A stretch of DNA of 63,907 nucleotides from a virus. Taxonomy: Duplodnaviria; Caudoviricetes. How positions within the stretch are numbered: the stretch's first letter is position 1; every line of letters starts with the position of its first letter. The DNA is taken from IMG/VR virus record IMGVR_UViG_3300021598_000858, positions 1 through 63,907 of that record; one strand, 5' to 3'. The notes below the pieces were generated by a model that did no database searches, had not been told where the DNA came from, and saw nothing but the letters and a program-made list of their open reading frames with translations. The position numbers were made by a program, and so were the translations under genes. Of this stretch, positions 1 to 63,907 are shown in pieces.

Positions 1-22
1 CGAAAATGTCTGCGTAAACGCT

Positions 23-1648
23 TTACTTTTCGTACTCTTCTGGTACTCGCCTCTGTGGGAGGACGGTTCCATAAGCTTCGGTTACCAACTTGTTGCGGAG
101 GTCTGCTTCGCCCATATCGGCGGCGGTAAGAGCCTCATCCATTGTCGGTGGTAGTACCGCTGGGGCTCCAGCAGCACCTGGCTGTAGTGGCTGACCTGGC
201 TTGCCCCCAGTCTCTGGGTTAGGCATAGTGCCAGTAAGTTCAGCAATTTCTTGTTCAATTTGAGTCTGTAGCAACTTAAGGGCGCCATCGGCTGTAGCGT
301 CGTCAAGGAGTTCCTGACGAATTTCATTAAGTTTTTCAGTTGGGAACTCTTCACCGAGGGTGCGAAGCGCACCTTCCTTAGACTCAAGACCTAGAGACAG
401 CATCGACTGGACTTCATTAAGCGCAATCAACTTGTCTAGTGGCAGAGGTTGTGGGAAATGTACATATGTGAGGTAAGTCAATGGGTCATTAGGGTCAAGT
501 CTGTCAACTTGTCCCTTCTTAAGTTTAACGTTTCTAGTTGGGTCCCAGATAAAAAGCTCTGGTTCTTTAATAGCAATACTTCTAAGTATTAGGTCATTAA
601 TGCGCTCAAGACCACGTGCATACTGAATAATCTTTTGGTGGTAGCGGTTCATTAAAGGCTGGAATTGGATAGACAGAGCAACGCCAGATGTGTTAGAGAT
701 AGGCTGTGCTTGACCTAAAGCAGTTTCAGGAATACCAATCATTTCGTGCATAGACTTCTTAAGCATTGCTAGGAAATCCATAGCGCCCTTAAGACCTTGT
801 GCTCCACCTTCTAGGTTTTCTACCTTTGCGTCTTTTGGTAGACCACCCCAGACCTTGTTAGCGCCCTTTTCCAATTGTGAAGCTTTGGCACCAATGATGA
901 CTGTGACGGGAGCAGCGTGATAATTAACGATGTCAGCGATGTCAGTAGCAGTCTCGTTATAAGTACGGTTAATATTAATAACGTCATGACAATCGCTAAG
1001 ACCCCAAGCATTTATATACTCCTCAATAATGTCATCAGTGAGGATTTCAGTATAAGTAAACACTTGACGTGTGCCTTCAAGAGAAGTACCCCAAAAACGA
1101 TACTTTAATTTAAAACGGATGAGACGTTCGCGGTCATGTGGGTGAAACTCTGGAAAACAAAAAGATGCGTTAAGCGGAAGAATACGAACACGTCCTGGGT
1201 GTCCAAAACCAGAGGAGTCTGTCCAAGCTTCTTCGTATGCTACTTTAACAAAACAGTCTCCAGATACAGAGCCTTGCTGTCCCATCTCCCAAAGAACTGT
1301 TGCTTTATTGTTATCTACTTCCCAAACTCTTTCTAAGATATCTGGAACAATTGCTTCTGTTTCTTTTGGGGAACGGAAATTAACACCTTTACCAAAGGTG
1401 AAGTTAATAATAAAATCTGTGAATGCTCGGTAGTAATTAAGTACTAGTTGAGCGTCGCCTACCTGCCTGCGATAGGAGTAGTGGTGGCCAAGATACATAG
1501 CCCAGTTAAGAGAATAACGATTAAGACGCGGACCATGAACTTCGAATTCTTCATCTGCAAGCTCCACCAATCCTAACGGGGAAATGGAAATAGTTAAGTC
1601 AGAGGACGCTGCCCTATAACTTGGGGGAGAAAAATCAATGCCGCTCAA
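23..1648 (-). CDS. Phage portal protein (SPP1 gp6-like)
   Basis: 541-aa ORF just downstream of terminase. Portal-type segments GDCFVKV, WGLSD...INRTYN and SNTSGVALSIQFQPL. Confidence 0.8.
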   Translation of the reverse strand: MSGIDFSPPSYRAASSDLTISISPLGLVELADEEFEVHGPRLNRYSLNWAMYLGHHYSYRRQVGDAQLVLNYYRAFTDFIINFTFGKGVNFRSPKETEAIVPDILERVWEVDNNKATVLWEMGQQGSVSGDCFVKVAYEEAWTDSSGFGHPGRVRILPLNASFCFPEFHPHDRERLIRFKLKYRFWGTSLEGTRQVFTYTEILTDDIIEEYINAWGLSDCHDVININRTYNETATDIADIVNYHAAPVTVIIGAKASQLEKGANKVWGGLPKDAKVENLEGGAQGLKGAMDFLAMLKKSMHEMIGIPETALGQAQPISNTSGVALSIQFQPLMNRYHQKIIQYARGLERINDLILRSIAIKEPELFIWDPTRNVKLKKGQVDRLDPNDPLTYLTYVHFPQPLPLDKLIALNEVQSMLSLGLESKEGALRTLGEEFPTEKLNEIRQELLDDATADGALKLLQTQIEQEIAELTGTMPNPETGGKPGQPLQPGAAGAPAVLPPTMDEALTAADMGEADLRNKLVTEAYGTVLPQRRVPEEYEK

Positions 1649-1699
1649 CTATCCACCTTTTTCTTAAAACAACCAGGAAAGGGTACCACGCTATTTATT

Positions 1700-2008
1700 T
1701 TAGCGGAAGCGCTCGCCTCTGATATTACCCTTACCCACCTTCTTGGTGACCTTCTTCTTTTGTTGGTCTTCCTTTTTCTTTTTTTCTTCAGCGGCGTAGT
1801 CGCGAAAACGAGGGTCTACTTCCCTCTTGGATTTAACATACTGACCACCAAGTTGATTATAACGAGAACGAACCCAGTGGGCGGCGGCAGGGGAAGGATA
1901 AGTGGTGAACTTGGCGCGAGCCTGCGCAACTACCATGTTATAAAGTTTTGGATTAGCAGGTTCCTGCTTTTCCGTCTTCTTTACTTCTTTACCTTGAATC
2001 AGTGCCAT
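1700..2008 (-). CDS. Hypothetical basic protein
   Basis: 102-aa Lys-rich ORF with AGGA RBS. Contains NPKLY...ARAKF..YPSPAA.HW..Y.QLGG. Confidence 0.6.
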   Translation of the reverse strand: MALIQGKEVKKTEKQEPANPKLYNMVVAQARAKFTTYPSPAAAHWVRSRYNQLGGQYVKSKREVDPRFRDYAAEEKKKKEDQQKKKVTKKVGKGNIRGERFR

Positions 2009-2079
2009 AGTTAATCCTTAAATAGAAAGAGGACCAACCCTGCGCTGGAATGTTGCGCAGGGGTGGGTTAGCTCTTTTA

Positions 2080-2478
2080 TTAGTCTTCGACTACTGCTGG
2101 GTTAGACTTATACTGGCGAGCGCCGTTGCGAACTTCTTGTTCGAAGCGGTTGTCACCGTGGTCTGCAAAAGCTCCAGCAGAAAACTCAGAAAGATTCTGT
2201 GGTGCTTCTACCCATGCAGCTGAACCAACGTGTGCACGCTCGCGCATTGTTTCCTCTGCGGTCTTTGTGTGCACTGGCTTATTACGATTAGGGCGTCCTG
2301 CAGCTGGCTCATAGCCCTGCATAGCACCATTAGTAAACTGTGTTGGGATGTCTGTATCTGTTGCAAGGCCTTCTTCAAAACGAAGTGGGCCACGCTGTCC
2401 AGGAGTCGCTGCAGAAACTTTACGGTCGTAAATATTTCCTGGACGCTCAGGGAACTTAGGGGTTGGGGCAATTGCCAT
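2080..2478 (-). CDS. Hypothetical protein, probably virion-associated
   Basis: 132-aa ORF with AGGAG RBS between terminase and portal, preceded by the CCTGAC-type promoter. Confidence 0.6.
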   Translation of the reverse strand: MAIAPTPKFPERPGNIYDRKVSAATPGQRGPLRFEEGLATDTDIPTQFTNGAMQGYEPAAGRPNRNKPVHTKTAEETMRERAHVGSAAWVEAPQNLSEFSAGAFADHGDNRFEQEVRNGARQYKSNPAVVED

Positions 2479-2518
2479 TTTTATACTCCTTATATAAAGG
2501 TTGAGGACCTCGTATAAA

Positions 2519-2552
2519 AGTGTCCTACGTATTTGCCGTAAAGTCAGGCTAA
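2519..2552 (-). promoter_or_regulatory. Putative phage late promoter (TTAGCCTGAC-N18-GACACT)
   Basis: The same CCTGAC-N18-nACAnT geometry recurs at 6647-6680 and 8758-8792, each ahead of a structural or lysis gene. Confidence 0.55.
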
Positions 2553-2560
2553 AGTAGTAA

Positions 2561-4148
2561 CTACCTAGAAAAGAACGGCGAGGTGGACACTTCTACGGAA
2601 GGCATGGTCATATCTAGGGTCAGGGACACGGCTATAGCCAAACTATCCGCATAATCGTCGTGGGCGTGGGCTTCGTCAGGGGAAGTTAGGTCCAGTAAAT
2701 TTAGTTTCCAAGTCTGTCATTTGTTGGTAAAAGCGTTTCCATGTGCGCAGTCTTCTAGTCTTTGCGTGAGCAGGCCAGCCAATCATTCGTCTGTCAATTA
2801 GAGCTTTTAGATGTTTCCAACGCTTAGATTGCTCGGGTTGGCTGCTGTTTAGGGCATGAACCTCTGCTCTTGGGAGGAGGAGTTTGAGTCGTTGAGCAAC
2901 TGCATCACCAACACCATTAGCGTCCACGCCAACAGCAAGTACGTCGTAATTCCCCAAAAAATTCGTGATTTGAAAATACTGGTCTTCCCAATCATCGCCT
3001 TGTAACTCCAACCAATTAAGGACACGGTGGTCAAAATACCCAAACTCATCTGGGCGGTCCCAATCTACCCAGACAACGGTAACAACAGTAGAGTCAAGTT
3101 TACGGGCTGGGTCAATCCCAACTACAACTGGGGAACGGTGCCAGGCTTTAACTGTCTCTTGAGATGTGTCTCCAAGTTCGTCCATGATTGCAGAGGTAAC
3201 GAACATTCCTCTTTCAAGTAGCCACTTACAGTTATAAGACATCTGAAACTCATCAGAGTCTTCTCCGATACGTAGCATCTCTTTCTTTATGAACTTTGCG
3301 TAGTTAGCGTTGTACTTAGAGACATCTTTGTAGTCCCACTCAAAGTGGTTCATACGAACAGACCTTGCTGTCTGTCTGCGTTTATTTAATTGGATAGAGC
3401 GATAAAAGTTATTTTTACTTGTAGTAGGGGTTCCCGTTTTAACCATGGTTCCTGAGTAGTAAGCCAACATAGGAGAGATTGATTTAGAGACTACAAAGTC
3501 ATCCGCTTCTTGACACTCATCAATAACAATAAGGTGAAAGGACTTAGACTCAATCTTTGCACGTGGGTTAGCAGTCATCATCATGAGGCTACTGCCTGAG
3601 TTTTTTAACTTTATCTGTCGTGTAACTCCAGGCACCTTACCCAGGCTATCGTCAATCTCTGGGTCGCCCATGATTTCTTGCGCTCGCTCGCTAGTAAGCC
3701 TATTAACAGTTCTACCAAATAGAGTTTCTACCTGACCTTCAACAGGAGCAAACATACCTACCCAAATACCATCTTTAAATTGACCAAGTAAATCTGGATA
3801 CATTTTTGCAAGGCGAGGTAATAGAACCATTAATGTAGCTACGGTGTTAGCAATAGTTTCTGATTTACCTGACTGACGTGCTGCGAGTGCTGTTATTTCT
3901 TCGCCGTCATTGATGATTACCGACTCAATGATGCGACGTGCTAAAGGCATTTGATATGGGTGCAACTCGTGCCCAACTAGGGCATTCATAAAAGTAATAG
4001 TTTTATCTATAAGCTTTTTAACAAATTCTTTGGAGAGCTCATCTAGTTCCTCTTCGGGCTCTTCTTGAGAAACCTCTTCTTCATCATCTAACTCATCGTC
4101 AGGAAAGAATTGGTCGTCTTCATCTTCTAGCACGTTGTAGTTCTCCAT
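2561..4148 (-). CDS. terL: Terminase large subunit; frame broken at ~2680
   Basis: Walker A ARQSGKS, Walker B IVIDE, coupling motif TGTP and nuclease GIDPA. The ORF stops at 2676, but the +1 frame 2680-2561 encodes PDEAHAHDDYADSLAIA..., the conserved final nuclease motif. Confidence 0.9.
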
Positions 4149-4253
4149 ATGGAAAGTTTAGGGGAAAACAAAAAACCTGGATTCATAAAACCCAGGCTTT
4201 TTGGCCATCACACGGGAGAGGAAGAGAGAGGCAAGACTAAGTCTATCATAATC

Positions 4254-4499
4254 CTATTTGATAGTCACGCGGCGATGCAACTCGTCAATGACGGCATGCA
4301 AAGCTTCAGAGCCTTTTAAAGCCTCGTCAATATATAGCTGGTCCCTGTTTTTAGAGTAACCAGACATGCATCTAGATATTTCAATCATTGCCTGCTCTGC
4401 CCACATCTCTAGTTCGGCAGTAGGTATTCTGGAGACTCTTTTGGCAACTTTTTCAGGGAAAGGCTTTACCCAAGGTTCTTTTTTAAAAAAACTCATCAT
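4254..4499 (-). CDS. Hypothetical protein
   Basis: 81-aa ORF overlapping its upstream neighbour in a co-oriented run. Confidence 0.6.
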   Translation of the reverse strand: MMSFFKKEPWVKPFPEKVAKRVSRIPTAELEMWAEQAMIEISRCMSGYSKNRDQLYIDEALKGSEALHAVIDELHRRVTIK

Positions 4500-4773
4500 A
4501 TGCTCCGTCCTCAGGTACCCAGGCTTTTCTGCCCTTCATGGCGTCTAAGAATATCTTATCTATAGCCTCGTCGTCATCAGGCGACACTTCTGGCTTGCTG
4601 TAAAAGATACCACAATAGTACCCAGGCTCTGTAAAAGGAGCCCTTACAACTAGACACTTGCCTTTACGAAAAGGGTAGTCAGTTTCTTGGGTTGTACCAA
4701 CCTCTATTACTGGTAAGGCTTTTTTATGCCAGTATCTGAGTTTGCCTACATATAGTGGTCCAAATGATTTCAA
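4483..4773 (-). CDS. Hypothetical protein
   Basis: 96-aa ORF tightly packed in the run. Confidence 0.55.
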   Translation of the reverse strand: MKSFGPLYVGKLRYWHKKALPVIEVGTTQETDYPFRKGKCLVVRAPFTEPGYYCGIFYSKPEVSPDDDEAIDKIFLDAMKGRKAWVPEDGAYDEFF

Positions 4774-4776
4774 GGT

Positions 4777-5277
4777 TTAGAACTCCGTATCTGCCTGCAT
4801 TCTCTTTGATACTTCTGCTGCATAGCTTAGCAACTCTTTTGATGATGCGGATAGCCCACCGTCTTCTGGCAAGTCTGAAACATTTGCAGGCCCCATATCT
4901 GGCCAAGCGTCTAATCCGCTTTCTCTAAGATATTTACCTGTTGAATCTGTTGTTTGTAAGTTTTGCCAATGAATGGCAGGACAGTTTCTATACTCCCACC
5001 AAGTTCCATCTCTAAACACAACATACAGGGTGTTAGTCTCGGAGTTGTACGCAATAGCCTGCGCTCTTGGACGAGATGGGTTAGAAGTGTTTGCTGTTAC
5101 TTGTCTAAATCCTTGAGATATCTCCATAGGGATAGCGGCAGAGAACGCCTTATCAATTGGTGATTCAACACCAAGTTTTTCAGCAAATGCTTGAGATAGG
5201 TTTAATACCCTATTAGATTGGTCAGCAGCACGCCTAAAGTAATTAGGGTTGTTATAACTCTTGTACTTCTTCGGCAT
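4777..5277 (-). CDS. KTSC-domain protein
   Basis: IAYNSETNTLYVVFRDGTWWEYRNCP...L...STGKYL matches the KTSC pattern. Confidence 0.75.
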   Translation of the reverse strand: MPKKYKSYNNPNYFRRAADQSNRVLNLSQAFAEKLGVESPIDKAFSAAIPMEISQGFRQVTANTSNPSRPRAQAIAYNSETNTLYVVFRDGTWWEYRNCPAIHWQNLQTTDSTGKYLRESGLDAWPDMGPANVSDLPEDGGLSASSKELLSYAAEVSKRMQADTEF

Positions 5278-5542
5278 CTTCGTCTACGTCCTTGCAGATA
5301 TGGTCTTTAGTCTCAGACTGTAGCACTTTTTCAAAACAACGAGAACAGCGCATAACACGCTCATAATTATTTTGTACGGTGCCGCCTACGGGCACGTCTG
5401 CGCCGTCTTCGCCATAGGCAGGCTGATAGTCAGTGACTATACGCTGTTCTCTAAAAAGCTCTTTAGGAAAAGGGCCTTGTGGTTCCATTATCCTGTCTGG
5501 GACGGGGTGAACCTGTACAGCTTGTCTTCTAATTACCTTCAT
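5252..5542 (-). CDS. Hypothetical protein with C-terminal CxxC/HxC Zn site
   Basis: CSRC...HIC motif; overlaps both neighbours. Confidence 0.55.
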   Translation of the reverse strand: MKVIRRQAVQVHPVPDRIMEPQGPFPKELFREQRIVTDYQPAYGEDGADVPVGGTVQNNYERVMRCSRCFEKVLQSETKDHICKDVDEDAEEVQEL

Positions 5543-5756
5543 CTGCCGAAGTTGCTTCTTCTTTTACTTCAGCTTTTTTACGTGGCTTTTCAGTCCCAGG
5601 TATCTGCTCGACTAGTGGAAAGTGACCAGCCTCTGCTCTTTCTACCAACCATGATGGTAGACAGTCAGTGCAGTAGTTAACAGCGTTTACTCCAGGGTCA
5701 GCGCAAGTATAGGTTGCTGACTTATCGCAATTATCGCATTGTACTTTTGATGCCAT
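5529..5756 (-). CDS. Small Zn-finger protein
   Basis: CDNC...YCTDCLP motif; AGGAAAG RBS. Confidence 0.6.
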   Translation of the reverse strand: MASKVQCDNCDKSATYTCADPGVNAVNYCTDCLPSWLVERAEAGHFPLVEQIPGTEKPRKKAEVKEEATSADEGN

Positions 5757-5767
5757 GTTTGCTTTCC

Positions 5768-6049
5768 TTACTTCTTCTTAGCTGATTTTTTAATTTCAGC
5801 TGCAATTTTCTTAGTAATTTCAGCAGCAGCGGCGTCTGCAACGCGGCCAAATGCTGGGTCTTTCTTGTTTACCCAACGAAGTGCGACTGGCACTAAAGAT
5901 GCCCAAAGAGCATTAGCTACTAAAAGCCACTCTGAAGCTCCAAAAGCTAGCGGGGTTGCTGCACCACTAGTTTGCATAACAATCATTACTGCACCAATAA
6001 CTTGACCAAGCAAGTTACGTGCGTAGGATTCCAAAACTGCTTTGTTCAT
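5768..6049 (-). CDS. Putative holin
   Basis: Start MNKAVLESYARN after AAGGAG. Two hydrophobic segments and a basic C-terminus; directly follows the endolysin. Confidence 0.65.
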   Translation of the reverse strand: MNKAVLESYARNLLGQVIGAVMIVMQTSGAATPLAFGASEWLLVANALWASLVPVALRWVNKKDPAFGRVADAAAAEITKKIAAEIKKSAKKK

Positions 6050-6059
6050 ATTTAGCTCC

Positions 6060-6620
6060 TTATCGAATTGACTGCTTGCAAGTAGGACAGACGTTTGCTT
6101 CTGTTGCTGGCGCAGCAGCGGTACTTCCAGCAAATTTAGGACGACCAAAACCAACAATTCCAACTGTTAGTTTTTTAGCGTTGTTCTTTTTATAAGCGCG
6201 AATCTTTTTGCAACATTCGCCGCCATTGCGCTGATTACCCTTAGGGTCTCCTGCGGTATTTCCTTCTACGCAGGTTACAGTTCCATCTCCGTTGTCTTTT
6301 ACAACGATACCAACGTGTGAAATTCTATCGACGCCATCTGCTGGGAAATCAAAATAAACGATGTCTCCAGGCTGTGGATTATCTTCAAACCAGCGGCCAG
6401 ACTTTTTAAAAGACGCAGCGCCCGCTGGGGTATAAACAGTATTTGGAACTTTTACGCCAGCTTCGTTGGCGCACCACATAACAAAGCTGCCGCACCATGG
6501 CTGATAATTGGCTTTAGTAAATTTACCGTATTTGGTCTCGTTGTCCTTTGGACCTTCGATGTATCCAACCTCGGCTAGAGCAACTTCTACAAGTCTAGCG
6601 GCGGTACCTTGTTCTGCCAT
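6060..6620 (-). CDS. Endolysin, CHAP-domain amidase/peptidase
   Basis: PWCGSFV (catalytic Cys), PGDIVYF, SHVGIV (catalytic His), VEGN. Confidence 0.9.
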   Translation of the reverse strand: MAEQGTAARLVEVALAEVGYIEGPKDNETKYGKFTKANYQPWCGSFVMWCANEAGVKVPNTVYTPAGAASFKKSGRWFEDNPQPGDIVYFDFPADGVDRISHVGIVVKDNGDGTVTCVEGNTAGDPKGNQRNGGECCKKIRAYKKNNAKKLTVGIVGFGRPKFAGSTAAAPATEANVCPTCKQSIR

Positions 6621-6646
6621 GAAAATCTCCTTTTAAGTCAACTACT

Positions 6647-6680
6647 AGTGTGCCTCAGGAGAAATGTAATGTCAGGCTAA
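6647..6680 (-). promoter_or_regulatory. Putative phage late promoter (TTAGCCTGAC-N18-CACACT)
   Basis: Second copy of the motif, upstream of the endolysin. Confidence 0.55.
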
Positions 6681-6681
6681 A

Positions 6682-6933
6682 TTACTCTTTTCCGTCTTCT
6701 AGGTGCTGGGTAAAACGGCCCTCTAGACGGGCTACAGATATCCGTAGGTCGGTTAGCTCTGCGTGAATCTTATTAATGGTGTCCTTCATCGAGGAGCCCC
6801 CATTGGGCTTCAACTCGTGGACGTAATTTTTTAGGTAGTTTCTTAATACCCACGATGTGGCTGCGACAAGTGCGGCGCCAAATGCGGATAAGCTAGCTAG
6901 AGTAGCTGCCCAATCCATTAACGACATCTGCAT
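6682..6933 (-). CDS. Membrane protein of the lysis cassette
   Basis: N-terminal TM segment, ELKPNGGSSMKD motif typical of actinophage lysis-region proteins, then coiled coil. Confidence 0.6.
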   Translation of the reverse strand: MQMSLMDWAATLASLSAFGAALVAATSWVLRNYLKNYVHELKPNGGSSMKDTINKIHAELTDLRISVARLEGRFTQHLEDGKE

Positions 6934-7114
6934 AAATTCCTTTGATAGTTAAATATAGAATACGCATGTATGTCGTCCGTGTAGCAATAAAATGCAGAAA
7001 TACCGTATTTATATTAAATACTGAGATTTTCTTTATGTCAGCGTAAAAAAAATATTTTTTCTAAGCGTGGCTTAACTTGACCGTGGCTGTAACTCTGTGG
7101 CAGTCTAGACCTTG

Positions 7115-7139
7115 AAAGGCTCCAGTAATGGAGCCTTTT
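7115..7139 (+). promoter_or_regulatory. Leader hairpin between promoter and transglycosylase RBS
   Basis: AAAGGCTCCA-GTAA-TGGAGCCTTT lies downstream of a TTGACC-N18-CAGTCT promoter-like sequence. Confidence 0.5.
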
Positions 7140-7163
7140 GCCACTACTGAGAGGAGCAATCAA

Positions 7164-7712
7164 ATGCTTAATATCAGCAAAGAGCAAACAAGCCAGCTGG
7201 CAATTATCGTGGCCTATGTCATGGTATTGATTGGGAGCCCTGTTGTACTTGCAGCAGCAAGAGCAGAAACGGTTACCCAAGAAACAGTGCGACCACAAGT
7301 CGTAGTTGTTGACCCGTTGGCTAAGTTTAAGGACGCCAAGTCATTAGACAAAGGTGAACTTAAAGACCTGCTTCAAGCGGTCGGGTTTGAGGGAAAGGCC
7401 CTCAGGACTGCTTGGGCTGTTGCGATGAAAGAATCCAATGGCCGACCTATTGCCCACAACGACAATACGAACACGGGAGACAACTCATATGGCGTCTTCC
7501 AAATCAATATGCTTGGTGACCTAGGAGCGGATAGGCGAGAAAAATTCAACCTAAAATCTAACAAAGACCTCCTTGACCCTGTAGCAAACGCAAAGATTGC
7601 GTACTACATGTCAAATCAAGGACAGGACTGGACATCGTGGAAGGTGTACCCAGGCCAGACAAATGGAGAAAGATTCGAAAACTTCTATAAGGAGTTTCCG
7701 ACAATAGACTAG
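7164..7712 (+). CDS. Secreted lytic transglycosylase (SLT/lysozyme-like)
   Basis: Signal/TM N-terminus after GAGGAG RBS. AMKESNG (catalytic Glu), SYGVFQIN, LLDPVANAKIA, WTSW. Confidence 0.8.
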   Translation: MLNISKEQTSQLAIIVAYVMVLIGSPVVLAAARAETVTQETVRPQVVVVDPLAKFKDAKSLDKGELKDLLQAVGFEGKALRTAWAVAMKESNGRPIAHNDNTNTGDNSYGVFQINMLGDLGADRREKFNLKSNKDLLDPVANAKIAYYMSNQGQDWTSWKVYPGQTNGERFENFYKEFPTID

Positions 7713-7720
7713 TTTAAAAG

Positions 7721-7755
7721 AAAAAAGCCCCCTGCAGAACGCGGGGGGCTTTTTT
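7721..7755. terminator. Bidirectional intrinsic terminator
   Basis: AAAAAAGCCCCCTGC-loop-GCGGGGGGCTTTTTT between convergent genes. Confidence 0.85.
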
Positions 7756-7766
7756 GTTGGGCGCTA

Positions 7767-8701
7767 TTAGGAAGCAGCAGCCCAAGGGGTGATAGTAATT
7801 GTTGCGTTGCGGTTGTAGCAACACCAGCAGCGGCTGCAGCTGTTGACTGAGCCTTGATTGTTCCAGCAACTGCCACAACTGCTCCAGTAATGCCTGTAAG
7901 AGCCAATGCTGTAGTTGCTGTGGTTGTGACTGTGAAGGTGTTGTCGGTGAGTTTGGTGATGGTATATGTTCCGTTAACAGAAGCATCAACAGATGAGATT
8001 GTGACCTTGTTACCAGTAACAAATCCGTGTGATGAGTCTGTGATTGTTGTAACGCCAGAACCTGCTGTACGAGAAGCTGCTGTTACAACGCCTGCAGCGT
8101 TTGTAGCTGCTGTAGCTGTAGTGATATTAGCTAGCTCGTAACCAGCGTCCTGTAGGGCATCCAAAGCTACTGCTGTTGTCATACCAAGAACGTCAGGAAC
8201 GATGATGTTTCCAAGACCTACGCCATCAGCTGCTGAAACAGCAGTTGTTGACTCAACCTTGCCGCGCTGACCTGTAATAAGGCCGCCGTTAGCTGCATTA
8301 GTAACTGTAAACTGTAGGGCGTTAGCGCTTGCTACAGTTGCGCTTGAAAGATTGTATGAAGATGCTGTAAGCCCAGTAATGTTTACGACGTCACCAGCGG
8401 CAAGCTTATTCTGTGCTTTGTAGGTAACAGTTGTTCCATTTCCTGAAGCTTCGGTAACCATATAGTTACCTGCAGCTGGAATAAATGAAGGGTATCCAGC
8501 CCAACCAGCCTCAACATTTGAGTGGTTATCTACAGCAGGGTTTAGACGAGCGCTTGCAACTTTGGTGGTTTGAGCCCAACCATAGTCGCCCGTAGAGCCG
8601 CCTGTGTTTGTAATGGTCGCTGCTCGGTCGTCGTTTGGTTGCATAGGGATATTGCCCCATACAAAATCAACGGCCTGTCGACCTGAAGAGTCTACTGACA
8701 T
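7767..8701 (-). CDS. Ala/Thr-rich virion (tail/decoration) protein; frameshifted near its end
   Basis: Beta-rich repeats and a PASTA-like VPDVLGMT segment. The GTTGC duplication at 7801-7810 shifts the frame; without it the protein ends ITITPWAAAS* at 7767, before the terminator. Confidence 0.6.
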
Positions 8702-8757
8702 GTTGTACCTATTCTCTAGAGTGGTAGTGAACGCCTGATATCGGGGGCGCCTTTCCT

Positions 8758-8792
8758 ATTGTCTAAGAGTATTTACGGCTTGTCAGGGCTAA
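8758..8792 (-). promoter_or_regulatory. Putative phage late promoter (CCTGAC-N18-GACAAT)
   Basis: Third copy of the motif. Confidence 0.5.
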
Positions 8793-9815
8793 CTACTCAT
8801 CAGAGGGATGAGGCGGCATGCCTTTTCTAGAAGGGTGTGGAGGAACACCGCGATACTTTATGAAGTCCATGCTTACGCTTTTATAATAGTCTCCTGATAT
8901 AGACATCCAAACTTTATCCATACCAGTTACCTCAAAAAACTCCTCTACCTTTTGTAGGGGCACATCTTCTAAGCCCTTTAAAATCCTGCCTAAATGATTT
9001 GTAGCCTCAACTACATGTTTCCAGTAAGCGTCGCTTCTACTGTCTCCCCACGGCCTTCTAACCCTCTTTGTCTCATCTCTTAGAGGGGCGTCATGGTGTT
9101 GGTGAAATACATCCTTAGCGCCAACCGCATAGACAGACCATCCTTTAGCAAATGTTCTAAGTGATTGATTAAACTCCTCAGTATTAAAAGAACCCGCACC
9201 ATCAACCCCAACTTCATCTACCCAAGCTTTTGGAGCAAATATGTACATGCAGGTAGTCCAATAAGTTTTGGCAATTTCAGTGCCGCGAAGACCAGCGTAA
9301 CCAGGGAACTCATATCCAGGAGCCAAACTGCTGTAATGCGTGGCACGTCTACCAAACAGGGTCTCGTCTTCCCAGATTCCCCAAACATCTACTCCATCTA
9401 CCGTAGAGTAGGATGGAGGAGCATAACAGACCATGACTTTTTCTTCTGGGAAAGCAGCTGTTAAATATAAATAGTTTGATAACCCTCTTTTGTCCCAGCC
9501 AGGTCTTCCCCTTGAGTGGGAGTCAAACTGAATAAAATAATCGTAATCAAAATCTACTTGTGTAGCTAGATTTCTAGCCCAGCACAGGCCGCCGTAATAC
9601 TCAGTTGCTGGATAATACCTGTAGATTAAATTAGACTCGGGTATAAAAGAAAAGTCTTTTGGTTCGTCATCCTCATCTACAAGGGAAAACACAAGTGAGT
9701 CTTTAAACTCTGCTGTTTCCCAAAGAGACTTTACAGTTGCATAAAACTCGGGGTCTTTATAACTAGCTATGCTTACTAGTATCTTGGGATTGTTCATTTG
9801 ACTCCTCAAGGTCAT
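8793..9815 (-). CDS. GT-A glycosyltransferase, GT60-like (Skp1-hydroxyproline/polypeptide GlcNAc-transferase family)
   Basis: ILVSIASYKDPE, GLCWARNL, YFIQFDSHSR..GWD (DxH metal motif), F.TEE...SLR.F.KGW..Y. Confidence 0.75.
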   Translation of the reverse strand: MTLRSQMNNPKILVSIASYKDPEFYATVKSLWETAEFKDSLVFSLVDEDDEPKDFSFIPESNLIYRYYPATEYYGGLCWARNLATQVDFDYDYFIQFDSHSRGRPGWDKRGLSNYLYLTAAFPEEKVMVCYAPPSYSTVDGVDVWGIWEDETLFGRRATHYSSLAPGYEFPGYAGLRGTEIAKTYWTTCMYIFAPKAWVDEVGVDGAGSFNTEEFNQSLRTFAKGWSVYAVGAKDVFHQHHDAPLRDETKRVRRPWGDSRSDAYWKHVVEATNHLGRILKGLEDVPLQKVEEFFEVTGMDKVWMSISGDYYKSVSMDFIKYRGVPPHPSRKGMPPHPSDE

Positions 9816-10071
9816 CGGTGTTCATCCACTTATGTAACGGACACCAGGCTTTAGCAAGTTTTACCTTTAAATTCATAACGCAACCGCATTTTTTGCACTG
9901 ATTAGTTAACCCAATAAGTTCTGGGCATTCTCGACAGATACTAAGCCTACTTGCGGCAACCTCATCGGTAGCTCTAGGTTCTGACGTCTTTAGCATATGC
10001 CACGGCCTTACTGGTGGCGGAAGGCTTTTACCTTTTTCGCTATTGCGAAATCTTTCTGATATCTTACTCAT
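9763..10071 (-). CDS. Small Cys-rich protein
   Basis: RLSICRECP...QCKKCGCVM..K..L....CPLHKW. Confidence 0.7.
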   Translation of the reverse strand: MSKISERFRNSEKGKSLPPPVRPWHMLKTSEPRATDEVAASRLSICRECPELIGLTNQCKKCGCVMNLKVKLAKAWCPLHKWMNTDDLEESNEQSQDTSKHS

Positions 10072-10796
10072 TTATAGTTCTTTTTCTCCCACATATGGTC
10101 TTGATACATTCCCGAGAATGTGGAGTTTATCAGATTTAATCTATCACGTACTTCTTGACTTCTTTCTTCCATAATTTCAGACTCCCAAGACTCTCTTTTA
10201 AAAGGTATTGCCTGAGCAATTGGGGTTCCGCGTTTAATAATGCCTTTATAACCTTTTTTAATGTGAAATGGCAACGCCCCAGCTGACGGCATGCCGTCCG
10301 TATCAATAATCCCAGTCATAGTCATAAATGGCAGGTCTGGTCTGTGTGATGGGGTAATTATAAGTGTGCTATATCCTTCTGGGGTTACGGCTGCCCAAAA
10401 AGGAACCCACCTCAATATATCTTTATGAAAGGTGTCATCTGTTGGATAGTCTCCAACTTGGTCGGGGTTGTGACTTAAAATAAACTCATAACGTGGGTTT
10501 CTCCACTTAGTTTGGATGTTGTGTGGGTCTGTAGAATCAATATAAATATCTACAGGACATAAAAAATAATACCCAGTGGTAAAAGTGTCAATCATAGACA
10601 TACACTTTTTGCCAGTTACATTTGCAAAATGACCGCCATTTGCAGAGTCCTCTGTTGCTTTTACGATTTGTTTTTCCTTAGTTAAATAAGGAGGTAGTTT
10701 TCTAAACCATTCTGGCATCATAGTACGAACAGGTACTGGAGGCGGCGCAAATCCGCCTACCTCTTCATCAGTTGGGTAGAACTTTATTACTGGCAT
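10068..10796 (-). CDS. Hypothetical protein (possible dUTPase-like beta fold) of the oxygenase cluster
   Basis: PEWFRKL, KKCM...D, TPEGYS, GIIDTD, IKRGTPIAQAIPFKRE.W. Confidence 0.6.
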   Translation of the reverse strand: MPVIKFYPTDEEVGGFAPPPVPVRTMMPEWFRKLPPYLTKEKQIVKATEDSANGGHFANVTGKKCMSMIDTFTTGYYFLCPVDIYIDSTDPHNIQTKWRNPRYEFILSHNPDQVGDYPTDDTFHKDILRWVPFWAAVTPEGYSTLIITPSHRPDLPFMTMTGIIDTDGMPSAGALPFHIKKGYKGIIKRGTPIAQAIPFKRESWESEIMEERSQEVRDRLNLINSTFSGMYQDHMWEKKNYK

Positions 10797-11398
10797 TACA
10801 TTGCGGCTCTAGTGTCAGCAAGTATCTTTTGATAGTATTCTGGACCTTGAGTAAAGTACCAATGGTCTGGCTCAGCGTAATGTAAAAAAAGCATGTCTAC
10901 TATGTTTGAGTCTTTTTCTGGAAACGGCCCTCTCCAATGAAGTTGGTCTTCTCCATAAAAACACAGCGCTTGATTTGGCTTCAGTAGGTACTCTTTGTCT
11001 TCCACGTAAAGTGGCCAATCTACGCTAGAAGTTAGGCATAAATCTACGGTATAGGTGCAGGCGTTGCTGTCCATGTGTCTTAATAAATTAGCTCTTGCAC
11101 CTTTATATCTTACGTAACACGAATAGGTGGGAAGCAAAGTTTGGCTATCAAATATGTCTCTTGCTTTTTGTAAGCAATGCTCTAATAACTGGTCAGGCAT
11201 TTGACCAGCTGGATTCTTTAGCATAAAACGACCAAATGAACGGTCGTACTTAAGCTCATCAAGAGAGTACCCGTTTAAAGTGTTTAGTGTTTCTTGAAAC
11301 TTTTCTGGTGAAAGCACGTCGCTGACTATCACGGGCTCTTTTACTACTGGCCTTGTGCCCATTAATTCGTCATCAGCAAAATATTTTGTTTTAGCCAT
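10796..11398 (-). CDS. 2OG-Fe(II) oxygenase
   Basis: HxD (RHMD) plus distal His (LHWR) and FLHY. Confidence 0.75.
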   Translation of the reverse strand: MAKTKYFADDELMGTRPVVKEPVIVSDVLSPEKFQETLNTLNGYSLDELKYDRSFGRFMLKNPAGQMPDQLLEHCLQKARDIFDSQTLLPTYSCYVRYKGARANLLRHMDSNACTYTVDLCLTSSVDWPLYVEDKEYLLKPNQALCFYGEDQLHWRGPFPEKDSNIVDMLFLHYAEPDHWYFTQGPEYYQKILADTRAAM

Positions 11399-12002
11399 TT
11401 GTTGCTTCCAATATCCACATCACGACAGCGTATTTAGTACCCTCTTTTACTGGGTGAGCTATGTGAGCGTAAATATAGTTAGAAGGAAAAAATAATATGG
11501 AATTTGCAGGTGGTTTTAATTTGTAGTTAAAATAAGGAAATTCAATCTCCCCACCCTCATATTCATCATTTACATACCAAACTAAAGATAGAACTCGGTT
11601 ATTTCCGCCACCTGCATCAGCGTGCAGTTTATATTCCTGTCCAGTTTGATACTTTAAAATAATTGGTGAAAGAGGCAAATCACCAGAGTTGACACTGTAA
11701 TAACCCTTATATAGGTTGTACGCGTCTTGAATGTTGTTTAACATCTTAACTGCTAGTGCTCCGCCTGCTGCTAACTCTGGGTTTTCAAGAGTGGCCCACT
11801 CTGCCTGTAGGTGAACAGATGAGTTAGTTCGGTACTCGCTGCGTACAGAACCTGTTTTGTCAGAGCCAACCATGGCTCTTTTCCATCTAATTACCTTAGA
11901 GGGGCAGTTAGTGACGGTTTCTATTTCCTGTATTAATTCTTTGTAGTCAGGCACTATGTTTTCAAATAACACTATTCCTGGTGCAACAATTTTTGATTCC
12001 AT
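11391..12002 (-). CDS. 2OG-Fe(II) oxygenase, prolyl-4-hydroxylase-like
   Basis: LKY..GQEYKLHAD, RVLS..WYVNDEYEGGE..F, FFPS..IYAH...PV..GTKY. Confidence 0.85.
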   Translation of the reverse strand: MESKIVAPGIVLFENIVPDYKELIQEIETVTNCPSKVIRWKRAMVGSDKTGSVRSEYRTNSSVHLQAEWATLENPELAAGGALAVKMLNNIQDAYNLYKGYYSVNSGDLPLSPIILKYQTGQEYKLHADAGGGNNRVLSLVWYVNDEYEGGEIEFPYFNYKLKPPANSILFFPSNYIYAHIAHPVKEGTKYAVVMWILEATNG

Positions 12003-12013
12003 GTGTTTATCCT

Positions 12014-13846
12014 TTACTTGTTGTGTACTAGTATACCCTCTGCAAAGAACATATCATAGGGCTCGGTGCTCAATGTGCGAACTTTGAACCTAACGTTAGG
12101 CTCGTAGGTAATTGTAGAAACTGGTATCCAAGCTTCTAGGTCTCCATCAAACAACATGTCTCCCTCAACAAGTTGGGCGGCACGAGTATAGTAGTATCGA
12201 CCGTCAGCAGCTTCTTTAGCAATAAACGGGTGAGAGCCAGTTACCTGGATTCTATTGTTAATTGTATAGCGTCCAGTTTCTTCCCATTCTCTAACATTTA
12301 CAATAGTTGTAATATCAAGCTCTTTGTAGGTAAAGTTATCTGAACTCCAGGTGTCAACAATTAAATCAGCATTTGGGTCATCAGGGTCAATTTCTTCAAA
12401 CCTTGCAGAAATAACCTGGTCACCAATCTTTAAATCAGCAAGACGTTTATCACCATTTGGTGTTGGAATCATACTGTCAACAGATAGGCAGTAGTAAGGG
12501 TAACGAGGAACTGGAGCAAGTGGTGGTCCACCAACACCTGTGTAGAAGTATTCTGGCCAAGGAGCAAATGGTCCAGAAGCTGTTGGAGTAACAGTTGCTG
12601 TTGGGGTAACAGTTGCTGTTGGGGTAACCGTTGCTGTTGGGGTAACAGACCCTGTTGGTATACAACCTCTACCAACTCCAGCAAATCCTGTACCAGGAGG
12701 GCATCCAAATGCATCTGGTCCTGGAGCAGTTGGTGTTGGAGCTGTTGGGGTTGGAGCTGTTGGGGTTGGAGCTGTTGGTGTTACTGGTATAAATCCACCA
12801 CCACTTGGAATGCTACCACCGCCGCAAGTAGAAGCTGAAAGCAAACTTTCATATAAAGGACCAGTATTAGTTGCAGCAACACATGTCCAATTTGAGATAC
12901 CAGAAAGTTGTGACAAAATACCTGAACATGCTTGTGAGGTTGATGTCCAACCGCCGACTGAAATAGGCAGGGCGGAGTATCCATTCACCAATCCGTTTTG
13001 GCAATAAGCATAGGTAATATATTGTTCTGTTACTGGTGCTGTTGGAGTTACTGGCTGGCACTGGGATGCGTTAACAGTTATGGTTCTAGTTCCACACGAT
13101 GTCCCACAGCATGGGTCGACTCTATTAACTACTAAGTTAAGTCCAGAGCAATACGGGCTACCAGAGTCTTGGCAACACGCAGAACAACCACCACCGCTTG
13201 GTGCGGGGGCGGGTGCAGGTGCAGGTTGTGTAATAACAATGACTGAGGAGGGGTTGGAGTCTGCGCTAACTCCATTTGCATTTGTTGCTGTTACAACAAA
13301 GCTGTAAGAGCTTCCGTTTGTAAGTCCAGTAAAAGTTAAACTAGTACTGGTAGAAGTTAAAGTTGTCTGTGTTCCAACAACTCTTACTGTATATAAAGTA
13401 ATTGCGGAACCACCATTTGCTGGAGCTGTCCACGAAACACTTGCTTGACTGCCATTATTTAGGTTAGATGCTGTAACTCCAGTAGGAATATTAGGTTTAG
13501 TTGTAGCGCGAATAGGTCCTCTAGGATTAGAGTTTGCGCTAGTAGAGCTTTGATTTCTGGCACGGACCCTATAAGTATATTCAACACCAGAGCGTAAGCC
13601 AGTAACATTTCCAGTGGTTGTTAACCCCACCTGGGTAGTAACAACAGCTCCTCCATCAGCAGGAGTTGCTTCAATATCATAACCAACAAGTGGAGTTTTT
13701 CCATCAAAAGTAGGCGCAGTCCAAGTAAGATTGCAAGAGCCATTATCAAAGGCTCTATCAGACCCAGTGTCAGTTGCTGACTGAATTGTAGCTAATCCAG
13801 GCGGTACTTTTTTCTGGGAGTCAACTGGACCGACTCTAACTATCAT
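12014..13846 (-). CDS. Fibre/adhesin-like protein: 2x fibronectin type III, Cys-rich region, Pro/Thr repeats, C-terminal Hint domain
   Basis: FN3 motifs (WTAP..DG, GL..G..Y.YRV.A.N). Hint starts CLSVDSMI at 12490, has TGSHPF and ends ILVHNK*. Confidence 0.8.
   Translation of the reverse strand: MIVRVGPVDSQKKVPPGLATIQSATDTGSDRAFDNGSCNLTWTAPTFDGKTPLVGYDIEATPADGGAVVTTQVGLTTTGNVTGLRSGVEYTYRVRARNQSSTSANSNPRGPIRATTKPNIPTGVTASNLNNGSQASVSWTAPANGGSAITLYTVRVVGTQTTLTSTSTSLTFTGLTNGSSYSFVVTATNANGVSADSNPSSVIVITQPAPAPAPAPSGGGCSACCQDSGSPYCSGLNLVVNRVDPCCGTSCGTRTITVNASQCQPVTPTAPVTEQYITYAYCQNGLVNGYSALPISVGGWTSTSQACSGILSQLSGISNWTCVAATNTGPLYESLLSASTCGGGSIPSGGGFIPVTPTAPTPTAPTPTAPTPTAPGPDAFGCPPGTGFAGVGRGCIPTGSVTPTATVTPTATVTPTATVTPTASGPFAPWPEYFYTGVGGPPLAPVPRYPYYCLSVDSMIPTPNGDKRLADLKIGDQVISARFEEIDPDDPNADLIVDTWSSDNFTYKELDITTIVNVREWEETGRYTINNRIQVTGSHPFIAKEAADGRYYYTRAAQLVEGDMLFDGDLEAWIPVSTITYEPNVRFKVRTLSTEPYDMFFAEGILVHNK
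12579..12646 (-). repeat. 18-bp tandem repeat x~4 encoding VTPTAT
   Basis: GCTGTTGGRGTAACMGTT units read directly. Confidence 0.9.
12722..12781 (-). repeat. 15-bp tandem repeat x4 encoding TPTAP
   Basis: TGGAGCWGTTGGKGT units read directly. Confidence 0.9.
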
Positions 13847-14634
13847 TAGGCGCTCAAATCGCCAAGAAGAGTCCAGGTATTCTCAGCAAGTTTTATAAGA
13901 GTGGCTGCTGACCACTGAGTTCTTAGATTTGGACCAGGAGTTGCACCAATAACAACAGTTCCAGTTTCTCCAGCAAATGTAACGTTTTGATTTTGTCCTC
14001 TAACAAAAGTAATTTGAGAACCTGTAGGAAAAGCTTGGCTAGCATTTGTTGGAACTGTAACTGTTATTGCAGCCCCAGTATTGGTGCACCAAAAAACTTT
14101 GTTTTTATCTGCTAAAACTAAAGAAAAGTTTGCAGCTTTTTGTTCAATTGTTGCGTCTTGAGGAATTGCAGTAACGCTACCAACAATATTTGCTGCATTT
14201 ATGGTTCCAGTAAATAAACCTGTTGGAGTAACAGCCGCCTGTACAACACCGATACTGTCTTGCCATTCTTGTAGGTTTGCGGTCTGGTTTAATGCTCCTC
14301 GTACAATAATTCCACGATTTACAGAGCTTCCAGTATCAATTCTGTTGCTGTTTGCCCCATCAGCTGTTTTACGTAGGTACTGGGTGTGAGAATCAGCTAC
14401 AACACCGTTTTCTATATTAGCAAGACGTGCAGAAACGCTTCCATAAGTAACTGAGCTAGCATTAAAAGCTGTAGTTGGGTTAGCAGCGGTTGAAACATGT
14501 GGGTTAGTTCCAAGAATGCTTTGTGTAGCAACAACTTCTTCTTGTAGTGAGTTTGGGTGCGATGCGTCTACAGTGTCGGTAATGTTAAACTTGGTATCAA
14601 ACACACGCACTGAGCCTGGATATGATGCTGCCAT
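13846..14634 (-). CDS. Tail fibre-related protein
   Basis: HPNSLQEEVVA N-terminus, NQTANLQEW, and a VTVP...FPTGSQI...W.L.GDL C-terminal module typical of tail proteins. Confidence 0.6.
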   Translation of the reverse strand: MAASYPGSVRVFDTKFNITDTVDASHPNSLQEEVVATQSILGTNPHVSTAANPTTAFNASSVTYGSVSARLANIENGVVADSHTQYLRKTADGANSNRIDTGSSVNRGIIVRGALNQTANLQEWQDSIGVVQAAVTPTGLFTGTINAANIVGSVTAIPQDATIEQKAANFSLVLADKNKVFWCTNTGAAITVTVPTNASQAFPTGSQITFVRGQNQNVTFAGETGTVVIGATPGPNLRTQWSAATLIKLAENTWTLLGDLSA

Positions 14635-14651
14635 TGTGGTCCTTTCAAATG

Positions 14652-14810
14652 CTAGTTCTGGCTTTCGCCATTTGGTCCTTTGCCTGGTTGATTCCAGACA
14701 ACAATACTAGGTTTTTCTTTATCTGTTGTAAACAGCTTGCGGATACCAAACCTTGAGTCATTAACTTGTATAGGTTTAGGCTCTGCTCTTTCAAACTCCT
14801 TATATCTCAT
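14652..14810 (-). CDS. Small hypothetical protein (52 aa, below ORF-track cutoff)
   Basis: Read by hand: MRYKEFERAEPKPIQVNDSRFGIRKLF...GESQN*. Confidence 0.45.
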   Translation of the reverse strand: MRYKEFERAEPKPIQVNDSRFGIRKLFTTDKEKPSIVVWNQPGKGPNGESQN

Positions 14811-14969
14811 GGGGACCAGCGGCTCCATTGTAGCGCATGAGTGTCCTTAGCCTTAATAGGAGACATAACATAGGTTTTGCGGTCTCTAAACTGCCTAGAC
14901 CTTGAATCACCCTTTACTGGCGATTGAGTTGACGAAGTAATCTCAGCTTTTAGAGATTCTTTGCTCTTT

Positions 14970-15352
14970 TTACGCCTTGCCATTGAATTGTCTGCCTGTT
15001 AAGTCGACTGGAGGTAGATTTGAGGTATCTGAACCTGTTCCTCTGTACTCTGATTTAAGTTTTGCTTCACTTTTTGGCTTAGGTGCTGCTGTTTTTTTAG
15101 GTGCAGGTGATTTTGTAGCAGCTTTTTTAGCTGGAGCAGGTTTTGTAGCCGCCTTTTTTACATATTTGTTAGCAATTCTTGCTTCTTTGTCGCGTTTTGC
15201 GTAAATCTCACGAGTTGCTGTTTGGGTAGTCTTCATTTTTGGCATAGATTTGCGAGAACCAGAGGCGGCCCTTGCACTTAAAGCCTCAATTCCACTAGCT
15301 GCAACGTTTCTACCGCTACCACGGCCTTTATAACCTTTGCTTAGCATTGTCA
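14970..15352 (-). CDS. Basic Lys/Ala/Pro-rich hypothetical protein
   Basis: Histone-H1-like KKAATKP repeats. Start placed downstream of the hairpin at ~15387-15419. Confidence 0.5.
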
Positions 15353-15436
15353 TATTCCGATTGTAGGCGCTTTCTAATAGTAAAACCGCATAAAGCACCC
15401 GTTTGGGTGCCTTATGCGGCTTTGTTTTTTAAGGAA

Positions 15437-15847
15437 TTAGTCCTTGTCCCACTCGTCGTCTGGGTCATGTGCGTCTGGCTGGTGATTTCCAACCTTAGCT
15501 GGACCTGATACTACCTCTTCTGCAGCCGCGTAAGTAACTGCGCCTGTGCCAGCAGCGATAGTAATGCTGTGTCCATTTTGCTTAGCTTCTACCTGTAGGT
15601 CTGCAGCGCTCTTTGCCTTTGTATCAACTGCAGCAAATGCTGCGTTAATCTCATCAAGGTCAAGCTTGCCATCATTCATAAAGCCACGTGCTAGCTTCTC
15701 TACGACTGCGGCAACAGCGGTTAGACCAGCAACAGCAACTGCTGTAAGCGTGTCAACGCCAGCAATAGCTCCAGCACCAATAACGGATAGTCCGCTAGCT
15801 GCAAATGTTGCAATAATTCTTAATAGAATATTTCCTGCTGATTTCAT
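15437..15847 (-). CDS. Membrane protein
   Basis: Two hydrophobic helices, then FMNDGKLDLDEINAAF. Confidence 0.65.
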   Translation of the reverse strand: MKSAGNILLRIIATFAASGLSVIGAGAIAGVDTLTAVAVAGLTAVAAVVEKLARGFMNDGKLDLDEINAAFAAVDTKAKSAADLQVEAKQNGHSITIAAGTGAVTYAAAEEVVSGPAKVGNHQPDAHDPDDEWDKD

Positions 15848-16029
15848 TATTCCTCATCTTTCGGGTTACGGATTGGGTATGTAATTGCCCAAGCACCAAG
15901 GCTGAACAAGATTGCATAACCAACTACTGTCTTAGCGCTACCGTCTAAGACGACCCATGCAATGAACATACCTAGAAGAGTCCAGGTCTGGTCAATGAAG
16001 TCTTTAGCTAACTTCTTAATTAAGTTCAT
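15847..16029 (-). CDS. Small two-TM membrane protein
   Basis: 60 aa with DQTWTLLGMFIAWVVLDGSAK. Translationally coupled to the upstream large protein. Confidence 0.7.
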   Translation of the reverse strand: MNLIKKLAKDFIDQTWTLLGMFIAWVVLDGSAKTVVGYAILFSLGAWAITYPIRNPKDEE

Positions 16030-18593
16030 GAACGGCGTCTCCTAACGGCCTTACTATCTCCAGAGGGAGTTCCCCCTCCAGAATTACTGCTACCCCCACC
16101 ACTTGGTGCGGATGAGCCACCGACTGCTGCACCGACTGCATTAAGAGCCGCTCCAGCAGCTACGACAGTAGCAACAACCATTTTGGTTGCTTCTTCTCGT
16201 TCTTCTGGAGACATATCAGCACCTATACTTCCGAGTGCTGTTAAGACCTGACCTGGGTCATCGAATATTGCGCCTATGAGTTCTGCGGGGTTCTCTAATA
16301 AGACTAGCGCCGCAGCAACCTCTGCTTCAATTATAACGGGATTACCGTTCTCATCAGTACGAACGTCAGCCAGTGCTTCACTTATGGTTTCTTCTGGTGT
16401 ATTATCAGAGGATGTTTCTTCCAACTGATTATCTTGCTCTTGTTCTTCTGACTGTGGCTGTTCTGATTCTTCAGTATTACTCTCGGTCTGAGACTCGTCG
16501 GTTTCGCCTGTTTGTTCGGGGTCTGTTTCTGACGACTCTTGGTCTGTGGTTTGCTGTTCTTCTTCTGAGTCTGTAGGTTCATCAGATGAAGTATCAGTTG
16601 TCTCATCTGTTGAATCAGGTTCGTCACCATCAACGTTGTCAGTTGGAGTCTCAGGGTCAGTATCAGGAGTGGACGGTTCCTCTGGAGAAGGCTCTTGTTC
16701 GGGCTCTTGAGGATTTGTCTCTTCAGGAGAAGAAGGATTCTCTGGTTGAGGGTCCGTTGGTGGAGTTGTAGATGGACTTTCAGAATCTGTCTGAGGAGGA
16801 GTGGTTGGAGCACCGTCAGAAGGAGACGTTGGAGTACTTGGACCTTGTGGCTCAGTTGGCGTTGAAGAAGAAGCAGCTTGTTGAGCAGCAGCTGCAGCAG
16901 CAGCCTGTTGAGCAGCAAGCTCAGCAGCCGCTTGAGCCTCAGCCTGAGCCTCCGCTTCAATACGAGAGTTCGTACTGGAAACCACAGGAGCGATAGCGTT
17001 TGCTTTTTCAATAGCGGTATCAGCTAATTGATTAGCGGTAGTTAGTGCCGAATTAGCAGCAGAGGTGGCAGTTGTTGCATCTGCGGTAACCTGTGTAAGA
17101 GTTTCAGTAGTTGACACAACTGCAGCATCAGCAGTAGTTTTTGCCTCTTGGAGGTTAGTCAATGTTTGAGTCTCTGTTGTTAGTGTGGACTGAGCTGTTA
17201 CAAGCGCTGTCTCTGCTGTTGTTTTCTCTGCTGTAAGAGCGGTTAAAGTTACATTTTCTGCGGCAACCACCGCAGTTTGTTCTTGAATTTGTGTGGTTAA
17301 GGTTTCATTAGTCACATTAGTCATAGGTTTTACAGGTTGACCAGCAGCTTCACGAACACCTATACGAGGGCCGTTCCATAGATTTGTTGTATTACCTGAA
17401 ACAGTTCCTGTTCCCGTCCACTCACCTGTTGTTGGGTTAACGGTCATTGTCCAATTAACATTTGTAATAGGACCATTAGGGTCAGAAAATCTGTGTAAGT
17501 CCCAATCAACTGCAAGTGTAGTTTCAGTAGTTGTAACTGTTATACCAGCACCTGGTCCTGCACTTTGGAAGTCAGAACCAAATACAGAAATGCTTGGTCC
17601 ATTAGGGAAGTCCCACCAGTTAAAGTCGCCAGTTCCGAAAGTAATTGTGGCTTTAGAAGTTACATAAATCTGACTGGCTGTTCCTTGACCCTCATAGACG
17701 GTGTTACCCATTTTAATGTCAAATGGAGTTTGAATTTTAGTTGCGGCGTCATACATAGCGGGAAGAGTTGTGGTTGTGACTGTTGGAGTCTCTGGTGCAA
17801 CAGGGGCTACATACCCAGAAGTTGTGTAGGTCTTAGAATCAGAAGGGGTATTTTGTAGCGCAGTAAGCTCAGAAGTTTCTTGAGTTACTACAGTTTGCTG
17901 AACTTGAACTGCAGTAGTAGCGGCAGCGACTGTTGCAGTAGCAGACTCAACTGTAGTTGTTGCTGTTTGTACAACAGTTTCTTGTTGTGTAACAGCCGTA
18001 GCTGCAGCAGCAGCTGTGGTGGTAGCGGTTTCCACAGCCGCTGCGGCAGGTGCTATTAGTGCAGTAGCACTCTCAGCCTGCTGCACTAGAACTGTTGCGC
18101 TATCTACCGCTGTCTGTGCAGCGGCAATAGCGGTGTTGGCTTCAGAAACAGCAGTGACAACCGCTGTATCTGATGCTACTGTTGGTGAAGCTGTAGAAAT
18201 CGTTTCAGACACTGTTACTGTGGCGGTTTCAATCTTAGTTTGGATGGAGGTAACAGTAAGTGTCTCTGGAGTACTTGTTGGCGTTGTTGCTGGCTCTACC
18301 GATTGCGTGGGGGTTGGGGTGGATGATGGCGTTGAGGTATCTGAAGCTGAAGTCGATTGTGGAGTTGAATCAGTTGAAGGAGAGCTTGAAGCACTCTCAC
18401 TATTTGATTGAGGAGTTGACTCTGGCTGTGGAGCGGGCGAAGAAGAAGGCTCAGTAGTTGCTGTTGCGCCATCCACGGGGGCAGGCGTAATAACCTGCTC
18501 GGTGGCAGGTTCCTCAGCGTGAGCAGTTGATTGGCCAAGTAAAAATAGAAATGTTGCAAGAAATAGTGCTGCGAATATACGCAGTAGTGAGAT
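16026..18593 (-). CDS. Large secreted, membrane-anchored Ala/Thr/Glu-rich protein with probable non-AUG start
   Basis: The frame stays open upstream of 18476 to an ATC right after AGGAGAGG and encodes signal peptide ISLLRIFAALFLATFLFLLGQSTAHA. C-terminal hydrophobic stretch followed by RRRRS. Confidence 0.7.
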   Translation of the reverse strand: MSLLRIFAALFLATFLFLLGQSTAHAEEPATEQVITPAPVDGATATTEPSSSPAPQPESTPQSNSESASSSPSTDSTPQSTSASDTSTPSSTPTPTQSVEPATTPTSTPETLTVTSIQTKIETATVTVSETISTASPTVASDTAVVTAVSEANTAIAAAQTAVDSATVLVQQAESATALIAPAAAAVETATTTAAAAATAVTQQETVVQTATTTVESATATVAAATTAVQVQQTVVTQETSELTALQNTPSDSKTYTTSGYVAPVAPETPTVTTTTLPAMYDAATKIQTPFDIKMGNTVYEGQGTASQIYVTSKATITFGTGDFNWWDFPNGPSISVFGSDFQSAGPGAGITVTTTETTLAVDWDLHRFSDPNGPITNVNWTMTVNPTTGEWTGTGTVSGNTTNLWNGPRIGVREAAGQPVKPMTNVTNETLTTQIQEQTAVVAAENVTLTALTAEKTTAETALVTAQSTLTTETQTLTNLQEAKTTADAAVVSTTETLTQVTADATTATSAANSALTTANQLADTAIEKANAIAPVVSSTNSRIEAEAQAEAQAAAELAAQQAAAAAAAQQAASSSTPTEPQGPSTPTSPSDGAPTTPPQTDSESPSTTPPTDPQPENPSSPEETNPQEPEQEPSPEEPSTPDTDPETPTDNVDGDEPDSTDETTDTSSDEPTDSEEEQQTTDQESSETDPEQTGETDESQTESNTEESEQPQSEEQEQDNQLEETSSDNTPEETISEALADVRTDENGNPVIIEAEVAAALVLLENPAELIGAIFDDPGQVLTALGSIGADMSPEEREEATKMVVATVVAAGAALNAVGAAVGGSSAPSGGGSSNSGGGTPSGDSKAVRRRRS

Positions 18594-18631
18594 AGCCTCT
18601 CCTAAAAATTAGGAAACGTAGACTTTATTTA

Positions 18632-18829
18632 TTATAAACGATTTAAATAATTTAACGGGTCAAACACATCAATAGATGTATTAAGAAGTGCTGAGCGTTT
18701 TTCTTTTGCATGATGACCACAGAAATATAAATCACCATTTAAAAATGTGGCTACAACTTGAGCGGCAGCACTGCAAAGGTCACACCTGTCCGCTGTTGTA
18801 AGTTGTTTTGTCTGTACAACAGTTTCCAT
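18632..18829 (-). CDS. Small actinobacterial-type Zn-finger protein
   Basis: LTTADRCDLCSAAA...LYFCGHH. Confidence 0.7.
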   Translation of the reverse strand: METVVQTKQLTTADRCDLCSAAAQVVATFLNGDLYFCGHHAKEKRSALLNTSIDVFDPLNYLNRL

Positions 18830-18831
18830 GA

Positions 18832-19185
18832 TTAACCTTTCTTCTTTTTAGCTCTGTATTCTTTTTTGTTTGGTAAACCTAAGTCTGCTGCTACGCCTCG
18901 ACGACCTTCTTTAGTCGTGGTCTCTCTTGCAGGACCGCCTGGTCGTGAACTAGTTCTTACTTCTACTCCCCACTTAGGGTCTCCCTCTTTAATAAGAGAA
19001 CGTGGGCCCTCGTTGTGCTTTTGAAATAAGCGGCCTTCAGCAGCAACTTGTTTCATAACATCTGGCGCTGTTCCTGCATGAGCCTGCCCTACACGGCCAA
19101 CTCTAGTCATTTGTCCGTCAACTTTTTGAGGAGCATGTACTGTAGAAGCAACAGCAACAAATTGGGATTCAGAACGCTTATCCAT
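18832..19185 (-). CDS. Hypothetical basic protein
   Basis: 117-aa ORF with stop/start coupling. Confidence 0.5.
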   Translation of the reverse strand: MDKRSESQFVAVASTVHAPQKVDGQMTRVGRVGQAHAGTAPDVMKQVAAEGRLFQKHNEGPRSLIKEGDPKWGVEVRTSSRPGGPARETTTKEGRRGVAADLGLPNKKEYRAKKKKG

Positions 19186-19478
19186 TATCGCCCCTTAATC
19201 CTTTTAATCTCTTTTTCTTTAGCCTGTTTTTGATTACGCATACCTGCAGTAAAGCGTTTCATATGGTCTGCGCTAACAGGGCCAAGGGTGTCCTTTCTTG
19301 GGTCAAATGCTGGACCAGCTGTTGCAGCTCTTTCAGCCCCAGTACGACCAGTGTTGTAGTCATACTCGGTAAGCTCTGCACCAGTCATATTGCGACGCTT
19401 AGTAGCTTCGCCAAGCTGTTGTGCAAGTGCAGATTTATGAAGTTCTGTAAGGTCATCACCTTTACGATAAATAGGCAT
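19185..19478 (-). CDS. Hypothetical protein
   Basis: 97-aa ORF coupled on both sides. Confidence 0.5.
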   Translation of the reverse strand: MPIYRKGDDLTELHKSALAQQLGEATKRRNMTGAELTEYDYNTGRTGAERAATAGPAFDPRKDTLGPVSADHMKRFTAGMRNQKQAKEKEIKRIKGR

Positions 19479-19768
19479 TATTTATCATTCTCCTTCTTGC
19501 CTGCACGGCGCTTATTTTCTTTAGCTGTATTTTTACCATGCTTTAACGCTCTTAAGTTTCCTTTAGAATCGTTGTTATGGTTATTATCTTTATGGTCAAC
19601 ATCTGTTCCTCGGGGTAGTTTTCCGTTCTTCGATTCATAGTCGGCGCGAGCCTTATTCTTCGAAGTGGTAACCCATTTACCGCCTACTTTTTTCTTGTAG
19701 ACGTAGATAGGACGACCTCCATTCTCTTTGGAGCCTTTATAAGGTCCAAATTTCTTAGTAGTTGCCAT
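19478..19768 (-). CDS. HNH endonuclease-like protein
   Basis: DVDHKDNNHNND..NL...HGKN. Confidence 0.7.
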   Translation of the reverse strand: MATTKKFGPYKGSKENGGRPIYVYKKKVGGKWVTTSKNKARADYESKNGKLPRGTDVDHKDNNHNNDSKGNLRALKHGKNTAKENKRRAGKKENDK

Positions 19769-19928
19769 TACTTAGAATCCTTTTTTGGTGGTCTGCTTGC
19801 TTCTGAACATCCGTGATGGTCAGGGTGAAAGGTTTGGTCAGCTGATTTAGTTCTAACACTTAGTACCTTTCCTCGAATCTCTCTCCCACAATTATCGCAT
19901 GTGGGAAATTGACTTTTGTTCTTTTTCA

Positions 19929-20138
19929 TTACACAAAGTTTGGATATGAAGGTTGCTGTGGCTGCTGTTGTGGTGCGCCATCTTTCTGACCTTGAATCAT
20001 ATTAGAGACTCTACCAGCAACGCCTTGCTGAATACCAGCAACAGCGCCTTTCTTAGCGGCTTGACCTGCTGATGAGGCGCCAACACGTGCAACCATAGGT
20101 GCTAAACGTGCTGCAAGTCCTGCGACTGCTTGTATCAT
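19929..20138 (-). CDS. Hypothetical protein
   Basis: 69 aa, GAGGAG RBS, ATGA overlap. Confidence 0.5.
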   Translation of the reverse strand: MIQAVAGLAARLAPMVARVGASSAGQAAKKGAVAGIQQGVAGRVSNMIQGQKDGAPQQQPQQPSYPNFV

Positions 20139-20383
20139 CGTTCTCCTCGATTTCTGAATGAGTTATTTAATATATCACTCGCTTGCTCAGATACATTGTA
20201 TCTTCCATATGTTGGACGCGGACCCGAAAACATACCATTACGGTCATTTCTAAACTCATTGACGCGACTGCGTTTCTGCTTCAACGGAGGCTTTTTTTTC
20301 GTGTTTACACCTTTTTGTCCAGGTGCATCTTTACCGAAAGCACGTTGAGCTTTGTTACGTCCTAGCGCTGGGTCATTAATCAT
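20135..20383 (-). CDS. Hypothetical basic protein
   Basis: 82 aa with ATGA overlaps. Confidence 0.5.
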   Translation of the reverse strand: MINDPALGRNKAQRAFGKDAPGQKGVNTKKKPPLKQKRSRVNEFRNDRNGMFSGPRPTYGRYNVSEQASDILNNSFRNRGER

Positions 20384-20712
20384 TTGTAATACTTCTTGTT
20401 ATAGTTGGGGTCTCTGTCAGCATATTCTGACTTCTTCATCATTGTGTAATTATGAAGTTTCTTAGATGGGTCATACTTTGGATTTAAGTCCTGAGCCTCT
20501 TCAAGATTAATGTGTCCACCTTCAAGAGCAGCATGAACTCGTCCAATGCTAGGTGTTCTATGGGTACCCTTTTTAGGGTCCCGTTCAGGTTTTACAGGTC
20601 TGCTACCCACCTCACGAATACGTGCAGCTAAAGCTGCAAATTGGTCTTCATTAGGGTTCATATGCTCCACCATCCTACGGTCTTCCAAGCATCTGGGTTT
20701 TCTTTTAACCAC
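20380..20712 (-). CDS. Hypothetical protein
   Basis: ORF in the coupled run; true start uncertain, possibly the internal Met. Confidence 0.45.
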   Translation of the reverse strand: MVKRKPRCLEDRRMVEHMNPNEDQFAALAARIREVGSRPVKPERDPKKGTHRTPSIGRVHAALEGGHINLEEAQDLNPKYDPSKKLHNYTMMKKSEYADRDPNYNKKYYK

Positions 20713-20815
20713 TTCTTCATAATCTTATTTTCTTTTTCCCAATTTATCTCATGTGTGGGACGACCGCATAAATTGCAGGTTTCAGTACCCATATTCTGAT
20801 ATACGTGGGGGCACA

Positions 20816-21088
20816 TTAACAATCCCATTTACGAAGAGATTTGTTAATACGGCTATTAGGGTCACGTGCAGTCTTAGAGCTTGTGTTTTGCTTCTTCATA
20901 CCCTCCATACGTGCACAGAAGGATTTACGACGTGCTGCGCTCTTAGGAGACTTCTTAGCCTGTTTCGCGCTTACTGGTGGTTTAAGGTTGCTACCAGGAT
21001 TGGCTTTCTCATAGGACTTACGTCCCTTCTCATTAAGGCCGCCTTTAGAGTTCTTACCCTCTTTACGTTGCCATGCTTGACTAGCCAT
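20816..21088 (-). CDS. Conserved small basic phage protein
   Basis: MASQAWQRKEGKN..GGLN.KGR.SY...RRKSFCARM...SRINKSLRKWDC after AGAGGA RBS. Confidence 0.75.
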   Translation of the reverse strand: MASQAWQRKEGKNSKGGLNEKGRKSYEKANPGSNLKPPVSAKQAKKSPKSAARRKSFCARMEGMKKQNTSSKTARDPNSRINKSLRKWDC

Positions 21089-21408
21089 ATATCCTCTTTT
21101 CGCAAAAACAACTACATGCGTTCTCTGTACAGAGACCGTAAGCATCTAAGTTGTGCTCACACTTATTGCAGATGTCGCTCACTTACTTGGCTTCCATCCG
21201 TCGGGATTCCCCATCCGTAGAGCTTCATCAACATGCTTCTCAAAAGCTTCATTACGGGATGATGTGTCTAATGCGATGGGGACTACCTTACCCGTACGTT
21301 CTTTAACTTTCCGCGTTGCGGATAAGTCAATGACGCGTCGGGAGTCATTGGACCTACTAACTATGCCTTTTGCAATTGGGCCGAAGGGTTCCATAACTTA
21401 AGTATCTC

Positions 21409-21636
21409 CTATCTTTCATTCATAGTACGGATATAAGTAACGTAAGTCTCCGTCAGCATATGTATCAATTGCGGGCTTGTTTCTGGATGTTTTTCTAAAA
21501 AGTGTCCCTTCCACGCGACTGCTCCCCACTCCAGTCTTCCACACCCATTGGATACATCTAGAAAGATAATCTTTGCAAAACGTGCGACACGCCCAGGGCA
21601 ATCTAAGTTATCGTTTAGAAAATTAATGAAATCCAC
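21409..21636 (-). CDS. Hypothetical protein (weak YozE-like pattern)
   Basis: 75-aa ORF; first gene of the leftward block. Confidence 0.45.
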   Translation of the reverse strand: MDFINFLNDNLDCPGRVARFAKIIFLDVSNGCGRLEWGAVAWKGHFLEKHPETSPQLIHMLTETYVTYIRTMNER

Positions 21637-21796
21637 GGAAATAGGGTACTCTAAATTAAAAAGGCGTATTGGGCAATCGCACAGATGGGCTACTGCCTGA
21701 AATTTCTAGAGCTCATTAAAAATTTTTTGGACCCCCTCGGCTACTGCCTGCCCCAAGCCTATGTGGGGTATGGGTGAGACCTGGTGGCTTCCTAAG

Positions 21797-21897
21797 TTAT
21801 CCACAGGTTTAACCCTGGGGGGTGTGGATATGTGGATAAAAATGTTATCAAACTGAGACCAACTACGCTTGCGCTTGATAGGGCTATCACATATGTT
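21797..21897 (+). promoter_or_regulatory. Module 1 control region: DnaA boxes, GTTAT half-site and sigma-A-like promoter
   Basis: TTATCCACA 21797-21805, TGTGGATAT 21823-31, TGTGGATAA 21831-39, GTTAT 21844, TTGCGC-N17-TATGTT 21869-21897. Confidence 0.7.
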
Positions 21898-21937
21898 TAG
21901 ACCGTGAGCAACAGGGCTCACAGTTAGGGGAATATAA

Positions 21938-22108
21938 ATGGTTCAAATGTCCGACACTATCGCCAATGCGGTGGCAACTATCGTCAAACTTACCGCACCA
22001 GATGTTCAGAAGGGCGTTCAGGATATCCTCATGAATGTAGTCGAGGCGTCATACAATCAGGGTATGCGCGACGGCATAGACACAGCAAAGCAAATCCTTA
22101 CCGCTTGA
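21938..22108 (+). CDS. Small hypothetical protein (56 aa)
   Basis: Read by hand after AGGGG RBS: MVQMSDTIANAVATIV...YNQGMRDGIDTAKQILTA*. Confidence 0.6.
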   Translation: MVQMSDTIANAVATIVKLTAPDVQKGVQDILMNVVEASYNQGMRDGIDTAKQILTA

Positions 22109-22177
22109 TGGCTTCTATCCCCCATCCGCAAGGGTGGGGGGTGGTGGTTAGCAAGGCGCTAATCAGAAGGGGGAATT

Positions 22178-22429
22178 ATGGCAACACTATTAAATATCCG
22201 TAAGGTAGTCGAGGGCACATACAAGGTGGACTCTCTACCTTGCCCACGCTGTGGGGATGTTCTAACACTAGAACTAGAAGGGGCGAAACTCTACGCCTAC
22301 AATCAGGGCGCATACATTCAGGATGTATTCCCTAACCTTAACTCTGGCGAGCGCGAGCGCTTTATCTCTGGTATCTGCAATCCATGCTGGCAACAGATGT
22401 TCATGTATATGGATGATGAGGAGGAGTGA
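22178..22429 (+). CDS. Small Zn-binding protein
   Basis: CPRCG...IQDVFP.L...ERE.FISGIC..CW; GAAGGGGG RBS. Confidence 0.7.
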   Translation: MATLLNIRKVVEGTYKVDSLPCPRCGDVLTLELEGAKLYAYNQGAYIQDVFPNLNSGERERFISGICNPCWQQMFMYMDDEEE

Positions 22430-22596
22430 TGACATACATAACTCTGACCAAAGCTTGCAGTATGTGCGACGGCATAGAGCACACATGGCAGGCAATACCA
22501 GGATGTGACCGTTGTGAGTCGAGCGCACATGGACCAAGCCATGAGCCATTCACACGAGGACACCGACCACATTGCACTGGTAATTGTTGTTGGTGA
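22429..22596 (+). CDS. Small Cys/His-rich protein (55 aa)
   Basis: Read by hand: CSMC...CDRC...GPSH...HCTGNCCW*. TGATG coupling; followed by a terminator. Confidence 0.55.
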   Translation: MTYITLTKACSMCDGIEHTWQAIPGCDRCESSAHGPSHEPFTRGHRPHCTGNCCW

Positions 22597-22602
22597 CAGG
22601 AC

Positions 22603-22632
22603 AGGCCCGCGACTTCCCCCGCGGGCCTTTTC
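22603..22632 (+). terminator. Intrinsic terminator
   Basis: AGGCCCGCG-loop-CGCGGGCCT then TTT. Confidence 0.8.
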
Positions 22633-22663
22633 TTATTTAGGGATGCCATACCCAAAGCCATGC

Positions 22664-22676
22664 TTGTTTGTGTTGG
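22664..22676 (+). repeat. Left half-site of the module-junction repeat
   Basis: TTGTTTGTGTTGG with no matching right arm. Confidence 0.7.
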
Positions 22677-22715
22677 CCCGCCCACCCCGTTCTATTGGGA
22701 GTTAGTTAGAGAGCC

Positions 22716-22791
22716 TGTGGATAACTAGGCGCAAATCGTTATCATTTTGTAATCGTGTGCGCTTGGTGTTGTCGGTGTTGTAGTGTAGTTT
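22716..22791 (+). promoter_or_regulatory. Module 2 control region
   Basis: TGTGGATAA-N13-GTTAT-N6-GTAAT, then TTGGTG-N17-TAGTTT. Confidence 0.75.
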
Positions 22792-22839
22792 TATCTCATA
22801 AGCGCAAGGGGCGCTTATAAGTTAGGAAAGAAGGTTGTT

Positions 22840-22980
22840 ATGTCAAAGTGTGGAGTTTGCGATACCTCAGAGAATATCGTGTTCTCAGGTGTTGATGCTT
22901 TCATTCTAGAATGTATGGAGCAGATTGAGCGCATTTGCTACGATTGCGCCAACGAGCAGAGGGCAAAGGTGTCCGCATGA
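22840..22980 (+). CDS. Small Zn-finger protein (46 aa)
   Basis: Read by hand: MSKCGVCD...ICYDCANEQRAKVSA*. Confidence 0.55.
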   Translation: MSKCGVCDTSENIVFSGVDAFILECMEQIERICYDCANEQRAKVSA

Positions 22981-23204
22981 TGTTTTACAATGGTTTCAAT
23001 CTAATGATTGACCTAATCCTTGCGGGCGTTGTTGGTTTCTTCGCTTATCGCTCAGGTTGGTTTCGTGGATATAGTGAAGGACAAGCGGACGCGGTCTGTG
23101 ATGATTGCGAGCGCATGGCTAAACTTGAGGCTGAGTATGCCTATGACTCATGGATTGAGTCACGCATTGAGGAAGACTTGGAGGCAAAGCATGGCATCAA
23201 CTAG
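22977..23204 (+). CDS. Small membrane protein
   Basis: ATGA overlap; MMFYNGFNLMIDLILAGVVGFFAY TM segment. Confidence 0.6.
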   Translation: MMFYNGFNLMIDLILAGVVGFFAYRSGWFRGYSEGQADAVCDDCERMAKLEAEYAYDSWIESRIEEDLEAKHGIN

Positions 23205-23373
23205 ATGGCACCGCGCAACCTACAAGGCGCACGCTGAGGTTATCAAGCAACTAATGAACCCAGCAAATGAGGAAGTATTAAAGAAGGTTGCCTATGAGTT
23301 GGCGATTATCTACGGCGCGGATAACGCTAACTTTCAAAGGGATAAGTTTCTCACCGCTTGCGGTGTGAAGTAA
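23191..23373 (+). CDS. Small hypothetical protein
   Basis: GGAGG RBS; ends DNANFQRDKFLTACG, a pattern common in small early phage proteins. Confidence 0.65.
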   Translation: MASTRWHRATYKAHAEVIKQLMNPANEEVLKKVAYELAIIYGADNANFQRDKFLTACGVK

Positions 23374-23389
23374 CAACCCCCTAACCAAC

Positions 23390-23414
23390 CAGCCCCCGCA
23401 GATTGCGGGGGCTG
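23390..23414 (+). terminator. Terminator hairpin
   Basis: CAGCCCCCGCA-GAT-TGCGGGGGCTG. Confidence 0.75.
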
Positions 23415-23417
23415 AGT

Positions 23418-23508
23418 TGTTTGTGTTGGGCTGCTTATGGCTCTGGGCTGGACTAGCAACTTGCGTTATAGCTAGTCCTAGTGCCCAATAAGCAGCCCAA
23501 CACAAACA
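23418..23508. repeat. Module-junction long hairpin A
   Basis: 21-bp perfect outer stem TGTTTGTGTTGGGCTGCTTAT/ATAAGCAGCCCAACACAAACA, 5-nt left bulge, inner stems. Confidence 0.9.
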
Positions 23509-23516
23509 TGCGGGCC

Positions 23517-23554
23517 TGTGGATAACTGTAGAGAAAACGTTATGAAAATGTTAT
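23517..23554 (+). promoter_or_regulatory. Module 3 control region
   Basis: TGTGGATAA-N13-GTTAT-N6-GTTAT. Confidence 0.8.
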
Positions 23555-23584
23555 GCAGAGAATGAGATAGTACTAGCGCTCCCT

Positions 23585-24601
23585 ATGATAGGCTGGCCAT
23601 TGATAGGCACCCGCCTATCCTTATGCGAAAGGGGAGAATCCCTACGTGGCGCTCCTGCATGGCATGGGTTAGCAAATGCAACTTTTGACGTGGACGCGGA
23701 TATTACTACCGCTGACATGCTCAAGGGCGCATTGCTTAATGACTGGAATGTACGTCTTGAGCCAGTCATCTATCCTGCAGACTATCGCGCAAAATCCGCG
23801 CTCAACTATGTTGTGCGTACTAATCCCGTCGACGCTGGCATTGACGTGCTCTCCGTCGTAGGTGACCGCTATTCCGTATTCCAAAATGAGGACCTCTTCA
23901 ATTTTGGTGACAATATTTTGGACGGTGGCGCCAAATGGGAATCCGCGGGCTCAATCAAGGACGGCCGAATTGTATTCGGTAGCCTAGTTGTACCTCGCGA
24001 ATTCATTCTAGACCCGCAAGGCGTCGCTGATAAGACTGTCACTTATTTATTGGTGCACTCTTCACATGACGGTAGCGCCAGTGTTCAGGCGTCAATTACA
24101 CCTGTGCGCGTCGTATGCCAAAACACGCTGAACATGGCGTTAAAGTCCACTAAGCAATCTTTTAAAGTCCGTCACACTTTAAAAGTTGAGGGACGCGTCG
24201 CTGAGGCCCGCCGTGTGCTAGGCCTAACATTCAATCACATGGACGAATTCGAAACCATGGCGAAAGCCCTATTCGAAACGTCAATTGACAATGTCCAATG
24301 GGGTAAGTTGCTCACCGCTATATATCCGCTGGACGATAACGCGCCAAAAGGCACCGTCACTAAGCATGCGCAAAAAATCGATATCTTGAATGATTTATAT
24401 TTCAAGGCGCCTACTCAAGACGGAATCCGTGGCACCGCATGGGGCGCACTTAATGCGCTTACTGAGCGTCTGGACTATTTCCGTCCATCTCGCACCGCCA
24501 ATGGCGAGGCAATCAAGGCAGCAGCCAGTGGATTTGATGCCATGGTAAATGCCGAAAAGGCCCGCATTCTATCCGCGGTCCGCGAATTCGCTAACGCGTA
24601 A
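23585..24601 (+). CDS. DUF932/DUF945-family phage/plasmid protein; true start codon missing
   Basis: PAWHGL, V.GD.Y...QN, ESAGS...G..VF, YLL..SSHDGS, TPVRVVCQNTL, RHT, GTAWGALNALTE..D. Confidence 0.8.
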   Translation: MIGWPLIGTRLSLCERGESLRGAPAWHGLANATFDVDADITTADMLKGALLNDWNVRLEPVIYPADYRAKSALNYVVRTNPVDAGIDVLSVVGDRYSVFQNEDLFNFGDNILDGGAKWESAGSIKDGRIVFGSLVVPREFILDPQGVADKTVTYLLVHSSHDGSASVQASITPVRVVCQNTLNMALKSTKQSFKVRHTLKVEGRVAEARRVLGLTFNHMDEFETMAKALFETSIDNVQWGKLLTAIYPLDDNAPKGTVTKHAQKIDILNDLYFKAPTQDGIRGTAWGALNALTERLDYFRPSRTANGEAIKAAASGFDAMVNAEKARILSAVREFANA

Positions 24602-24616
24602 CACGCGAAAGCCCCC

Positions 24617-24643
24617 GAGCCCCTGGCCCTAGGCCAGGGGCTC
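24617..24643 (+). terminator. Terminator hairpin
   Basis: GAGCCCCTGGCC-CTA-GGCCAGGGGCTC. Confidence 0.8.
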
Positions 24644-24646
24644 TCT

Positions 24647-24727
24647 TGTTTGTGTTGGGGCTATATATGAGCTTATGGGCAGGGTAGTTGTCTTTTCCTG
24701 CCCATATATATAGCCCCAACACAAACA
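24647..24727. repeat. Module-junction long hairpin B
   Basis: Outer stem TGTTTGTGTTGGGGCTATATA, 6-nt left bulge, inner stem TATGGGCAGG/CCTGCCCATA. Confidence 0.9.
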
Positions 24728-24732
24728 TTGCC

Positions 24733-24770
24733 TGTGGATAAGTGAGAAGAAATCGTTATAGAGATGTTAT
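24733..24770 (+). promoter_or_regulatory. Module 4 control region
   Basis: TGTGGATAA-N13-GTTAT-N6-GTTAT; TTGCGT at 24780. Confidence 0.8.
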
Positions 24771-24848
24771 CTAATAGGCTTGCGTTAGACAAGGAGTGAT
24801 GATTAGATAGTCCTATCGGAGATACCGATACAAGAGAAAGGGGCTTTT

Positions 24849-25244
24849 ATGGCTACCACCATAAAGGTAGATAGAGTAGTGCTAGTAGAGGCACTAAAGA
24901 AAAAGTTGGCAGAGCAGGATAAACTGCGTGCTGAGTATAAGAAAGCAGAAGAAAAATACAAGAAAGAACAAGAAGCCTTCGCTACTAAGGTTATTGCTCT
25001 TGCTAAGTCGGGGAAGTTAGAAATCGCCAGCACCAACTATCGCAGTTGGTCAGGAAGGTTGGAAATCGAGTTCAATGTTGATAAGACTCAAATCCCTGCC
25101 GAACCAAAGAACCCACAGACACCAGACGGGTGGCTTCACGATAGTGATTACCAAGAACTTGATAGGACTATCAAGTTGCTCGGTATGACCAGCGACCCAA
25201 GCGTTCCTACGAGCGTCTATAAGTCAGTAGCACAATGGCTCTAA
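24849..25244 (+). CDS. Hypothetical protein
   Basis: 131 aa, GAAAGGGG RBS, coiled-coil N-half; sole gene of its module. Confidence 0.75.
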   Translation: MATTIKVDRVVLVEALKKKLAEQDKLRAEYKKAEEKYKKEQEAFATKVIALAKSGKLEIASTNYRSWSGRLEIEFNVDKTQIPAEPKNPQTPDGWLHDSDYQELDRTIKLLGMTSDPSVPTSVYKSVAQWL

Positions 25245-25261
25245 AATAAGCCTAGCAAATG

Positions 25262-25287
25262 CCCCCGTGCCAAGCACGGGGGTTTTT
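25262..25287 (+). terminator. Intrinsic terminator
   Basis: CCCCCGTGC-CAA-GCACGGGGG-TTTTT. Confidence 0.85.
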
Positions 25288-25370
25288 GTTTGTGTTGGGC
25301 TGTCTGGCTGGCTATTTACTAGTCTTTCTACTAATGTTTTAGTAGAAAGCCAGACAGCCCAACACAAACA
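25287..25370. repeat. Module-junction long hairpin C
   Basis: Outer stem TGTTTGTGTTGGGCTGTCTGG, 16-nt left bulge, inner stem CTTTCTACTAA/TTAGTAGAAAG. Confidence 0.9.
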
Positions 25371-25379
25371 TCGGCAGCC

Positions 25380-25455
25380 TGTGGATAACTTCCCTGGAAT
25401 TGTTATCAAATCTTTATCAACGAGAGTAGAGATTACCGCGTTCTTAATATAGATT
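25380..25455 (+). promoter_or_regulatory. Module 5 control region
   Basis: TGTGGATAA-N13-GTTAT-N6-TTTAT; TAGATT at 25450. Confidence 0.75.
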
Positions 25456-25501
25456 AGCCCATGTAAGAGAAAGCCTCTTACAGAAAGAGGGGGACTACCC
25501 G

Positions 25502-25984
25502 ATGATTACAACGCCTGACGGTGTGAACATCTACACCGACCAAGACGTCCAAGAGAAGGTCGCAGAGGCTAAGACTACTGCAACCGACTCAGCAAACAGA
25601 TATACCAACCTACGTATCGCTGGTGTTGTTGAGACAACATTCAAGTCAGAGGTGCGCGAAGGTAACATGGAGGAAGACTATGCGGTCGGACTCTACAATA
25701 ACCTTGCTTCACAACTAGATTGGAGCACCATTGACAACCTCAGCGTTAAATACACAGCAACCGTCTATGCGTTCGACGACGAACTATTCACAATCAACGA
25801 CATTGAGGCAGACGACGAGCAAAGTGCTGAACAGTCCATTTGGGACGACCTTAATATCTCAAACGTTCGTCTTTCATTCGACGTCGAGGCAAATGGGGAA
25901 GGCGGTTACTTTAAAGGTGACGTCTATGACCTTGACGACTTCATCAACGATAACATCAAGATAGAGGTTACCGAACAGGATTAG
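25502..25984 (+). CDS. Acidic hypothetical protein
   Basis: 160 aa, strongly Asp/Glu-rich, GAGGGGG RBS; sole gene of its module. Confidence 0.75.
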   Translation: MITTPDGVNIYTDQDVQEKVAEAKTTATDSANRYTNLRIAGVVETTFKSEVREGNMEEDYAVGLYNNLASQLDWSTIDNLSVKYTATVYAFDDELFTINDIEADDEQSAEQSIWDDLNISNVRLSFDVEANGEGGYFKGDVYDLDDFINDNIKIEVTEQD

Positions 25985-26000
25985 TCCCCCGACTAATACG

Positions 26001-26035
26001 ATAGGCTTGGCGTTCATGGGCGCCAAGCCTATTTT
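26001..26035 (+). terminator. Intrinsic terminator
   Basis: ATAGGCTTGGCG-loop-CGCCAAGCCTAT-TTT. Confidence 0.8.
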
Positions 26036-26119
26036 GTTTGTGTTGGGCTTGCTTGGCTATTAGTAGCTTTTATTGCTGGCAGGCCTGCCTGCCAGCAGCC
26101 AAGCAAGCCCAACACAAAC
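26035..26119. repeat. Module-junction long hairpin D
   Basis: Outer stem GTTTGTGTTGGGCTTGCTTGGC, 16-nt left bulge, inner stem TGCTGGCAGG/CCTGCCAGCA. Confidence 0.9.
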
Positions 26120-26133
26120 CTTATCGTGTGTCC

Positions 26134-26209
26134 TGTGGATAACTTCCTTCATATCGTTATATAAATGTTATAGAGAATCCTTGCTACCGCGACCGCGCCG
26201 TAGTAGAGT
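26134..26209 (+). promoter_or_regulatory. Module 6 control region
   Basis: TGTGGATAA-N13-GTTAT-N6-GTTAT, then TTGCTA-N17-TAGAGT. Confidence 0.8.
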
Positions 26210-26237
26210 GAGAGCACTCTCAAAGAAAGGGGAGAAT

Positions 26238-26744
26238 ATGTCTATGACGACAGAGGAGAGGAAATACCGCTTCTCAGAGATAATGACGGCTATTCATCTT
26301 ATCGCAGATGAACCCGAGGATATATCAGAGTTCCGACTTCCTAATGGAACGAAAGGACTATCAGACGGCAGACTAAAGAGTGCGATTATGTGCCAAGTAT
26401 TCAAAGAGGACGAGGAGTTCTCCGCGAGGCTTGTCAATGCGCTCGCTTCTACCGCTATGGAACGAGCAAATGAAGGCAATAAGCCTACGCGTGATGATAT
26501 GTCAGCGTTGTCTATTGCTATCCACACCTGTTGGGGTGTTGGCGCTTTTACACCACTACTAGCCTTACTAGGTGTTACTGGTAAGGTTGCCGAGGCTTTT
26601 GATGTCGAAGTTCCCGAGGAAATAAGCCTAGTGTTCCGTCCAAATGCTTTTGCCAAGAAGTTCGGCGAGTTCAATCCTCTCGATATGTGTGATGAGGATA
26701 AAGACGACGAAACCTACAATGCGATACTAGGTGGTGATAAGTAA
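26238..26744 (+). CDS. Hypothetical protein
   Basis: Start MSMTTEE after GAAAGGGGAG. The ORF-track extension upstream runs through the hairpin and promoter. Confidence 0.7.
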   Translation: MSMTTEERKYRFSEIMTAIHLIADEPEDISEFRLPNGTKGLSDGRLKSAIMCQVFKEDEEFSARLVNALASTAMERANEGNKPTRDDMSALSIAIHTCWGVGAFTPLLALLGVTGKVAEAFDVEVPEEISLVFRPNAFAKKFGEFNPLDMCDEDKDDETYNAILGGDK

Positions 26745-27265
26745 TGGGTATGGACGTAATGGGTAATAACCCTATCAGCGAGCGCGGTGAGTACTTCCGC
26801 AACAATGTGTGGTGGTGGCGACCTCTATGGGATTACTGTTGTTATGTAGATAGTAGTCTTGGCGAGCGCGTACCTTATGGGCACTCTAACGACGGCGACG
26901 GTCTAAAGACGGCAGAGGAGTGCCAAGCACTAGCAAGGTTATTGTTAGAGAAACTTGAAAACGGCGAGGCGCTCGCTTATATCAAGGAACGAGATAAGGC
27001 TATCGCCGAGTTAGAGTGGGATACCTGCCGTCTATGTGAAGGTAGTGGTATCCGTACCGATAAGGTTGGCGTTGAAGGCGGTATGCCCGATAAAGAATTA
27101 CCTGAGGACATAGCACTCTTAGTAGGTAGGACGAAGGGTACTTGTAATGGTTGCCGAGGGTTCGGAAAAACCGAGCCTTGGGAGAGCCATTATCCGTTGA
27201 ACGAGGAGAACATTAGAGAGTTTGCAGGCTTCCTGCAAGACTGTGGTGGATTCTCTATCTGCTAA
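26744..27265 (+). CDS. Hypothetical protein with DnaJ-type CxxCxGxG Zn motifs
   Basis: MGMDV..., YFRNNVWWWRPLW, CRLCEGSG, CNGCRGFG, F..DCGGFSIC*. Confidence 0.75.
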   Translation: MGMDVMGNNPISERGEYFRNNVWWWRPLWDYCCYVDSSLGERVPYGHSNDGDGLKTAEECQALARLLLEKLENGEALAYIKERDKAIAELEWDTCRLCEGSGIRTDKVGVEGGMPDKELPEDIALLVGRTKGTCNGCRGFGKTEPWESHYPLNEENIREFAGFLQDCGGFSIC

Positions 27266-27279
27266 GTTCCCCTTTCTCT

Positions 27280-27322
27280 AGTAAGCCTATCGCTGATACC
27301 CTTGGCGATAGGCTTACTTTTT
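27280..27322 (+). terminator. Intrinsic terminator
   Basis: AGTAAGCCTATCGC-loop-GCGATAGGCTTACT-TTTT. Confidence 0.85.
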
Positions 27323-27371
27323 GTCACTCTCCGCCGCCGAGTGCTACTTGCGAGTAACTTCGGCGCGGAAA

Positions 27372-27481
27372 TGTTTGTGTTGACCCACCCATCTTATATT
27401 AGATTACCCACCCTATTTGAAGGCCCTTGCGGGCCTACTCCGCATATTGGCCATAGGCTTTAGCCTATGGCCAACACAAAC
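27372..27481. repeat. Module-junction element E (degenerate, branched interior)
   Basis: TGTTTGTGTTG at 27372 and CCAACACAAAC at 27471, enclosing two small hairpins. Confidence 0.75.
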
Positions 27482-27722
27482 CCTGTGGCGCATATCACAA
27501 GAGAGCAACGGCGTGTCGGCTTGACTAGCCGAGAGAGTTAGGCTACTGCCACGACGAGAGATAGGCTTATTAGGCTTATTAGGCGTAAGGCCAGACCTAC
27601 GGCTAGGGTCGAGAGAGCCGTATATGATAAGAGAGCGTAGGCCTATCCCACCCTTCCTTCCCTCTCTCTCTATATAACAAGAGATAACCCTATTACCGCG
27701 CCGTCGGGGGCATAGAAGGGGT

Positions 27723-27760
27723 TGTGGATAAGTAAGAGAAAATCGTTATACAAACGTTAT
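27723..27760 (+). promoter_or_regulatory. Module 7 control region
   Basis: TGTGGATAA-N13-GTTAT-N6-GTTAT upstream of the AAA+/VWA operon. Confidence 0.8.
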
Positions 27761-27853
27761 CAAAATAGAGCCTTCGGGAGTGGAATTAAATACGGAAATA
27801 GGCTTAGATAGGAACTAGGCAACAAGGCCTACAAGAAGGGAAACCCGAACCAA

Positions 27854-29311
27854 ATGTCACTCGCACTACTCGTCGTATCAGACGACCAACTCGAGGGCTT
27901 ACCTGCCCAAGCGCAGACACTCATCTTATCCGACGATACCGAGGTATATACATACCACCGCGTATCGAACGGCATGAAAGGTCGAGGTCAGGCGTGGAAG
28001 CAAGTATCACCCGCACAACTACCAAACAACCCTATCTCTCATGAACCATGCGCAGTAGTCTTATCAGACCGCGACCGCGACATGATGAAACTAGGTCAGA
28101 TTACCAATGTCGGTATCAAGGTGTTATACGCACTAGAAACAACTCCTACCGCAACCGCGCCCGAGGCGCACAATGAGGTCGCAGGTAGCCTTATCGCTCG
28201 ACTAGAAATCGGTGACAATAGCCTTAACGACTACATCACCGACAAGCGCCGTAACCAAGGTGTATCTATTAGGCCTATCGTGAAAGGTGTTGATACGCCT
28301 ATCGCGCAAGTAGCACAAGTGGCAGAGGTCGCTACTAAGGTTATCGTCGAAACCCCACGACCAACCTTATCGCTCGTAAATGCCATGGTAAGCGTACCCG
28401 ACAAGAAATGGGCAGAGGCTTATATCAACCGCAAGTTCAAAGCCGACGACCGCGATATCACAGACTTCGAAATCTATGATTACGCAAGGGAAAACGCCAT
28501 GAACGTTCTAATTGAAGGTCACGCAGGAAGCGGTAAGACTATGAGCGTTCAAGCATACGCAAGCGCTCGAGGCATGCGTTACTTCAACGTCGCATGTCAT
28601 ATCGGGCTAGAAGCCTCTCACCTAATCGGTCGTTGGATACCAACCGCCGACGGTCACTTCAAATGGCAAGACGGCGCAGTTACAGAGATAGTTCGTAACG
28701 GTGGCGTACTCCTATTTAACGAGATTAACTTCATGCCCGAGCGCCTATCAACGTTCATATTCTCACTCGTTGATTACCGCCGAGAAATCCAAATCATGGA
28801 AAACAATGGTGAGGTTATCAAGGCTCACCCTAACCTTATTATCTTAGGTGACATGAACCCCGACTATCGCGGTACTCGACCACTCAACCAAGCGTTCGCA
28901 GACCGATTCTCAATAAGATTATCGTTCCCATACGATAAGGCTATCGAGAGCAAACTTCTCAAGTGTAAAGCGCTCGTTGAAATGGCAAACCAACTACGCG
29001 ACGAGTTCAATAAGGGTACGCTCGCTACTCCTATCTCAACTCGTTCTCTCGTAGCGTTCGTGACTAACGCAAAGACGTTAGGCATGGAGTTCGCTATCAA
29101 TAACTACATCAACTCCTTCGAAGGTGATGAGGAACGCTCGGCGGTACGGTTGGTAGTCAATACTCACCGCGACAATATCGCAGAGGAATTAGGGTTAGCG
29201 GTACTTTCAATTAAGACCGACGAAACTAAAGTAGAAATGCTAGAGGATAACCTTACTAGCAACTCAACTACTTTTAATATCCCTATCACCAACCATACGG
29301 CGGTAATCTAA
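27854..29311 (+). CDS. MoxR/CbbQ-NorQ-type AAA+ ATPase
   Basis: GHAGSGKT, F.WQDG, LLFNEIN (Walker B variant), MNPDYRGTRPLNQAFADRF, ISTR. Confidence 0.85.
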   Translation: MSLALLVVSDDQLEGLPAQAQTLILSDDTEVYTYHRVSNGMKGRGQAWKQVSPAQLPNNPISHEPCAVVLSDRDRDMMKLGQITNVGIKVLYALETTPTATAPEAHNEVAGSLIARLEIGDNSLNDYITDKRRNQGVSIRPIVKGVDTPIAQVAQVAEVATKVIVETPRPTLSLVNAMVSVPDKKWAEAYINRKFKADDRDITDFEIYDYARENAMNVLIEGHAGSGKTMSVQAYASARGMRYFNVACHIGLEASHLIGRWIPTADGHFKWQDGAVTEIVRNGGVLLFNEINFMPERLSTFIFSLVDYRREIQIMENNGEVIKAHPNLIILGDMNPDYRGTRPLNQAFADRFSIRLSFPYDKAIESKLLKCKALVEMANQLRDEFNKGTLATPISTRSLVAFVTNAKTLGMEFAINNYINSFEGDEERSAVRLVVNTHRDNIAEELGLAVLSIKTDETKVEMLEDNLTSNSTTFNIPITNHTAVI

Positions 29312-29313
29312 TC

Positions 29314-31218
29314 ATGGGTTACAGATACTCTCAAGATAGCGCCGACCAACTACTACGCGAGTTATACAACACTCAAGAGTGGAATAGCGAGTTAGGTCGC
29401 TTCGAGTACGACGAGGAAGCGTTCGAGGCCAAGCAAGAGGCTTATCAAGCGCACAAAGAAAAACTATCGTCGGTCGGTGTTATCTACTCAAAGGCCGATA
29501 GCATTATCACAGGTGACAAGATAGAAGTACGCGTTGATGATTCGCCCGAGTTAGAAACCACCGCATATAACGACGGTAAGGCTATCGTGTTCAACGCACA
29601 CTTACTCGAGGATATCGACGATAACACTATCGTTAGCCTTCATGGGTTCAACTATCATGAGGTCGCACACGTTCTTTATACTCCACGCGCTAACTCCGAG
29701 TTAGGTCAATGGGTTATAGAGCAAGGTTATCGCCGAGCCATGAACATACTCGAGGATAGTCGTATCGAACGACTTATCGTTGCTAAGTATCCTGCCGTTC
29801 AACCGTTCGTAGAGGCTTCAACGCTTGACTACATACTCAAGGGTGATTCGAGCGAGTGGGCTTCCTTATTTATATTAATTACAGGTCGCAAATACTTAGA
29901 TTACGATATTCGACAAGATATCGCTACGCGCTTCGCTAAGCAGTTCGGCAAAGCAACCGCGATAGCCTTAGCGGATATTATCCATGAGTATCGAACACTA
30001 GCCTTCCCTTCCGACTACGACCGAGCAAAGCGACTTATCGCAGAGTTCGCAAAGTACGTTGGTAATGATGAGCAAAATCCACCGCCTATCGTGCCACAAA
30101 ACGGCAACGGCTCATGCGACGGTCATATCGACCGCCAAATGATGAGGAAAGGTCGAGCCGAGGGCAACAAGGAACAACAACGCCTACAAGATAAGGCTAA
30201 CGCTTCCGAGCAAAACTCAAAGCGTGAGGAGTTCAACGGCGACAACGGCGACAAAGAAGTCGGCGACGGCGCTCAAGGTGTCGGCGACCAAATCACCACC
30301 AAAGAAGTTCAAGATGAGTTCTCTGATGAGGATAAGGCGCTCAAAGATAAGATTAACGCCGAGTTATCTAATATAAGAAACAACGATAACGTTCGCCGAG
30401 ATACCGCAGAAGTTCGTAGAGCGATTATGGATAACGACGTTATGCGTTCAGGTGTTAAGAGCGCTAACTATAAATACATGAGCGTACCTATGACCGCCAA
30501 CGCGAGCGCTCGTAGATTCGCTTCGGAGTTAGAGCGTATTCGTATCGATAACGACCCTGCTTGGGAGTTAGAGAAAGAAAGCGGTAGGCTTAACATACAA
30601 CGTGCTATGCACTCTGATATCAACGATATCAATAAACTATTCGACCGTTGGAGTGAGGGAAACTCTGCCAACGATATCGAAGCGGTAATCCTAGTGGATA
30701 CGTCGGGTAGTATGGGCGGTCGTATCTATAAAACTATGGAAACCGCATGGATATTGAAGCGCGGTATCGAGCGTATCAACGGTAGGGTAACGGTGTATAA
30801 GTTCAACCATGATAGCCGTATTATCTACAAAGCAGACGAGAAGGCTAAGGCCGACGAGTTTAGATTCGTAGATAGTAGTGGTAGCACTAACCCCTTCAAG
30901 GCGCTTATGGAAGCCGAGCGCGTTCTTAACTCAAGCCGTAAGAATATAAAGATATGCTTCATGATTACCGACGGCGAGTGGGATAGTACCGACGTTAATA
31001 ATGGGATTATCTCACGCATGAACAACGCAGGTGTTCTTACAAGTGTCGTATTCCTTGGCAACTTAAACTATGTCAAAGAGCATGACCGCGAGCGCTACGA
31101 GGAATACTTAATAACCTTGCGCCATGGCGCTAAGTTCTTTCGTATCGTTGATGAAGCCAAAGATATTCTCGACGTAGCCAAAGACCTAGTTAAATCTCAA
31201 ATGAGGTCGAGGCACTAA
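29314..31218 (+). CDS. VWA-domain protein with N-terminal HExxH metallopeptidase-like domain
   Basis: HEVAH, NILEDSRIE, MIDAS DTSGSM, ITDG; canonical partner of the upstream AAA+. Confidence 0.85.
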   Translation: MGYRYSQDSADQLLRELYNTQEWNSELGRFEYDEEAFEAKQEAYQAHKEKLSSVGVIYSKADSIITGDKIEVRVDDSPELETTAYNDGKAIVFNAHLLEDIDDNTIVSLHGFNYHEVAHVLYTPRANSELGQWVIEQGYRRAMNILEDSRIERLIVAKYPAVQPFVEASTLDYILKGDSSEWASLFILITGRKYLDYDIRQDIATRFAKQFGKATAIALADIIHEYRTLAFPSDYDRAKRLIAEFAKYVGNDEQNPPPIVPQNGNGSCDGHIDRQMMRKGRAEGNKEQQRLQDKANASEQNSKREEFNGDNGDKEVGDGAQGVGDQITTKEVQDEFSDEDKALKDKINAELSNIRNNDNVRRDTAEVRRAIMDNDVMRSGVKSANYKYMSVPMTANASARRFASELERIRIDNDPAWELEKESGRLNIQRAMHSDINDINKLFDRWSEGNSANDIEAVILVDTSGSMGGRIYKTMETAWILKRGIERINGRVTVYKFNHDSRIIYKADEKAKADEFRFVDSSGSTNPFKALMEAERVLNSSRKNIKICFMITDGEWDSTDVNNGIISRMNNAGVLTSVVFLGNLNYVKEHDRERYEEYLITLRHGAKFFRIVDEAKDILDVAKDLVKSQMRSRH

Positions 31219-31227
31219 TAAGGTTAG

Positions 31228-31273
31228 GCGCGGTGGGCTACCCCTTCCCCCCACCGCGCTTATCAACACAAAC
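31228..31273 (+). repeat. Hairpin followed by a right half-site of the junction repeat
   Basis: GCGCGGTGGG/CCCACCGCGC, then CAACACAAAC at 31264-31273. Confidence 0.55.
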
Positions 31274-31307
31274 CCGCAAACGGAAGAAATCACAGAAGCA
31301 GGAAGTT

Positions 31308-31508
31308 ATGGAAATAGAAATCACCGAGGAAACAAATATAGATTACAAAGTTCTATTAAAGGAAACGTTACTTAAACTCGTTGGCGCTACTGAAGCAAGC
31401 GACCACCCCCAAGCAGAATATCTGAACAACTTAGCGCTAACCGCTATTGACTACTCGTTCTATTTAGAGGATAATTCGAAGCAGTACCAAGTACGAAAGG
31501 GAAAATAA
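31308..31508 (+). CDS. Hypothetical protein
   Basis: Start MEIEITEE after AGGA. Confidence 0.5.
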   Translation: MEIEITEETNIDYKVLLKETLLKLVGATEASDHPQAEYLNNLALTAIDYSFYLEDNSKQYQVRKGK

Positions 31509-31509
31509 A

Positions 31510-31821
31510 ATGGGTGCTATGAAAGACTTACTTATGTCAAGGCAATACGCAGACGTAGTAGAGAAATATCTACAAGGAGATTCAAACGCTATATATCTAA
31601 TAGATACCGCTATTGGTGCGACGTTAGATATATGCGCCTTACGAACCGACGACGACCAAAGACTATCGGAGTTATTCGATTACCACGACGCACGCGGAGA
31701 AATTGATATGGCTATTGATAGTATTGAACCGCACGCAGAAGCGCTAGGATTAAGAGCGCCTATCTACGACGAAGCCGACGAACGTGACCTTGAAAACGGT
31801 TACGGAATAGACGGAGAGTGA
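31510..31821 (+). CDS. Acidic hypothetical protein
   Basis: 103 aa with RBS. Confidence 0.6.
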   Translation: MGAMKDLLMSRQYADVVEKYLQGDSNAIYLIDTAIGATLDICALRTDDDQRLSELFDYHDARGEIDMAIDSIEPHAEALGLRAPIYDEADERDLENGYGIDGE

Positions 31822-31954
31822 CCATGGCAACGTGTACATGGTGCGGTGATGAAATGGGCACTAGCAGGTGGGATAACCACAAGTGTATCGAGCCCGACGA
31901 CGAGGAATAAATATAATATAGAAACCAAGCCCGACTACAAGAAAGAGGCAACGC

Positions 31955-32377
31955 ATGAGTGCTGAGTACTACGACGAGTACGGCAACGAAATTATAGACG
32001 CTGAGATTATTAGCGAGAGCGACGACGCGGTAGAGGAATTACCGCCGTTATGGAACGAGGTTGGACATCACCTCAAAACTAGATTCGATAAACCAATACC
32101 CTTATCAATGATAGACCCTTGCTTAGAGGCTATCGAGAGAGCGAACAACGGTGAGTGGGATTCAATGATTACACTACCCGACGGCAACTTATACAAAGGA
32201 GAACCACAAGCCAGCGTTAGAACCATAGTGGATAGCCATGCGCTTCAACAATGGATAAAGAACCAAGAACTTATCACCATATCCGACGACGAAGGCAATA
32301 TTGTGTGGCAAGGGTACGGAAAGAAAATAACCCTAGCCGAAGGTGTTGCGAGAGAGGAAGGTCAAGATGAGCAGTAA
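31955..32377 (+). CDS. Acidic hypothetical protein
   Basis: 140 aa, GAGG RBS; HL...F..PIP.SM..PC.EAI motif. Confidence 0.65.
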   Translation: MSAEYYDEYGNEIIDAEIISESDDAVEELPPLWNEVGHHLKTRFDKPIPLSMIDPCLEAIERANNGEWDSMITLPDGNLYKGEPQASVRTIVDSHALQQWIKNQELITISDDEGNIVWQGYGKKITLAEGVAREEGQDEQ

Positions 32378-32512
32378 AAAGGATTACTGTTGTTGGGAGT
32401 TTGGTGGAGAGAGAAACCACCAGTACTCGTTGTGGTGTGAGTGCTGTACGGGTTGGTGTAAGACTTGCTCGTATCCTATTGGCTATAAATTAATTGAAAG
32501 TAGGTAAATCAA

Positions 32513-32668
32513 ATGAGAGATAATGCAGGAAATGAGATTCTATACACTCCAGCAGAAGAACCAGCTCAACGCTGCGGCTGCGGAGATGCTTGCCCATGTA
32601 GCAAAGAGAGTTCAAATATAGATAACGGACTTCCTATTATAAGTAAGGAAAGAGAGTTACCGCTATGA
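32513..32668 (+). CDS. Small Cys-containing protein (51 aa)
   Basis: Read by hand; CGCGDACPC. Confidence 0.4.
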   Translation: MRDNAGNEILYTPAEEPAQRCGCGDACPCSKESSNIDNGLPIISKERELPL

Positions 32669-32811
32669 AATGCTCAAAGTGTTTGGTCGAATACGACAAC
32701 GGCGAGGTAATCGCCCCTATTGATGAGAGCGCTATTGACGAAGCAAGTGAAATGGGTGTAGCGTTCTGCGTAATGTGCGTGCCACCGAAAGGTGACCAAG
32801 CACCGTTCTAA
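32665..32811 (+). CDS. Small Zn-finger protein (48 aa)
   Basis: Read by hand; CSKC...CVMC; ATGA overlap. Confidence 0.5.
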   Translation: MKCSKCLVEYDNGEVIAPIDESAIDEASEMGVAFCVMCVPPKGDQAPF

Positions 32812-32820
32812 GGAGAAAAA

Positions 32821-33243
32821 GTGCAGACGTTCTTACCGCTTCCTGACTTCAAAGAGAGCGCTCGAGTTCTTGACGATAAGAGATTAGGTAAGCAGAGAGT
32901 TGAAGCCTATCAAGTCATGCGTGTATTAGCGGGCATGACAAAAGGTTGGCGCAACCACCCCGCCGTTCTTATGTGGAGAGATTACGAGGGCGCGTTGTAT
33001 GAGTACGGCCGATTAGTTTGTGTCGAGTGGCGCGAACGTGGCTTCAATGATTCCCTATTGGAAGCCTTCCCCAAAGATAAGGTAGTATTACCACCATGGC
33101 TAGGTTACGACGAGTTCCACACTTCGCACCAAGCCAACTTAGTCAGGAAATTACCCGAGCATTATCGTAAGTACTTTCCCGAAGTAGATGAACACTTGCC
33201 CTACTATTGGCCTACAAAGGAGACAACATGGCTAGAAAAATAG
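32821..33243 (+). CDS. Pyrimidine-dimer DNA glycosylase-like protein (T4 DenV / MSMEG_6728 family)
   Basis: MQTFLP...SA..LD.KRLGKQRVEA.Q...GWRNHPAV.MW...PPWLG...H.SH..NL.RK...Y.WP. Confidence 0.85.
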   Translation: MQTFLPLPDFKESARVLDDKRLGKQRVEAYQVMRVLAGMTKGWRNHPAVLMWRDYEGALYEYGRLVCVEWRERGFNDSLLEAFPKDKVVLPPWLGYDEFHTSHQANLVRKLPEHYRKYFPEVDEHLPYYWPTKETTWLEK

Positions 33244-33533
33244 AAAGAACCTTCAAAGCAACGTTGATGAAAAATACCGTAAAAGGTGGCGCGTGGAAGG
33301 TTACATACACAATTACCGAAAGCCGTAGCAACGGTTTAGGCGGATATGATGAAATTGAAATTGATAACAACGTTACTGCGTGGGCTAATGCGAGCGCGGG
33401 AAAGAGATATATTAAAGAAAGAGTTCAGCAACTTACGCCAAGAAAGAGCGTAAAGCTCACTGTGGCCAATGAAGATGAGAACGGCAAACCGATTAAACTT
33501 CAAGGTACTTTAATATATAAGCAGGATATTTAA
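33228..33533 (+). CDS. Hypothetical protein
   Basis: Start MARKIERT after AAGGAG. Confidence 0.65.
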   Translation: MARKIERTFKATLMKNTVKGGAWKVTYTITESRSNGLGGYDEIEIDNNVTAWANASAGKRYIKERVQQLTPRKSVKLTVANEDENGKPIKLQGTLIYKQDI

Positions 33534-33813
33534 ATGAGTAATCCAATTATCCCTGAACCTCTGTGGGATAGGCCGATGCCCAATATACCTGACGAAGAGA
33601 TTTACGAAGACGACGACGATGAAGATTAGAGATGAAGTTATGGCGTTGTTTCTGCGTAGGAGAGCCGACAAAGCGTTTAAATTAGCCACTTGCTACACCT
33701 GCAATAGAACAATGCTTGTAACCAAAGAGAACCTTAGGGTGTATAACTACTGTTCCTCATGTAAATAGTCTTTTATCCAAAGCGTTTAGGGTCAGCCTCT
33801 ACCCCTTAACGCA

Positions 33814-33851
33814 AGAAAGGCCACCTAGTTTCGGGTCTAGGTGGCCTTTCT
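33814..33851. terminator. Bidirectional terminator at the junction of the convergent blocks
   Basis: AGAAAGGCCACCTAG-loop-CTAGGTGGCCTTTCT. Confidence 0.85.
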
Positions 33852-33969
33852 GCTTAGTGCCCTGTTAAAGAGCGCCAAATATCTACGCTTATCCTGTTTG
33901 CTATGTATAGGGCAAATAGATTTAAAATAAGTTGCGGTAGTACTCCGTTAGTCTTTTTCTTTATTGGTG

Positions 33970-34398
33970 TTAAGACGGCCATTTTACGTTTCCATTAACT
34001 ACGAATACTAACCCTAGAGAGTCTCCCTTGGATAGATAAACTTCGTTGATTCCTGTTTGCGCCCAACCCCACTCGTTAAATAAAGGTAGAACGCTGTGTC
34101 TTTTAATTAGAATAGCCCAATATGCTTCTGCTGGTGGCATGTCTTTGCATAGCTCCATCGAGGCATCTGGTCTGCCATTCACTCTACATACGACTGCATT
34201 TCCATATTTTTCGGTGCCTTCTATTTTATAATCCGCATTTTTTAATAGAACTAGGGCATTTGTATTGTCTGCCGCGGATATACAGCTCGAGCTCACCTGG
34301 TTGACGTTGTCATCTACATAAAGATTTATGCAGTTATCAGGCTTATTAACATAGAATAAGCCACCTACAATTAAAGCGATTCCCGCAAGAAACTTCAT
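33970..34398 (-). CDS. Exported protein, putative cobalamin-binding (DUF4430/transcobalamin beta-domain-like)
   Basis: N-terminal TM; G...YG..VVCRVNG.P...C..MPP..AYW...W..AQTGI...L..GDSLG.VF; ATGA-coupled to nrdJ. Confidence 0.55.
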   Translation of the reverse strand: MKFLAGIALIVGGLFYVNKPDNCINLYVDDNVNQVSSSCISAADNTNALVLLKNADYKIEGTEKYGNAVVCRVNGRPDASMELCKDMPPAEAYWAILIKRHSVLPLFNEWGWAQTGINEVYLSKGDSLGLVFVVNGNVKWPS

Positions 34399-36422
34399 GC
34401 TTGTGGCACCTCGCAATAATCATTTGAGCAATACTTCTCACCAATTGCGTCCGCGGCCATACCAGCATAGACATCTGTGAAGTCAATAGGCAGTAATTTG
34501 AAAGTGTACTTTTCGTATTCTGCTTCTGTTATCTGTGTATATGGCATTTGCGGGTAAGTCTCGTTCCCCATGGGTAAGAAGGAAACGGTTTTGAGTTGCC
34601 CGTCAAACATGTGTAGAACTGTTCCTACGGCGTCTTTTTCAGTATTTGAATTAAAGGATACTGTAACGCTAACGCTGTTGTCTGACCAATGGCGCTGTGC
34701 AGTTGCCGCCAGTGACATCTTTTCGTAGATTGATACATCTTTTTCTGACCTTAGAGCATCTGATTTAATAGGGAAGTAGACAACGCTAGTAGTCTTAGGA
34801 GATTCCGAGGCCTTTTCTACTTTATAACCTGACGCTTTAAATAAAGGTAGCATTGGGTCTTCGTTGCTGAAACGAATAGCTCGCAAGAAGTATTGGCCGC
34901 CAGGAGTCCAGTGAACTCCAGGAGATTCTCCCGCTAATATAGAAACCGTGCCAGAAGGCTTGACTGTGGTTGTTTTAATTGATTCTCGAATGCCAAGCCA
35001 CTCAGAGTAAACGCGGTCATAGTCCTGAATGACGGAATAACCCTCGTCCATCCACTCACGTAATACGGGAAGCCCTACGCGGTCTGCAAAATTAGCCACA
35101 CCAGACATAGAGGTTCCAATACGACGATTGCGTTGCATGATTGCGTTAGTTTCTTCCCAGTGGGTAGGCAACAACGTAACAGTCTTAGCGTATAGGTAAG
35201 CAAACTTTAAAGTACGAAGATAATCTTCTTTAGATTCATGGCGGTTGAGATAGGTCTCTACCAAAGTACAGCACTCAAAGGATTCCAAAGATTGCTCAGC
35301 GCATGGATTGTAGCCCGCGGCTCTCCAGTCCTTGTTGTTGGCAGGGTCAGCCAAACGACCGTACTTGCGAGTAACATCCATCCAGATAACACCAGGCTCA
35401 CCGTTCAAAGAAATGCCTGAAACTATGTGTTCTAAATTAGAACCAACGGATACTTCTACAGAGTTGTTGGACATCCAGGCCCAGCCAGGAGCTGCGGCAT
35501 CGTACGAGTTACGTTCAGGGTATTTAGCGGGGTTCTTTAAATTAAGAAACTCTTGGTCATCAAGTCTTCCCATCAACAGCTCAGCTGAACGTCTCACATT
35601 GCCAGAGACTACGCAAACTCCAATTAGATTACCCAAATCGGCAATATCTACTCTTGTTAATTTAGAACCCGCCCTCTTTTTATTAAAGATGCGGCGAATA
35701 TGATTGTGAAGCTTCTCAAGCGGCTCATGACCTGCAGCTGTGCCGCCAAAGGTTTTGATAGGGGTACCTGCTGGTCTTATCAGGGAGTAATCAAATACAT
35801 AAATGGACTGTTCTGGTTTTAAGTAGGAGTTAATAAGCAGGCTAACTGACTCCACCCATCCCTCCCTGGTATCAGGAATCTGGATTGTTACCTCTGGGAG
35901 TTTTGGTTCATAAATTAAAAAGTCTTTGTCCGCACCCTTGTCATCAAAGCCGACTCCAACGCCCAACATTGATGCTTCCATGAGGAAAGCAAATGGTTTA
36001 GCGGGGTCTAACTTAGTCATGCTAGAGGTAGACACAAAAGCACAGTTTTGTAAAGCCGCGGAGTTCTTGAGCTCATTCACCAGCGGAGTTCCCATAACCC
36101 ACAGCCCACGTCCAGGCGGGGTCCACTTTAAATTAAATAGGCGGTCAAACGCTTCTTTGGCGGAAGACTGCGCCTTGGCGTCATTCCATGGAAGGCGGCT
36201 AGTTTTAGCGTGGTCCTTCTGAAGTGAGTACATGCCCTCGATTACTCGTTGGCAAACATCTACCCAAGTCTCTTTGGTGCCGTCCTCTTTTAGTCGGGAG
36301 TAGGTGCGAAGGAAAGTAATCTCTCCTACCGAGTTACCTGCCGCATCTTTATAACCCCAAGGTACTTTCTTACTGCGATAGTCCTTTAGGAAATCTTCTG
36401 CTAGTCGGAAACTCAGTGCCAT
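34395..36422 (-). CDS. nrdJ: Class II adenosylcobalamin-dependent ribonucleotide reductase (monomeric RTPR type)
   Basis: RTYSR, PPGRGLW, LQNCAF, MLGVGVGFD, GNVRRSA, NPCAEQ, TTVKPSGT, DNSVSVT, C-terminal CxxxxC. Confidence 0.95.
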   Translation of the reverse strand: MALSFRLAEDFLKDYRSKKVPWGYKDAAGNSVGEITFLRTYSRLKEDGTKETWVDVCQRVIEGMYSLQKDHAKTSRLPWNDAKAQSSAKEAFDRLFNLKWTPPGRGLWVMGTPLVNELKNSAALQNCAFVSTSSMTKLDPAKPFAFLMEASMLGVGVGFDDKGADKDFLIYEPKLPEVTIQIPDTREGWVESVSLLINSYLKPEQSIYVFDYSLIRPAGTPIKTFGGTAAGHEPLEKLHNHIRRIFNKKRAGSKLTRVDIADLGNLIGVCVVSGNVRRSAELLMGRLDDQEFLNLKNPAKYPERNSYDAAAPGWAWMSNNSVEVSVGSNLEHIVSGISLNGEPGVIWMDVTRKYGRLADPANNKDWRAAGYNPCAEQSLESFECCTLVETYLNRHESKEDYLRTLKFAYLYAKTVTLLPTHWEETNAIMQRNRRIGTSMSGVANFADRVGLPVLREWMDEGYSVIQDYDRVYSEWLGIRESIKTTTVKPSGTVSILAGESPGVHWTPGGQYFLRAIRFSNEDPMLPLFKASGYKVEKASESPKTTSVVYFPIKSDALRSEKDVSIYEKMSLAATAQRHWSDNSVSVTVSFNSNTEKDAVGTVLHMFDGQLKTVSFLPMGNETYPQMPYTQITEAEYEKYTFKLLPIDFTDVYAGMAADAIGEKYCSNDYCEVPQA

Positions 36423-36533
36423 ATTTTTTTCTCCCTTATCTAAAAAGTTAATTCTACTAGTGCGTTACAGTGCTTGGGAAACTATGCTGTTTCAGGGTCT
36501 TGCATGGTTCTCTTATATGATAATAAGAAAGCC

Positions 36534-38000
36534 TTACTCTTCGATGGCACCCTTGATTATTTGAGTGGTTTGCTCCTCATTTAACCCGCCATTTGGCAAC
36601 TCTCTAAGTGCTTGAGCCTTGTCTCCGAAGATAGAACTTAGCACACCAGCGCTGCCTTGTCGCTCTACCGTCATGCGAATAAACTCACGAGAATCGTCCA
36701 ATTCTTTTGTTGTTTTGATTAATTTAAACAGGCGGTCTATCTCCTGAGAAACGTTAGGGTCAGCATATCCACCATTCATTTCTTCAGCAAAACGCATAAA
36801 AGCAACTCTTTGGCCCTGCATTTCTATAACAGCATTAATTAAAGCCTTAAGTTGTTCTTTACTCTTTACCTCTACTGGTAACTTAAAAGCACACATAGAT
36901 TGAGGTTTAAAAGCGGGGCAGTTAGCGGCTACAAAACAGGTGTCACATGCCCTAAGTGAAGTGCTATGGGATGAAACTGTGGTGACATCTTTAATGACGC
37001 CATCGGCATCAATTTCACTCTTTGTATCAAATCCAAAGACGGGAAGATTGGCGTATTCGTCAGCATTTCGTGGTTCAAGTTTCCGTGTATGAATACCCTT
37101 ATTATCATATACGGCAGGTGGGGTTTCCCCACTTTGCTCCACTTCTCTCCCCTCACTATTATCATATAACAGCGGGTCATCTGGGCTATTGGTCATCTTG
37201 TTCATCCTTATCTCGAACTGCTCATAAGACCACACCGCTAACTTACAGACTTCCTGCGGGTCATCCTCGATTATCTTATCAATGTCCAAGCCAGCCTTTT
37301 CGTAGATTGCCTTGTACCTTGGGCGTGCTTGTTCCTTCATCTTCTTTGGATAACGAACTAGTCTAGTGCCATCCCAAATGATTGTTTCACCGTGCATCAT
37401 CGGTGAAAGCCACGATAAGGTGCTGGCACTTTCAAATATAATAGAACGCAGGTTGTCAGGTTTGGCACACCCTAATGCATGCCACCTGGTCCCTTCCCGC
37501 TTGCTGTGTAGGCGGGTAGCGCTGGCAAGTCTGCTATCTATCTCAATAGCGTCTCCTGGGATAGCGATGTCCAAATAGTAGTCAACTAGCCTTTGAAGCC
37601 CATTTAAATCGGTCTGTGGTTGCCATACAGGAATGAACTTACCTGGTGGTAGCTCGGACCATACCTTCTGTCTGTGGCTCTCTACCCAAGCTGGGTCAAT
37701 GGTGGGGCTGTTAATCTCAAATACGGTATTGAGCCTATCTATATTAACGGCTACGAAATGTTCGTACCCTGCGGCAAACTCTTCGAGCTCATCAGCTGAC
37801 AGCTTCAGGGTTTTAGGTAAGCCTGGGTGTACATAAATATAGAAATCTTTATTAAAGTAATTTTCTAATAGATACTCTTTGGTCTTAGGTAGACCGCGGC
37901 TCACCAGGCGATGGTAGCTGACGCCAACGTGGTTGGCGGTTGTCTCTTCAAGAATTACTCTATTTGAAGGTACCTCAGCGCCTAAATAGACAATTTTCAC
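36534..38000 (-). CDS. Conserved phage protein: TGT/DpdA-like N-terminal region, Cys cluster, helical C-terminus
   Basis: PVW, IAIP, WHALG, FESASTLSW...G pattern; CDTC...CP...C. Confidence 0.45.
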   Translation of the reverse strand: MKIVYLGAEVPSNRVILEETTANHVGVSYHRLVSRGLPKTKEYLLENYFNKDFYIYVHPGLPKTLKLSADELEEFAAGYEHFVAVNIDRLNTVFEINSPTIDPAWVESHRQKVWSELPPGKFIPVWQPQTDLNGLQRLVDYYLDIAIPGDAIEIDSRLASATRLHSKREGTRWHALGCAKPDNLRSIIFESASTLSWLSPMMHGETIIWDGTRLVRYPKKMKEQARPRYKAIYEKAGLDIDKIIEDDPQEVCKLAVWSYEQFEIRMNKMTNSPDDPLLYDNSEGREVEQSGETPPAVYDNKGIHTRKLEPRNADEYANLPVFGFDTKSEIDADGVIKDVTTVSSHSTSLRACDTCFVAANCPAFKPQSMCAFKLPVEVKSKEQLKALINAVIEMQGQRVAFMRFAEEMNGGYADPNVSQEIDRLFKLIKTTKELDDSREFIRMTVERQGSAGVLSSIFGDKAQALRELPNGGLNEEQTTQIIKGAIEE

Positions 38001-38106
38001 TTACGCTTGCTCCAGGTGATTCCACACTTGGAGCATAAATATGCTTCTCCGCTAACGTAATCTAATACATTACCATCGCATCCACGAGGGCAGGTTATCT
38101 TTTCAC

Positions 38107-38565
38107 TCATAGCCGTGGGTCCTCCTTGAAGGCATCCTGTTGTTTTTCAATCTCTTCTACGATTTCAGACCAGGCTTTGACACCCTTACGGCTGTCAGGC
38201 CTGAACTCTTCTCTTATGTACAACGGCTGTAAAAATACCAAAGTCGTCATACCAATTTCAAGTAACTGGGTCACTAATTCTGGGTCGGATGTTATTACAT
38301 ACTCTACAGGGCCCTGAGACCTTACCCACTCAACCTGTCTTAGTTTTGGGTTATCGCCAATGGAAGGAACTTTTTTGTAATCAATTAAATCATCAAAGTT
38401 ATTGATACGCTGTTGGCGTAGCCAATGGTCGTCTTTATCTACGTCTTCACATAGAACAAGAACGCGATGTTTTTCTTTTAAACTTCTGTACAGCGCCATA
38501 CCATTTGGGATGGGGGCGCTTTTATCATTTCTTAGTACGCCGTCTAAAAATACTAATATTGCCAC
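38107..38565 (-). CDS. HAD-like protein (degenerate motif I)
   Basis: ILVFLDGVLR N-terminus, P..G..LY..L. Confidence 0.55.
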   Translation of the reverse strand: MAILVFLDGVLRNDKSAPIPNGMALYRSLKEKHRVLVLCEDVDKDDHWLRQQRINNFDDLIDYKKVPSIGDNPKLRQVEWVRSQGPVEYVITSDPELVTQLLEIGMTTLVFLQPLYIREEFRPDSRKGVKAWSEIVEEIEKQQDAFKEDPRL

Positions 38566-38577
38566 AGATAGACCCTA

Positions 38578-39507
38578 TCACTTGTAGTGTGTAGCCGCTC
38601 TCCTTATCAGAGTGCTAGTCGATGGCAATTCCATGCCATACGTTTGTGCTTCAAACTCTTTTTTGGTTTTTGCTGAAATTTCTTTTAGTTGCTTTAACGC
38701 TTGTACAACTCCAGATGCTTTTCCAGCTTGCCAACGATAATTATATACATCAGCGTATCCTTGTCCAGAGGCGCTAAATGCGTATTTGCGGCCATGGTGG
38801 ATATCTTCAAATAAAGCAGCGCCCTGTTCTACCGCAAGCTTTAATGCAGCTTCCGCATTGCGCCTTGCAACATCAGTTGTTGCTGCCCCTACTGTTGTTA
38901 AGGCGTCAGAATATCTAGACAAAATGTCAACTGCCATAGACTTATCCTGTTCTACCTTTCTATTCCATATTTGATTCTGCGGAACTCCGCGAACCTCTGG
39001 CATCACAGTCCAATCATCGTTTGTCAAGCTATAGGCTGCATACGGTTTTATGGAACGGATGTCAGACTGTACATTAACATAGAATGTCAATTCAAATACA
39101 TCTAGAAAATTTGATGTCGCCTGGTGGAGGGTTTGGAATCCCTCGTTAAACATCTGGGAAATCTCTTTATCGCTAAGCCCTTTGTATTTAGGATTAGACT
39201 GTCTAAACATTAAATAGTTAATTCCAATTAAACAATCAAGGTCCGCTGGTTTGCGAGCTGCTGACCACTGGTAGCTTACAGCTGAGCCAGCTAGCCAAAC
39301 ATGTGCGTAGGCCTCTGGGTTATAAAAGCTCTGCTTTAAATGGTCAAATAGGATTCTTAAAATTAAAGAACGGATATGAGGAACAATCTTGCCGTTCCTA
39401 AACAACCTAGGGTCAAGCCCAGCTCCAGGGGTGCTGAAGTATGAGGTTTCTGACGGCGTTAGGGCAACTGGTTGTGCTTGCCGTACAAGCGCGTCGTAAT
39501 AACTCAT
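38578..39507 (-). CDS. Pol-beta superfamily nucleotidyltransferase
   Basis: WLAGSAVSYQW...DLDCLI (GS...DxD), then ELTFYVN. Confidence 0.7.
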   Translation of the reverse strand: MSYYDALVRQAQPVALTPSETSYFSTPGAGLDPRLFRNGKIVPHIRSLILRILFDHLKQSFYNPEAYAHVWLAGSAVSYQWSAARKPADLDCLIGINYLMFRQSNPKYKGLSDKEISQMFNEGFQTLHQATSNFLDVFELTFYVNVQSDIRSIKPYAAYSLTNDDWTVMPEVRGVPQNQIWNRKVEQDKSMAVDILSRYSDALTTVGAATTDVARRNAEAALKLAVEQGAALFEDIHHGRKYAFSASGQGYADVYNYRWQAGKASGVVQALKQLKEISAKTKKEFEAQTYGMELPSTSTLIRRAATHYK

Positions 39508-39514
39508 TTAGGTA

Positions 39515-39733
39515 TTATAGTTCTTTTTCCCGCCGCTCTTTGTGCATAACATCCGTATCGAGGTTGAATTTGCTTGGATGTTCCGCTTTATCTGTCTTTA
39601 TTGGTGTCATATAGCCACATTGACTATGAGCATTAATAAATTGTTGTGCCCACATCATGACCATTGACTCATTCTCTTCAACTTCTGCTTGAAAAGATGC
39701 CACGCATACGCATGTCATTTCTACGAACGCCAT
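39515..39733 (-). CDS. Small Zn-binding protein
   Basis: CVC...H..CG. Confidence 0.55.
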   Translation of the reverse strand: MAFVEMTCVCVASFQAEVEENESMVMMWAQQFINAHSQCGYMTPIKTDKAEHPSKFNLDTDVMHKERREKEL

Positions 39734-39794
39734 AGGACCCGCCCCCTTGTAGTGTATTTACAGTATACTCCTGCGGTACAGGCTAAATACGGGC

Positions 39795-40079
39795 TTACTG
39801 TTCGTCAGAAATCAGCGGTTTGATTAAATCTAGGACCTGATAGGCAATTGCCGACTGGTTCATGCTGTCCACAATGTCCTGACACCCGTGTTTGATGTCG
39901 TCTAGGGTTGCCTGACGGTCAACGGTTAGGGTGGTTGCTAGGTCTGCTGTAGCGTACCAATCACCAGTAGGCTTTTTTACAATAATAAAGGCAGTGATAC
40001 CGCCGTTTTCTTCTGTTGGCTGGTTTTCTGCAATACCTTCTGGAATAACTACTGCGTCTTCTACTACTTCTTCGCTCAT
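39795..40079 (-). CDS. Hypothetical protein
   Basis: 94 aa, ATGA overlap. Confidence 0.55.
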   Translation of the reverse strand: MSEEVVEDAVVIPEGIAENQPTEENGGITAFIIVKKPTGDWYATADLATTLTVDRQATLDDIKHGCQDIVDSMNQSAIAYQVLDLIKPLISDEQ

Positions 40080-40636
40080 TTATATAGTCCTTTGCTTTCG
40101 TTGAACTTCTTCATGTTGTATGACTTAACAGGGCAGAAATCACACAAGTGCATCTTTGGCATCTTACTTGAATCAAGCCCAGCTTCCCTGCGGTCTTTTG
40201 CTGTGTCTGGTTTTAACAATTTCTTGTCTGACTTGTAGTCAGAACACTGACCTTGTGGACGATTATGTTCCGCATAACAACGCATGGCGTCTGAGGAGTA
40301 ATTATCCTTGGTGTCATAGAAGTTTGTACCAAATACATCTAAGCCTGGTGAACCTTTTTGGAATTGTTCAGTAATTTGTCGTTTTCCATCTGGGTGTTGC
40401 CAAATAACTAAATCAGCATCAGCCAGGGTGCCCTTGTGGGAAGGTCCGTGTTTTTCCACTACAGCATTTAAGAATGGATTACGGTTTTGGTCATGACCTG
40501 GTCTATCTGTAAATGGGAATCGGTCATCGTATGGAATTTCTTCTACCGACTTGCATGTAAAACAGGCAAGCAGAAGAACTTTTGGCCGCTTATCAGGCGG
40601 AGTATCTTTATTTAGATAGGAAAGGTCAAGTACCAT
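40076..40636 (-). CDS. Hypothetical Zn-binding protein
   Basis: CFTC, C...HNRP...C, LCDFCPV. Confidence 0.65.
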   Translation of the reverse strand: MVLDLSYLNKDTPPDKRPKVLLLACFTCKSVEEIPYDDRFPFTDRPGHDQNRNPFLNAVVEKHGPSHKGTLADADLVIWQHPDGKRQITEQFQKGSPGLDVFGTNFYDTKDNYSSDAMRCYAEHNRPQGQCSDYKSDKKLLKPDTAKDRREAGLDSSKMPKMHLCDFCPVKSYNMKKFNESKGLYK

Positions 40637-40667
40637 GTGGTCAGCCTACCACACACTTTCAAATTGT

Positions 40668-41114
40668 CTACTTACCCTTGGCTTTTTTTATTTGGGCGTT
40701 TCTTGCCGCAATAGCCTCTGGAGTATCTTTACGTTTAGCTGAGCGTACTTGGTCTACGTTCAGCGCCGTGGCTACTGCCTTGACTGGGCTCGATGCTGTT
40801 GATTTTTTTGAGGGACCCATAGCATCACTAATAAGCCTATGCTGTAGATGGCTTTTCATGGGTGCTTTTTCGTGTGGCTTTCTTGTTGCCGCTTTTGGTA
40901 CAGAAAACATGCCTCCGCTATGTATGGCAAGCCCTTCTACGTAATTAGGGTGCTCTTTATCTGCGGAGGCGCTCAGTAATGCCCTGTGAGACGGTGACTC
41001 TTTATCAAATTTGATGTATTGGTGTTCTTTGGGATTCATAGCAGGAACTGCCGATATCTTTATTTCACCTTTTTCATCTCTTGTTCCAGAGAACTGTAGC
41101 TCGCTAGGGTTCAC
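40668..41114 (-). CDS. Hypothetical basic protein
   Basis: 148 aa, GTGA overlap. Confidence 0.5.
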   Translation of the reverse strand: MNPSELQFSGTRDEKGEIKISAVPAMNPKEHQYIKFDKESPSHRALLSASADKEHPNYVEGLAIHSGGMFSVPKAATRKPHEKAPMKSHLQHRLISDAMGPSKKSTASSPVKAVATALNVDQVRSAKRKDTPEAIAARNAQIKKAKGK

Positions 41115-41302
41115 TTCTTATTCCTTAATTTATTAACTGCAGCCATGCCGCCTTTATCAAATGCGGCTTCTTCTGCTTGATGGGCTTCTTGACGTGCTCG
41201 TGCTGCATAAAAATCATCTGGACTTACATGTGCGCCCATACCAATAGGTGTAGGCCATGGCCCACCTTGTCTTTTAGTATCGTTGTCTCGGCGCTGTGGC
41301 AT
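41111..41302 (-). CDS. Hypothetical protein
   Basis: 63 aa, coupled to neighbours. Confidence 0.45.
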   Translation of the reverse strand: MPQRRDNDTKRQGGPWPTPIGMGAHVSPDDFYAARARQEAHQAEEAAFDKGGMAAVNKLRNKK

Positions 41303-41571
41303 TATTTTTTAACTTCTACGTGTCCGCCAGAGTCACGTGGTGTTTGACGTTCTTTTGAAGGCGAGCGCTTTTCTCCAGTAGAACTTGTGTAAACAGCTTC
41401 TGGGTCACCTGCAGCGTAGCGACGACGTTGTGCTTGCTCTGGGCTATCACTGTTAACTTTTACGGAAGCGCGAAGTAACCCAAGCATTGTGTCTTTGTGC
41501 GCTTTAATCGATGACTCCGTTGCCTTTGATTGGCGACGTGCATCCATTTCTCTACGGATGCCTTTAATCAT
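41302..41571 (-). CDS. Hypothetical protein
   Basis: 89 aa, TAATG coupling. Confidence 0.5.
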   Translation of the reverse strand: MIKGIRREMDARRQSKATESSIKAHKDTMLGLLRASVKVNSDSPEQAQRRRYAAGDPEAVYTSSTGEKRSPSKERQTPRDSGGHVEVKK

Positions 41572-41780
41572 TAGTTACCCGCTGGGTTTACTTTAGAAGT
41601 CTCTTCTGAATTAATAAATCCATAGTTCATATATGGATGTAGGTCTGCACGATTCTGTACTACAAGCTGGTCACCCATGCCTGGTTGAACTGTGGTATTT
41701 GGACGACGCTTACGATATTTGCCGTCTGTTGCGCCCTCGTTCATGTCACCATTGAGGGAACGTGATTGATTAACTGCCAT
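41571..41780 (-). CDS. Hypothetical protein
   Basis: 69 aa, TAATG coupling; EGATDGKYRK.RP. Confidence 0.55.
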   Translation of the reverse strand: MAVNQSRSLNGDMNEGATDGKYRKRRPNTTVQPGMGDQLVVQNRADLHPYMNYGFINSEETSKVNPAGN

Positions 41781-41989
41781 TATGCCATCCGTCCTTTAAC
41801 TAGTCTTGATGCCTTACGTCTAGTACAACTTGGGCACAGACTCTGGTCTTTCAACGATTGTACTGGGTTCATTGAAATACCACATGCCTTACAGGCCTTA
41901 GTGCCGTTATAAATGGTCTCCAAACTGACGTCTGTAGCCCCAGCCATGCCTTCGCCAGTGCTGTCTGTAAATAATCCTGGGTCTTTCAT
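41780..41989 (-). CDS. Small Zn-finger protein
   Basis: CKACG...MNPV...LCPSC. Confidence 0.6.
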   Translation of the reverse strand: MKDPGLFTDSTGEGMAGATDVSLETIYNGTKACKACGISMNPVQSLKDQSLCPSCTRRKASRLVKGRMA

Positions 41990-42378
41990 ACCGAACCTCC
42001 TAGGGTGTTGCGGCTAGTAGATTGTGGAGTGTTAGGTGTGTTGGAGAAGTCTGACTCCACACGCTGACCTGCTTGGTTTCCACTTCTACCTGGTAGGTCA
42101 ATAATATCTTCAATACCTATTTCTTCTGTAACAAATCCGTATCTGTCAGGGAATAGATTAACTTGTGGAAGGTTAGGACGCACATACTCTTGAATTTCTT
42201 CGCTAGTCATAGTCCAAGTGGCAAGCGCTTGATTAAGTAAGCGGTCTTGGTTAGATTGAAAAGGTCCTAGATAATCTTGTGGGGGAAACGCAGCTTCTAT
42301 TGGCGTGTGATAAGGCTTGCGGCCATCATCTTGCCATGGCTTGCGACCATAGGTACCGTCTGCGTATTTACCTGGCAT
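41986..42378 (-). CDS. Hypothetical protein
   Basis: 130 aa in the coupled run. Confidence 0.55.
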   Translation of the reverse strand: MPGKYADGTYGRKPWQDDGRKPYHTPIEAAFPPQDYLGPFQSNQDRLLNQALATWTMTSEEIQEYVRPNLPQVNLFPDRYGFVTEEIGIEDIIDLPGRSGNQAGQRVESDFSNTPNTPQSTSRNTLGGSV

Positions 42379-42381
42379 CTT

Positions 42382-42921
42382 TTACTTCCACTGTGGACGC
42401 ATACGAGACATTTGCTCTACGCGTACCTTGTTAATGTTGTATGGGGAATCGCTTCTTACTGATGGGCCAGCCTTACCGTCATTTGGTAAGTGTGGTGCTG
42501 GAACTAGTGTTGTTACTTCTACGTTTCTCTTTATACGATAAACGTTTCCGTCTTTAACAGCTTTCATTTGACGCTCAATACCACGCATGTTATCTAAACC
42601 TGCAGGGTAATAGTAATCAGACTGGTCAATGCGCTCACCGCGGTGAACACCGCGTTGGTATGAGCGCTGACCTATTCTAACTTTAAGTGAGTCTGATACT
42701 CGCTCTGACTGACCGTTAGGACGGCCACGGTCATCGCGACGTGTACGTATCGTTCCTAAGTAACCGTCTGGATACTCAGCTTGTGGTACACGACCAACGC
42801 CAAGGCGCAGGAAGTCGAGCTCTGAACGAGCGACAGGGGTTCCACCTCCACCATAATTGGTGTAGGTGCCCTGCATGCCAGCAGCGCCTAAGTTTTGCGT
42901 ATTTTGATGTGGTGCACCCAT
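42382..42921 (-). CDS. Hypothetical protein
   Basis: 179 aa; P.AEYPDGYLGTI..RR.DR, YQRGVH.GERID. Confidence 0.6.
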   Translation of the reverse strand: MGAPHQNTQNLGAAGMQGTYTNYGGGGTPVARSELDFLRLGVGRVPQAEYPDGYLGTIRTRRDDRGRPNGQSERVSDSLKVRIGQRSYQRGVHRGERIDQSDYYYPAGLDNMRGIERQMKAVKDGNVYRIKRNVEVTTLVPAPHLPNDGKAGPSVRSDSPYNINKVRVEQMSRMRPQWK

Positions 42922-42944
42922 ACGTCAATGATACGCCTGTAAAA

Positions 42945-43967
42945 CTATAGGGTCGCTGTAAACTCTTTGCCTTCGTATACAGCCCAGCCGTCCATAATAT
43001 GGATAGGTTGCAGGGTAAATGACTCATCTGCTCTAACCCAGCCAATCATGACTCCTTGTTGCCAATCTTCCCAGTGTTTTACTGGTCGACCGTTATCGTT
43101 AAGTCCAGAACCATAGGAAGGAACTGCGCCATCGATACGGCATAGGCATCCAGGACTTGCAGACACACTGCGGATAGGACCATCTTGGTCATGCACAGTT
43201 TTGTACTGCATTTCTTGTCTGTGGACGTGTCCAAACACTGTTGAGATGTGTGGGTTCTTATTTATATAAGCGCTGGCAGTTGAGCCACCTGAACGAACGG
43301 TGGTGCCATGAATAGCACGAAGGTATTTGGTAACCCAATACTCTCCTGCTGGATAGGCGCCAATATATTCCACCTTAATATCATCTAAACGTAGAAGGTA
43401 TGGGATGGACATAACAGGCCAGTCTTCTGGCTTAGCTCCCGCTCTTTTAATACCTTTAGAAGCCATAGCATTTGCAACAACATATCGTTGCATGCGGCAG
43501 TCGTGATTACCTTCAAGCATAACAATCTTTGCGTCAGGACATGTGGCACGCTGCTTTGCTAATAAATTATGGCCGTAATCAATTGCTGGTTGAACAGTGT
43601 GAGCAAACATTTCTTCTTGTGCGTACTTGCCCATTGTTGGTAGGTCTAGGTAATCACCAAGATGAATAATTTCGTCAACACCATATTTATCTTCTAAATA
43701 AGCAAGTAATTGGAAGTGTACGTCAATTGCTGCGTCATCATGGAATGGGTCTAGTGTCCCGTCTTCATACTTACGGTACCCAATCTGTGGGTCTGGCACG
43801 AACATAATTAAACGTGTGCCGTCTTTCTTCCCTTTACGTTCTTTATAAGTTGCTGGCTTAATTACTGTTGGTTTTGCTGGTTGTATTGGTGGCCAAGCCC
43901 AGTCACCAGTTGCTGTGGAAACTTCTAGAGCCTGGTCTAGTATGTCCCCTAACGATAGTTTTGTCAT
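42945..43967 (-). CDS. Calcineurin-like metallophosphoesterase
   Basis: PDPQ, LGDYLD, EGNHD, IHG, FGHVHR. Confidence 0.85.
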   Translation of the reverse strand: MTKLSLGDILDQALEVSTATGDWAWPPIQPAKPTVIKPATYKERKGKKDGTRLIMFVPDPQIGYRKYEDGTLDPFHDDAAIDVHFQLLAYLEDKYGVDEIIHLGDYLDLPTMGKYAQEEMFAHTVQPAIDYGHNLLAKQRATCPDAKIVMLEGNHDCRMQRYVVANAMASKGIKRAGAKPEDWPVMSIPYLLRLDDIKVEYIGAYPAGEYWVTKYLRAIHGTTVRSGGSTASAYINKNPHISTVFGHVHRQEMQYKTVHDQDGPIRSVSASPGCLCRIDGAVPSYGSGLNDNGRPVKHWEDWQQGVMIGWVRADESFTLQPIHIMDGWAVYEGKEFTATL

Positions 43968-44266
43968 TAATTCAATTCTTTCTCTTGTTTAAAGCATGAG
44001 CACTTTTTCCTGAAGTGCATGTAGAAAGTGGTTTTTTCTAGTGGAATTTCTGGGTACACTTCTTTGATAGCAAAAAAGTAATTAGATATATCTACTAGAA
44101 TTTTTGGACCACTAAAAGCTTTATACATGCGGTCAACTGTATCTTTATCAATAGTTTCTAACCATCTACCGCAGATGCATAGACCTGCGCTTCTACGTCT
44201 TTTTGGATTTGCTTCTAACTCAGATAGCAAATCGCCAAGACTCTTTTTGTCCGATGTTTTCGGCAC
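43967..44266 (-). CDS. Small Zn-binding protein
   Basis: LCICG.W...H....CSC; TAATG-coupled to the phosphoesterase. Confidence 0.6.
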   Translation of the reverse strand: MPKTSDKKSLGDLLSELEANPKRRRSAGLCICGRWLETIDKDTVDRMYKAFSGPKILVDISNYFFAIKEVYPEIPLEKTTFYMHFRKKCSCFKQEKELN

Positions 44267-44341
44267 TACAAGTTCCTTTCATCCCGTCTTGCACTTCGAC
44301 TTAAGCGTATCATAAAGATTCGGTAAGTAAATGTAAAGTAA

Positions 44342-44368
44342 CCCCCTGCAAAAATATTTTGCAGGGGG
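44342..44368. terminator. Hairpin downstream of hsp20
   Basis: CCCCCTGCAAAA-ATA-TTTTGCAGGGGG. Confidence 0.65.
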
Positions 44369-44464
44369 CTTTGTACAAGAAGGGGGAGTCGTACTATAAC
44401 AGTCTTACTGTCATATTGCAAGGTTGTTGTACAACAATGGACATCTATGTACAACCATGGACAA

Positions 44465-44965
44465 CTATTCTATTTCAATAGTTTTAGCTTTCTTAGCCTC
44501 TGGGATAATGCGCTCCAGGGCTATGGTTAGAAAACCGTCCTCCAGCTTTGCTCCTTTGACAACCACGTCGTCTGATACAGCGAAGCGTTGTAAGAAAGTG
44601 CGGCCAGCGATGCCTTTGTAGGCATAGGTTGCGGAGTCATCATCAGCTCTTTCTCCGCTGACTGATATGACATTTTCTTTGTACTCTATATTAATTTCTG
44701 ACCTTTTAAAGCCCGCAACGGCAATCTGAATCTCAGCTTTGTCATCGGGTAGGGTCACGATGTTGTAAGGCGGGTATGTTGATTTAACCCTGAGGTCCTC
44801 TAACTGTCTAAACATATCTAAATGTCTATCAAAACCAAAGGTCCACGGTTGCAACATACTATTTAATGTTGCAAATGGGTCCTGGGTTTGAGGAAAGATT
44901 TCCTTGTTATAGTTTATTTTTGGGGCGTCGTTTCCGCGCCATTGAATTGGGTAGCCTGAAGCCAT
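44465..44965 (-). CDS. Small heat-shock protein (Hsp20/IbpA-like)
   Basis: YPPYNI, IAVAGF, YKGIA.R.F...F, A.LEDGFLTI.LER.IPE..K...I.I. Confidence 0.92.
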   Translation of the reverse strand: MASGYPIQWRGNDAPKINYNKEIFPQTQDPFATLNSMLQPWTFGFDRHLDMFRQLEDLRVKSTYPPYNIVTLPDDKAEIQIAVAGFKRSEINIEYKENVISVSGERADDDSATYAYKGIAGRTFLQRFAVSDDVVVKGAKLEDGFLTIALERIIPEAKKAKTIEIE

Positions 44966-45102
44966 AATATATCTCCTTTAGACGATATAACTTTTTGTGA
45001 CCCTCGTTGTTGAGCAGTCATCAGTAGTATATAACAATCTAAATTAAAATATATTCCTATAAATGCCAAAGGCCCCTTGCGGGGCCCTTGCGCTATTTAG
45101 TT

Positions 45103-45447
45103 TTAATTGCCGTGCGACCCGCCGCCGTCCTGAAAGTTAGGACGCTGACGACGAACTGCTGGTGAGAACATACGGCCGTTTGCCTGTGTTGCTCCAGCTT
45201 CTGGTGCTACGGTCTTCTGGAACTTTACGCGAATGCCATAACGTGCACCACCACGAGCAAGTTTGCCCATGATGTTTGAACGTGCTGGCTTTGGTTGCTT
45301 GTATGGGTCGCCAGCCTGAGCTCCACCTTTTTTAACAAGTGTGCCTTTTACAGGCTTTGCAACCTGAGGTTTAGCTCCTGCAGCGTTTTTTGGGTCAGTT
45401 GATGTAGGACCCAATGGTGCTGGGTTCTTACTAGAATCTTTTTTCAT
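45103..45447 (-). CDS. Hypothetical basic protein
   Basis: 114 aa, AAGGA RBS; followed by a hairpin at ~45069-45090. Confidence 0.55.
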   Translation of the reverse strand: MKKDSSKNPAPLGPTSTDPKNAAGAKPQVAKPVKGTLVKKGGAQAGDPYKQPKPARSNIMGKLARGGARYGIRVKFQKTVAPEAGATQANGRMFSPAVRRQRPNFQDGGGSHGN

Positions 45448-45507
45448 TTATTTTCCTTTGGCCAAGGGTTTAAATAAGGGTAGCCTTATTACTGGATAAA
45501 TACAGGG

Positions 45508-45786
45508 TTAACTTGCCTTTACTTCAAAGACAATTGCAGAAATCTGACCATCATGGCTCTCGATGCTTGAAAAGCCTGGAACGCAAATAAGGTCAAGACC
45601 GCGGGGAGCGGTATAACCGCGAGCAATAGCGATAGCCTTTACAGCTTGATTAACTGCGCCTGCACCAACAGCACGAATCTTGCAATTGCGTGTCTCATAG
45701 ATACTGTGGGCGATTGCTGATGCCACAGCCTGTGGATTGGACCCAGCGCTAACACGCAGGATTTGTTCTTGGGGTTGTTCGGACAT
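45508..45786 (-). CDS. spoVS: SpoVS-family (Alba-like) protein
   Basis: ILRVSAGSNP.AVA.AIA...IRAVGAGAVNQAVKAIAIARGY.AP.G.DL.C.P.F. Confidence 0.9.
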   Translation of the reverse strand: MSEQPQEQILRVSAGSNPQAVASAIAHSIYETRNCKIRAVGAGAVNQAVKAIAIARGYTAPRGLDLICVPGFSSIESHDGQISAIVFEVKAS

Positions 45787-45837
45787 GTGTACCTCGGTTT
45801 ACGAATAGTGGGGCTCCCGTAAGTACAATTATGAAGT

Positions 45838-46074
45838 CTAAATTAGATTTGGTCTGTCTAAAGGGGTGGGCGCCCTGCCGTAGGTACCGCAGCTGCTGCA
45901 CTCCATGTCCAAGAAATACTGGGCTATCTCATAGTCTTGAAAGGACGCTTTAATATTCCAAATACTGGATTGGCAAATAGGGCATTCATGAAGGACCTCG
46001 TCTGCGTAGTCCATAGACCCGCTGTAATCAGGCTTTAGTTCTCTAATGTTTCTTGTCACAGGCGATTGTTCCAA
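45838..46074 (-). CDS. Small Zn-ribbon protein
   Basis: HECPIC...YFLDMECSSCG...APTP.D. Confidence 0.65.
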   Translation of the reverse strand: MEQSPVTRNIRELKPDYSGSMDYADEVLHECPICQSSIWNIKASFQDYEIAQYFLDMECSSCGTYGRAPTPLDRPNLI

Positions 46075-46264
46075 AATTAGATAGGACGTTATTGGCTATC
46101 TCTATGTAAATATGAGCGTTCACTATAAGGTCCTCTGGATGGTGTAGCTCGCCTGCTTTTCCTGGCCAATTACTTTTTAAATAATCATGTAAACCAGGGG
46201 TCAGTTTGCTCATGAACTCATCGATTGTAAGGTATCCATGAGCTCTTAAATGTTTATTATCCAT
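46043..46264 (-). CDS. Hypothetical protein
   Basis: 73 aa overlapping its neighbours. Confidence 0.5.
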   Translation of the reverse strand: MDNKHLRAHGYLTIDEFMSKLTPGLHDYLKSNWPGKAGELHHPEDLIVNAHIYIEIANNVLSNFGTIACDKKH

Positions 46265-46814
46265 TGTCTTTCTTTTGCTCTAGGATTAAGAAGGGGCCTG
46301 AAGTATACACATCTAAGTCTTCTGCTATCTGCAGCGCTTTTTCAATAGGCGCACCCGCATGAAGAGCTCCTAATGCATACCCTGAACCATTACCAACGCC
46401 GTAGAAACCTGTCTCTGCTTGACAGACTGATAGGTCTTCGCTGACATCAAATATCTCACCATTAACAGCAATTAAGAAATGAAAACGTTGTCCTTTGTCA
46501 TTCTTTGGACGCTCTTCATCAAAGTTATATCCATTGTTCTTTAAACAATCTCTTAAAGATGGAATTAATTTAGATATAACAAAGTGGTATGTGTCAGTCT
46601 TGTCTTTGGCGGTCATCTTTGGGGGTTTCCACAGATGCTGGGCAATATCACATGCTCCAACCTCACCTGCACCAGCTAACAACACGCCGTTTGCCAACTG
46701 AGATATCTTTACCATGTTCTTATGTCTGAAGATACGACCATCATCATCTGTTACTTGATTATCCGCACCTAAAACACACTTGTTTCTATGTTGTACGCCA
46801 ACAATCGTTGTCAT
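46257..46814 (-). CDS. Proteasome-beta/HslV-like Ntn peptidase
   Basis: N-terminal MTTIVG, LGAD.QVT, conserved Lys, GVGNGSGYALGAL, D.YTSGP. Confidence 0.8.
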   Translation of the reverse strand: MTTIVGVQHRNKCVLGADNQVTDDDGRIFRHKNMVKISQLANGVLLAGAGEVGACDIAQHLWKPPKMTAKDKTDTYHFVISKLIPSLRDCLKNNGYNFDEERPKNDKGQRFHFLIAVNGEIFDVSEDLSVCQAETGFYGVGNGSGYALGALHAGAPIEKALQIAEDLDVYTSGPFLILEQKKDNG

Positions 46815-47372
46815 TTATCTTTCCCTAAAGTCCGCGCCTTGTAACTTATCATACACTTCTTTTTCGTAAGCCAATCCATGCATTCCCGCCACCAAGCGGG
46901 CTAACGCGTATGAATCTGCGGCGTTATCGTCAGTAAATTCTACTCCCCACTTCTTATAGATGTAAAGGAGCATCTGGGCCTTTTGTACGCCTGTGCCCTT
47001 GCCTGTCACATACTTCTTTAAGCTTGTAGGGGGGACTAACATCGGATAGTACCCAGCATCCTTGCATACAAGCTTGACCATCCCACCCAGCTCACCTAGG
47101 TGAAACACCTTGCCCATACCCGCGTAAGCGTAATCTTCCATAGCAATATCATCTATGGGAAATGGGGAAGAATCTATTTGTTCTTTTAAAAATGCGCGAA
47201 TCTCTGCAAGCCTGTCAATGCCTCTGAGTTCCGATTTAAAGACAGTTGTCTGATATGTCCCATTTGTTGAAAACAACGTGCAAGCAAAACCGCTGTAAGA
47301 CTGGTCAATACCCATGTACAAACGGCTACTGCCTGGAACGGACAACTTACCTTCAAATTTTTTTATGGTCAT
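46815..47372 (-). CDS. ruvC: RuvC-like Holliday junction resolvase
   Basis: GIDQSYSG, AMEDYA, LGELGG, P.SLKKYVTGKG..QK, DNAADS. Confidence 0.85.
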   Translation of the reverse strand: MTIKKFEGKLSVPGSSRLYMGIDQSYSGFACTLFSTNGTYQTTVFKSELRGIDRLAEIRAFLKEQIDSSPFPIDDIAMEDYAYAGMGKVFHLGELGGMVKLVCKDAGYYPMLVPPTSLKKYVTGKGTGVQKAQMLLYIYKKWGVEFTDDNAADSYALARLVAGMHGLAYEKEVYDKLQGADFRER

Positions 47373-47863
47373 GGGATAAATCTATTTCCAAATCCAGACC
47401 GACTGTTAGACGTACGTCTTGTTAACTCCCTGCTAGTAAGCGAGTAGTACCGCTCTAAATTTTCTAACGCTGTCTCTAACAGCTTACGATATGCGTGGGC
47501 ATAGTTCTTGGCCTTTTCTAAAACTAATACGTGGTCATCTGTTGACACTGATGCCTTTAACATGACTGCTTTCTCTGTGGTTTTACCAGTAGTTTTAGTA
47601 AGCAACCCTCTGGCTACTTCTATCTCATAATCGTTAGTAGCCTCAAGCTCAGCTAAGGATGCACAAGCTACTTGAGTTCTAAGGAAGTTTAGATTCTCCA
47701 TGTATTTGGCAGCCATAATCATCAAGTCTTGGTCATCAACAAGGGTGATATCTTCTGGAAATGCTGGCGGGTCAATGTTCATGTTTCTTTTTATTGGCAG
47801 TCCTTGTGCCTCTAGTTGTTGAAGAACCAACTCACTGATGCCCGTTGCTACTAGTTCACTCAT
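47369..47863 (-). CDS. Helical hypothetical protein (possible recombination mediator)
   Basis: P..P.DIT...D..L and SRELTRR; sits in the recombination cluster. Confidence 0.5.
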   Translation of the reverse strand: MSELVATGISELVLQQLEAQGLPIKRNMNIDPPAFPEDITLVDDQDLMIMAAKYMENLNFLRTQVACASLAELEATNDYEIEVARGLLTKTTGKTTEKAVMLKASVSTDDHVLVLEKAKNYAHAYRKLLETALENLERYYSLTSRELTRRTSNSRSGFGNRFIP

Positions 47864-48707
47864 TGTAACCTCCGCACTTTGTACATCCGCCCCATTTATC
47901 TAAGTTACATGGGGGAGGGGTGTTGTTATTGATAGCTTCGACAATCATAGCTGCTGCCTCAAACAAAGGGGCAATAGCAAAATCTGTTTTAGGTACAACA
48001 AACTCTTTTACATCCTGTGTTGCTTTGTTCTCATATATAAGAACAGCTTCTCTTGGATAATTTTCATACTCTAATAACTCTGCAAGCTTCATATATATTT
48101 GAACTTGAGTTACGTGCTTAGCAAAAGGGGCTTTAATCTCTGGCCAAACCTTTTCCATAGTCCCAAACTCTGCGGCTAACTCTGGGTTTTCCCACCGTAT
48201 AGTTCCAAAGCCAATTGACTTTACTTCTAACATGAGTGGGTCACCAAAGTTTGTAAGCCAACCATCAGCGTGACCAAAGATGCGAAGTGGTTCATAGAAC
48301 AGCGGGACCTCTTTGTATTCTAATGGTCCCTCATGGCAATCGGAACCGCCCCAGAAATACTCATCACACTCTTTGCAGTACCACTTGCCATATAAGTTTC
48401 CCATTTCTTGAAACCAACGTTGCCACTTAGCATGGATGCCGTGACCTTCTGCAAATACTGATTGAAGTCGCAAGCTATTACGACGTGAACTTTCTAGTGG
48501 TTGGTGCCCTTTTAATTGAAAATAGGATGCTCTGTGGCACCACTCATCGCCTGCCATCTCTGATGGATGTAGGACATCTGTGCGTCTACTTTTGTCTGTT
48601 GGCTTAGATAAAACGTAACGTTCTACTGAACCTAAGACGCGGGAAGGTTTTTTGCCTGCATCTAAAAATGATTTCAATGCCCCCGTTGGCTTGTACTTTT
48701 CTGTCAT
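47856..48707 (-). CDS. Cas4-like PD-(D/E)xK exonuclease
   Basis: HPSE..WC.R, G..IH, GHADG, EVKS, QVQIYM, C-terminal cysteines. Confidence 0.85.
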   Translation of the reverse strand: MTEKYKPTGALKSFLDAGKKPSRVLGSVERYVLSKPTDKSRRTDVLHPSEMAGDEWCHRASYFQLKGHQPLESSRRNSLRLQSVFAEGHGIHAKWQRWFQEMGNLYGKWYCKECDEYFWGGSDCHEGPLEYKEVPLFYEPLRIFGHADGWLTNFGDPLMLEVKSIGFGTIRWENPELAAEFGTMEKVWPEIKAPFAKHVTQVQIYMKLAELLEYENYPREAVLIYENKATQDVKEFVVPKTDFAIAPLFEAAAMIVEAINNNTPPPCNLDKWGGCTKCGGYNE

Positions 48708-48719
48708 ACGGATACCGTA

Positions 48720-49037
48720 TCACACGTCTTCAGTAAGTATCCACTCCTCAAGTGACTTGCCCTGTTTTTTAGCTTTACGCTTAAGCGCGTTACGCTCACG
48801 ATGCGACATGCCGCCCCATATGCCGTGCTGTTCTTCCATAGCCTCTGCATAGAGCAAACAATCTTTACGCACGGGACACTCAGGTAACCCGTCTCGTCCA
48901 AAGCATACGCCTTTGGATACGGTTGCAATTTTTTTATACTTAGCTTTATCTCTGGGAGGAAACCAGAGCTCTGTGTCCATCCCCCGACACTTCGCTTGAT
49001 GGCGCCAGCCCTCTAAGTGGCCGATGTCTTCGAACAA
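48720..49037 (-). CDS. whiB: WhiB-family Fe-S transcription regulator
   Basis: W...AKC...D.ELWFP, VC...CPVR..CL.YA, GIWGGMS.RER. Confidence 0.92.
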   Translation of the reverse strand: MFEDIGHLEGWRHQAKCRGMDTELWFPPRDKAKYKKIATVSKGVCFGRDGLPECPVRKDCLLYAEAMEEQHGIWGGMSHRERNALKRKAKKQGKSLEEWILTEDV

Positions 49038-49354
49038 CTACACTCCTGAAGTTTCTGGCGTAGTTCTAGAAAATCATCCTCCAACAACATTACGTAGTTT
49101 TCATCGTTGAGACTGAAACCAAGTACAGGAGTGCGACTGTCAAGGATAGCTTCCTTAACAATCTTTTCTAGAACCGTGGCCTTGATAGTCACGGTGGCTT
49201 TGCCAGTCCACTTGTGTTCTATTAACAAGTCCTTAGACCGAACATCACCCTTACGACTCCAAAACGCTCCGCTACCTGCGTTTCGTTTGCCATTTATTTT
49301 TTTGGCAAGTCGTTCCTCGTGTCTCTTCGACTCCTTCTGACCCTTACTCTTCAT
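49013..49354 (-). CDS. Hjc-like PD-(D/E)xK resolvase/nuclease
   Basis: E.RLA...G.R..GSGA...KGDV...LIEHK.T. Confidence 0.8.
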   Translation of the reverse strand: MKSKGQKESKRHEERLAKKINGKRNAGSGAFWSRKGDVRSKDLLIEHKWTGKATVTIKATVLEKIVKEAILDSRTPVLGFSLNDENYVMLLEDDFLELRQKLQECSCSKTSAT

Positions 49355-50396
49355 CCTCGGCTACCAGTTTGGAGCCTTGTTTGATAGAAGCAAGAACGTC
49401 ACTTTCGAGTGTCTCCTTTAAATCAACTTCTTCCCGTATAGAATCAAGCATAGCATCGGAGCCTTGCCACTGTCTATCCGCGTAACGGTAGTAGGCACCT
49501 GCTCTAGTTATCACTTTATTGACAATTCCAATAGCTAAGATTTCCTTAGCAAAATCGATGTCTCCAGCCAATAAACCGTTGCCTTTTGCAAAATAAAAGT
49601 CAAAAGTAGCCACCTGGGATGGTGGGGCTGACTTGTTTTTTAATACTCGTACCTTAATGCCCTGACCTACACGGCGCTTATCTTGGCCAGTCCCTACCTC
49701 AATCCACTCATCTCTGCGAACCTCGCAGCGGGTGAAGAAAGCGTAGTCCTTACCTAGCCCACCTGGGGTGGTGCGTGGGTCACCGTACATAACGCCAATT
49801 TTGGAGCGCCACTGGTTAATAACAATTCCTATGAATGGACGTTCTGGTTCCACCAAAGAACGTTTAGATGCTTTGCCCACTTTACGGAAGAACTTGTTAG
49901 TAAGAAGTGCTCCACGACCTACAGTAGATTCCTCCATCTCCTTATCGTCTTCTGTTGTAGGGACCAAGGCAGGTAAAGAATCAATAACAATACAATCGAC
50001 CGCTTTACTTTCTGTAATCTGGATGACAGACTCATATGCTTCCTCCATAACATTTGTTGAAACTACATATACTCTGCTGGAATCTACTCCGCACATCTCT
50101 GCATAGCTAGGAACCCACTGCTCTGCTGCTACCCAAACAGTAGTAAAGTCGGGGTTTTTCTTTTGATTAGCCGCAATAGTCTTTAGTGCTATTGCTGTTT
50201 TTCCGTTGCTTGCTTCTCCAATAATTTCGTGCCATTGATTAACAGGCCAACCACCGCCTAAGGCAACATCTAAACTTACTGAACCACTTGTGTAACGCTG
50301 TGAGACATCAGTTCTAATCTCAGAACCAAGAATGATTGTGTCATCGCCATATTTTTTATTTATCTTTTGTAATACTTTTACTAATTCTGCATTCAT
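49344..50396 (-). CDS. recA: RecA-family recombinase
   Basis: SGS.SLDVALGGG.P, G..SNGKT, IVIDSL.ALVP, INQ.R.KIGVMYGDP.TTPGG. Confidence 0.93.
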   Translation of the reverse strand: MNAELVKVLQKINKKYGDDTIILGSEIRTDVSQRYTSGSVSLDVALGGGWPVNQWHEIIGEASNGKTAIALKTIAANQKKNPDFTTVWVAAEQWVPSYAEMCGVDSSRVYVVSTNVMEEAYESVIQITESKAVDCIVIDSLPALVPTTEDDKEMEESTVGRGALLTNKFFRKVGKASKRSLVEPERPFIGIVINQWRSKIGVMYGDPRTTPGGLGKDYAFFTRCEVRRDEWIEVGTGQDKRRVGQGIKVRVLKNKSAPPSQVATFDFYFAKGNGLLAGDIDFAKEILAIGIVNKVITRAGAYYRYADRQWQGSDAMLDSIREEVDLKETLESDVLASIKQGSKLVAEDEE

Positions 50397-50755
50397 TAAA
50401 TTTTCCCTATGATTGTGGTTGGGTTATATCCGCCTGTATCTATCTGTCGTGCTGGTTGAGCTGGCCCTGCTCCTGCTTGACCAGTCGTTACTCCACGCAC
50501 TCCAGTACCCGATTGTACTATTGGATACCCGCAATCGTAACAACGCTTTCTAGACTCAGGGGTGGCACCGCCGTAGTTTGAACTACCGCATCCAGGGCAA
50601 CGTTCTGCTGTAGGGGTTATCTGTTGGGAAGGTGGATACTGCGGTTGCTGTGGTTGTGCATAGGTTGCTGGCTGAGGCTGTACAACACCTTGTCTTTGAG
50701 GTTGCTGAGGTGCTGGAGCTCCTAGCTTTTGCGCCCACCAAGAACTACTCATCAA
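50396..50755 (-). CDS. Gln/Pro-rich Zn-ribbon protein
   Basis: CPGCGSSNY...RCYDCGYP. Confidence 0.65.
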   Translation of the reverse strand: MMSSSWWAQKLGAPAPQQPQRQGVVQPQPATYAQPQQPQYPPSQQITPTAERCPGCGSSNYGGATPESRKRCYDCGYPIVQSGTGVRGVTTGQAGAGPAQPARQIDTGGYNPTTIIGKI

Positions 50756-51245
50756 AACCCTCCAACTTTTTAAACTCTAAACTGGTATTAGAAACATTCC
50801 CTGGTTGTATTAAACCAAGATTTACTCCTGAAGACAAGCCCCCTAAAAGGGAAGAAAAAGCAACCATTTTGTACATCATGTGCATCATGTCTTGCTCGCG
50901 TTCCATTTCCCTAACATTATCTGGGTCTCGTTTTTTAATCTCATCAAGTTGAACGCTGGTTATCACGTCAGCTGTCATCTCAGATACCATGTCTATAAAT
51001 GGAAGTAGGTATTCTATTTGGTCTAATCTCTTTTCGCTTTCATTAAACTCATGTTCATCTCCTTCTTCACTTACAGGAGTCATGCCTAATATTTTTGCAA
51101 TAGTGTTTGGTTCTTCTGCTAAATCTGTATCATATAAAAACCAACGCATCAGGGTACCTATAGGTATCTCGTTATTAATAGTTTCAAATTCTATATTTAA
51201 GGGCTTCTTCTTTTTAAACGGCCACATTATTTTGCCTCGCCCCAT
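50745..51245 (-). CDS. Hypothetical protein
   Basis: ORF between polA and the recA cluster; likely start MWPFKK at 51227. Confidence 0.6.
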   Translation of the reverse strand: MGRGKIMWPFKKKKPLNIEFETINNEIPIGTLMRWFLYDTDLAEEPNTIAKILGMTPVSEEGDEHEFNESEKRLDQIEYLLPFIDMVSEMTADVITSVQLDEIKKRDPDNVREMEREQDMMHMMYKMVAFSSLLGGLSSGVNLGLIQPGNVSNTSLEFKKLEGFDE

Positions 51246-53200
51246 CTCTGAACTGTTGTAATGTCAGCAATAAGAGGAACCTCAAGAAGCTGTATACCTT
51301 CCATAGCTTCCCTAATTGCCGCTGCTGTCTCTTCAGCAAGACTGTTAGGTGTCAAGGTAACCAACTCATCATGCACGGTTAACAATATGCTGGCTTCCTT
51401 TGGAATAAGATTATGTGCTCTAATCATAGCAAGCTTCATGATGTCTGCGGCAGAGCCTTGAATTCGTGTGTTGAACGCCTGTCTTTCTGCACTACCACGC
51501 TTTATAAAGTCGCTAGAGTTAATGTCTGGAATGTACCTTTTGCGACCCATGATGGTGGTCACGTACTTTTTAACCTTGGTAGCTCCTACGACCTTTATTC
51601 TATAGGAGTTAACAGCACTAAACTTAGAAGCAAAGTCTCCTAAAAGTGTTCTAGCCTCTGTGACTGAGCAACCAATAGACCTGGCAATCTTATCGGGGCC
51701 TACACCATACGCCATAGAAAGAACAAGGACCTTGCCTGCCTGACGATTAACCCCCATAACATCTCCTACAGTTGTATAGATGTCTTGACCTTCTAGGTAG
51801 TTTTTCATCATGGTCTTGTCTTTAGACATAGACGCAATGATACGAGGTTCAATCTGAGAGTAGTCAGCAACCACTAACTTATAGCCCTCTGGGGCATAAA
51901 ATAGATTACGAATAGCTTTGCCGTTGTCGCTAGCAGACGGATTAGGTATGTTCTGTAGGTTTGGATTACGGCTAGAAAAACGGCCAGTCTCAGCCCCATG
52001 TTGAACAAAGTCAGCGTGCACGCGGCCACTAACTAAAAGACTTTCTTTGTATTCTACTTTAGACTTGCCGCTGACAGTTCGTACAACATCGCCTCCAAGG
52101 TATGGCACAACGTATGTGCTAAGCAATTTATTTAGGTCAGCGTACTCAAGCAAAGCATGAACCATCGGGTCTTTCTCACGATAGGGCTCTAAAGCTTCTG
52201 CTGATACTGAGTAGTCCATGTAGTCAAGGTCCTTGCCTTGCATCTCTTTTTCAAGACCTTTGTTGGTAAGAATTTTTGGTTTAAGACCTCTACCACCTGA
52301 AGACTTTGGGCTATACAAAAGGTATTGTTTTTCTTGATTAGAATTAATATTAAATACTCGACCTGCAACCTTGTATATCTGAGCGCGTGCCTTCTCAATG
52401 TCCTCCTCTAACCGTGTGTGCAGGGTGGTTAGGGCATCTGTATCAATAGGTGCGCCAGTAAGCTTCATGTGGCACAGAACCTCTAGAACATCCATCTCTA
52501 ACTTCATGATGTTTTCTACGTCGGCTTCTTTAATTTTATCTCGTACCACCTTCCAAAGCATGAAGGTGTACTTAGCATCTAAGTATGCGTACTTAGCAAC
52601 AGTACTAAAGGCGTGAATTTCTACTTGAGCTCCAACACCTTTTTCCATTTTGTAACCAAGCTCTCGCTCTAGACAATCATCAAGACCGCATCGGTTTTTA
52701 TTACGGTTGTCATATATAAATGAGCCAACCATGGTGTCGAAATAGGGAGCGGTAGGTATGGTTTTGTCAAAATACTTTGCTACTGAGCAAAGGTCAAAAA
52801 CTAAATTGTGACCAATCTTTAACTTGTCACTAAAAAATAAAGGTTTTAAAGCAGCAAAGACTTCCGCTGGGTGTAGTTGTTCAGGAGCTTCGCCGAAAGT
52901 TTTAACAGCTTTGCGCTTGTCCCTAGAGTAATCGCTTTCCCTAGCCTGAAGGCCAGCTTGTACGCGCTTTTCTCCTTGCCCTGTAAGTGGGAAAACTTCA
53001 GATATAAATTCACCATGTGGGTGGCCCATCGGGATAACATCCCCACGACCATAAGTCGCAAGACTAAGCCATAGTACTTGATTAACAACTGGAACTCCTC
53101 TTCTATCTCCTACTGTTTCTACGTCAAATGCAAATGCGTCTTGTGTTAGGTAGTAATCAACGAGTTCTTTTAGTTGCTCAGTTGTCGTAATAATATTCAA
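51227..53200 (-). CDS. polA: DNA polymerase I family A (3'-5' exonuclease + polymerase)
   Basis: FDVET (ExoI), GHNL.FD, YA.LD, TGRFSS.NPNLQNIP, ADYSQIE.R, R..GK...L...YG, IQGSAAD, VHDEL. Confidence 0.95.
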   Translation of the reverse strand: MNIITTTEQLKELVDYYLTQDAFAFDVETVGDRRGVPVVNQVLWLSLATYGRGDVIPMGHPHGEFISEVFPLTGQGEKRVQAGLQARESDYSRDKRKAVKTFGEAPEQLHPAEVFAALKPLFFSDKLKIGHNLVFDLCSVAKYFDKTIPTAPYFDTMVGSFIYDNRNKNRCGLDDCLERELGYKMEKGVGAQVEIHAFSTVAKYAYLDAKYTFMLWKVVRDKIKEADVENIMKLEMDVLEVLCHMKLTGAPIDTDALTTLHTRLEEDIEKARAQIYKVAGRVFNINSNQEKQYLLYSPKSSGGRGLKPKILTNKGLEKEMQGKDLDYMDYSVSAEALEPYREKDPMVHALLEYADLNKLLSTYVVPYLGGDVVRTVSGKSKVEYKESLLVSGRVHADFVQHGAETGRFSSRNPNLQNIPNPSASDNGKAIRNLFYAPEGYKLVVADYSQIEPRIIASMSKDKTMMKNYLEGQDIYTTVGDVMGVNRQAGKVLVLSMAYGVGPDKIARSIGCSVTEARTLLGDFASKFSAVNSYRIKVVGATKVKKYVTTIMGRKRYIPDINSSDFIKRGSAERQAFNTRIQGSAADIMKLAMIRAHNLIPKEASILLTVHDELVTLTPNSLAEETAAAIREAMEGIQLLEVPLIADITTVQRWGEAK

Positions 53201-53281
53201 ATGATTACCTCGATTAATGTAGGTGTCTGGGAGCCAGCGACGAAAGGGGATTAAGTTTACTGGCCCCCAGAACTCTAGTGA

Positions 53282-53944
53282 TTAAAGAAGAGAGTTTGCA
53301 ATCTCTTCTAGTTCAGCCCATGTGTGTTCTTTGATTACAGAGCGTTCGAATGGCTTGACTTGTGCCACGCCTTCTTCGGCCATCTTCTCATCAATACCCC
53401 AGTCTTCCATGAGGTCACGAGGCTTTACTGCGTTGAGGTGATACACAGTTTGTTGCATTTTGCCTGTACGGCTAATAGCCCAGTAGTTCTTAGTCAAAGG
53501 TCCTTGTGGGGAAAACTCTGCTGCGTACAATGTCTTGTACAAACGTGGGCTTGCAATAAGCATCTGGCGAACAACGCCTGAAGGAGTAATCACTGCAATA
53601 GTGAACGCTCTTTTATCTTCTGGCTTGCTACCAAGCTTGGTGCATAGTGGGTCGTTAGGCCCAAGTGAAACATACGAACGCTTGCCAACAGTTTTCTGCT
53701 GTAGGAAGTGTTGCTTGTAGATTGCAAATGGACCATTCTGGTCAATGAACTTAACAATTGTGAACTCACCGTCAACAAATTTAAATTCTGTTGGGTAGTC
53801 ACCTGCGGTTGTTGACAGCTTTTCTGCTGCATCCCAACCAGACTGCACAGCATTTGTTGTTGCTGCTGCAGGACGTTCTTCGATGGTTGCGGTGTCGAAC
53901 TCATCGTTTTGTGGAAGATATTCTTCCGTACGGTTTACTGCCAT
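53282..53944 (-). CDS. Putative single-stranded DNA-binding protein
   Basis: IVKF....PFA.Y.QHF, DPLC, YWAISR.G...T.Y; sits next to polA. Confidence 0.6.
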   Translation of the reverse strand: MAVNRTEEYLPQNDEFDTATIEERPAAATTNAVQSGWDAAEKLSTTAGDYPTEFKFVDGEFTIVKFIDQNGPFAIYKQHFLQQKTVGKRSYVSLGPNDPLCTKLGSKPEDKRAFTIAVITPSGVVRQMLIASPRLYKTLYAAEFSPQGPLTKNYWAISRTGKMQQTVYHLNAVKPRDLMEDWGIDEKMAEEGVAQVKPFERSVIKEHTWAELEEIANSLL

Positions 53945-53951
53945 AGTTTTT

Positions 53952-54323
53952 TTATTCCTTTGTTTCAGTTGTTTTAGAGTCTTCGACTTGGATATTCTTC
54001 CAAGCCTCAGCGATTGCGTTAGTCAATTGCTGATTAGGCCACTTTACATTCTTCTTTGTAGGAAGTCTGTAAGGTGATGGCGGTAGGTATCCTGTTTTTA
54101 TCCATTGACGGATAGTAATTACGGGACGTCCCAACGCTTGTGCGAGAGCGCCAATGGTGTAGAACTCCATGTCCTTGCCATTAGGCAGAGTCTTTTTGTA
54201 GGACTTTGATTCCCACGTGTCATCGACTTCTACCTCGGGAGCTTTTGGTTCCCTGCGCTTTCGTTTACTGCCTGGATAATAACTATCCAAGTCAGAAAAC
54301 ATTTTATCTATTTCATCTGTCAT
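53952..54323 (-). CDS. MerR-like HTH DNA-binding protein
   Basis: FYTIGALAQALGR...TIRQWIK.GYLP. Confidence 0.7.
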   Translation of the reverse strand: MTDEIDKMFSDLDSYYPGSKRKRREPKAPEVEVDDTWESKSYKKTLPNGKDMEFYTIGALAQALGRPVITIRQWIKTGYLPPSPYRLPTKKNVKWPNQQLTNAIAEAWKNIQVEDSKTTETKE

Positions 54324-54452
54324 ATTAAAGCAGCTTAAGTAGTATGTAAATCTGAAGGCACAAAACCATTATTGGTACAACAGTTCTTATAAGTTCCATT
54401 GTGTGGTTGTACTCGTCAAGTTTACGTTCTAACCTATTTCTAGTTGTTGACA

Positions 54453-54863
54453 TTATTTCCCAACGATAAATGCATAGGTAACCTTTGAAGGAAACATAGT
54501 GTCAATGTCTTCTTCAGTAAGGTAGCCTTCATAAAAAGCAGCCATGATTGCAGCCTCATCAATTTGAGGAACCATCTTAACGCATTTATCTTTTAGACCT
54601 TTTTTAGTAAGAATGGTTTCTGCAAGGTCCATGTCTAAATTTTTAGAAACACGACGTTGCTTCATAATTTGAAGGTCGTCTTCTTCTGATGTATCTGTAG
54701 GAACGCTTAGTACAATATGACCGCGTTCATCTGTTGAACCAAACTCATCAATAGTTTTTGTAAGACGAGTTTTAAGTTCTGTCTGTCGCTTTGATAAAGT
54801 TTCTACTTCATCTTTTAAAGCAACGTACTGCTTGATATAAGCACGTACTGAGGTGACGTCCAT
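54453..54863 (-). CDS. Hypothetical protein
   Basis: 136 aa with coiled-coil N-terminus. A TTGACA-N18-TAGGTT promoter lies upstream (54898-54928). Confidence 0.65.
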   Translation of the reverse strand: MDVTSVRAYIKQYVALKDEVETLSKRQTELKTRLTKTIDEFGSTDERGHIVLSVPTDTSEEDDLQIMKQRRVSKNLDMDLAETILTKKGLKDKCVKMVPQIDEAAIMAAFYEGYLTEEDIDTMFPSKVTYAFIVGK

Positions 54864-54923
54864 GTAATCCCCTTTGGTTGTTGTTGTTTACATAGACAAC
54901 CTAATACAGGGGTGGGATACCTG

Positions 54924-55079
54924 TCAACTTATCTTTTTACGAGCCTCCGCGGCTGTATAACTGCGGAACCCAGTCTTACGTGGGTTCATGCTGCCAGGCT
55001 TCTTGTATCCAGAACCCTTGGGCATTGTCTCCTGACGCCACTTAAGAGCAGCGGCAACCTTATCGTGGTGTTTTCCCAT
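54924..55079 (-). CDS. Small basic protein (51 aa)
   Basis: Read by hand: MGKHHDKVAAALKWRQ...GYKKPGSMNPRK... Confidence 0.5.
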   Translation of the reverse strand: MGKHHDKVAAALKWRQETMPKGSGYKKPGSMNPRKTGFRSYTAAEARKKIS

Positions 55080-55229
55080 TTAATTATCTTCTTTAATATA
55101 GTTTTCAAGGGCTTCGATAATAATGCTGGTCACTGTAACCTTCTCAGCTGCAGCTTTCTTTTGGACCGCTGTCCACAGCTGGTCTGATACGCGGATAGTA
55201 CGCGTAGGGGTTTTAGGTGCGTTAGGCAT
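55080..55229 (-). CDS. Ribbon-helix-helix DNA-binding protein (49 aa)
   Basis: Read by hand: MPNAPKTPTRTIRVSDQLWTAVQKKAAAEKVTVTSIIIEALENYI. Confidence 0.75.
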   Translation of the reverse strand: MPNAPKTPTRTIRVSDQLWTAVQKKAAAEKVTVTSIIIEALENYIKEDN

Positions 55230-55271
55230 CCTTATAGTTTATTTACTATATGGCTGTATGTACTGCTAAAG

Positions 55272-55344
55272 CTGGCAGACTAGGGGTCGAACCTAGAGTC
55301 TCCTGGTCCAGAGCCAGGCGTGTTGCCAGTTACACCATCTGCCA
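55272..55344 (-). tRNA. tRNA-Gln (CTG), CCA not encoded
   Basis: Acceptor TGGCAGA/TCTGCCA, anticodon arm CCTGG-CTCTGGA-CCAGG, T-loop GTTCGAC. Confidence 0.9.
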
Positions 55345-55879
55345 ATAGTTTTACTTGCGGCTCCCACAGTATATCTTTACCACCATTCAGGTACCTAGCT
55401 AGGACAAACAGCAGGTCAGATAGCCTGTTGAGGTATTTAGCTATAAGAGGGTTGGTCTCCCTTTGGTTTACAGAATCCCAAACACAACGCTCTGCCCTAC
55501 GAACTATTGTTCTAGATAGGTGTAGGTAGGAAGAAGCCTTGCTCCCTGAAGGTAGTACAAAAGATTCCAGTGGCTTTAACTGGTCGTTGTACAAATCTAT
55601 ATTAGTTTCAAGATAAGTAATGTGAGCGTCTGTAACCGACACTTTTGGCGAAGCAAGGTCGGCACCCAAATCAAACAAATCGTTCTGTATATTCTTTAAC
55701 AAAGTGTAGACGTCTTCTTTATCTACATAACACATGGCAATACCAATAGATGAGTTTGCTTCATCGACTGTGCCTATAGCATTAAAGATTAAATCTTCTT
55801 TTGGATGACGGTCATTGCCTGCGAGCGCAGACGTGCCTGCATCACCAGTCTTTGTATATATCCTAGTTAATCTAACCAC
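55280..55879 (-). CDS. pduO: PduO-type cob(I)alamin adenosyltransferase
   Basis: RIYTKTGD.G, GTVDEANS.IG, IQNDLFDLGADLA, FVLPSG, RTIVRRAER, YLNRLSDLLFVLAR. Confidence 0.93.
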   Translation of the reverse strand: MVRLTRIYTKTGDAGTSALAGNDRHPKEDLIFNAIGTVDEANSSIGIAMCYVDKEDVYTLLKNIQNDLFDLGADLASPKVSVTDAHITYLETNIDLYNDQLKPLESFVLPSGSKASSYLHLSRTIVRRAERCVWDSVNQRETNPLIAKYLNRLSDLLFVLARYLNGGKDILWEPQVKLLADGVTGNTPGSGPGDSRFDP

Positions 55880-55880
55880 G

Positions 55881-55953
55881 AGCGGACGACGGGGCTCGAA
55901 CCCGCGGCCTAGACCTTGGCAAGGTCTCGCGCTACCAACTGCGCCACGTCCGC
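55881..55953 (-). tRNA. tRNA-Gly (GCC), CCA not encoded
   Basis: Acceptor GCGGACG/CGTCCGC, anticodon arm AGACC-TTGCCAA-GGTCT, GGTTCGAG. Confidence 0.92.
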
Positions 55954-55960
55954 AATACTG

Positions 55961-56033
55961 CTGTCTAGCCTGGGCTCGAACCAGGGACCTGGCGATTAAC
56001 AGTCGCCTGCTCTGCCAACTGAGCTACTAGACA
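55961..56033 (-). tRNA. tRNA-Asn (GTT), CCA not encoded
   Basis: Acceptor TGTCTAG/CTAGACA, anticodon arm GGCGA-CTGTTAA-TCGCC, GGTTCGAG. Confidence 0.92.
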
Positions 56034-57616
56034 ATTGCTGCTTGTAAAAACTGTTTTAGACTTCCAACACTTAACGGCATATTACCGTTATCATCAAACC
56101 CTTCGCCATCAATTACAGCGCTAGCCACTGCACTTTTCTGTTGTAGAGCTTCGTGTTGTCTTTCCTCTATAGAACCAGAGATAATAATATCCTGAATTAC
56201 TATTGTCGGCCAAGTTGATGACGCTCTTTGTATGCGGCCATTCCTTTGCGTTGCACTTCCCGAAGACCAAGGGAGGTCGTAATTGATAAGAAGATTAGCA
56301 GCAGGAAGGTCCACACCGTAACCCCCAGCGTCAGAACTAACCAGTACGCGTACGCTGGGATTATTATTGAAGTCAGTTTTGTTAAGTTCTTTAGTACGAG
56401 CATCTAATTTACCTGAGTACTTTCTGCACATGTCTTCGCCAAATGCTGCGACTATCTTATCAAGCATGTCAACATAGGTTGCAAAGACAACCACTTTGTT
56501 GTTGTCATCCTGTTCTAGGTGGTCTTTTACATACTGGATTAAGTAGTCTAGTTTTGGTGAAGAAACAATGCCATCTAGTGAACCGCTGTCCACAAGCTCT
56601 GCAATGTAAGCGGAGCCTTCTCCACCCATCTGTTTAAACTTAGCCGCACTTGTTTTTAATAACTCGGGGTGCGAGCAGAGCATTTTTAATGCGCCAATCT
56701 TAGACATAATTTTTCCACGCATCTCATCCTCAGGACCACCACGTCTAGACTCTAACCCGTAGTGAGCCATGATGTTAAAGTTGCTGCCAAATAAATCTTG
56801 AGCTTCGTCTAAATCTGATAAAAGATTTTCTACTATGCGTGTATATAACTTAGAGGTCTTTCTATCAAAAAATATTTTTGCTGGTTCTTTGTGAATAGTG
56901 TCGGGAAGATAGGGGGCAACGTCTGGGTCTTTCTGTGCTTTACGTACAGAAGCCTCTTTCATCTTCTCATGTAAAGTCTTTAAGTTGCGATAATACTGCG
57001 GTGCGCCCCAAGAGTTTCTTACAATAAAAGCAGCATCAAAGATGTCAAACCTACCAAGTACGTTGGCGTCAACGAACTGCATAATGCTGTACAGCTCTTC
57101 AGGCTTGCCATTTTCAATAGGGGTACCAGTGAGCGCGAACCTGTAGGGGGAGTTGACAAGTTTTTTAACTGCTCTGGAGCGTTTAGATTTAAAAGACTTG
57201 ATTGCTGTGGCTTCGTCAAGGACGACAAATCCTCGCGGTAATTCTTTGACGTAGTCCCAGTCGTTAACAATCTGCTCGTAGTTAAGAATGATGTAATCAA
57301 TACCTGTATTACGCCAGTCGATGGCTTCAGCGTACTGCTCTGCTCTTTGCTTCGGCGTTCCATCCACAACCAAAGAGTGTGAAGTTCCATTAGTAAATTT
57401 CTCAATCTGATTAGCCCATTGATATTTCAATGAGGATAAGCAAATTATAAGGCCTGGTTCTTTAATTTTGTTCTCATCCATAAGGCGCTCTATAGCGGCA
57501 ATGGTTAGAACAGTTTTTCCCAACCCTAAGTCATAGGCGACAAGCATCCTGCCTCGTTGGCACATCCTGTCTACAGCCTCAGGTTGATAAGGCAGAAGGG
57601 TTCCTGTAAATGTCAC
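56027..57616 (-). CDS. SNF2-family helicase
   Basis: L.PYQ, DLGLGKT, LDEAT.IK, LTGTPIEN...EL, AGGYGVDL..A, Q..GRI.R. Confidence 0.9.
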   Translation of the reverse strand: MTFTGTLLPYQPEAVDRMCQRGRMLVAYDLGLGKTVLTIAAIERLMDENKIKEPGLIICLSSLKYQWANQIEKFTNGTSHSLVVDGTPKQRAEQYAEAIDWRNTGIDYIILNYEQIVNDWDYVKELPRGFVVLDEATAIKSFKSKRSRAVKKLVNSPYRFALTGTPIENGKPEELYSIMQFVDANVLGRFDIFDAAFIVRNSWGAPQYYRNLKTLHEKMKEASVRKAQKDPDVAPYLPDTIHKEPAKIFFDRKTSKLYTRIVENLLSDLDEAQDLFGSNFNIMAHYGLESRRGGPEDEMRGKIMSKIGALKMLCSHPELLKTSAAKFKQMGGEGSAYIAELVDSGSLDGIVSSPKLDYLIQYVKDHLEQDDNNKVVVFATYVDMLDKIVAAFGEDMCRKYSGKLDARTKELNKTDFNNNPSVRVLVSSDAGGYGVDLPAANLLINYDLPWSSGSATQRNGRIQRASSTWPTIVIQDIIISGSIEERQHEALQQKSAVASAVIDGEGFDDNGNMPLSVGSLKQFLQAAIV

Positions 57617-57852
57617 AGAGGTATCTCGTTAACTCTATCTTTAGACCAATGGACATAAGACCTAATATAGACAAGAGCGTAGGCAAGAGCAGAGAAGATA
57701 AAACCGTACTGGTCAGTAGTTAGCGCGTAACCAATCCACAAGACTTCGTTAAAAAGAAGCACTAGCCAGCCCCAGATAGTTTTACGTCCAACAAAATAGA
57801 TTCCTCCGACACCTATAACGGCAAGGACCCAGGACCCATACTCCATAATCAT
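57613..57852 (-). CDS. Small membrane protein (half-size PnuC-like)
   Basis: Three TM segments; GRK..WGWL...NE.LW..Y. Confidence 0.55.
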   Translation of the reverse strand: MIMEYGSWVLAVIGVGGIYFVGRKTIWGWLVLLFNEVLWIGYALTTDQYGFIFSALAYALVYIRSYVHWSKDRVNEIPL

Positions 57853-58397
57853 ACGTATGCTCTCATGCGAACATTAACTAATGCCCGCAGGTCTTCAATG
57901 GTGCCTGCGTTATAAAAAATTTGGTCTACTTTGTAGTCTTCCATCTCAGACTCTGATACATGGTTATTGACTGGGCCGTATCCAGGTCTCTTTACCCTCC
58001 AAAGCTGGGAGTCTGGAAACATCTTTATAGCCTCTGCTTCATTTACAAAACGAACGTCTGTAATAACGACCTTGTCTCCTTCAGAAATTTTAGTTGGGCT
58101 AAGCGCCTGAGCTACCCAGAACAATTCTCCAAATTGATTACGAGCAGCAACTCCCACGTTCTGTAAAAGTCTACGAACAGACTGATTTTGTTTAGCGTTT
58201 TCCCAACCATCTCTATCAACAACAGTACGTAGAAGAGTGTCTTCGTTAGCGACGTGACCAATTACTGGGTTTACCTCATAGCAGAAATCACGTATAGGGT
58301 CAGCAAAAGCAACACGTTTAAATCCATATTGTTCTACAAGTATGTTTGCTAAAGTGTCTTTTCCTGATTGGGCGTAGCCAGTTAATCCAATAATCAT
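57849..58397 (-). CDS. Deoxynucleoside monophosphate kinase
   Basis: IIGLTGYAQSGKDT, AFADP, R.LLQ..G, VITDVRF.NE, H.SE. Confidence 0.88.
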   Translation of the reverse strand: MIIGLTGYAQSGKDTLANILVEQYGFKRVAFADPIRDFCYEVNPVIGHVANEDTLLRTVVDRDGWENAKQNQSVRRLLQNVGVAARNQFGELFWVAQALSPTKISEGDKVVITDVRFVNEAEAIKMFPDSQLWRVKRPGYGPVNNHVSESEMEDYKVDQIFYNAGTIEDLRALVNVRMRAYV

Positions 58398-58891
58398 GTT
58401 CCGTCCCAGTCTCCTATTTTTGTAGTTGGAATGCCGTATTCAGACCAAAGTCTAATGACATTTGGGTTATCGTCAACTGCATGTTCAACATCCCAAAAAA
58501 GTCTGATGTGTTCTAATATGTCTTTTTTGACCTCATAGTCAGGTCTGTAGTCTTTATTACCTCGCATGAACAAAGCTTGATGTGGGATGTTTGCCACATC
58601 TGCTAACCAGTACGAAGTGTGTGAACGCCACTCCTCTCGTCTAGCAGTTACTACAAGGATGTCTTTGTCTTTGGTAATAGCGGTCCAAACCATATCCACC
58701 ACGTGTTCGTGGAAAGGAACGTGGATAGACTCTCTGTGAAACTTATCAAAATCTTTTTTAAAGTTATCGTTGTCGTCTTTGTTTACTATGTACTTTAATA
58801 TTGAATCTACGTTAGCCAGTGTTCCATCTACGTCAACTATCCAAGCTGGTCTTTTCTTTATTCGACGTTTTCTTTTGACCAAATTTTCCAC
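58394..58891 (-). CDS. HAD phosphatase, polynucleotide kinase 3'-phosphatase-like
   Basis: DVDGTLA, VTAR, T..WL, LFMR...DYRPD..VK, DD...VI..W. Confidence 0.85.
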   Translation of the reverse strand: MENLVKRKRRIKKRPAWIVDVDGTLANVDSILKYIVNKDDNDNFKKDFDKFHRESIHVPFHEHVVDMVWTAITKDKDILVVTARREEWRSHTSYWLADVANIPHQALFMRGNKDYRPDYEVKKDILEHIRLFWDVEHAVDDNPNVIRLWSEYGIPTTKIGDWDGT

Positions 58892-58963
58892 TCCTCTGCA
58901 AGCTCTGCAATATCAATTGATGGGTAGTGTCCCCATTCGTGCAGGTGCTCAATAAAATCTTCA

Positions 58964-59920
58964 TCAGCTATTAATAGGGGAAGCATACTCTCCATGTAAA
59001 GCCTTCTTTCCGTTTACCATGTGTCTTGCATTCTCTAAACCATAGACTATCTCAGATTTGCTCATAGCACCAACGTCCTTCATGTCTGTTTGGTTGTAGT
59101 TAAAGAACCAAGCATCTACTCCATACTCCTGACATAAAATTAATAAGTTGACCGATGACTCTTTTCCCGCCTGGTCATTGTCCATAGCAAAAATAAGCCT
59201 ATCAGCTCCACGCATAATGTTGAATTGTTGCATAGAGACTATGGCGCCGTAGGTGCTCACTCCACCTGATATACCCACTGATGCAAGCCTTACTACATCT
59301 AAAGGTGACTCAACCACAATCATGTCTCCGCCCTTGTATTGCTTGTATCCAAACAAAGCGTTGCTCTTTGGAACACCGACTGGTTGATTTCTAAAAAACC
59401 TAGAGGTGTGGCCCTTCTCTTGCCAACCAAGAAGCTTGTGGGTGTGTGGGTCTCTTATAACAGTAACCCAATTGCTATGGCGCTCACTCCAAAGAACTTC
59501 ATACTCTTGCGCTGCTGGCAGTGTTAAGCCTCTTGCTTTAAGAGCATCAGCTGGCGGGTCGCCAAAAGCAGCCAGCATCGATTCGGTTATAAACGTTAAC
59601 TCTTCAAAAACTTTCTTTGGTTTGATTGCTTTTTGTAAAGAAGCCGCAAGGTTAGTTGTCCCGTCATTAAGCCACTCTTTTGATTTTTCATAGTCCCATT
59701 TTTGAATATAGGAAACCAGGGACAACAGTCCGCCTTTGTAGTGGCATGAAAAACAGATATGTGCACCAGTGTCTGAGTTAATCCACCACGATGGGTTACG
59801 GTCTTCGTGACCTGTTCTCTCAACGTGTGCAGGACAATAGCTTTGGATTTCTGAACCTCTAGTGGATACGACTTCAAGTCCGAGCCTTTCTAAAGTATCT
59901 TCCATCTCTTCTAATGTCAT
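58964..59920 (-). CDS. DNA primase (Zn finger + TOPRIM)
   Basis: CPAH...D.NPSW...CFSC; VVESPLD; MDND.AG; KDVG. Confidence 0.88.
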   Translation of the reverse strand: MTLEEMEDTLERLGLEVVSTRGSEIQSYCPAHVERTGHEDRNPSWWINSDTGAHICFSCHYKGGLLSLVSYIQKWDYEKSKEWLNDGTTNLAASLQKAIKPKKVFEELTFITESMLAAFGDPPADALKARGLTLPAAQEYEVLWSERHSNWVTVIRDPHTHKLLGWQEKGHTSRFFRNQPVGVPKSNALFGYKQYKGGDMIVVESPLDVVRLASVGISGGVSTYGAIVSMQQFNIMRGADRLIFAMDNDQAGKESSVNLLILCQEYGVDAWFFNYNQTDMKDVGAMSKSEIVYGLENARHMVNGKKALHGEYASPINS

Positions 59921-61140
59921 AGGTCATCGCTTTCAAGCTCTCTAAACTGGCCCGTGTTCCAGTCCCACATAAGGGTAACTTCTCCACGTCCAGAGTTACG
60001 GCTGTCAAGAATCTTTAACACACGTGTGTCATCTACTGCTTCGTCTTCTCGTTGCAAACCAAAGATTACATCGGCGTCTTGGTGAAAAGAAGAAGAGTAA
60101 CCAATTGAGTCAGCAGTTACTTGTCCCTTTTTCATCTTCCACTTCAAAGCCTGAGTCGAGATAACAATAGGCACTTTAAATCTTTGAGCCATACGTTTCA
60201 ATGAACGGGTAATGTTAGTAATGGCTTGTGGAGTGTTTGCTTCTCCAGTCTGTTCATCAATCATCAAGTAAGTACCATCAATAAATACAACGTCTGGGTG
60301 TAAAACCTGTATTTTGCTTGAGATACCTGTTACTGTCATACCCGCAGCTGAGTCAACTAACCAAAACTTTTCTCGCATTTTTTCAATGCTGGCAAGCTTA
60401 GCTTTATAACGACCCTCTTCTTCTGGGGTTAATAAACCGTTGATAAGTCTAGAGTGAGATATACGTGCTCTCATAGCATCGTAACGAGTTAGTTGTTCAT
60501 GGTTGCTCATCTCAAAAGATTGAAACATAACTCGTTTATCTTTCATGTGAACATTCTGAGCAATCTGCAAAGCAAGTGTTGACTTACCTGTTTTAGGTGG
60601 AGCAACAATAACAATTAACTGACCGTTTTGAAGCCCTCCTGTTGCTGAATCCATAGTATGGAACCCTGTTGCTACTCCAAGTAGTCCTGGGTTGTTCTTT
60701 CTGTATTCGTATTCGTCGTAACGCTTTTGCGCATCAATTGTTAAATCTAAATCGCTGGTGCCACTAAGTCCATCAGACTCTAATTGACTAAGACTTGATT
60801 GGATGGCAAGTAGTGCTGTTTCGTGGTCCTGTTGTTCTATGTGTTTGATAGCGGTGTCAACCATCTTTATGGTTGAAGCTCTACGACGCTCATCAACTAC
60901 TGCATCTACAAGGTACTCAAGGCTATCTTGTACCTGAACTAATTTGTAGTTTGGATAGTTAGAACTAATAACATCAAGGCTTGGAACTTCTCCGTAAGCA
61001 AAATAATGCTCGCGTACTAGCTTCCATACGTTTTTATTTTCTGGGTCTACAAACCACTGGTCGTTCGCACCTTTATCAAACAGTACGGTGATAGACCTGT
61101 CCTGTAGTACTTTACTTAGTAATCGCGTTTCGTTATTCAT
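59917..61140 (-). CDS. dnaB: DnaB-like replicative helicase
   Basis: TGF..MD..TGGLQ.GQL, APPKTGKS, SFEMS, FIDG.YLM, QDADVI. Confidence 0.9.
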   Translation of the reverse strand: MNNETRLLSKVLQDRSITVLFDKGANDQWFVDPENKNVWKLVREHYFAYGEVPSLDVISSNYPNYKLVQVQDSLEYLVDAVVDERRRASTIKMVDTAIKHIEQQDHETALLAIQSSLSQLESDGLSGTSDLDLTIDAQKRYDEYEYRKNNPGLLGVATGFHTMDSATGGLQNGQLIVIVAPPKTGKSTLALQIAQNVHMKDKRVMFQSFEMSNHEQLTRYDAMRARISHSRLINGLLTPEEEGRYKAKLASIEKMREKFWLVDSAAGMTVTGISSKIQVLHPDVVFIDGTYLMIDEQTGEANTPQAITNITRSLKRMAQRFKVPIVISTQALKWKMKKGQVTADSIGYSSSFHQDADVIFGLQREDEAVDDTRVLKILDSRNSGRGEVTLMWDWNTGQFRELESDDL

Positions 61141-61544
61141 AGTTCGTTTATGTTACGTCCCCAGTGCCCGTACATTAGCATCCTTGATTGTATATCAACG
61201 ACACCAACAACCTCGGGTCTGAGTGGTAACTCTTGCACCAAGTGTTGTACCGATTGGTATGCCGTAAAGTATCTAAATGGATTGGTACCTAGTCTGTCAA
61301 GTCCATCAACAAATTTTTCTAAATCAGTTTCATTAAGCTCATAAGAAATAAGCTCTAGAGTTGTCCCTGTCCTAGATGTGTACAGGTATAGCCAACTAAG
61401 CACGCCTCTATCAATTTTTTTATCTACCTTTATGGTAGGAATAATTTTAAACTTACGTTGCTTTGTAAGTTCAATGCGTGAAAATATATCTGTAGTAACG
61501 AGTATTCTTTTTGGCAGTTCGTTACTTATGTCCCCGTTCTTCAC
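61137..61544 (-). CDS. Hypothetical protein
   Basis: 135 aa starting MKNGDISN, in the replication operon. Confidence 0.6.
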   Translation of the reverse strand: MKNGDISNELPKRILVTTDIFSRIELTKQRKFKIIPTIKVDKKIDRGVLSWLYLYTSRTGTTLELISYELNETDLEKFVDGLDRLGTNPFRYFTAYQSVQHLVQELPLRPEVVGVVDIQSRMLMYGHWGRNINEL

Positions 61545-61548
61545 GGGA

Positions 61549-61863
61549 TTAGAATACCTCTATCTTGCCGAACTTAATAATAAATTCACGGAACTTAGAG
61601 TTAGATATCCGCGCTTGGTCTGCATCGTCTTTGGATGCACGATTAGAAATCTCTAGAGGATAGTTTCCATTATTGTTTTCAATACGGGCTTTTACAAACT
61701 TTGTGTGTTTGCAGGAACCTCGTCCATTGAATCCTGGGCATGTGCAGAACAATCTCTCGGTTCCTTCTTGAACCGATACTTCGTAGATGCCAGGTCCAGG
61801 GGTTTGAGTTTGACTCAAGAACACCTGAACTAGTCTTAGTTCTTCATTCACCGCATTCCTCAT
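61549..61863 (-). CDS. SWIM zinc-finger protein
   Basis: YEV...CTCPGF..R..CKH. Confidence 0.8.
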   Translation of the reverse strand: MRNAVNEELRLVQVFLSQTQTPGPGIYEVSVQEGTERLFCTCPGFNGRGSCKHTKFVKARIENNNGNYPLEISNRASKDDADQARISNSKFREFIIKFGKIEVF

Positions 61864-62549
61864 CGACGTAGGTCTCCTTTTTCTGCCACGACTGGTAGGT
61901 AAGCAAACGCCCCGCGTGCGAAACTTTCTGTCGCATCACCGTAGAGGCCTGCCCAATCTTCTAGTTTTACGTTTGTTGTTACGATAGTTGGTAGTCCATT
62001 GTTGTAACGAGTGCGAAGAAGATGATGAAGCATATTCTTCTGCCACCCAGAGAGCCCCGCATGTTCCTTTCCAACATCGTCTAGAACAAGTATACGAATG
62101 TTGTAGGCGTCTGCCAAGCATTCTCCTAAGACACCATGATAGAGGGTGTCCTGAGCATCTGTCGGGTCATCCATCATGGAACCTTTTAACTCTAAAAAGT
62201 CATTAAAAGTCATGAAATAGCAAGGTTTTATCAGAGTATCCCCAGGCTTTACACCAAAAGCATCTAGTGGAAGTCTAAGCATCATCTCTTGAATAGCTGA
62301 TAAGGCTAGCGTTGTTTTACCTCTGCCAGGGTTTCCATCTAACAACAACCCTTTGCCACAAGATTTATTACCTGTAGCTCTAATGATTACGCCTTTACTT
62401 ACAGCGGTAATCCATTTGCGAATATTTTCAACATCCGATGGGTCAGACTCTACGCAATCCTCTAATATCCAACCCTGCATAGCAGGAGGAATGTTTGCTG
62501 CTTGTATCCAAGTACGGCGACGAATCTTTTGTTCTTCTAGTTTATACAT
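61860..62549 (-). CDS. DnaC/IstB-like ATPase (helicase loader)
   Basis: GLLL.GNPGRGKT, LVLDDVGKE, R.RYN..LPTIVTTN. Confidence 0.85.
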   Translation of the reverse strand: MYKLEEQKIRRRTWIQAANIPPAMQGWILEDCVESDPSDVENIRKWITAVSKGVIIRATGNKSCGKGLLLDGNPGRGKTTLALSAIQEMMLRLPLDAFGVKPGDTLIKPCYFMTFNDFLELKGSMMDDPTDAQDTLYHGVLGECLADAYNIRILVLDDVGKEHAGLSGWQKNMLHHLLRTRYNNGLPTIVTTNVKLEDWAGLYGDATESFARGAFAYLPVVAEKGDLRR

Positions 62550-63483
62550 CTAGACCTTCCCATGATTTAGCAGCTTGCTCTCGTAATGCTACAACATCAT
62601 CATCAGTTCTTAAAGAAGCCTTTGTGTCATTAAGCATTTGCGGTGCTCGCTTGATAAACATACGCCATATGAGGTCGGGGTTGTCAAGTCCCTTATCATG
62701 CCTAATCGTAGAAAAAAATCTATCAATCAGTTTCTTTTCAATAGCGCCATCGGTGTGGTGGTTCATTCTTAGAGTTTCAATAGCACCTTTGAAAGCACTA
62801 CGACTAGTCCACTCAGGAATGCGCCAGTTCATTTGTTTCATCTGGTCAGCAAAGTATTCTGCTAACTGAGTTGGAGTCCAATCCTCAACGGGGCGGGAGG
62901 CGATGTGTTTAATCTTATCTACCCTACGAGACTCCTTGTTCTCGCGGCGCTTTGCCCTTTTCTTTTCTTCCCACTTTTTCTTTTCGGCATCGGCATCATC
63001 TGGGTCGAGTGGCGTGCTTCCTAGCATTTGGTCTCCAATCTTTAGTGGCACCTTTTCAAATTCTTCTCTTTCGTCGGACTCCGTCCGACCCTCTTTTAAT
63101 ATCGAATTAGCTCTCTTACTATACGGAGTATTAGCTGAGTAGCTATTCTGTGAAATGGAGTTGCCTATTTTAGGAGACGGTCCGTCTGCCTTTTTGGATG
63201 TCCGTCCGTCTGCCTTTTTGGCATACCGTGAAGCGTACTTAACCCCAGCTTCAGTAATCAAAACCTCTGACCAGTACTGACCAGTCTGGCCTCTGCCCTT
63301 ATTCAGGTCTATAAGGCCATTAGAGCGGAGCTCCTGTAGGCCTGTGTAGATTCCCTTAATACCCGTCTCAAATGCCTCTGAGAGGCCCTCAGCGCCCCGT
63401 AGAGCCCCGAAGGAGTGTATGTGCATGAGGAGACCTAGGGCCTTAGGGCTTAGGGGTTTCATTGGCTTTTTTCCATTCCTCAA
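62542..63483 (-). CDS. Putative replication initiator (N-terminal winged HTH)
   Basis: LSPKALGLL...L.EL...GLI N-terminus, low-complexity linker with DNA repeats, directly upstream of the DnaC-like gene. Confidence 0.55.
   Translation of the reverse strand: MRNGKKPMKPLSPKALGLLMHIHSFGALRGAEGLSEAFETGIKGIYTGLQELRSNGLIDLNKGRGQTGQYWSEVLITEAGVKYASRYAKKADGRTSKKADGPSPKIGNSISQNSYSANTPYSKRANSILKEGRTESDEREEFEKVPLKIGDQMLGSTPLDPDDADAEKKKWEEKKRAKRRENKESRRVDKIKHIASRPVEDWTPTQLAEYFADQMKQMNWRIPEWTSRSAFKGAIETLRMNHHTDGAIEKKLIDRFFSTIRHDKGLDNPDLIWRMFIKRAPQMLNDTKASLRTDDDVVALREQAAKSWEGLDV
63180..63221 (+). repeat. 18-bp direct repeat x2 (24-bp period), iteron-like
   Basis: GTCCGTCTGCCTTTTTGG at 63180 and 63204; partial third copy at ~63162. 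Confidence 0.75.
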
Positions 63484-63524
63484 TCAACACCTTAGCAAAG
63501 ATACGGGCAACCGCTTCAACGCCC

Positions 63525-63875
63525 TCATATAGGCCGTGGTCCAAGGCCATTGGTTAAATCAAAGCATGGAATATTTGCATCTCGGCAGTAAGTCAATATG
63601 ACCTGTGAGTCATTGTCTTCATCTGCCCATAAAATAAAAGCAGATGGGTTATTTCCTTTAGCCTCATCAGCGGCGGCAGCAAATGGTTCTGTTGTTAGTA
63701 CAACACTGGATGATGGAATGTTGTCATATGTTGCGCCTTCTGGTGCAAAGATAACAATATCTTTTCCATTGTCTTTTGAGTATTGGGCAGCAAACACCTG
63801 TCCTTGAGATGGTTTCTCAGTGTATGGAAGAAGCAGTGTTCCGCCATCACCACCAGCATAATAATAATCTTCCAT
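63525..63875 (-). CDS. Hypothetical protein (start and end uncertain)
   Basis: 116-aa ORF at the window edge. Confidence 0.4.
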   Translation of the reverse strand: MEDYYYAGGDGGTLLLPYTEKPSQGQVFAAQYSKDNGKDIVIFAPEGATYDNIPSSSVVLTTEPFAAAADEAKGNNPSAFILWADEDNDSQVILTYCRDANIPCFDLTNGLGPRPI

Positions 63876-63907
63876 CAGAGCTTCTATGTTTGCTCTGCTA
63901 GTTGCGC

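Follow-up and report, generated by a model that had tools for sequence, protein, structure and literature searches.

DnaA-box-bearing boundary modules resembling T4-type regulatory cassettes in a putative early gene array of an actinophage lineage

Described systems with similar parts

In T4-type phages, promoter-early stem-loops (PeSLs) bound insertions, deletions and replacements that arise by homologous recombination without a dedicated recombinase, according to two papers (Arbiol 2010, PMC2839356; Comeau 2014, PMC4122927). The window analysed here, a whole IMG/VR phage record of 63,907 nucleotides with 66% completeness, carries seven plus-strand units with mutually unrelated cargo in its 21.8-27.9 kb interval, and a single joint grammar recurs between them. 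As PeSLs are described there, both systems consist of small composite terminator/promoter cassettes that recur between small, non-essential genes in hyperplastic early regions, both show cassette-bounded insertions, deletions and replacements that distinguish related phages, and both point to homologous recombination as the means of exchange, with no dedicated recombinase in either. The present array differs in that its phage is an actinophage with a relationship to Borockvirus (TerL 55%) and not a T4-type myovirus, in that an extra perfect palindrome of 70-90 bp, constant at its ends, occupies the terminator–promoter interval, and in the perfect DnaA box and phased half-sites upstream of each inferred promoter; mini-circles were not seen here. 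Our best reading is that the array is a new version of the T4-type phage regulatory cassettes, not a gene-capture machine.

T5-like phages have repeat regions and an injection stop signal with DnaA boxes (Davison, bioRxiv 10.1101/866236). As here, a lytic siphovirus has eight consensus or near-consensus boxes in the region that it expresses first (pre-early in T5), alongside inverted repeats and palindromes, and the non-coding repeats are conserved beyond the neighbouring ORFs. However, the T5 boxes are described there as paired 3 bp apart in two large inverted repeats of gene-free terminal-repeat regions and are proposed to stop DNA injection, whereas here six transcription units have one box per inferred promoter, and the distance from box to -35/-10 hexamers is fixed.

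Like integron attC sites, the hairpins here are imperfect palindromes between unrelated genes, in which the ends are conserved and the interiors vary without loss of structure. The stems here are perfect, whereas attC sites have extrahelical bases; the end words have the opposite polarity, the units bear their own terminators and putative promoters, and neither IntI nor another recombinase is present. Baculovirus hrs, which enhance early promoters and can serve as origins according to PMC4535591, are also repeated palindrome-containing elements scattered between genes. As described there, they differ in belonging to a eukaryotic virus, in being read by viral IE-1 and in their tandem 64-bp units, and the two are alike in logic only, being unrelated in sequence and in evolution. 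REP/BIME elements are likewise extragenic palindromes positioned 3' of genes, but REPs (PMC2817692) are 20-40 nt long, number hundreds per genome and are tied to a Y1 (RAYT) transposase; the present genomes have 5-6 palindromes apiece, each of 70-140 nt, and lack the Y1 enzyme.

Architecture of the array

The joint order is intrinsic terminator, long hairpin with fixed ends, perfect DnaA box, N13-GTTAT-N6-GTTAT, −35/−10 hexamers with a constant offset, small 5' hairpin and RBS (Table 1). The initial annotation had described seven plus-strand modules with unrelated cargo, and motif counts, repeat families and hairpin folds agree with it. The intrinsic terminators that it placed at the joints were recovered as six plus-strand terminator-like sites immediately 5' of left arms. 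Its other joint elements hold in part. TGTGGATAA-N13-GTTAT occurs six times with 0 mismatches, on the plus strand only (22716, 23517, 24733, 25380, 26134, 27723), compared to a mean of 0.77 in shuffles (0/100 reach 6), but the second GTTAT is exact in only four of the six copies (GTAAT in J1, TTTAT in J4). Simple hairpins stand at J2-J5, while J0 has none, J1 has only a left arm and J6 is composite. Four of the seven joints (J1, J3, J4 and J5) have a -35-like hexamer at precisely +48..53 relative to the box and a TAG-type -10 hexamer at +71/72. J2 comes near this geometry (-10 at +68), although J0, J2 and J6 do not follow the fixed offsets, and an E. coli-consensus promoter scan gave no enrichment (11 sites vs 16.5 +/- 4.0 in shuffles). 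All seven leaders contain a 5-8 bp stem-loop, with modest individual scores (z -1.0 to -3.9).

Table 1. Positions of joints, candidate promoter modules, cargo and terminators in the array (coordinates of the window)
Feature	Position	Strand	Basis
J0: inverted pair of perfect DnaA boxes (21797-21805, 21831-39) and an 8/9 copy (21822-30); divergent start of the plus-strand block; one GTTAT after the boxes; no hairpin	21797..21839	+	
J0 inferred promoter (-35 21869-74, -10 21892-97) and stem-loop leader (z -3.89)	21869..21937	+	
Unit 0 cargo: small ORFs 21938-22108, 22178-22429, 22426-22596; no Pfam family	21938..22596	+	
Unit 0 intrinsic terminator	22603..22628	+	terminator-like site scan
J1 solo left-arm word without right arm; C-rich stretch next	22666..22675	+	
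J1 inferred promoter module: DnaA box, N13, GTTAT, N6, GTAAT, -35 +48, -10 +71	22716..22791	+	
Unit 1 cargo: small ORFs 22840-22980, 22977-23204, 23206-23373; no Pfam family	22840..23373	+	
Unit 1 terminator	23390..23414	+	terminator-like site scan
J2 palindrome/hairpin, 89 nt; outer stem 20-21 bp, perfect; z -9.2	23419..23507	.	
J2 inferred promoter module: box, N13, GTTAT, N6, GTTAT; -10 +68	23517..23589	+	
Unit 2 cargo: DUF932 protein	23585..24601	+	
Unit 2 terminator	24617..24643	+	terminator-like site scan
J3 palindrome/hairpin, 79 nt; z -11.5	24648..24726	.	
J3 inferred promoter module: box, N13, GTTAT, N6, GTTAT, -35 +48, -10 +72	24733..24809	+	
Unit 3 cargo: 131-aa ORF without family; other genes replace or join it in relatives	24849..25244	+	
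Unit 3 terminator	25261..25283	+	terminator-like site scan
J4 palindrome/hairpin, 82 nt; z -12.0	25288..25369	.	
J4 inferred promoter module; second repeat TTTAT	25380..25455	+	
Unit 4 cargo: 160-aa ORF without family	25502..25984	+	
Unit 4 terminator	26000..26033	+	terminator-like site scan
J5 palindrome/hairpin, 84 nt; outer stem 23 bp, perfect; z -9.6	26036..26119	.	
J5 inferred promoter module	26134..26209	+	
Unit 5 cargo: ORFs 26238-26744 and 26744-27265, without family	26238..27265	+	
Unit 5 terminator	27280..27318	+	terminator-like site scan
J6 composite, 109 nt: left-arm word, two CCCACCC words, two small hairpins, right-arm word	27373..27481	.	
J6 spacer: TGTGG-N6-TCACA palindrome (27484-27499), six AGAGAG/AGAGAT words	27482..27722	+	
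J6 inferred promoter module (box, N13, GTTAT, N6, GTTAT) and leader	27723..27853	+	
Unit 6 cargo: AAA_5 (CobS/MoxR-like) ATPase 27854-29311; VWA (CobT-like) protein 29314-31218	27854..31218	+	
Solo right-arm word after a U-less hairpin 3' of the VWA gene; array end	31264..31273	+	

Compared among units, each cargo family is distinct from all others. Pfam matches were found for 3 of 13 cargo proteins tested (DUF932, AAA_5, VWA) and for none of the other 10; the second ORF of unit 0 weakly matches phrog_20898 (function unknown). In the DUF932 gene, the window lacks 46 nt at 23640, where relatives have the start codon.

WhiB is encoded in the window and in all five complete relatives (95–98 kb each). 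Since the five relatives carry it, we assign the lineage to the actinophages, and a TerL 55% identical to that of Streptomyces phage BRock agrees with an actinobacterial host group. Most likely, the array is the block of early (hyperplastic) genes in an uncultured lytic phage whose genome is ~96 kb and whose hosts are freshwater actinobacteria, and the earlier description of self-contained expression units in such a region is supported.

The joints are probably PeSL-like terminator/boundary/promoter modules that tie early promoters to host DnaA, with unit exchange by ordinary homologous recombination. Each short unit would be transcribed by host RNA polymerase, opened by its own host-type promoter and closed by an intrinsic terminator. 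The boundary between units would have two parts. The first, the 70-90 bp palindrome, would mark the unit boundary at the DNA level and could be a cruciform or a protein-marked site. The second would be an upstream promoter region of fixed geometry, with the DnaA box centred at ~-79 and GTTAT half-sites at ~-59 and -48, all on one helix face ahead of the -35/-10 hexamers, where DnaA bound to the box may set or gate early promoter activity.

Palindromes and DnaA boxes

GTTTGTGTTG has 12 exact copies, 11 at 22666 to 27481 and one at 31264; by simple arithmetic, ~0.12 are expected for any 10-mer in 64 kb on both strands. Three families came out of the repeat search: one of 42 nt with six copies, 62-83% identical to the reference; one made up of the T-run and left arm (n = 5); and one of the right arm (n = 4). 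The search also returned inverted repeats of 21-28 nt with 93-100% complementarity. Folded as DNA, the four simple hairpins reach -31 to -39 kcal/mol (z -9.2 to -12.0), and 0/200 shuffles were equally stable. The J6 element, 241 nt upstream of the J6 DnaA box, leaves its ends unpaired in the minimum-energy DNA fold (z -5.35).

The outermost 11-12 bp of the palindromes are fixed, and the next 8-13 bp vary by copy with perfect complementarity. Over 53 distinct hairpins, stem positions 1-10 are paired in every one, with CG replacing TA in 7 at position 8 (TA 46) and in 1 at position 9 (TA 52), and positions 12-19 are paired in 39-45 hairpins with at least four pair types. Among orthologous J3-J5 hairpins there are five distinct compensated double changes and no uncompensated ones. 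This covariation bears out the earlier proposal that the joints are kept by selection and are not recent duplications. Of 965 outer-stem positions, 954 are Watson-Crick, 4 G·T, 4 A·C and 3 other; such near-strict pairing, with no wobble excess on the sense strand, points to selection on a DNA palindrome rather than on RNA.

It is unlikely that the long hairpins instead act as RNA in read-through transcripts, as back-up (U-less) terminators, RNase III sites or 3' stabilisers on the model of the intercistronic hairpins of T7 early mRNA. A selected RNA is expected to tolerate G·U but not A·C, and here G·T and A·C are equally rare. The left arm itself serves as the U-tract of the strong terminator upstream, so terminated RNAs would lack the hairpin. 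No U-tract was found 3' of the right arm, and an Rfam search of the hairpins gave no family, only sub-threshold miRNA-precursor look-alikes. On the other hand, the hairpins stand on the sense strand right behind each terminator and ahead of the next promoter, and their 19-25 bp stems meet the minimum length that RNase III needs. Their interiors are also asymmetric in one direction (429 unpaired bases on the 5' side vs 160 on the 3' side; excess on the 5' side in 29 hairpins and on the 3' side in 9), and RNA folds of the sense strand have a slight stability advantage over antisense folds (mean -1.6 kcal/mol; 29 vs 18 hairpins; Wilcoxon p 0.024, with non-independent copies), which leaves room for a strand-specific role.

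Each of the window's eight boxes matches the DnaA 9-mer perfectly; they all lie within 6 kb, with zero in the remainder of the 64 kb. To our knowledge, DnaA is the sole protein with exactly this specificity. We propose host DnaA as the probable reader because of this specificity and because the phage lacks a copy of its DNA-binding domain: DnaA_C (domain IV) is absent from the window and the five complete relatives. With Sigma70_r2 (sigma region 2) absent from the same five relatives, the wiring to a host regulator put forward in the initial annotation is plausible, as judged from motif and domain content. One-mismatch box variants are not concentrated at positions that DnaA tolerates, and the assignment thus rests on consensus 9-mer identity and on the second-box variants of one clade (G003/L019), in which the post-box word takes the form of a second box in inverted orientation (TTATNCACA/TTGTCCACA). 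A phage protein from an uncharacterised family could be the reader. In another clade (G002) the box is mostly swapped for CGGGCGTGTC repeats, so it is not indispensable.

Another reading considered was that the joints depend on DnaA to serve replication, as origins or as priming sites. In such a scheme the strong box would nucleate DnaA on two weak boxes with an 11-bp period, beside an extrudable palindrome, and the DnaB-like helicase would then be loaded via the phage DnaC/IstB-like loader. The clustering of the boxes is consistent with this, and the GTTAT repeats can be read as TTATNNNNN 9-mers 2 bp apart, resembling the low-affinity DnaA-box arrays of oriC. The ABC primosome 'A site', a DnaA-box-bearing hairpin, is a priming signal, and among the phage proteins are a DnaB-like helicase, a primase and an IstB/DnaC-like ATPase but no recognised replication initiator. 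Baculovirus hr palindromes double as enhancers and origins (PMC4535591). However, a single box per promoter at fixed offsets from the -35/-10 hexamers is the layout of transcription control and not of a compact origin. Successive boxes are 650-1590 bp apart, the box is outside the hairpin stem save in J0 and some relatives, an AT-rich unwinding element was not identified, and the T5 early-region boxes are argued not to be origins in bioRxiv 10.1101/866236. We therefore regard a replication role as quite improbable.

Variation among relatives

The hairpin and DnaA box recur in 28 stretches on 26 IMG/VR contigs, including the five complete relatives. Boxes of complete relatives cluster in one ~5-7 kb region (9/10 in G004, 6/7 in G003), and in G001 7/7 lie in a cluster spanning the record ends. 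The palindrome and perfect box are the only joint parts common to all clades; the post-box word is clade-specific.

The initial annotation had proposed a capture/shuffling platform and suggested looking for a recombinase elsewhere in the genome; a dedicated platform of this kind was not supported. Phage_integrase (tyrosine recombinases), Resolvase (serine recombinases) and Y1_Tnp (Y1 HUH enzymes) were each found in 0/5 complete relatives and, as it had noted for the window, in none of the window proteins scanned. Joint-to-joint joined molecules were not seen. The predicted differences in cargo order are present in distant relatives, where whole units are gained, lost, replaced or reordered, but the closest relatives (81-85% nucleotide identity) are collinear with unchanged unit order. 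Some breakpoints do fall at joints: in one replacement (c8 for an unrelated 131-aa gene, L023), the right edge is exactly at the T-run/left arm and the left edge is in the promoter region, just 3' of the DnaA box, direct repeat and -35. Unit f12 lies 5' of DUF932 in L022 and L032 and 3' of it in G004, G002 and L023. However, gene differences within operons without a joint (4) are about as many as those at joints (5), so joints are not the sole exchange points.

A site-specific platform, integron-like or served by a hairpin-recognising HUH enzyme, is highly improbable: its attC-like logic of fixed ends with variable yet paired interiors, the whole-unit differences, the exact right-hand breakpoint and the two f12 positions speak for it, but the absence of recombinases from the five complete relatives and the window proteins scanned, the collinear close relatives, the in-operon indels, a promoter and terminator per unit where integron cassettes are promoterless, and hairpin ends (5'-GTT...AAC-3') in the reverse of the attC consensus order speak against it.

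Under the PeSL-like reading, homologous recombination between scaffolds would add, remove or replace whole units over evolutionary time; we favour this route because the same ~100 bp scaffold repeats in direct order. The phage carries genes for RecA and a Cas4-like exonuclease. Scaffolds are conserved more than cargo: a comparison of the window with L023 gives 83.5% identity over 133 nt of J4 scaffold, against 33% for the proteins of the adjoining gene.

Organisation of the joints and their inferred promoters

The junction grammar described in the initial annotation was borne out. The pattern of DnaA box, N13 and GTTAT occurs in six exact copies in the window, all on the plus strand, compared with 0.77 in shuffled sequences (0/100 shuffles reached six). 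Of 12 exact copies of the hairpin end word, 11 fall inside the array and one just past the VWA gene. A repeat search, which gave the same motif families as the pattern count, found four inverted repeats of 21–28 nt that are 93–100% complementary, and four simple hairpins folded as DNA had z-scores between -9.2 and -12.0. Immediately 5' of left arms are six terminator-like sites, the T-tract of the terminator merging into the arm, and predicted -35/-10 hexamers follow at fixed offsets, about 90–450 nt past each site. As had also been noted, four joints are complete (J2–J5, ahead of units 2–5) and the others partial: J1 has no arm on the right, J6 is a composite element of 109 nt with 241 nt between it and its DnaA box, and J0 consists only of an inverted DnaA box pair. 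The seven units are packed in 6 kb, and 10 of the 13 cargo proteins have no Pfam family.

Two features of J6 were noted separately. Directly 3' of its right arm is a palindrome, TGTGG-N6-TCACA, kept in the relatives G001, G002 and L023; its halves match CRP/GlxR-type half-sites. The 241-nt spacer before the CobS-like gene contains six AGAGAG/AGAGAT words and a CT-rich run, and no ORF or Rfam match was found within it.

An E. coli-type promoter scan was not enriched in the window, and we infer the joint promoters from hexamer placement. Relative to the box in J1, J3, J4 and J5, -35-like hexamers lie at +48 to +53 and -10 hexamers of the TAGnnT type at +71/72, while the intervening sequence differs. 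A promoter under DnaA as transcription factor has a DnaA-bound consensus box at a set position; here, a perfect DnaA 9-mer stands at a fixed promoter offset in 4/7 joints, with one more close. By calculation from the predicted geometry, the box would be centred at about -79 and the GTTAT words at about -59 and -48, on one helical face. An oriC-like, DnaA-dependent origin has its DnaA boxes in a compact cluster beside an AT-rich unwinding element; in the array, a strong box is combined at every joint with two weak ones at an 11-bp period, the boxes are spread over 6 kb, and no AT-rich unwinding element was identified. Every leader has a purine-rich RBS and a small stem-loop, the latter individually of modest score.

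Since a DnaA DNA-binding domain is absent from the window and from 5/5 complete relatives, and sigma region 2 is absent from the same five relatives, host polymerase and host DnaA would be the simplest readers of the joints. A phage protein could read the box instead. If host DnaA does front every early promoter, these phages would sense how the host is replicating and growing from the outset of infection and might also drain host DnaA, and DnaA-linked early control would be a mode undescribed for actinophages. One-mismatch variants of the box do not gather at the positions that DnaA tolerates. One second-box variant in relatives fits the actinobacterial form of the DnaA box, and the second-box variants fit the published DnaA consensus TT(A/T)TNCACA (bioRxiv 10.1101/866236).

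We compared contigs from three RNA runs (X15, X16 and X17) and one DNA run (X2). In the RNA libraries, units 0–5 are covered within their gene bodies, and no listed piece spans a palindrome or box; part of the CobS gene lacks coverage in all three of these runs. Because the X2 DNA contigs break at the same joints, the ends of the RNA contigs are uninformative on transcript ends. At the DUF932 gene (unit 2), the window has 46 nt fewer than its relatives, corresponding to the start codon and the first ~15 codons. Contigs from X2, X15 and X17 have extra letters at this position, and a loose end in X17 equals the G001 sequence. Either misassembly or a defective variant accounts for the gap; a long ORF is open through the promoter and leader only by chance.

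Pairing in the palindrome

We gathered 57 distinct hairpins and dropped four from L024, which is the same record as G002 in the other orientation. The remaining 53 include many orthologous copies and so are non-independent. Base pairs were counted inward from both hairpin ends; a MAFFT alignment (30 of 53 hairpins) had arms out of register and was unused. Positions 1–10 are paired in 53/53 hairpins, with T-A changing to C-G on both sides together at position 8 in seven copies and at position 9 in one. Positions 12–19 are paired in 39–45 of the 53, with at least four pair types. Orthologous J3–J5 hairpins have five distinct compensated double changes and no uncompensated ones. Among 965 outer-stem positions, 954 are Watson-Crick, four G.T, four A.C and three other.

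This near-perfect complementarity without wobble bias argues against selection on an RNA fold and for either a DNA palindrome kept as such or arms that correct each other. With their fixed base, the palindromes would offer a remarkably clear example of selection for self-complementary DNA. A known RNA family was rejected: the window region had no Rfam 15 match at gathering score, and its eight weak sub-threshold matches were mostly to models of miRNA precursors, plus one model each of an sRNA and a snoRNA. A strand-specific role of the hairpin may still exist, since the hairpins show an interior asymmetry of constant direction and sense-strand RNA folds are slightly more stable.

A further reading, which we consider rather unlikely, is that the fixed-end palindrome and the perfect DnaA box next to it are two halves of a single DNA element: a boundary able to form a cruciform, with a protein as its reader, and a place where host DnaA docks. 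Through it, every early unit, and possibly the start of replication or the sequestration of DnaA, would be tied to the host initiator, and it would double as the designated exchange point for gene units. In logic, it would be the bacterial-virus counterpart of the baculovirus hr enhancer/origin palindromes.

Unit exchange and comparison with known systems

Unit order is identical in the closest relatives, G001 and L006 (81–85% nt identity), whereas whole-unit differences were seen in more distant relatives. In L022 and L032 the f12 family (131–140 aa) precedes DUF932; its place in G004, G002 and L023 is behind DUF932. The unit 3 gene of the window, c8 (131 aa), is missing from L022, L032 and L023, with f73 in its place in L032. 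Another cargo family, c9, is missing from G002 and L015, and the first unit differs between genomes. Differences without a joint occur inside operons (f14, f74, c2 to f66 and the c5/c6 region). Using a simple ORF call, which lists spurious ORFs too, five differences are bounded by joints versus four inside operons.

The c8/f12 replacement was mapped between the window and L023. Homology is kept through DUF932, terminator, palindrome, box, repeats and -35 hexamer, then stops, and picks up again precisely at the following joint, at its T-run and left arm. The exchanged piece is therefore core promoter, leader, gene and terminator. Among metagenome and metatranscriptome contigs, which lose rare forms, two joins were listed, internal to c9 and the CobS gene, and none runs joint to joint. 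Loose ends of single X2 contigs just past two left-arm words hint at strain mosaics.

The initial annotation had proposed a capture and shuffling platform, and this interpretation held in part. Regulatory cassettes with unit-level differences are present, and distant relatives gain, lose or move whole units, but the closest relatives are collinear. In the mapped replacement, the breakpoints lie at the left arm and in the promoter region; the four differences inside operons involve no joint. The platform itself was not supported: tyrosine (PF00589), serine and Y1 HUH (PF01797) recombinases were each found in 0/5 complete relatives, and no PF00589 match was found among the window proteins scanned. 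A dedicated capture system for units does not fit. Since the five complete relatives have none of these recombinases, unit exchange by recombination between repeated scaffolds would fit, in the style of the promoter-early stem-loop (PeSL) cassettes of T4-type phages, for which exchange by recombination between repeated cassettes is described (PMC2839356, PMC4122927). Judged from sequence, the array is probably a set of promoter/terminator regulatory cassettes of a new form, in which palindrome and box would each have a reader of their own, and not an integron-like platform.

PeSL cassettes are also alike in form: a single short intergenic element joins a composite stem-loop terminator to an early promoter of the sigma-70 type, predicted in the array, and many copies crowd a hyperplastic region of small ORFs, non-essential ones in the case of PeSLs. 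Exchange between neighbouring PeSLs also yields mini-circles; the comparison here covered contigs, which lose rare forms. They differ in that the lineage here is not a T4-type myovirus (WhiB is present, and TerL and PolA are nearest those of Streptomyces phage BRock), the T4-like early promoter consensus is not matched, the -10 being of the TAGnnT type, and the long palindrome and DnaA box belong to the array only.

The pre-early repeat regions of T5 share DnaA boxes and palindromes in early DNA. There, the boxes form pairs 3 bp apart in large inverted repeats, in a gene-free part of the terminal repeat (bioRxiv 10.1101/866236). The array boxes are single, one per promoter, 650–1590 bp apart between genes and spread over 6 kb, with an inverted pair only at J0, and a T5-type injection-stop region was rejected. 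An integron was rejected on the lack of an IntI-type tyrosine recombinase in the five complete relatives and among the window proteins scanned, and because every unit is equipped with a terminator and a promoter module, as opposed to promoterless cassettes on a common promoter. The end words of attC sites are ordered 5' ...AAC / GTT... 3', with extrahelical bases, whereas array ends read 5'-GTTTGTG...CACAAAC-3' and outer stems are almost fully Watson-Crick, which excludes attC. IS200/IS605 or REP/RAYT elements were rejected on the absence of the Y1 HUH transposase from the five complete relatives.

Phage, host and distribution

The virus record, taken in completely by the window (63,907 bases, linear), has an estimated completeness of 66% (CheckV).

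Positions of genes and minor features in the window
Feature	Position	Strand
Portal, large terminase, tail genes		minus
Plus-strand gene block	~21.9 to 33.3 kb	plus
X2 contig loose end	22695	
Long ORF, start	23585	
46-nt gap at DUF932 start	23640	
CobS part without RNA cover	27324-28200	
X2 contig loose end	27390	
Spacer before CobS-like gene	27482-27722	
TGTGG-N6-TCACA palindrome	27484-27499	
Ribonucleotide reductase, DpdA-like transglycosylase, RecA, Cas4-like exonuclease, DNA polymerase I, primase, DnaB-like helicase, IstB/DnaC-like ATPase	beyond plus block	minus
Pyrimidine-dimer glycosylase (accessory)	32821-33243	
DpdA-like queuine tRNA-ribosyltransferase (accessory)	36534-38000	
Hsp20 (accessory)	44465-44965	
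Proteasome-subunit-like protein (accessory)	46257-46814	
WhiB gene	48783-49007	
Three tRNA genes (Gln-CTG, Gly-GCC, Asn-GTT)	55271-56033	minus

WhiB is encoded in 5/5 complete relatives (95–98 kb). Identity to BRock and its kin is 55% for the terminase and 38–40% for PolA, and actinophages are the source of the overwhelming majority of DUF932 homologues in the phage collection. On these grounds, we conclude that the phage infects actinobacteria. The joints would also offer a ready-made grammar for building insulated, portable expression units in low-GC actinobacteria, which are hard to culture and engineer, and would mark exchange sites of accessory genes, possibly for takeover or counter-defence, in abundant lake phages. 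Runs holding the phage mostly carry freshwater or lake water labels, with a fungus metagenome label in seven of the best 14 holders.

No match to the array region was found in the phage collection (megablast). Among the nearest cultured phages, BRock (for TerL) has no array and only four dispersed box-like 9-mers, and Streptomyces phage Jay2Jay (for DUF932) has no comparable palindromes in its DUF932 region. No description of the joint grammar was found in literature listings on the motif words, actinophage early-region DnaA boxes or freshwater actinophages. In IMG/VR, 26 contigs carry 28 stretches in which a DnaA box comes after the right-arm word; bacterial genome contigs have 29 stretches versus ~25 estimated by chance. 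An exception to the chance rate is one Microbacterium sp. assembly with three copies (L039, L044, L046), without a hairpin. Each copy is a ~300 bp repeat that contains the right-arm word, with a DnaA box 21 nt further on, as well as another box-like word; two copies lie near contig ends, and none of the loci has an Rfam match.

Boxes and arms of the complete relatives G001, G003 and G004 concentrate in one region of ~5–7 kb. The palindrome and the perfect box are all that every clade has in common. What follows the box is two GTTAT in the window clade, CTTYCTGAGA in G004 and TAGGTNAACA in L032 and L022, and G003 and L019 have there another box, inverted and reading TTATNCACA/TTGTCCACA. In G002, CGGGCGTGTC repeats follow the palindrome and the DnaA box is mostly missing; in a locus of this clade (L065, 7900-9550), the repeats are direct and replace the box, and one joint has an inverted box pair before the palindrome. 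The left-arm 10-mer is dispersed in apparently coding DNA in G003 (nine copies outside the array) and G005 (10 forward versus one reverse), with ~0.1 per strand expected (loci L070–L084 for the two genomes), a dispersal absent in the window and G001. Among the accessory genes of the window, the DpdA-like gene suggests possible 7-deazaguanine DNA modification.

Follow-up and report, generated by a model that had tools for sequence, protein, structure and literature searches.

A phage-specific family of DNA palindromes punctuating an array of gene cassettes in freshwater phages

It has long been asked how virulent phages shuffle their small early genes, a large share of which is expected to act against the defences of the host, and the PeSLs of T4-type phages are among the few concrete answers. 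A PeSL is a composite of terminator and promoter found between small, non-essential early genes and repeated at every boundary of a plastic region, where insertions, deletions and replacements among relatives end in the motif (PMC2839356; PMC4122927). Its short stem-loop serves as the terminator, approximately 100 bp of promoter sequence supplies the homology, and no dedicated recombinase is known; mini-circles that arise when flanking motifs recombine are a further mark of such cassettes (PMC2839356; PMC4122927). A second relevant case is the injection-stop region of phage T5. A paper that is itself a hypothesis describes it as a pre-early, untranslated region that combines consensus DnaA boxes (TTATCCACA) with inverted repeats and palindromes, has 8 DnaA boxes inside inverted repeats, and exceeds the adjacent genes in its conservation among relatives (10.1101/866236). 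It is one complex region located in a terminal repeat, with fixed 52-bp spacers, and its role is described as unproven (10.1101/866236).

Herein we describe a phage-specific family of DNA palindromes that punctuates an array of co-oriented, separately transcribed gene cassettes. The window, by which we mean the whole stretch of 63,907 nucleotides that was analysed, comes from an uncultured freshwater phage. It is a tailed dsDNA phage with a portal protein and a large terminase. Its Pol A shares at most 40% identity with that of any cultured phage, the nearest being Streptomyces phages, and its genes for replication and recombination include RecA, an Mre11-like phosphoesterase, DnaB and a primase in addition to Pol A. 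A sequence-only reading had called attention to four hairpins with 13-bp inverted ends and to several degenerate or half copies. All of these are real, and the 13-mer and its complement are found exactly where they had been placed, except that the right end of the fourth copy deviates at its outermost base and therefore extends to 26120, not 26119. The features of the region are as follows.

22603-22628, + strand: intrinsic terminator with a 9-pair stem and a T-rich tail; ends the island's first + strand transcription unit
22665-22677, + strand: half-site of the left end box, one mismatch
22714-22724, + strand: D-box block, CCTGTGGATAA, which includes the reverse complement of the DnaA box
22840-23373, + strand: cassette of three small ORFs (46, 75 and 58 aa), no family match; RNA contigs cover 22814-23380
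23390-23414, + strand: intrinsic terminator whose T-rich tail runs into the left box
23418-23508, no strand assigned: palindrome 1, 91 nt; 21-bp basal stem, 5-nt 5' bulge, apical stem
23515-23525, + strand: D-box block
23645-24601, + strand: DUF932 protein cassette (PF06067, E 1e-51; phrog_1221)
24617-24643, + strand: intrinsic terminator
24647-24727, no strand assigned: palindrome 2, 81 nt; 22-bp basal stem, 6-nt 5' bulge, apical stem
24731-24741, + strand: D-box block
24849-25244, + strand: 131-aa cassette, no family; RNA contigs cover 24824-25227
25261-25283, + strand: intrinsic terminator
25287-25370, no strand assigned: palindrome 3, 84 nt; 23-bp basal stem, 16-nt 5' insertion or mini-hairpin, 9-bp apical stem
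25378-25388, + strand: D-box block
25502-25984, + strand: 160-aa cassette, no family; RNA contigs cover 25473-25990
26000-26033, + strand: intrinsic terminator
26035-26120, no strand assigned: palindrome 4, 86 nt; 22-bp basal stem, 16-nt 5' bulge, 10-bp apical stem
26132-26142, + strand: D-box block
26238-27265, + strand: two-gene cassette (168 aa; 173 aa with two CxxCxGxG motifs)
27280-27318, + strand: intrinsic terminator
27372-27482, no strand assigned: long variant, 111 nt; end boxes as in the others, pairing over 10-11 bp only
31263-31273, - strand: half-site of the right end box, one mismatch, directly after a terminator-like stem

The end box is found 13 times in the window at up to two mismatches, against 2.05 expected, and none of 100 shuffles reaches 13. 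Folded as single-stranded DNA, the four copies are predicted to have energies of -32.6 to -39.4 kcal/mol (z -9.2 to -11.8, + strand), which none of 200 shuffles equals, and the - strand behaves alike. The basal stem of 21-23 bp consists of 13 conserved pairs and 8-10 that are unique to the copy but perfectly paired, and the interruption that follows lies on the 5' arm only (5, 6, 16 and 16 nt), both as had been noted from the letters. Beyond it is an apical second stem of 9-11 bp, again unique to each copy; the bulge region of the third copy could alternatively form a small extra hairpin. The assertion that the copies share only the 13-mer is slightly overstated, since the 13-mer is indeed common to them but their left arms also share G/T-rich themes such as GGCT repeats. 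The bulge sequence is common to orthologous hairpins in relatives. The long variant scores z -5.2, and its interior carries two CCCACCC pairs and two local hairpins. The half-site at 22665-22677 is followed by a GCCCGCCCACCCC stretch that resembles the left end of this variant.

The palindromes occupy a fixed position at the cassette boundaries. Each boundary begins with a stop codon and an intrinsic terminator; next come the palindrome, a regulatory block that contains a perfect DnaA-box 9-mer, and the core promoter, and last a 5' UTR hairpin and the ribosome site. In a terminator scan, each of the four copies is immediately preceded by a terminator whose tail overlaps the left box. The perfect 9-mer adjoins every copy and also occurs at a divergent control region near 21797; the 11-mer of the D-box has six copies in the window against 1.05 expected, and the block at 22714-22724 is followed by a CGTTAT-N5-TGTAAT array. 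A consensus promoter scan of the + strand flags only 22718-22745 and 23562-23589. RNA contigs from four metatranscriptomes cover the flanking genes, each cassette separately. None of them bridges a hairpin, which is a weak hint only, and one stops 12 nt inside a left arm, at 26047.

This layout recalls the PeSLs, in that an intergenic unit is repeated between small early genes with terminators 5' of the four copies and a conserved promoter-side block 3' of them. Unlike a PeSL, it contains a separate, perfect palindrome of 60-140 nt with fixed ends of 11-13 bp, set between a normal terminator and the promoter-side block; it does not have a strong sigma-70 consensus promoter in each repeat, the scan flagging two + strand sites only; and its carriers are unrelated to T4. 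It also differs from the T5 region by having one palindrome per gene boundary and not a single complex region.

The family is present in 42 IMG/VR loci. Each of five hairpin-bearing phage records, four of which are 99-100% complete, has a single cluster of approximately 1.4-4.8 kb with 2-5 exact-pattern copies, and a reversed-pattern control found none. Among 185,579 prokaryote genomes the family is at chance level, with one match in contigs where about one is expected by our own arithmetic. An Rfam search yielded no family match: only three tRNAs pass the gathering threshold across the whole window, and in E-value mode the hairpins gave 10 matches of 21.7-38.7 bits against thresholds of 37-100, mostly to animal microRNA precursors.

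Two of the functions that had been suggested for the hairpins, a single-strand promoter or priming signal of the Frpo/ssi type and a family of stable small RNAs, can be weighed at this point. Both would suit long hairpins with DnaA boxes nearby and an unpaired, A/T-rich bulge in which TATTA-like words are frequent. However, a signal of the first type, which would form its -35 and -10 elements inside the folded stem and need a single-stranded DNA stage, finds no support in a tailed dsDNA phage in which the consensus scan puts no promoter inside any hairpin, and the copies with short bulges have no -10-like word. Discrete RNAs of 80-90 nt are likewise unsupported, given the Rfam outcome and, as weaker evidence, the absence of a bridging contig in the four metatranscriptomes. 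We regard both functions as highly improbable.

The window together with loci L001-L043 gave a family set of 95 unique elements. The lengths of their perfect basal stems are bimodal, with 8-12 bp in 39 elements, 18-26 bp in 56 and none between; even with G-T or A-C pairs allowed, none of the 39 reaches 17 bp. Interiors are unique within each genome and range from 59 to 142 nt across the family over an invariant base sequence. A pure 5' bulge is seen in 28 of the 56 canonical elements, whereas in 10 the unpaired bases are more numerous on the 3' side, and large bulges (at least 10 nt) are almost always on the terminator-side arm.

The structural constraint proposed from the sequence is borne out by the family, since the degree of pairing is not that expected by chance. 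In variable columns, 94% of positions pair with their own arm as opposed to 38% with shuffled partners (at most 46% in 1000 shuffles). A covariation check within ortholog groups recovered 15 fully compensated pair changes at a 78% threshold and 54 at a 70% threshold. The supposedly invariant ends covary as well: GTGCTGG/CCAGCAC is found in nine unique elements with no uncompensated case at that column, more distant phages have GTTTGGGTTGG or TTGTTGAGTTGG end boxes with matching partners, and box positions 8-9 vary inside a single genome with the partner compensating. Several box variants can coexist in one genome, for example three in G002. All 574 variable-part pairs that precede the first interruption in the long-stem elements are Watson-Crick, with no G-U; both wobble types are equally represented among the end-box mismatches, with no strand bias; and the compensated changes in the 70% set comprise 27 transitions and 27 transversions. 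Strictly Watson-Crick pairing that has no wobble signature appears DNA-like, as judged from sequence.

Among 57 canonical members with flanks, a terminator-like hairpin with a T-run lies on exactly one side in 44, on both sides in three and on neither in 10, and 27 of the 44 one-sided members have a sense D-box within 60 nt on the opposite side. Some sub-lineages retain the hairpin with entirely different promoter-side motifs. Given that the D-boxes of L097 and L010 are on the other side of the hairpin, they act as sites and not as a -35 element. Another explanation is that the palindrome is a binding site for a sequence- and structure-specific protein, either an early regulator of the phage or a host protein. 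Such a protein would recognise the box duplex where an extruded hairpin or cruciform begins; in concert with the DnaA boxes alongside, it would regulate early promoters, tether or titrate DnaA, or halt the entry of DNA for a time. An invariant base beneath an interior of variable length fits recognition of a hairpin base, and the enrichment and placement of the DnaA and D-boxes agree with such a role, for which the T5 pre-early region is a precedent, itself hypothetical (10.1101/866236). However, the small ORFs near the hairpins matched only HNH_3, DUF6321 and a distant MerR-type HTH, which gives no candidate for a box-binding protein; the retention of hairpins beside altered promoter-side motifs is unfavourable; and, because box positions 8-9 vary in one genome with compensation, pairing fits better than base-specific reading. 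We therefore consider a protein site of this kind quite unlikely.

Three kinds of exchange bounded by the end boxes are evident among relatives. Cassette order is permuted, with DUF932 located before or after family F13, and L016/L028 have an additional cassette. Hairpin interiors are replaced: L051 and L044 have flanks that are approximately 97-100% identical on both sides, and their divergence is confined to the stretch between the boxes, where each version pairs completely. An element can also be present or absent. L012 and L003 are 99.95% identical over 3,673 bp and 99.87% over 6,082 bp, and their sole gap, an indel of 114 nt, comprises 8 nt together with the long element except for the outermost base of the left box; any duplication of the target is at most 1 nt. 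This is the one empty site among 381 flank-matched comparisons, and a same-length element is kept in 365 of them. The elements are thus stable for the most part, and orthologous hairpins are retained between phages whose nucleotide identity is 65-85%. Because relatives have swapped, replaced and lost DNA exactly at the end boxes, the palindromes look like exchange points of gene modules, and that differences between relatives end in the motif is a further likeness to PeSLs. For the same reason, a structure-specific recombination substrate is the best of the three functions offered by the sequence-only reading.

Exchange of this type could in principle depend on a dedicated enzyme, with the palindrome serving as an attC analogue, a REPIN/RAYT or IS200-type element or a MITE. 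Integron attC sites have RYYYAAC at their 5' end and GTTRRRY at their 3' end. As noted earlier from the sequence, GTTGGGC and GCCCAAC are present at the stem base in copies 1, 3 and 4 (copy 2 has GTTGGGG), and their order is the reverse of that in attC on either strand. The two kinds of site are alike in their location at the cassette 3' end and in having conserved inverted ends and an imperfectly symmetric interior of variable length, in which unpaired bases on one arm give polarity, as do the one-sided bulges here. In contrast to integrons, there is no IntI-type recombinase, each cassette has its own promoter block, and the stems are perfect and much longer. Tyrosine recombinase (PF00589; control positive in 14/14 genomes), serine recombinase and Y1 transposase (PF01797) were each found in none of the five records, and with the reversed motif order the tentative link to integrons fails. 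REP/REPIN elements with RAYT and MITEs such as Correia elements are intergenic hairpin repeats of approximately 100 nt with conserved inverted ends, often near terminators; they are bacterial, dispersed, present in many near-identical copies and dependent on a Y1 transposase. The palindromes share the intergenic, hairpin-forming character and the inverted ends, but they have unique interiors, and hence no copy burst, form a single cluster with no transposase, and are absent from prokaryote genomes beyond chance-level matches. A MITE is set aside on the empty site, which has no target duplication above 1 nt; this clean presence/absence is what single-strand Y1 transposition would leave. A mobile element or site with its own enzyme is very unlikely in our estimation.

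The best reading, which we hold tentatively and at less than even confidence, is that the palindromes are foldable DNA junctions where cassettes are exchanged, with T4 PeSLs as the closest counterpart. In its favour are the fixed place behind a terminator, the DNA-like pairing, the covarying ends, the box-bounded exchanges, the confinement to phages and to a single cluster, and the recombination genes that the phage encodes. The palindrome would act on the DNA level, folding as a single-stranded hairpin at a fork or gap or as a cruciform, and the boundary would then be a favoured site of stalling or breakage. The end boxes, which are common to all boundaries and to related phages, could serve as homology that guides re-joining, either through template switching or through the phage's own RecA-type recombination, and whole cassettes or hairpin interiors would be exchanged, lost or gained with genes and signals undamaged. 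Complementarity of the arms might be kept by one arm templating the other or by replacement of the whole interior, not by slow pairwise point mutation. Exchange would on this account be a selected function; alternatively, since palindromes are inherently unstable, the exchanges may be by-products of another function.

Several observations argue against such junctions. No box-reading enzyme was identified, a tract of 11-13 bp is short for RecA-type homology, and the idea of a shared homology tract is weakened because box variants coexist in one genome. The stability and persistence of the elements also count against this reading, and the closest hairpin-less relatives that bear cassettes make do with a terminator, either by itself or together with tRNA-Asp. 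Moreover, the bulge on the terminator-side arm points to a strand-specific reader such as RNA, where a cruciform model predicts no such preference, and a two-turn basal stem followed by an internal loop has the look of an RNase III substrate.

These last features underlie the main rival of the DNA-junction reading, in which read-through RNA would fold into a stem of approximately 22 bp with an internal loop and be cut by host RNase III, or by RNase E at the A/U-rich bulge. The upstream mRNA would keep its terminator hairpin, and the read-through part would be uncoupled from the next cassette, in a manner resembling the T7 early RNase III sites or the lambda sib site. Those hairpins have a two-turn double-stranded stem with an asymmetric internal loop and lie between or after phage genes; they tolerate non-canonical pairs, have no long invariant base sequence and, in T7, lie inside one long transcript and not behind a terminator. 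The palindromes are predicted to share the stem and loop: as judged from sequence, the stems of 56 elements, at 18-26 bp, are comparable to the roughly 20 bp or more of double-stranded RNA in a processing site. They always stand just 3' of a terminator in a tandem, co-oriented array, their loop is polar relative to transcription, and their interior varies freely provided that pairing holds. The unbridged hairpins and the contig end at 26047 are weakly consistent with cleavage, and tRNA-Asp, also an endonucleolytically processed RNA, occupies the same slot in 39 of 74 DUF932-anchored relatives. Arguments against this rival are the lack of G-U among variable stem pairs, the wobble-type mismatches that show no strand bias and the transversions that make up half of the compensated changes. 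We know of no need of RNase III for an invariant duplex sequence of 11-13 bp, 39 of the 95 elements keep the boxes without a long stem, and the upstream terminator should leave little RNA for processing. Because the five records encode no RNase III, the host enzyme would be required. RNA-level insulation is accordingly a possible, if somewhat unlikely, explanation.

A bolder form of the DNA-junction reading, which we find doubtful, is that the lytic phages of this group run an integrase-free, integron-like system for their first-expressed genes, with folded palindromes as the joints. Ready-to-express cassettes of promoter, gene and terminator would be excised, traded among co-infecting phages and inserted again. 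These joints would be read by the phage replication and recombination machinery, or else a nuclease or joining protein of unrecognised fold, and the perfection of the arms would be kept by copying one from the other.

The palindrome family offers a second, structurally different answer to the shuffling of early genes, in freshwater phages unrelated to T4. It also supplies unusually clean natural experiments, with an element present or absent at 99.9% identity and an interior swapped where the flanks are approximately 97-100% identical. Should the palindromes prove to be genuine joints of exchange, they would define the units of gene flow in these phages and would also constitute portable, insulated expression modules. 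If they are RNA-processing sites instead, they would be natural insulators of transcripts that form a new class and keep a conserved sequence at their base.

The four hairpins singled out in the sequence-only reading (23418-23508, 24647-24727, 25287-25370 and 26035-26120) are present as claimed. Their 13-nt end sequence and its complement yield 13 matches in the window where 2.05 are expected, all four copies fold with z scores of -9 to -12 on either strand, and the anatomy is as described: a basal stem of 21-23 bp, a bulge restricted to the 5' arm (5, 6, 16 and 16 nt) and a second stem. The proposed degenerate and half copies also proved real, comprising a 111-nt variant (27372-27482), which retains the end boxes (the fixed inverted ends) paired over just 10-11 bp, and lone boxes at 22665 and 31263. 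Long variants contain CCCACCC repeats (window 27382-27417; L009 328-443 and L002 2339-2454 in related phages), and in L009 and L002 the opposite strand carries runs like GGGTGGGTGGGTGGG, a classic G-quadruplex-forming pattern. Two CCCACCC pairs in the long variants of the window and L007 flank a loop or hairpin of 19-36 nt.

The window is an entire record of 63.9 kb, estimated to be 66% complete, and its source is a virulent tailed phage whose DNA is present in lake and freshwater metagenomes from 16 studies. It encodes a portal, large terminase, family A DNA polymerase, DnaB helicase, SNF2 helicase, class II ribonucleotide reductase, RecA, DnaG-type primase, DnaC/IstB-like loader and a queuine-tRNA-ribosyltransferase-like protein; genes of the last kind accompany 7-deazaguanine DNA modification in other phages. 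Megablast of the region 22600-27600 gives no match among cultured phages, and with polymerase identity to Streptomyces phages of at most 40% there is no close cultured relative. Nearly all genes lie on the minus strand, except for a plus-strand island at approximately 21.9-33.5 kb that holds every hairpin within its first 5 kb; no origin-like switch in GC skew is seen at the hairpin cluster. Individual genes of note are as follows.

36534-38000, minus strand: queuine-tRNA-ribosyltransferase-like gene (phrog_887), adjoining ribonucleotide reductase
44465-44965, minus strand: Hsp20
46257-46814, minus strand: proteasome-subunit-like protein
32821-33243, plus strand: T4 endonuclease V-type pyrimidine dimer glycosylase
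19478-19768, minus strand: 96-aa HNH_3 endonuclease
26744-27265, plus strand: 173-aa cassette protein with two CxxCxGxG motifs (CRLCEGSG, CNGCRGFG), which resemble DnaJ zinc-finger repeats; no Pfam match

Pattern scans of IMG/VR recovered 17 and then 42 loci, whereas scanning 185,579 prokaryote species in the same way gave one match. Because about one is expected by chance (596 Gb x 31 spacings / 4^22), this MAG contig (L018), which is GC-rich and has no homologue of seven cassette proteins, gives no host clue. Five hairpin-bearing phage records, four of them 99-100% complete, each hold a single cluster of approximately 1.4-4.8 kb with 2-5 exact-pattern copies, and a reversed-pattern control found none in these records. 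The window and loci L001-L043 together supply 104 elements, 95 of them unique. Rfam has no family matching the hairpins. In the literature searched, the box strings appear solely as unrelated primers, and topic searches brought up no account of elements of this kind other than the promoter-early stem-loops (PeSLs) of T4-type phages, for which inverse PCR has revealed cassette circles.

Pairing in these elements is constrained and DNA-like. Perfect basal stems are bimodal in length, spanning 8-12 bp in 39 elements and 18-26 bp in 56, with none at 13-17 bp, and no short element becomes long when G-T or A-C pairs are allowed. Before the first interruption, the 574 variable pairs of the 56 long stems include no wobble. 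G-U pairs are tolerated by RNA but not by DNA. Across columns 13-21, arms pair with their own partners at 94%, a figure from elements selected for a perfect stem of at least 17 bp, while shuffled partners average 38% and never exceed 46% (1000 shuffles); the selection-free evidence is this shuffle comparison and the bimodality. These statistics use end-anchored, gap-free columns because a MAFFT alignment displaces some arms by one column. Even the ends previously called invariant covary, in that T:A becomes C:G at column 8 in nine elements with no uncompensated instance; at columns 9 and 11, single mismatches are divided evenly between both wobble types.

A grouping threshold of 62% identity lumped together 60 unrelated hairpins, which made the counts unusable, and it was replaced by tight and looser ortholog groups. 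The 20 tight groups contain 634 paired positions, 582 of them invariant; the changed ones are fully compensated in 15 cases, G-T only in six, A-C only in four and otherwise non-canonical in 27, and 64 of 457 unpaired positions vary. The looser threshold gives 54 compensated changes, of which transitions and transversions account for 27 each. G+T makes up 87% of the 5' arm and A+C 87% of the 3' arm, whichever strand is read, and therefore neither arm can self-fold.

When the 56 canonical (long-stem) elements are oriented by the side of the terminator, half of them (28) carry a bulge on the 5' arm only (3-19 nt), and in ten the 3' arm has the larger number of unpaired bases, mostly 1-7 nt. One of these ten, L004:9, is probably mis-oriented, since its locus begins 8 nt before the element, and its D-box (a conserved block described below) places it in the 5' class. 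The remainder comprise ten three-way junctions, six elements with a 1x1 loop and two lacking a second stem. Such polarity argues against a role as a purely symmetric cruciform.

A canonical intrinsic terminator lies 3-5 nt before each copy in the window, and its T-rich tail enters the left box; under strict criteria only 47 of 97 elements have an adjacent terminator, and relaxed criteria were then used. An insulator of the RNase III type, acting on read-through RNA, is the main rival explanation, which we consider somewhat unlikely. It accounts for a stem two turns long, for the bulge polarity and for the post-terminator position, but leaves unexplained the absence of wobble pairs, the fixed base sequence and the members that lack long stems. 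An RNase III gene was found in none of five hairpin-bearing records (G000-G004).

On the other side of each copy, 3-12 nt away, stands the block CCTGTGGATAAC-N11/12-(C)GTTAT-N5/6-(T/G)TTAT, whose first word, read on the opposite strand, includes the consensus DnaA box TTATCCACA. In the window, the 11-mer of this D-box is found six times against 1.05 expected, once on the minus strand at a divergent control region. GTTAT words follow CCTGTGGATAA(C) at approximately 17 and 28 nt. A role of the D-box as a -35 element is uncertain; it may instead be a site for DnaA or a phage regulator, and putative core promoters appear 45-70 nt downstream of the block.

21797-21807, minus strand: D-box word CCTGTGGATAA(C) with the perfect consensus DnaA box (TTATCCACA) inside; also 21822-21838
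22714, 23515, 24731, 25378 and 26132, plus strand: the same D-box word
23562-23589, plus strand: putative core promoter (promoter scan)
24780-24809 and 26181-26209: putative core promoters (by eye; RNA contigs begin 15-31 nt after)

Relatives carry the DnaA box in tandem or inverted pairs on either side of the hairpin. That the hairpin is itself a protein-bound regulatory or DnaA-linked site is our third reading, and an improbable one.

RNA contigs from four metatranscriptomes cover the cassettes (small early gene units) individually, at 22814-23380, 23640-24615, 24824-25227, 25473-25990 and 26240-27132. No hairpin is bridged among these, and one contig ends at 26047. Because the data are contigs, this hints only weakly that abundant RNA excludes the hairpins, and lack of contig cover, at the hairpins or at 27350-28500, does not mean that a region is untranscribed. 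Single-strand promoters or small RNAs, as the sequence-only reading had suggested, seem highly improbable. A promoter formed from a TTGTGT or TTGTTT word in the box and a TATTA-like word in the bulge has a spacing that, by eye, suits some long-bulge copies; it was dropped, as short-bulge copies have no such word and a promoter scan found none.

Downstream of the long element, the operon encoding an AAA_5 ATPase and a vWA protein has another upstream motif, TGTGGCGCATATCACA then GGCGTGTCGGCTTGAC (27483-27535), and the L010 lineage has the word GGCGTGTCG at all its cassettes; the differing motifs suggest two promoter classes. In the first cassette, the RNA contig of run X16 departs from the window at 16 listed positions in a 67-nt stretch of the second small ORF (23003-23069), where RNA from other runs is identical to the window. 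Strain-level variation is here concentrated in a cassette gene.

A wider set anchored on the DUF932 gene comprises 80 loci at 52-98% identity, of which 79 were tabulated (L098 omitted) and 74 have sufficient downstream sequence. The slot of the palindrome holds a G/T-rich perfect inverted repeat in 14 of the 74, some with co-varied boxes (GTTTGGGTTGG, TTGTTGAGTTGG), tRNA-Asp(GTC) in 39 (verified in 5/5 sampled), tRNA-Trp in one and neither in 20.

Approximately 35-50 nt after the DUF932 stop: tRNA-Asp(GTC) in the more distant relatives L077, L084, L106, L118 and L131

The palindrome is therefore a lineage-specific addition that the cassette layout does not need. In L097 and L010, D-boxes lie between terminator and hairpin, and in other sub-lineages the promoter-side repeats differ while hairpin ends are unchanged; the hairpin is thus tied to the cassette 3' end and not to one promoter type. 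DUF932 was rejected as a reader of the hairpin, since hairpin-less relatives also carry the gene. It has no solved structural relative (best E 0.38), its Atlas clusters are same-family only, and the literature searched assigns the family no function.

Exchange at the boxes takes three forms, the first being a cassette order that varies among the phages. The DUF932 cassette comes before the 131-140 aa cassette in L003, L009, L012 and the window and after it in L007 and L016, and L011 has another order again; L016/L028 have an extra cassette with its own hairpin. Second, loci L051 and L044 are approximately 97-100% identical over about 250 nt on each side of the first hairpin. Their box-to-box interiors differ along the whole length, with matched 9-nt insertions in the two arms, and each version is fully paired. 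Third, loci L012 and L003 share 99.95% and 99.87% identity across stretches of 3,673 and 6,082 bp, with a 114-nt indel as the sole gap. The indel is the long element minus its outermost left-box base, plus 8 nt; relative to the window it is 110 nt, with flanking repeats of at most 1 nt. A near-tandem 7-nt repeat (CCTGCGG CCTGTGG) beside the long element's right box in L012 (3780-3795), present as one copy in the window, could be the scar of an insertion or excision. Empty sites occur in one of 381 flank-matched comparisons, with an element of the same length in 365, and this rarity weighs against exchange. An enzyme-driven mobile element is very unlikely; Y1 transposase, tyrosine recombinase and serine recombinase are each found in 0/5 hairpin-bearing records.

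The best-supported reading, held tentatively, is that the hairpins are foldable joints between cassettes, acting at the DNA level, where exchange would occur. Such joints would work like the PeSLs, the closest known system, but are built differently.
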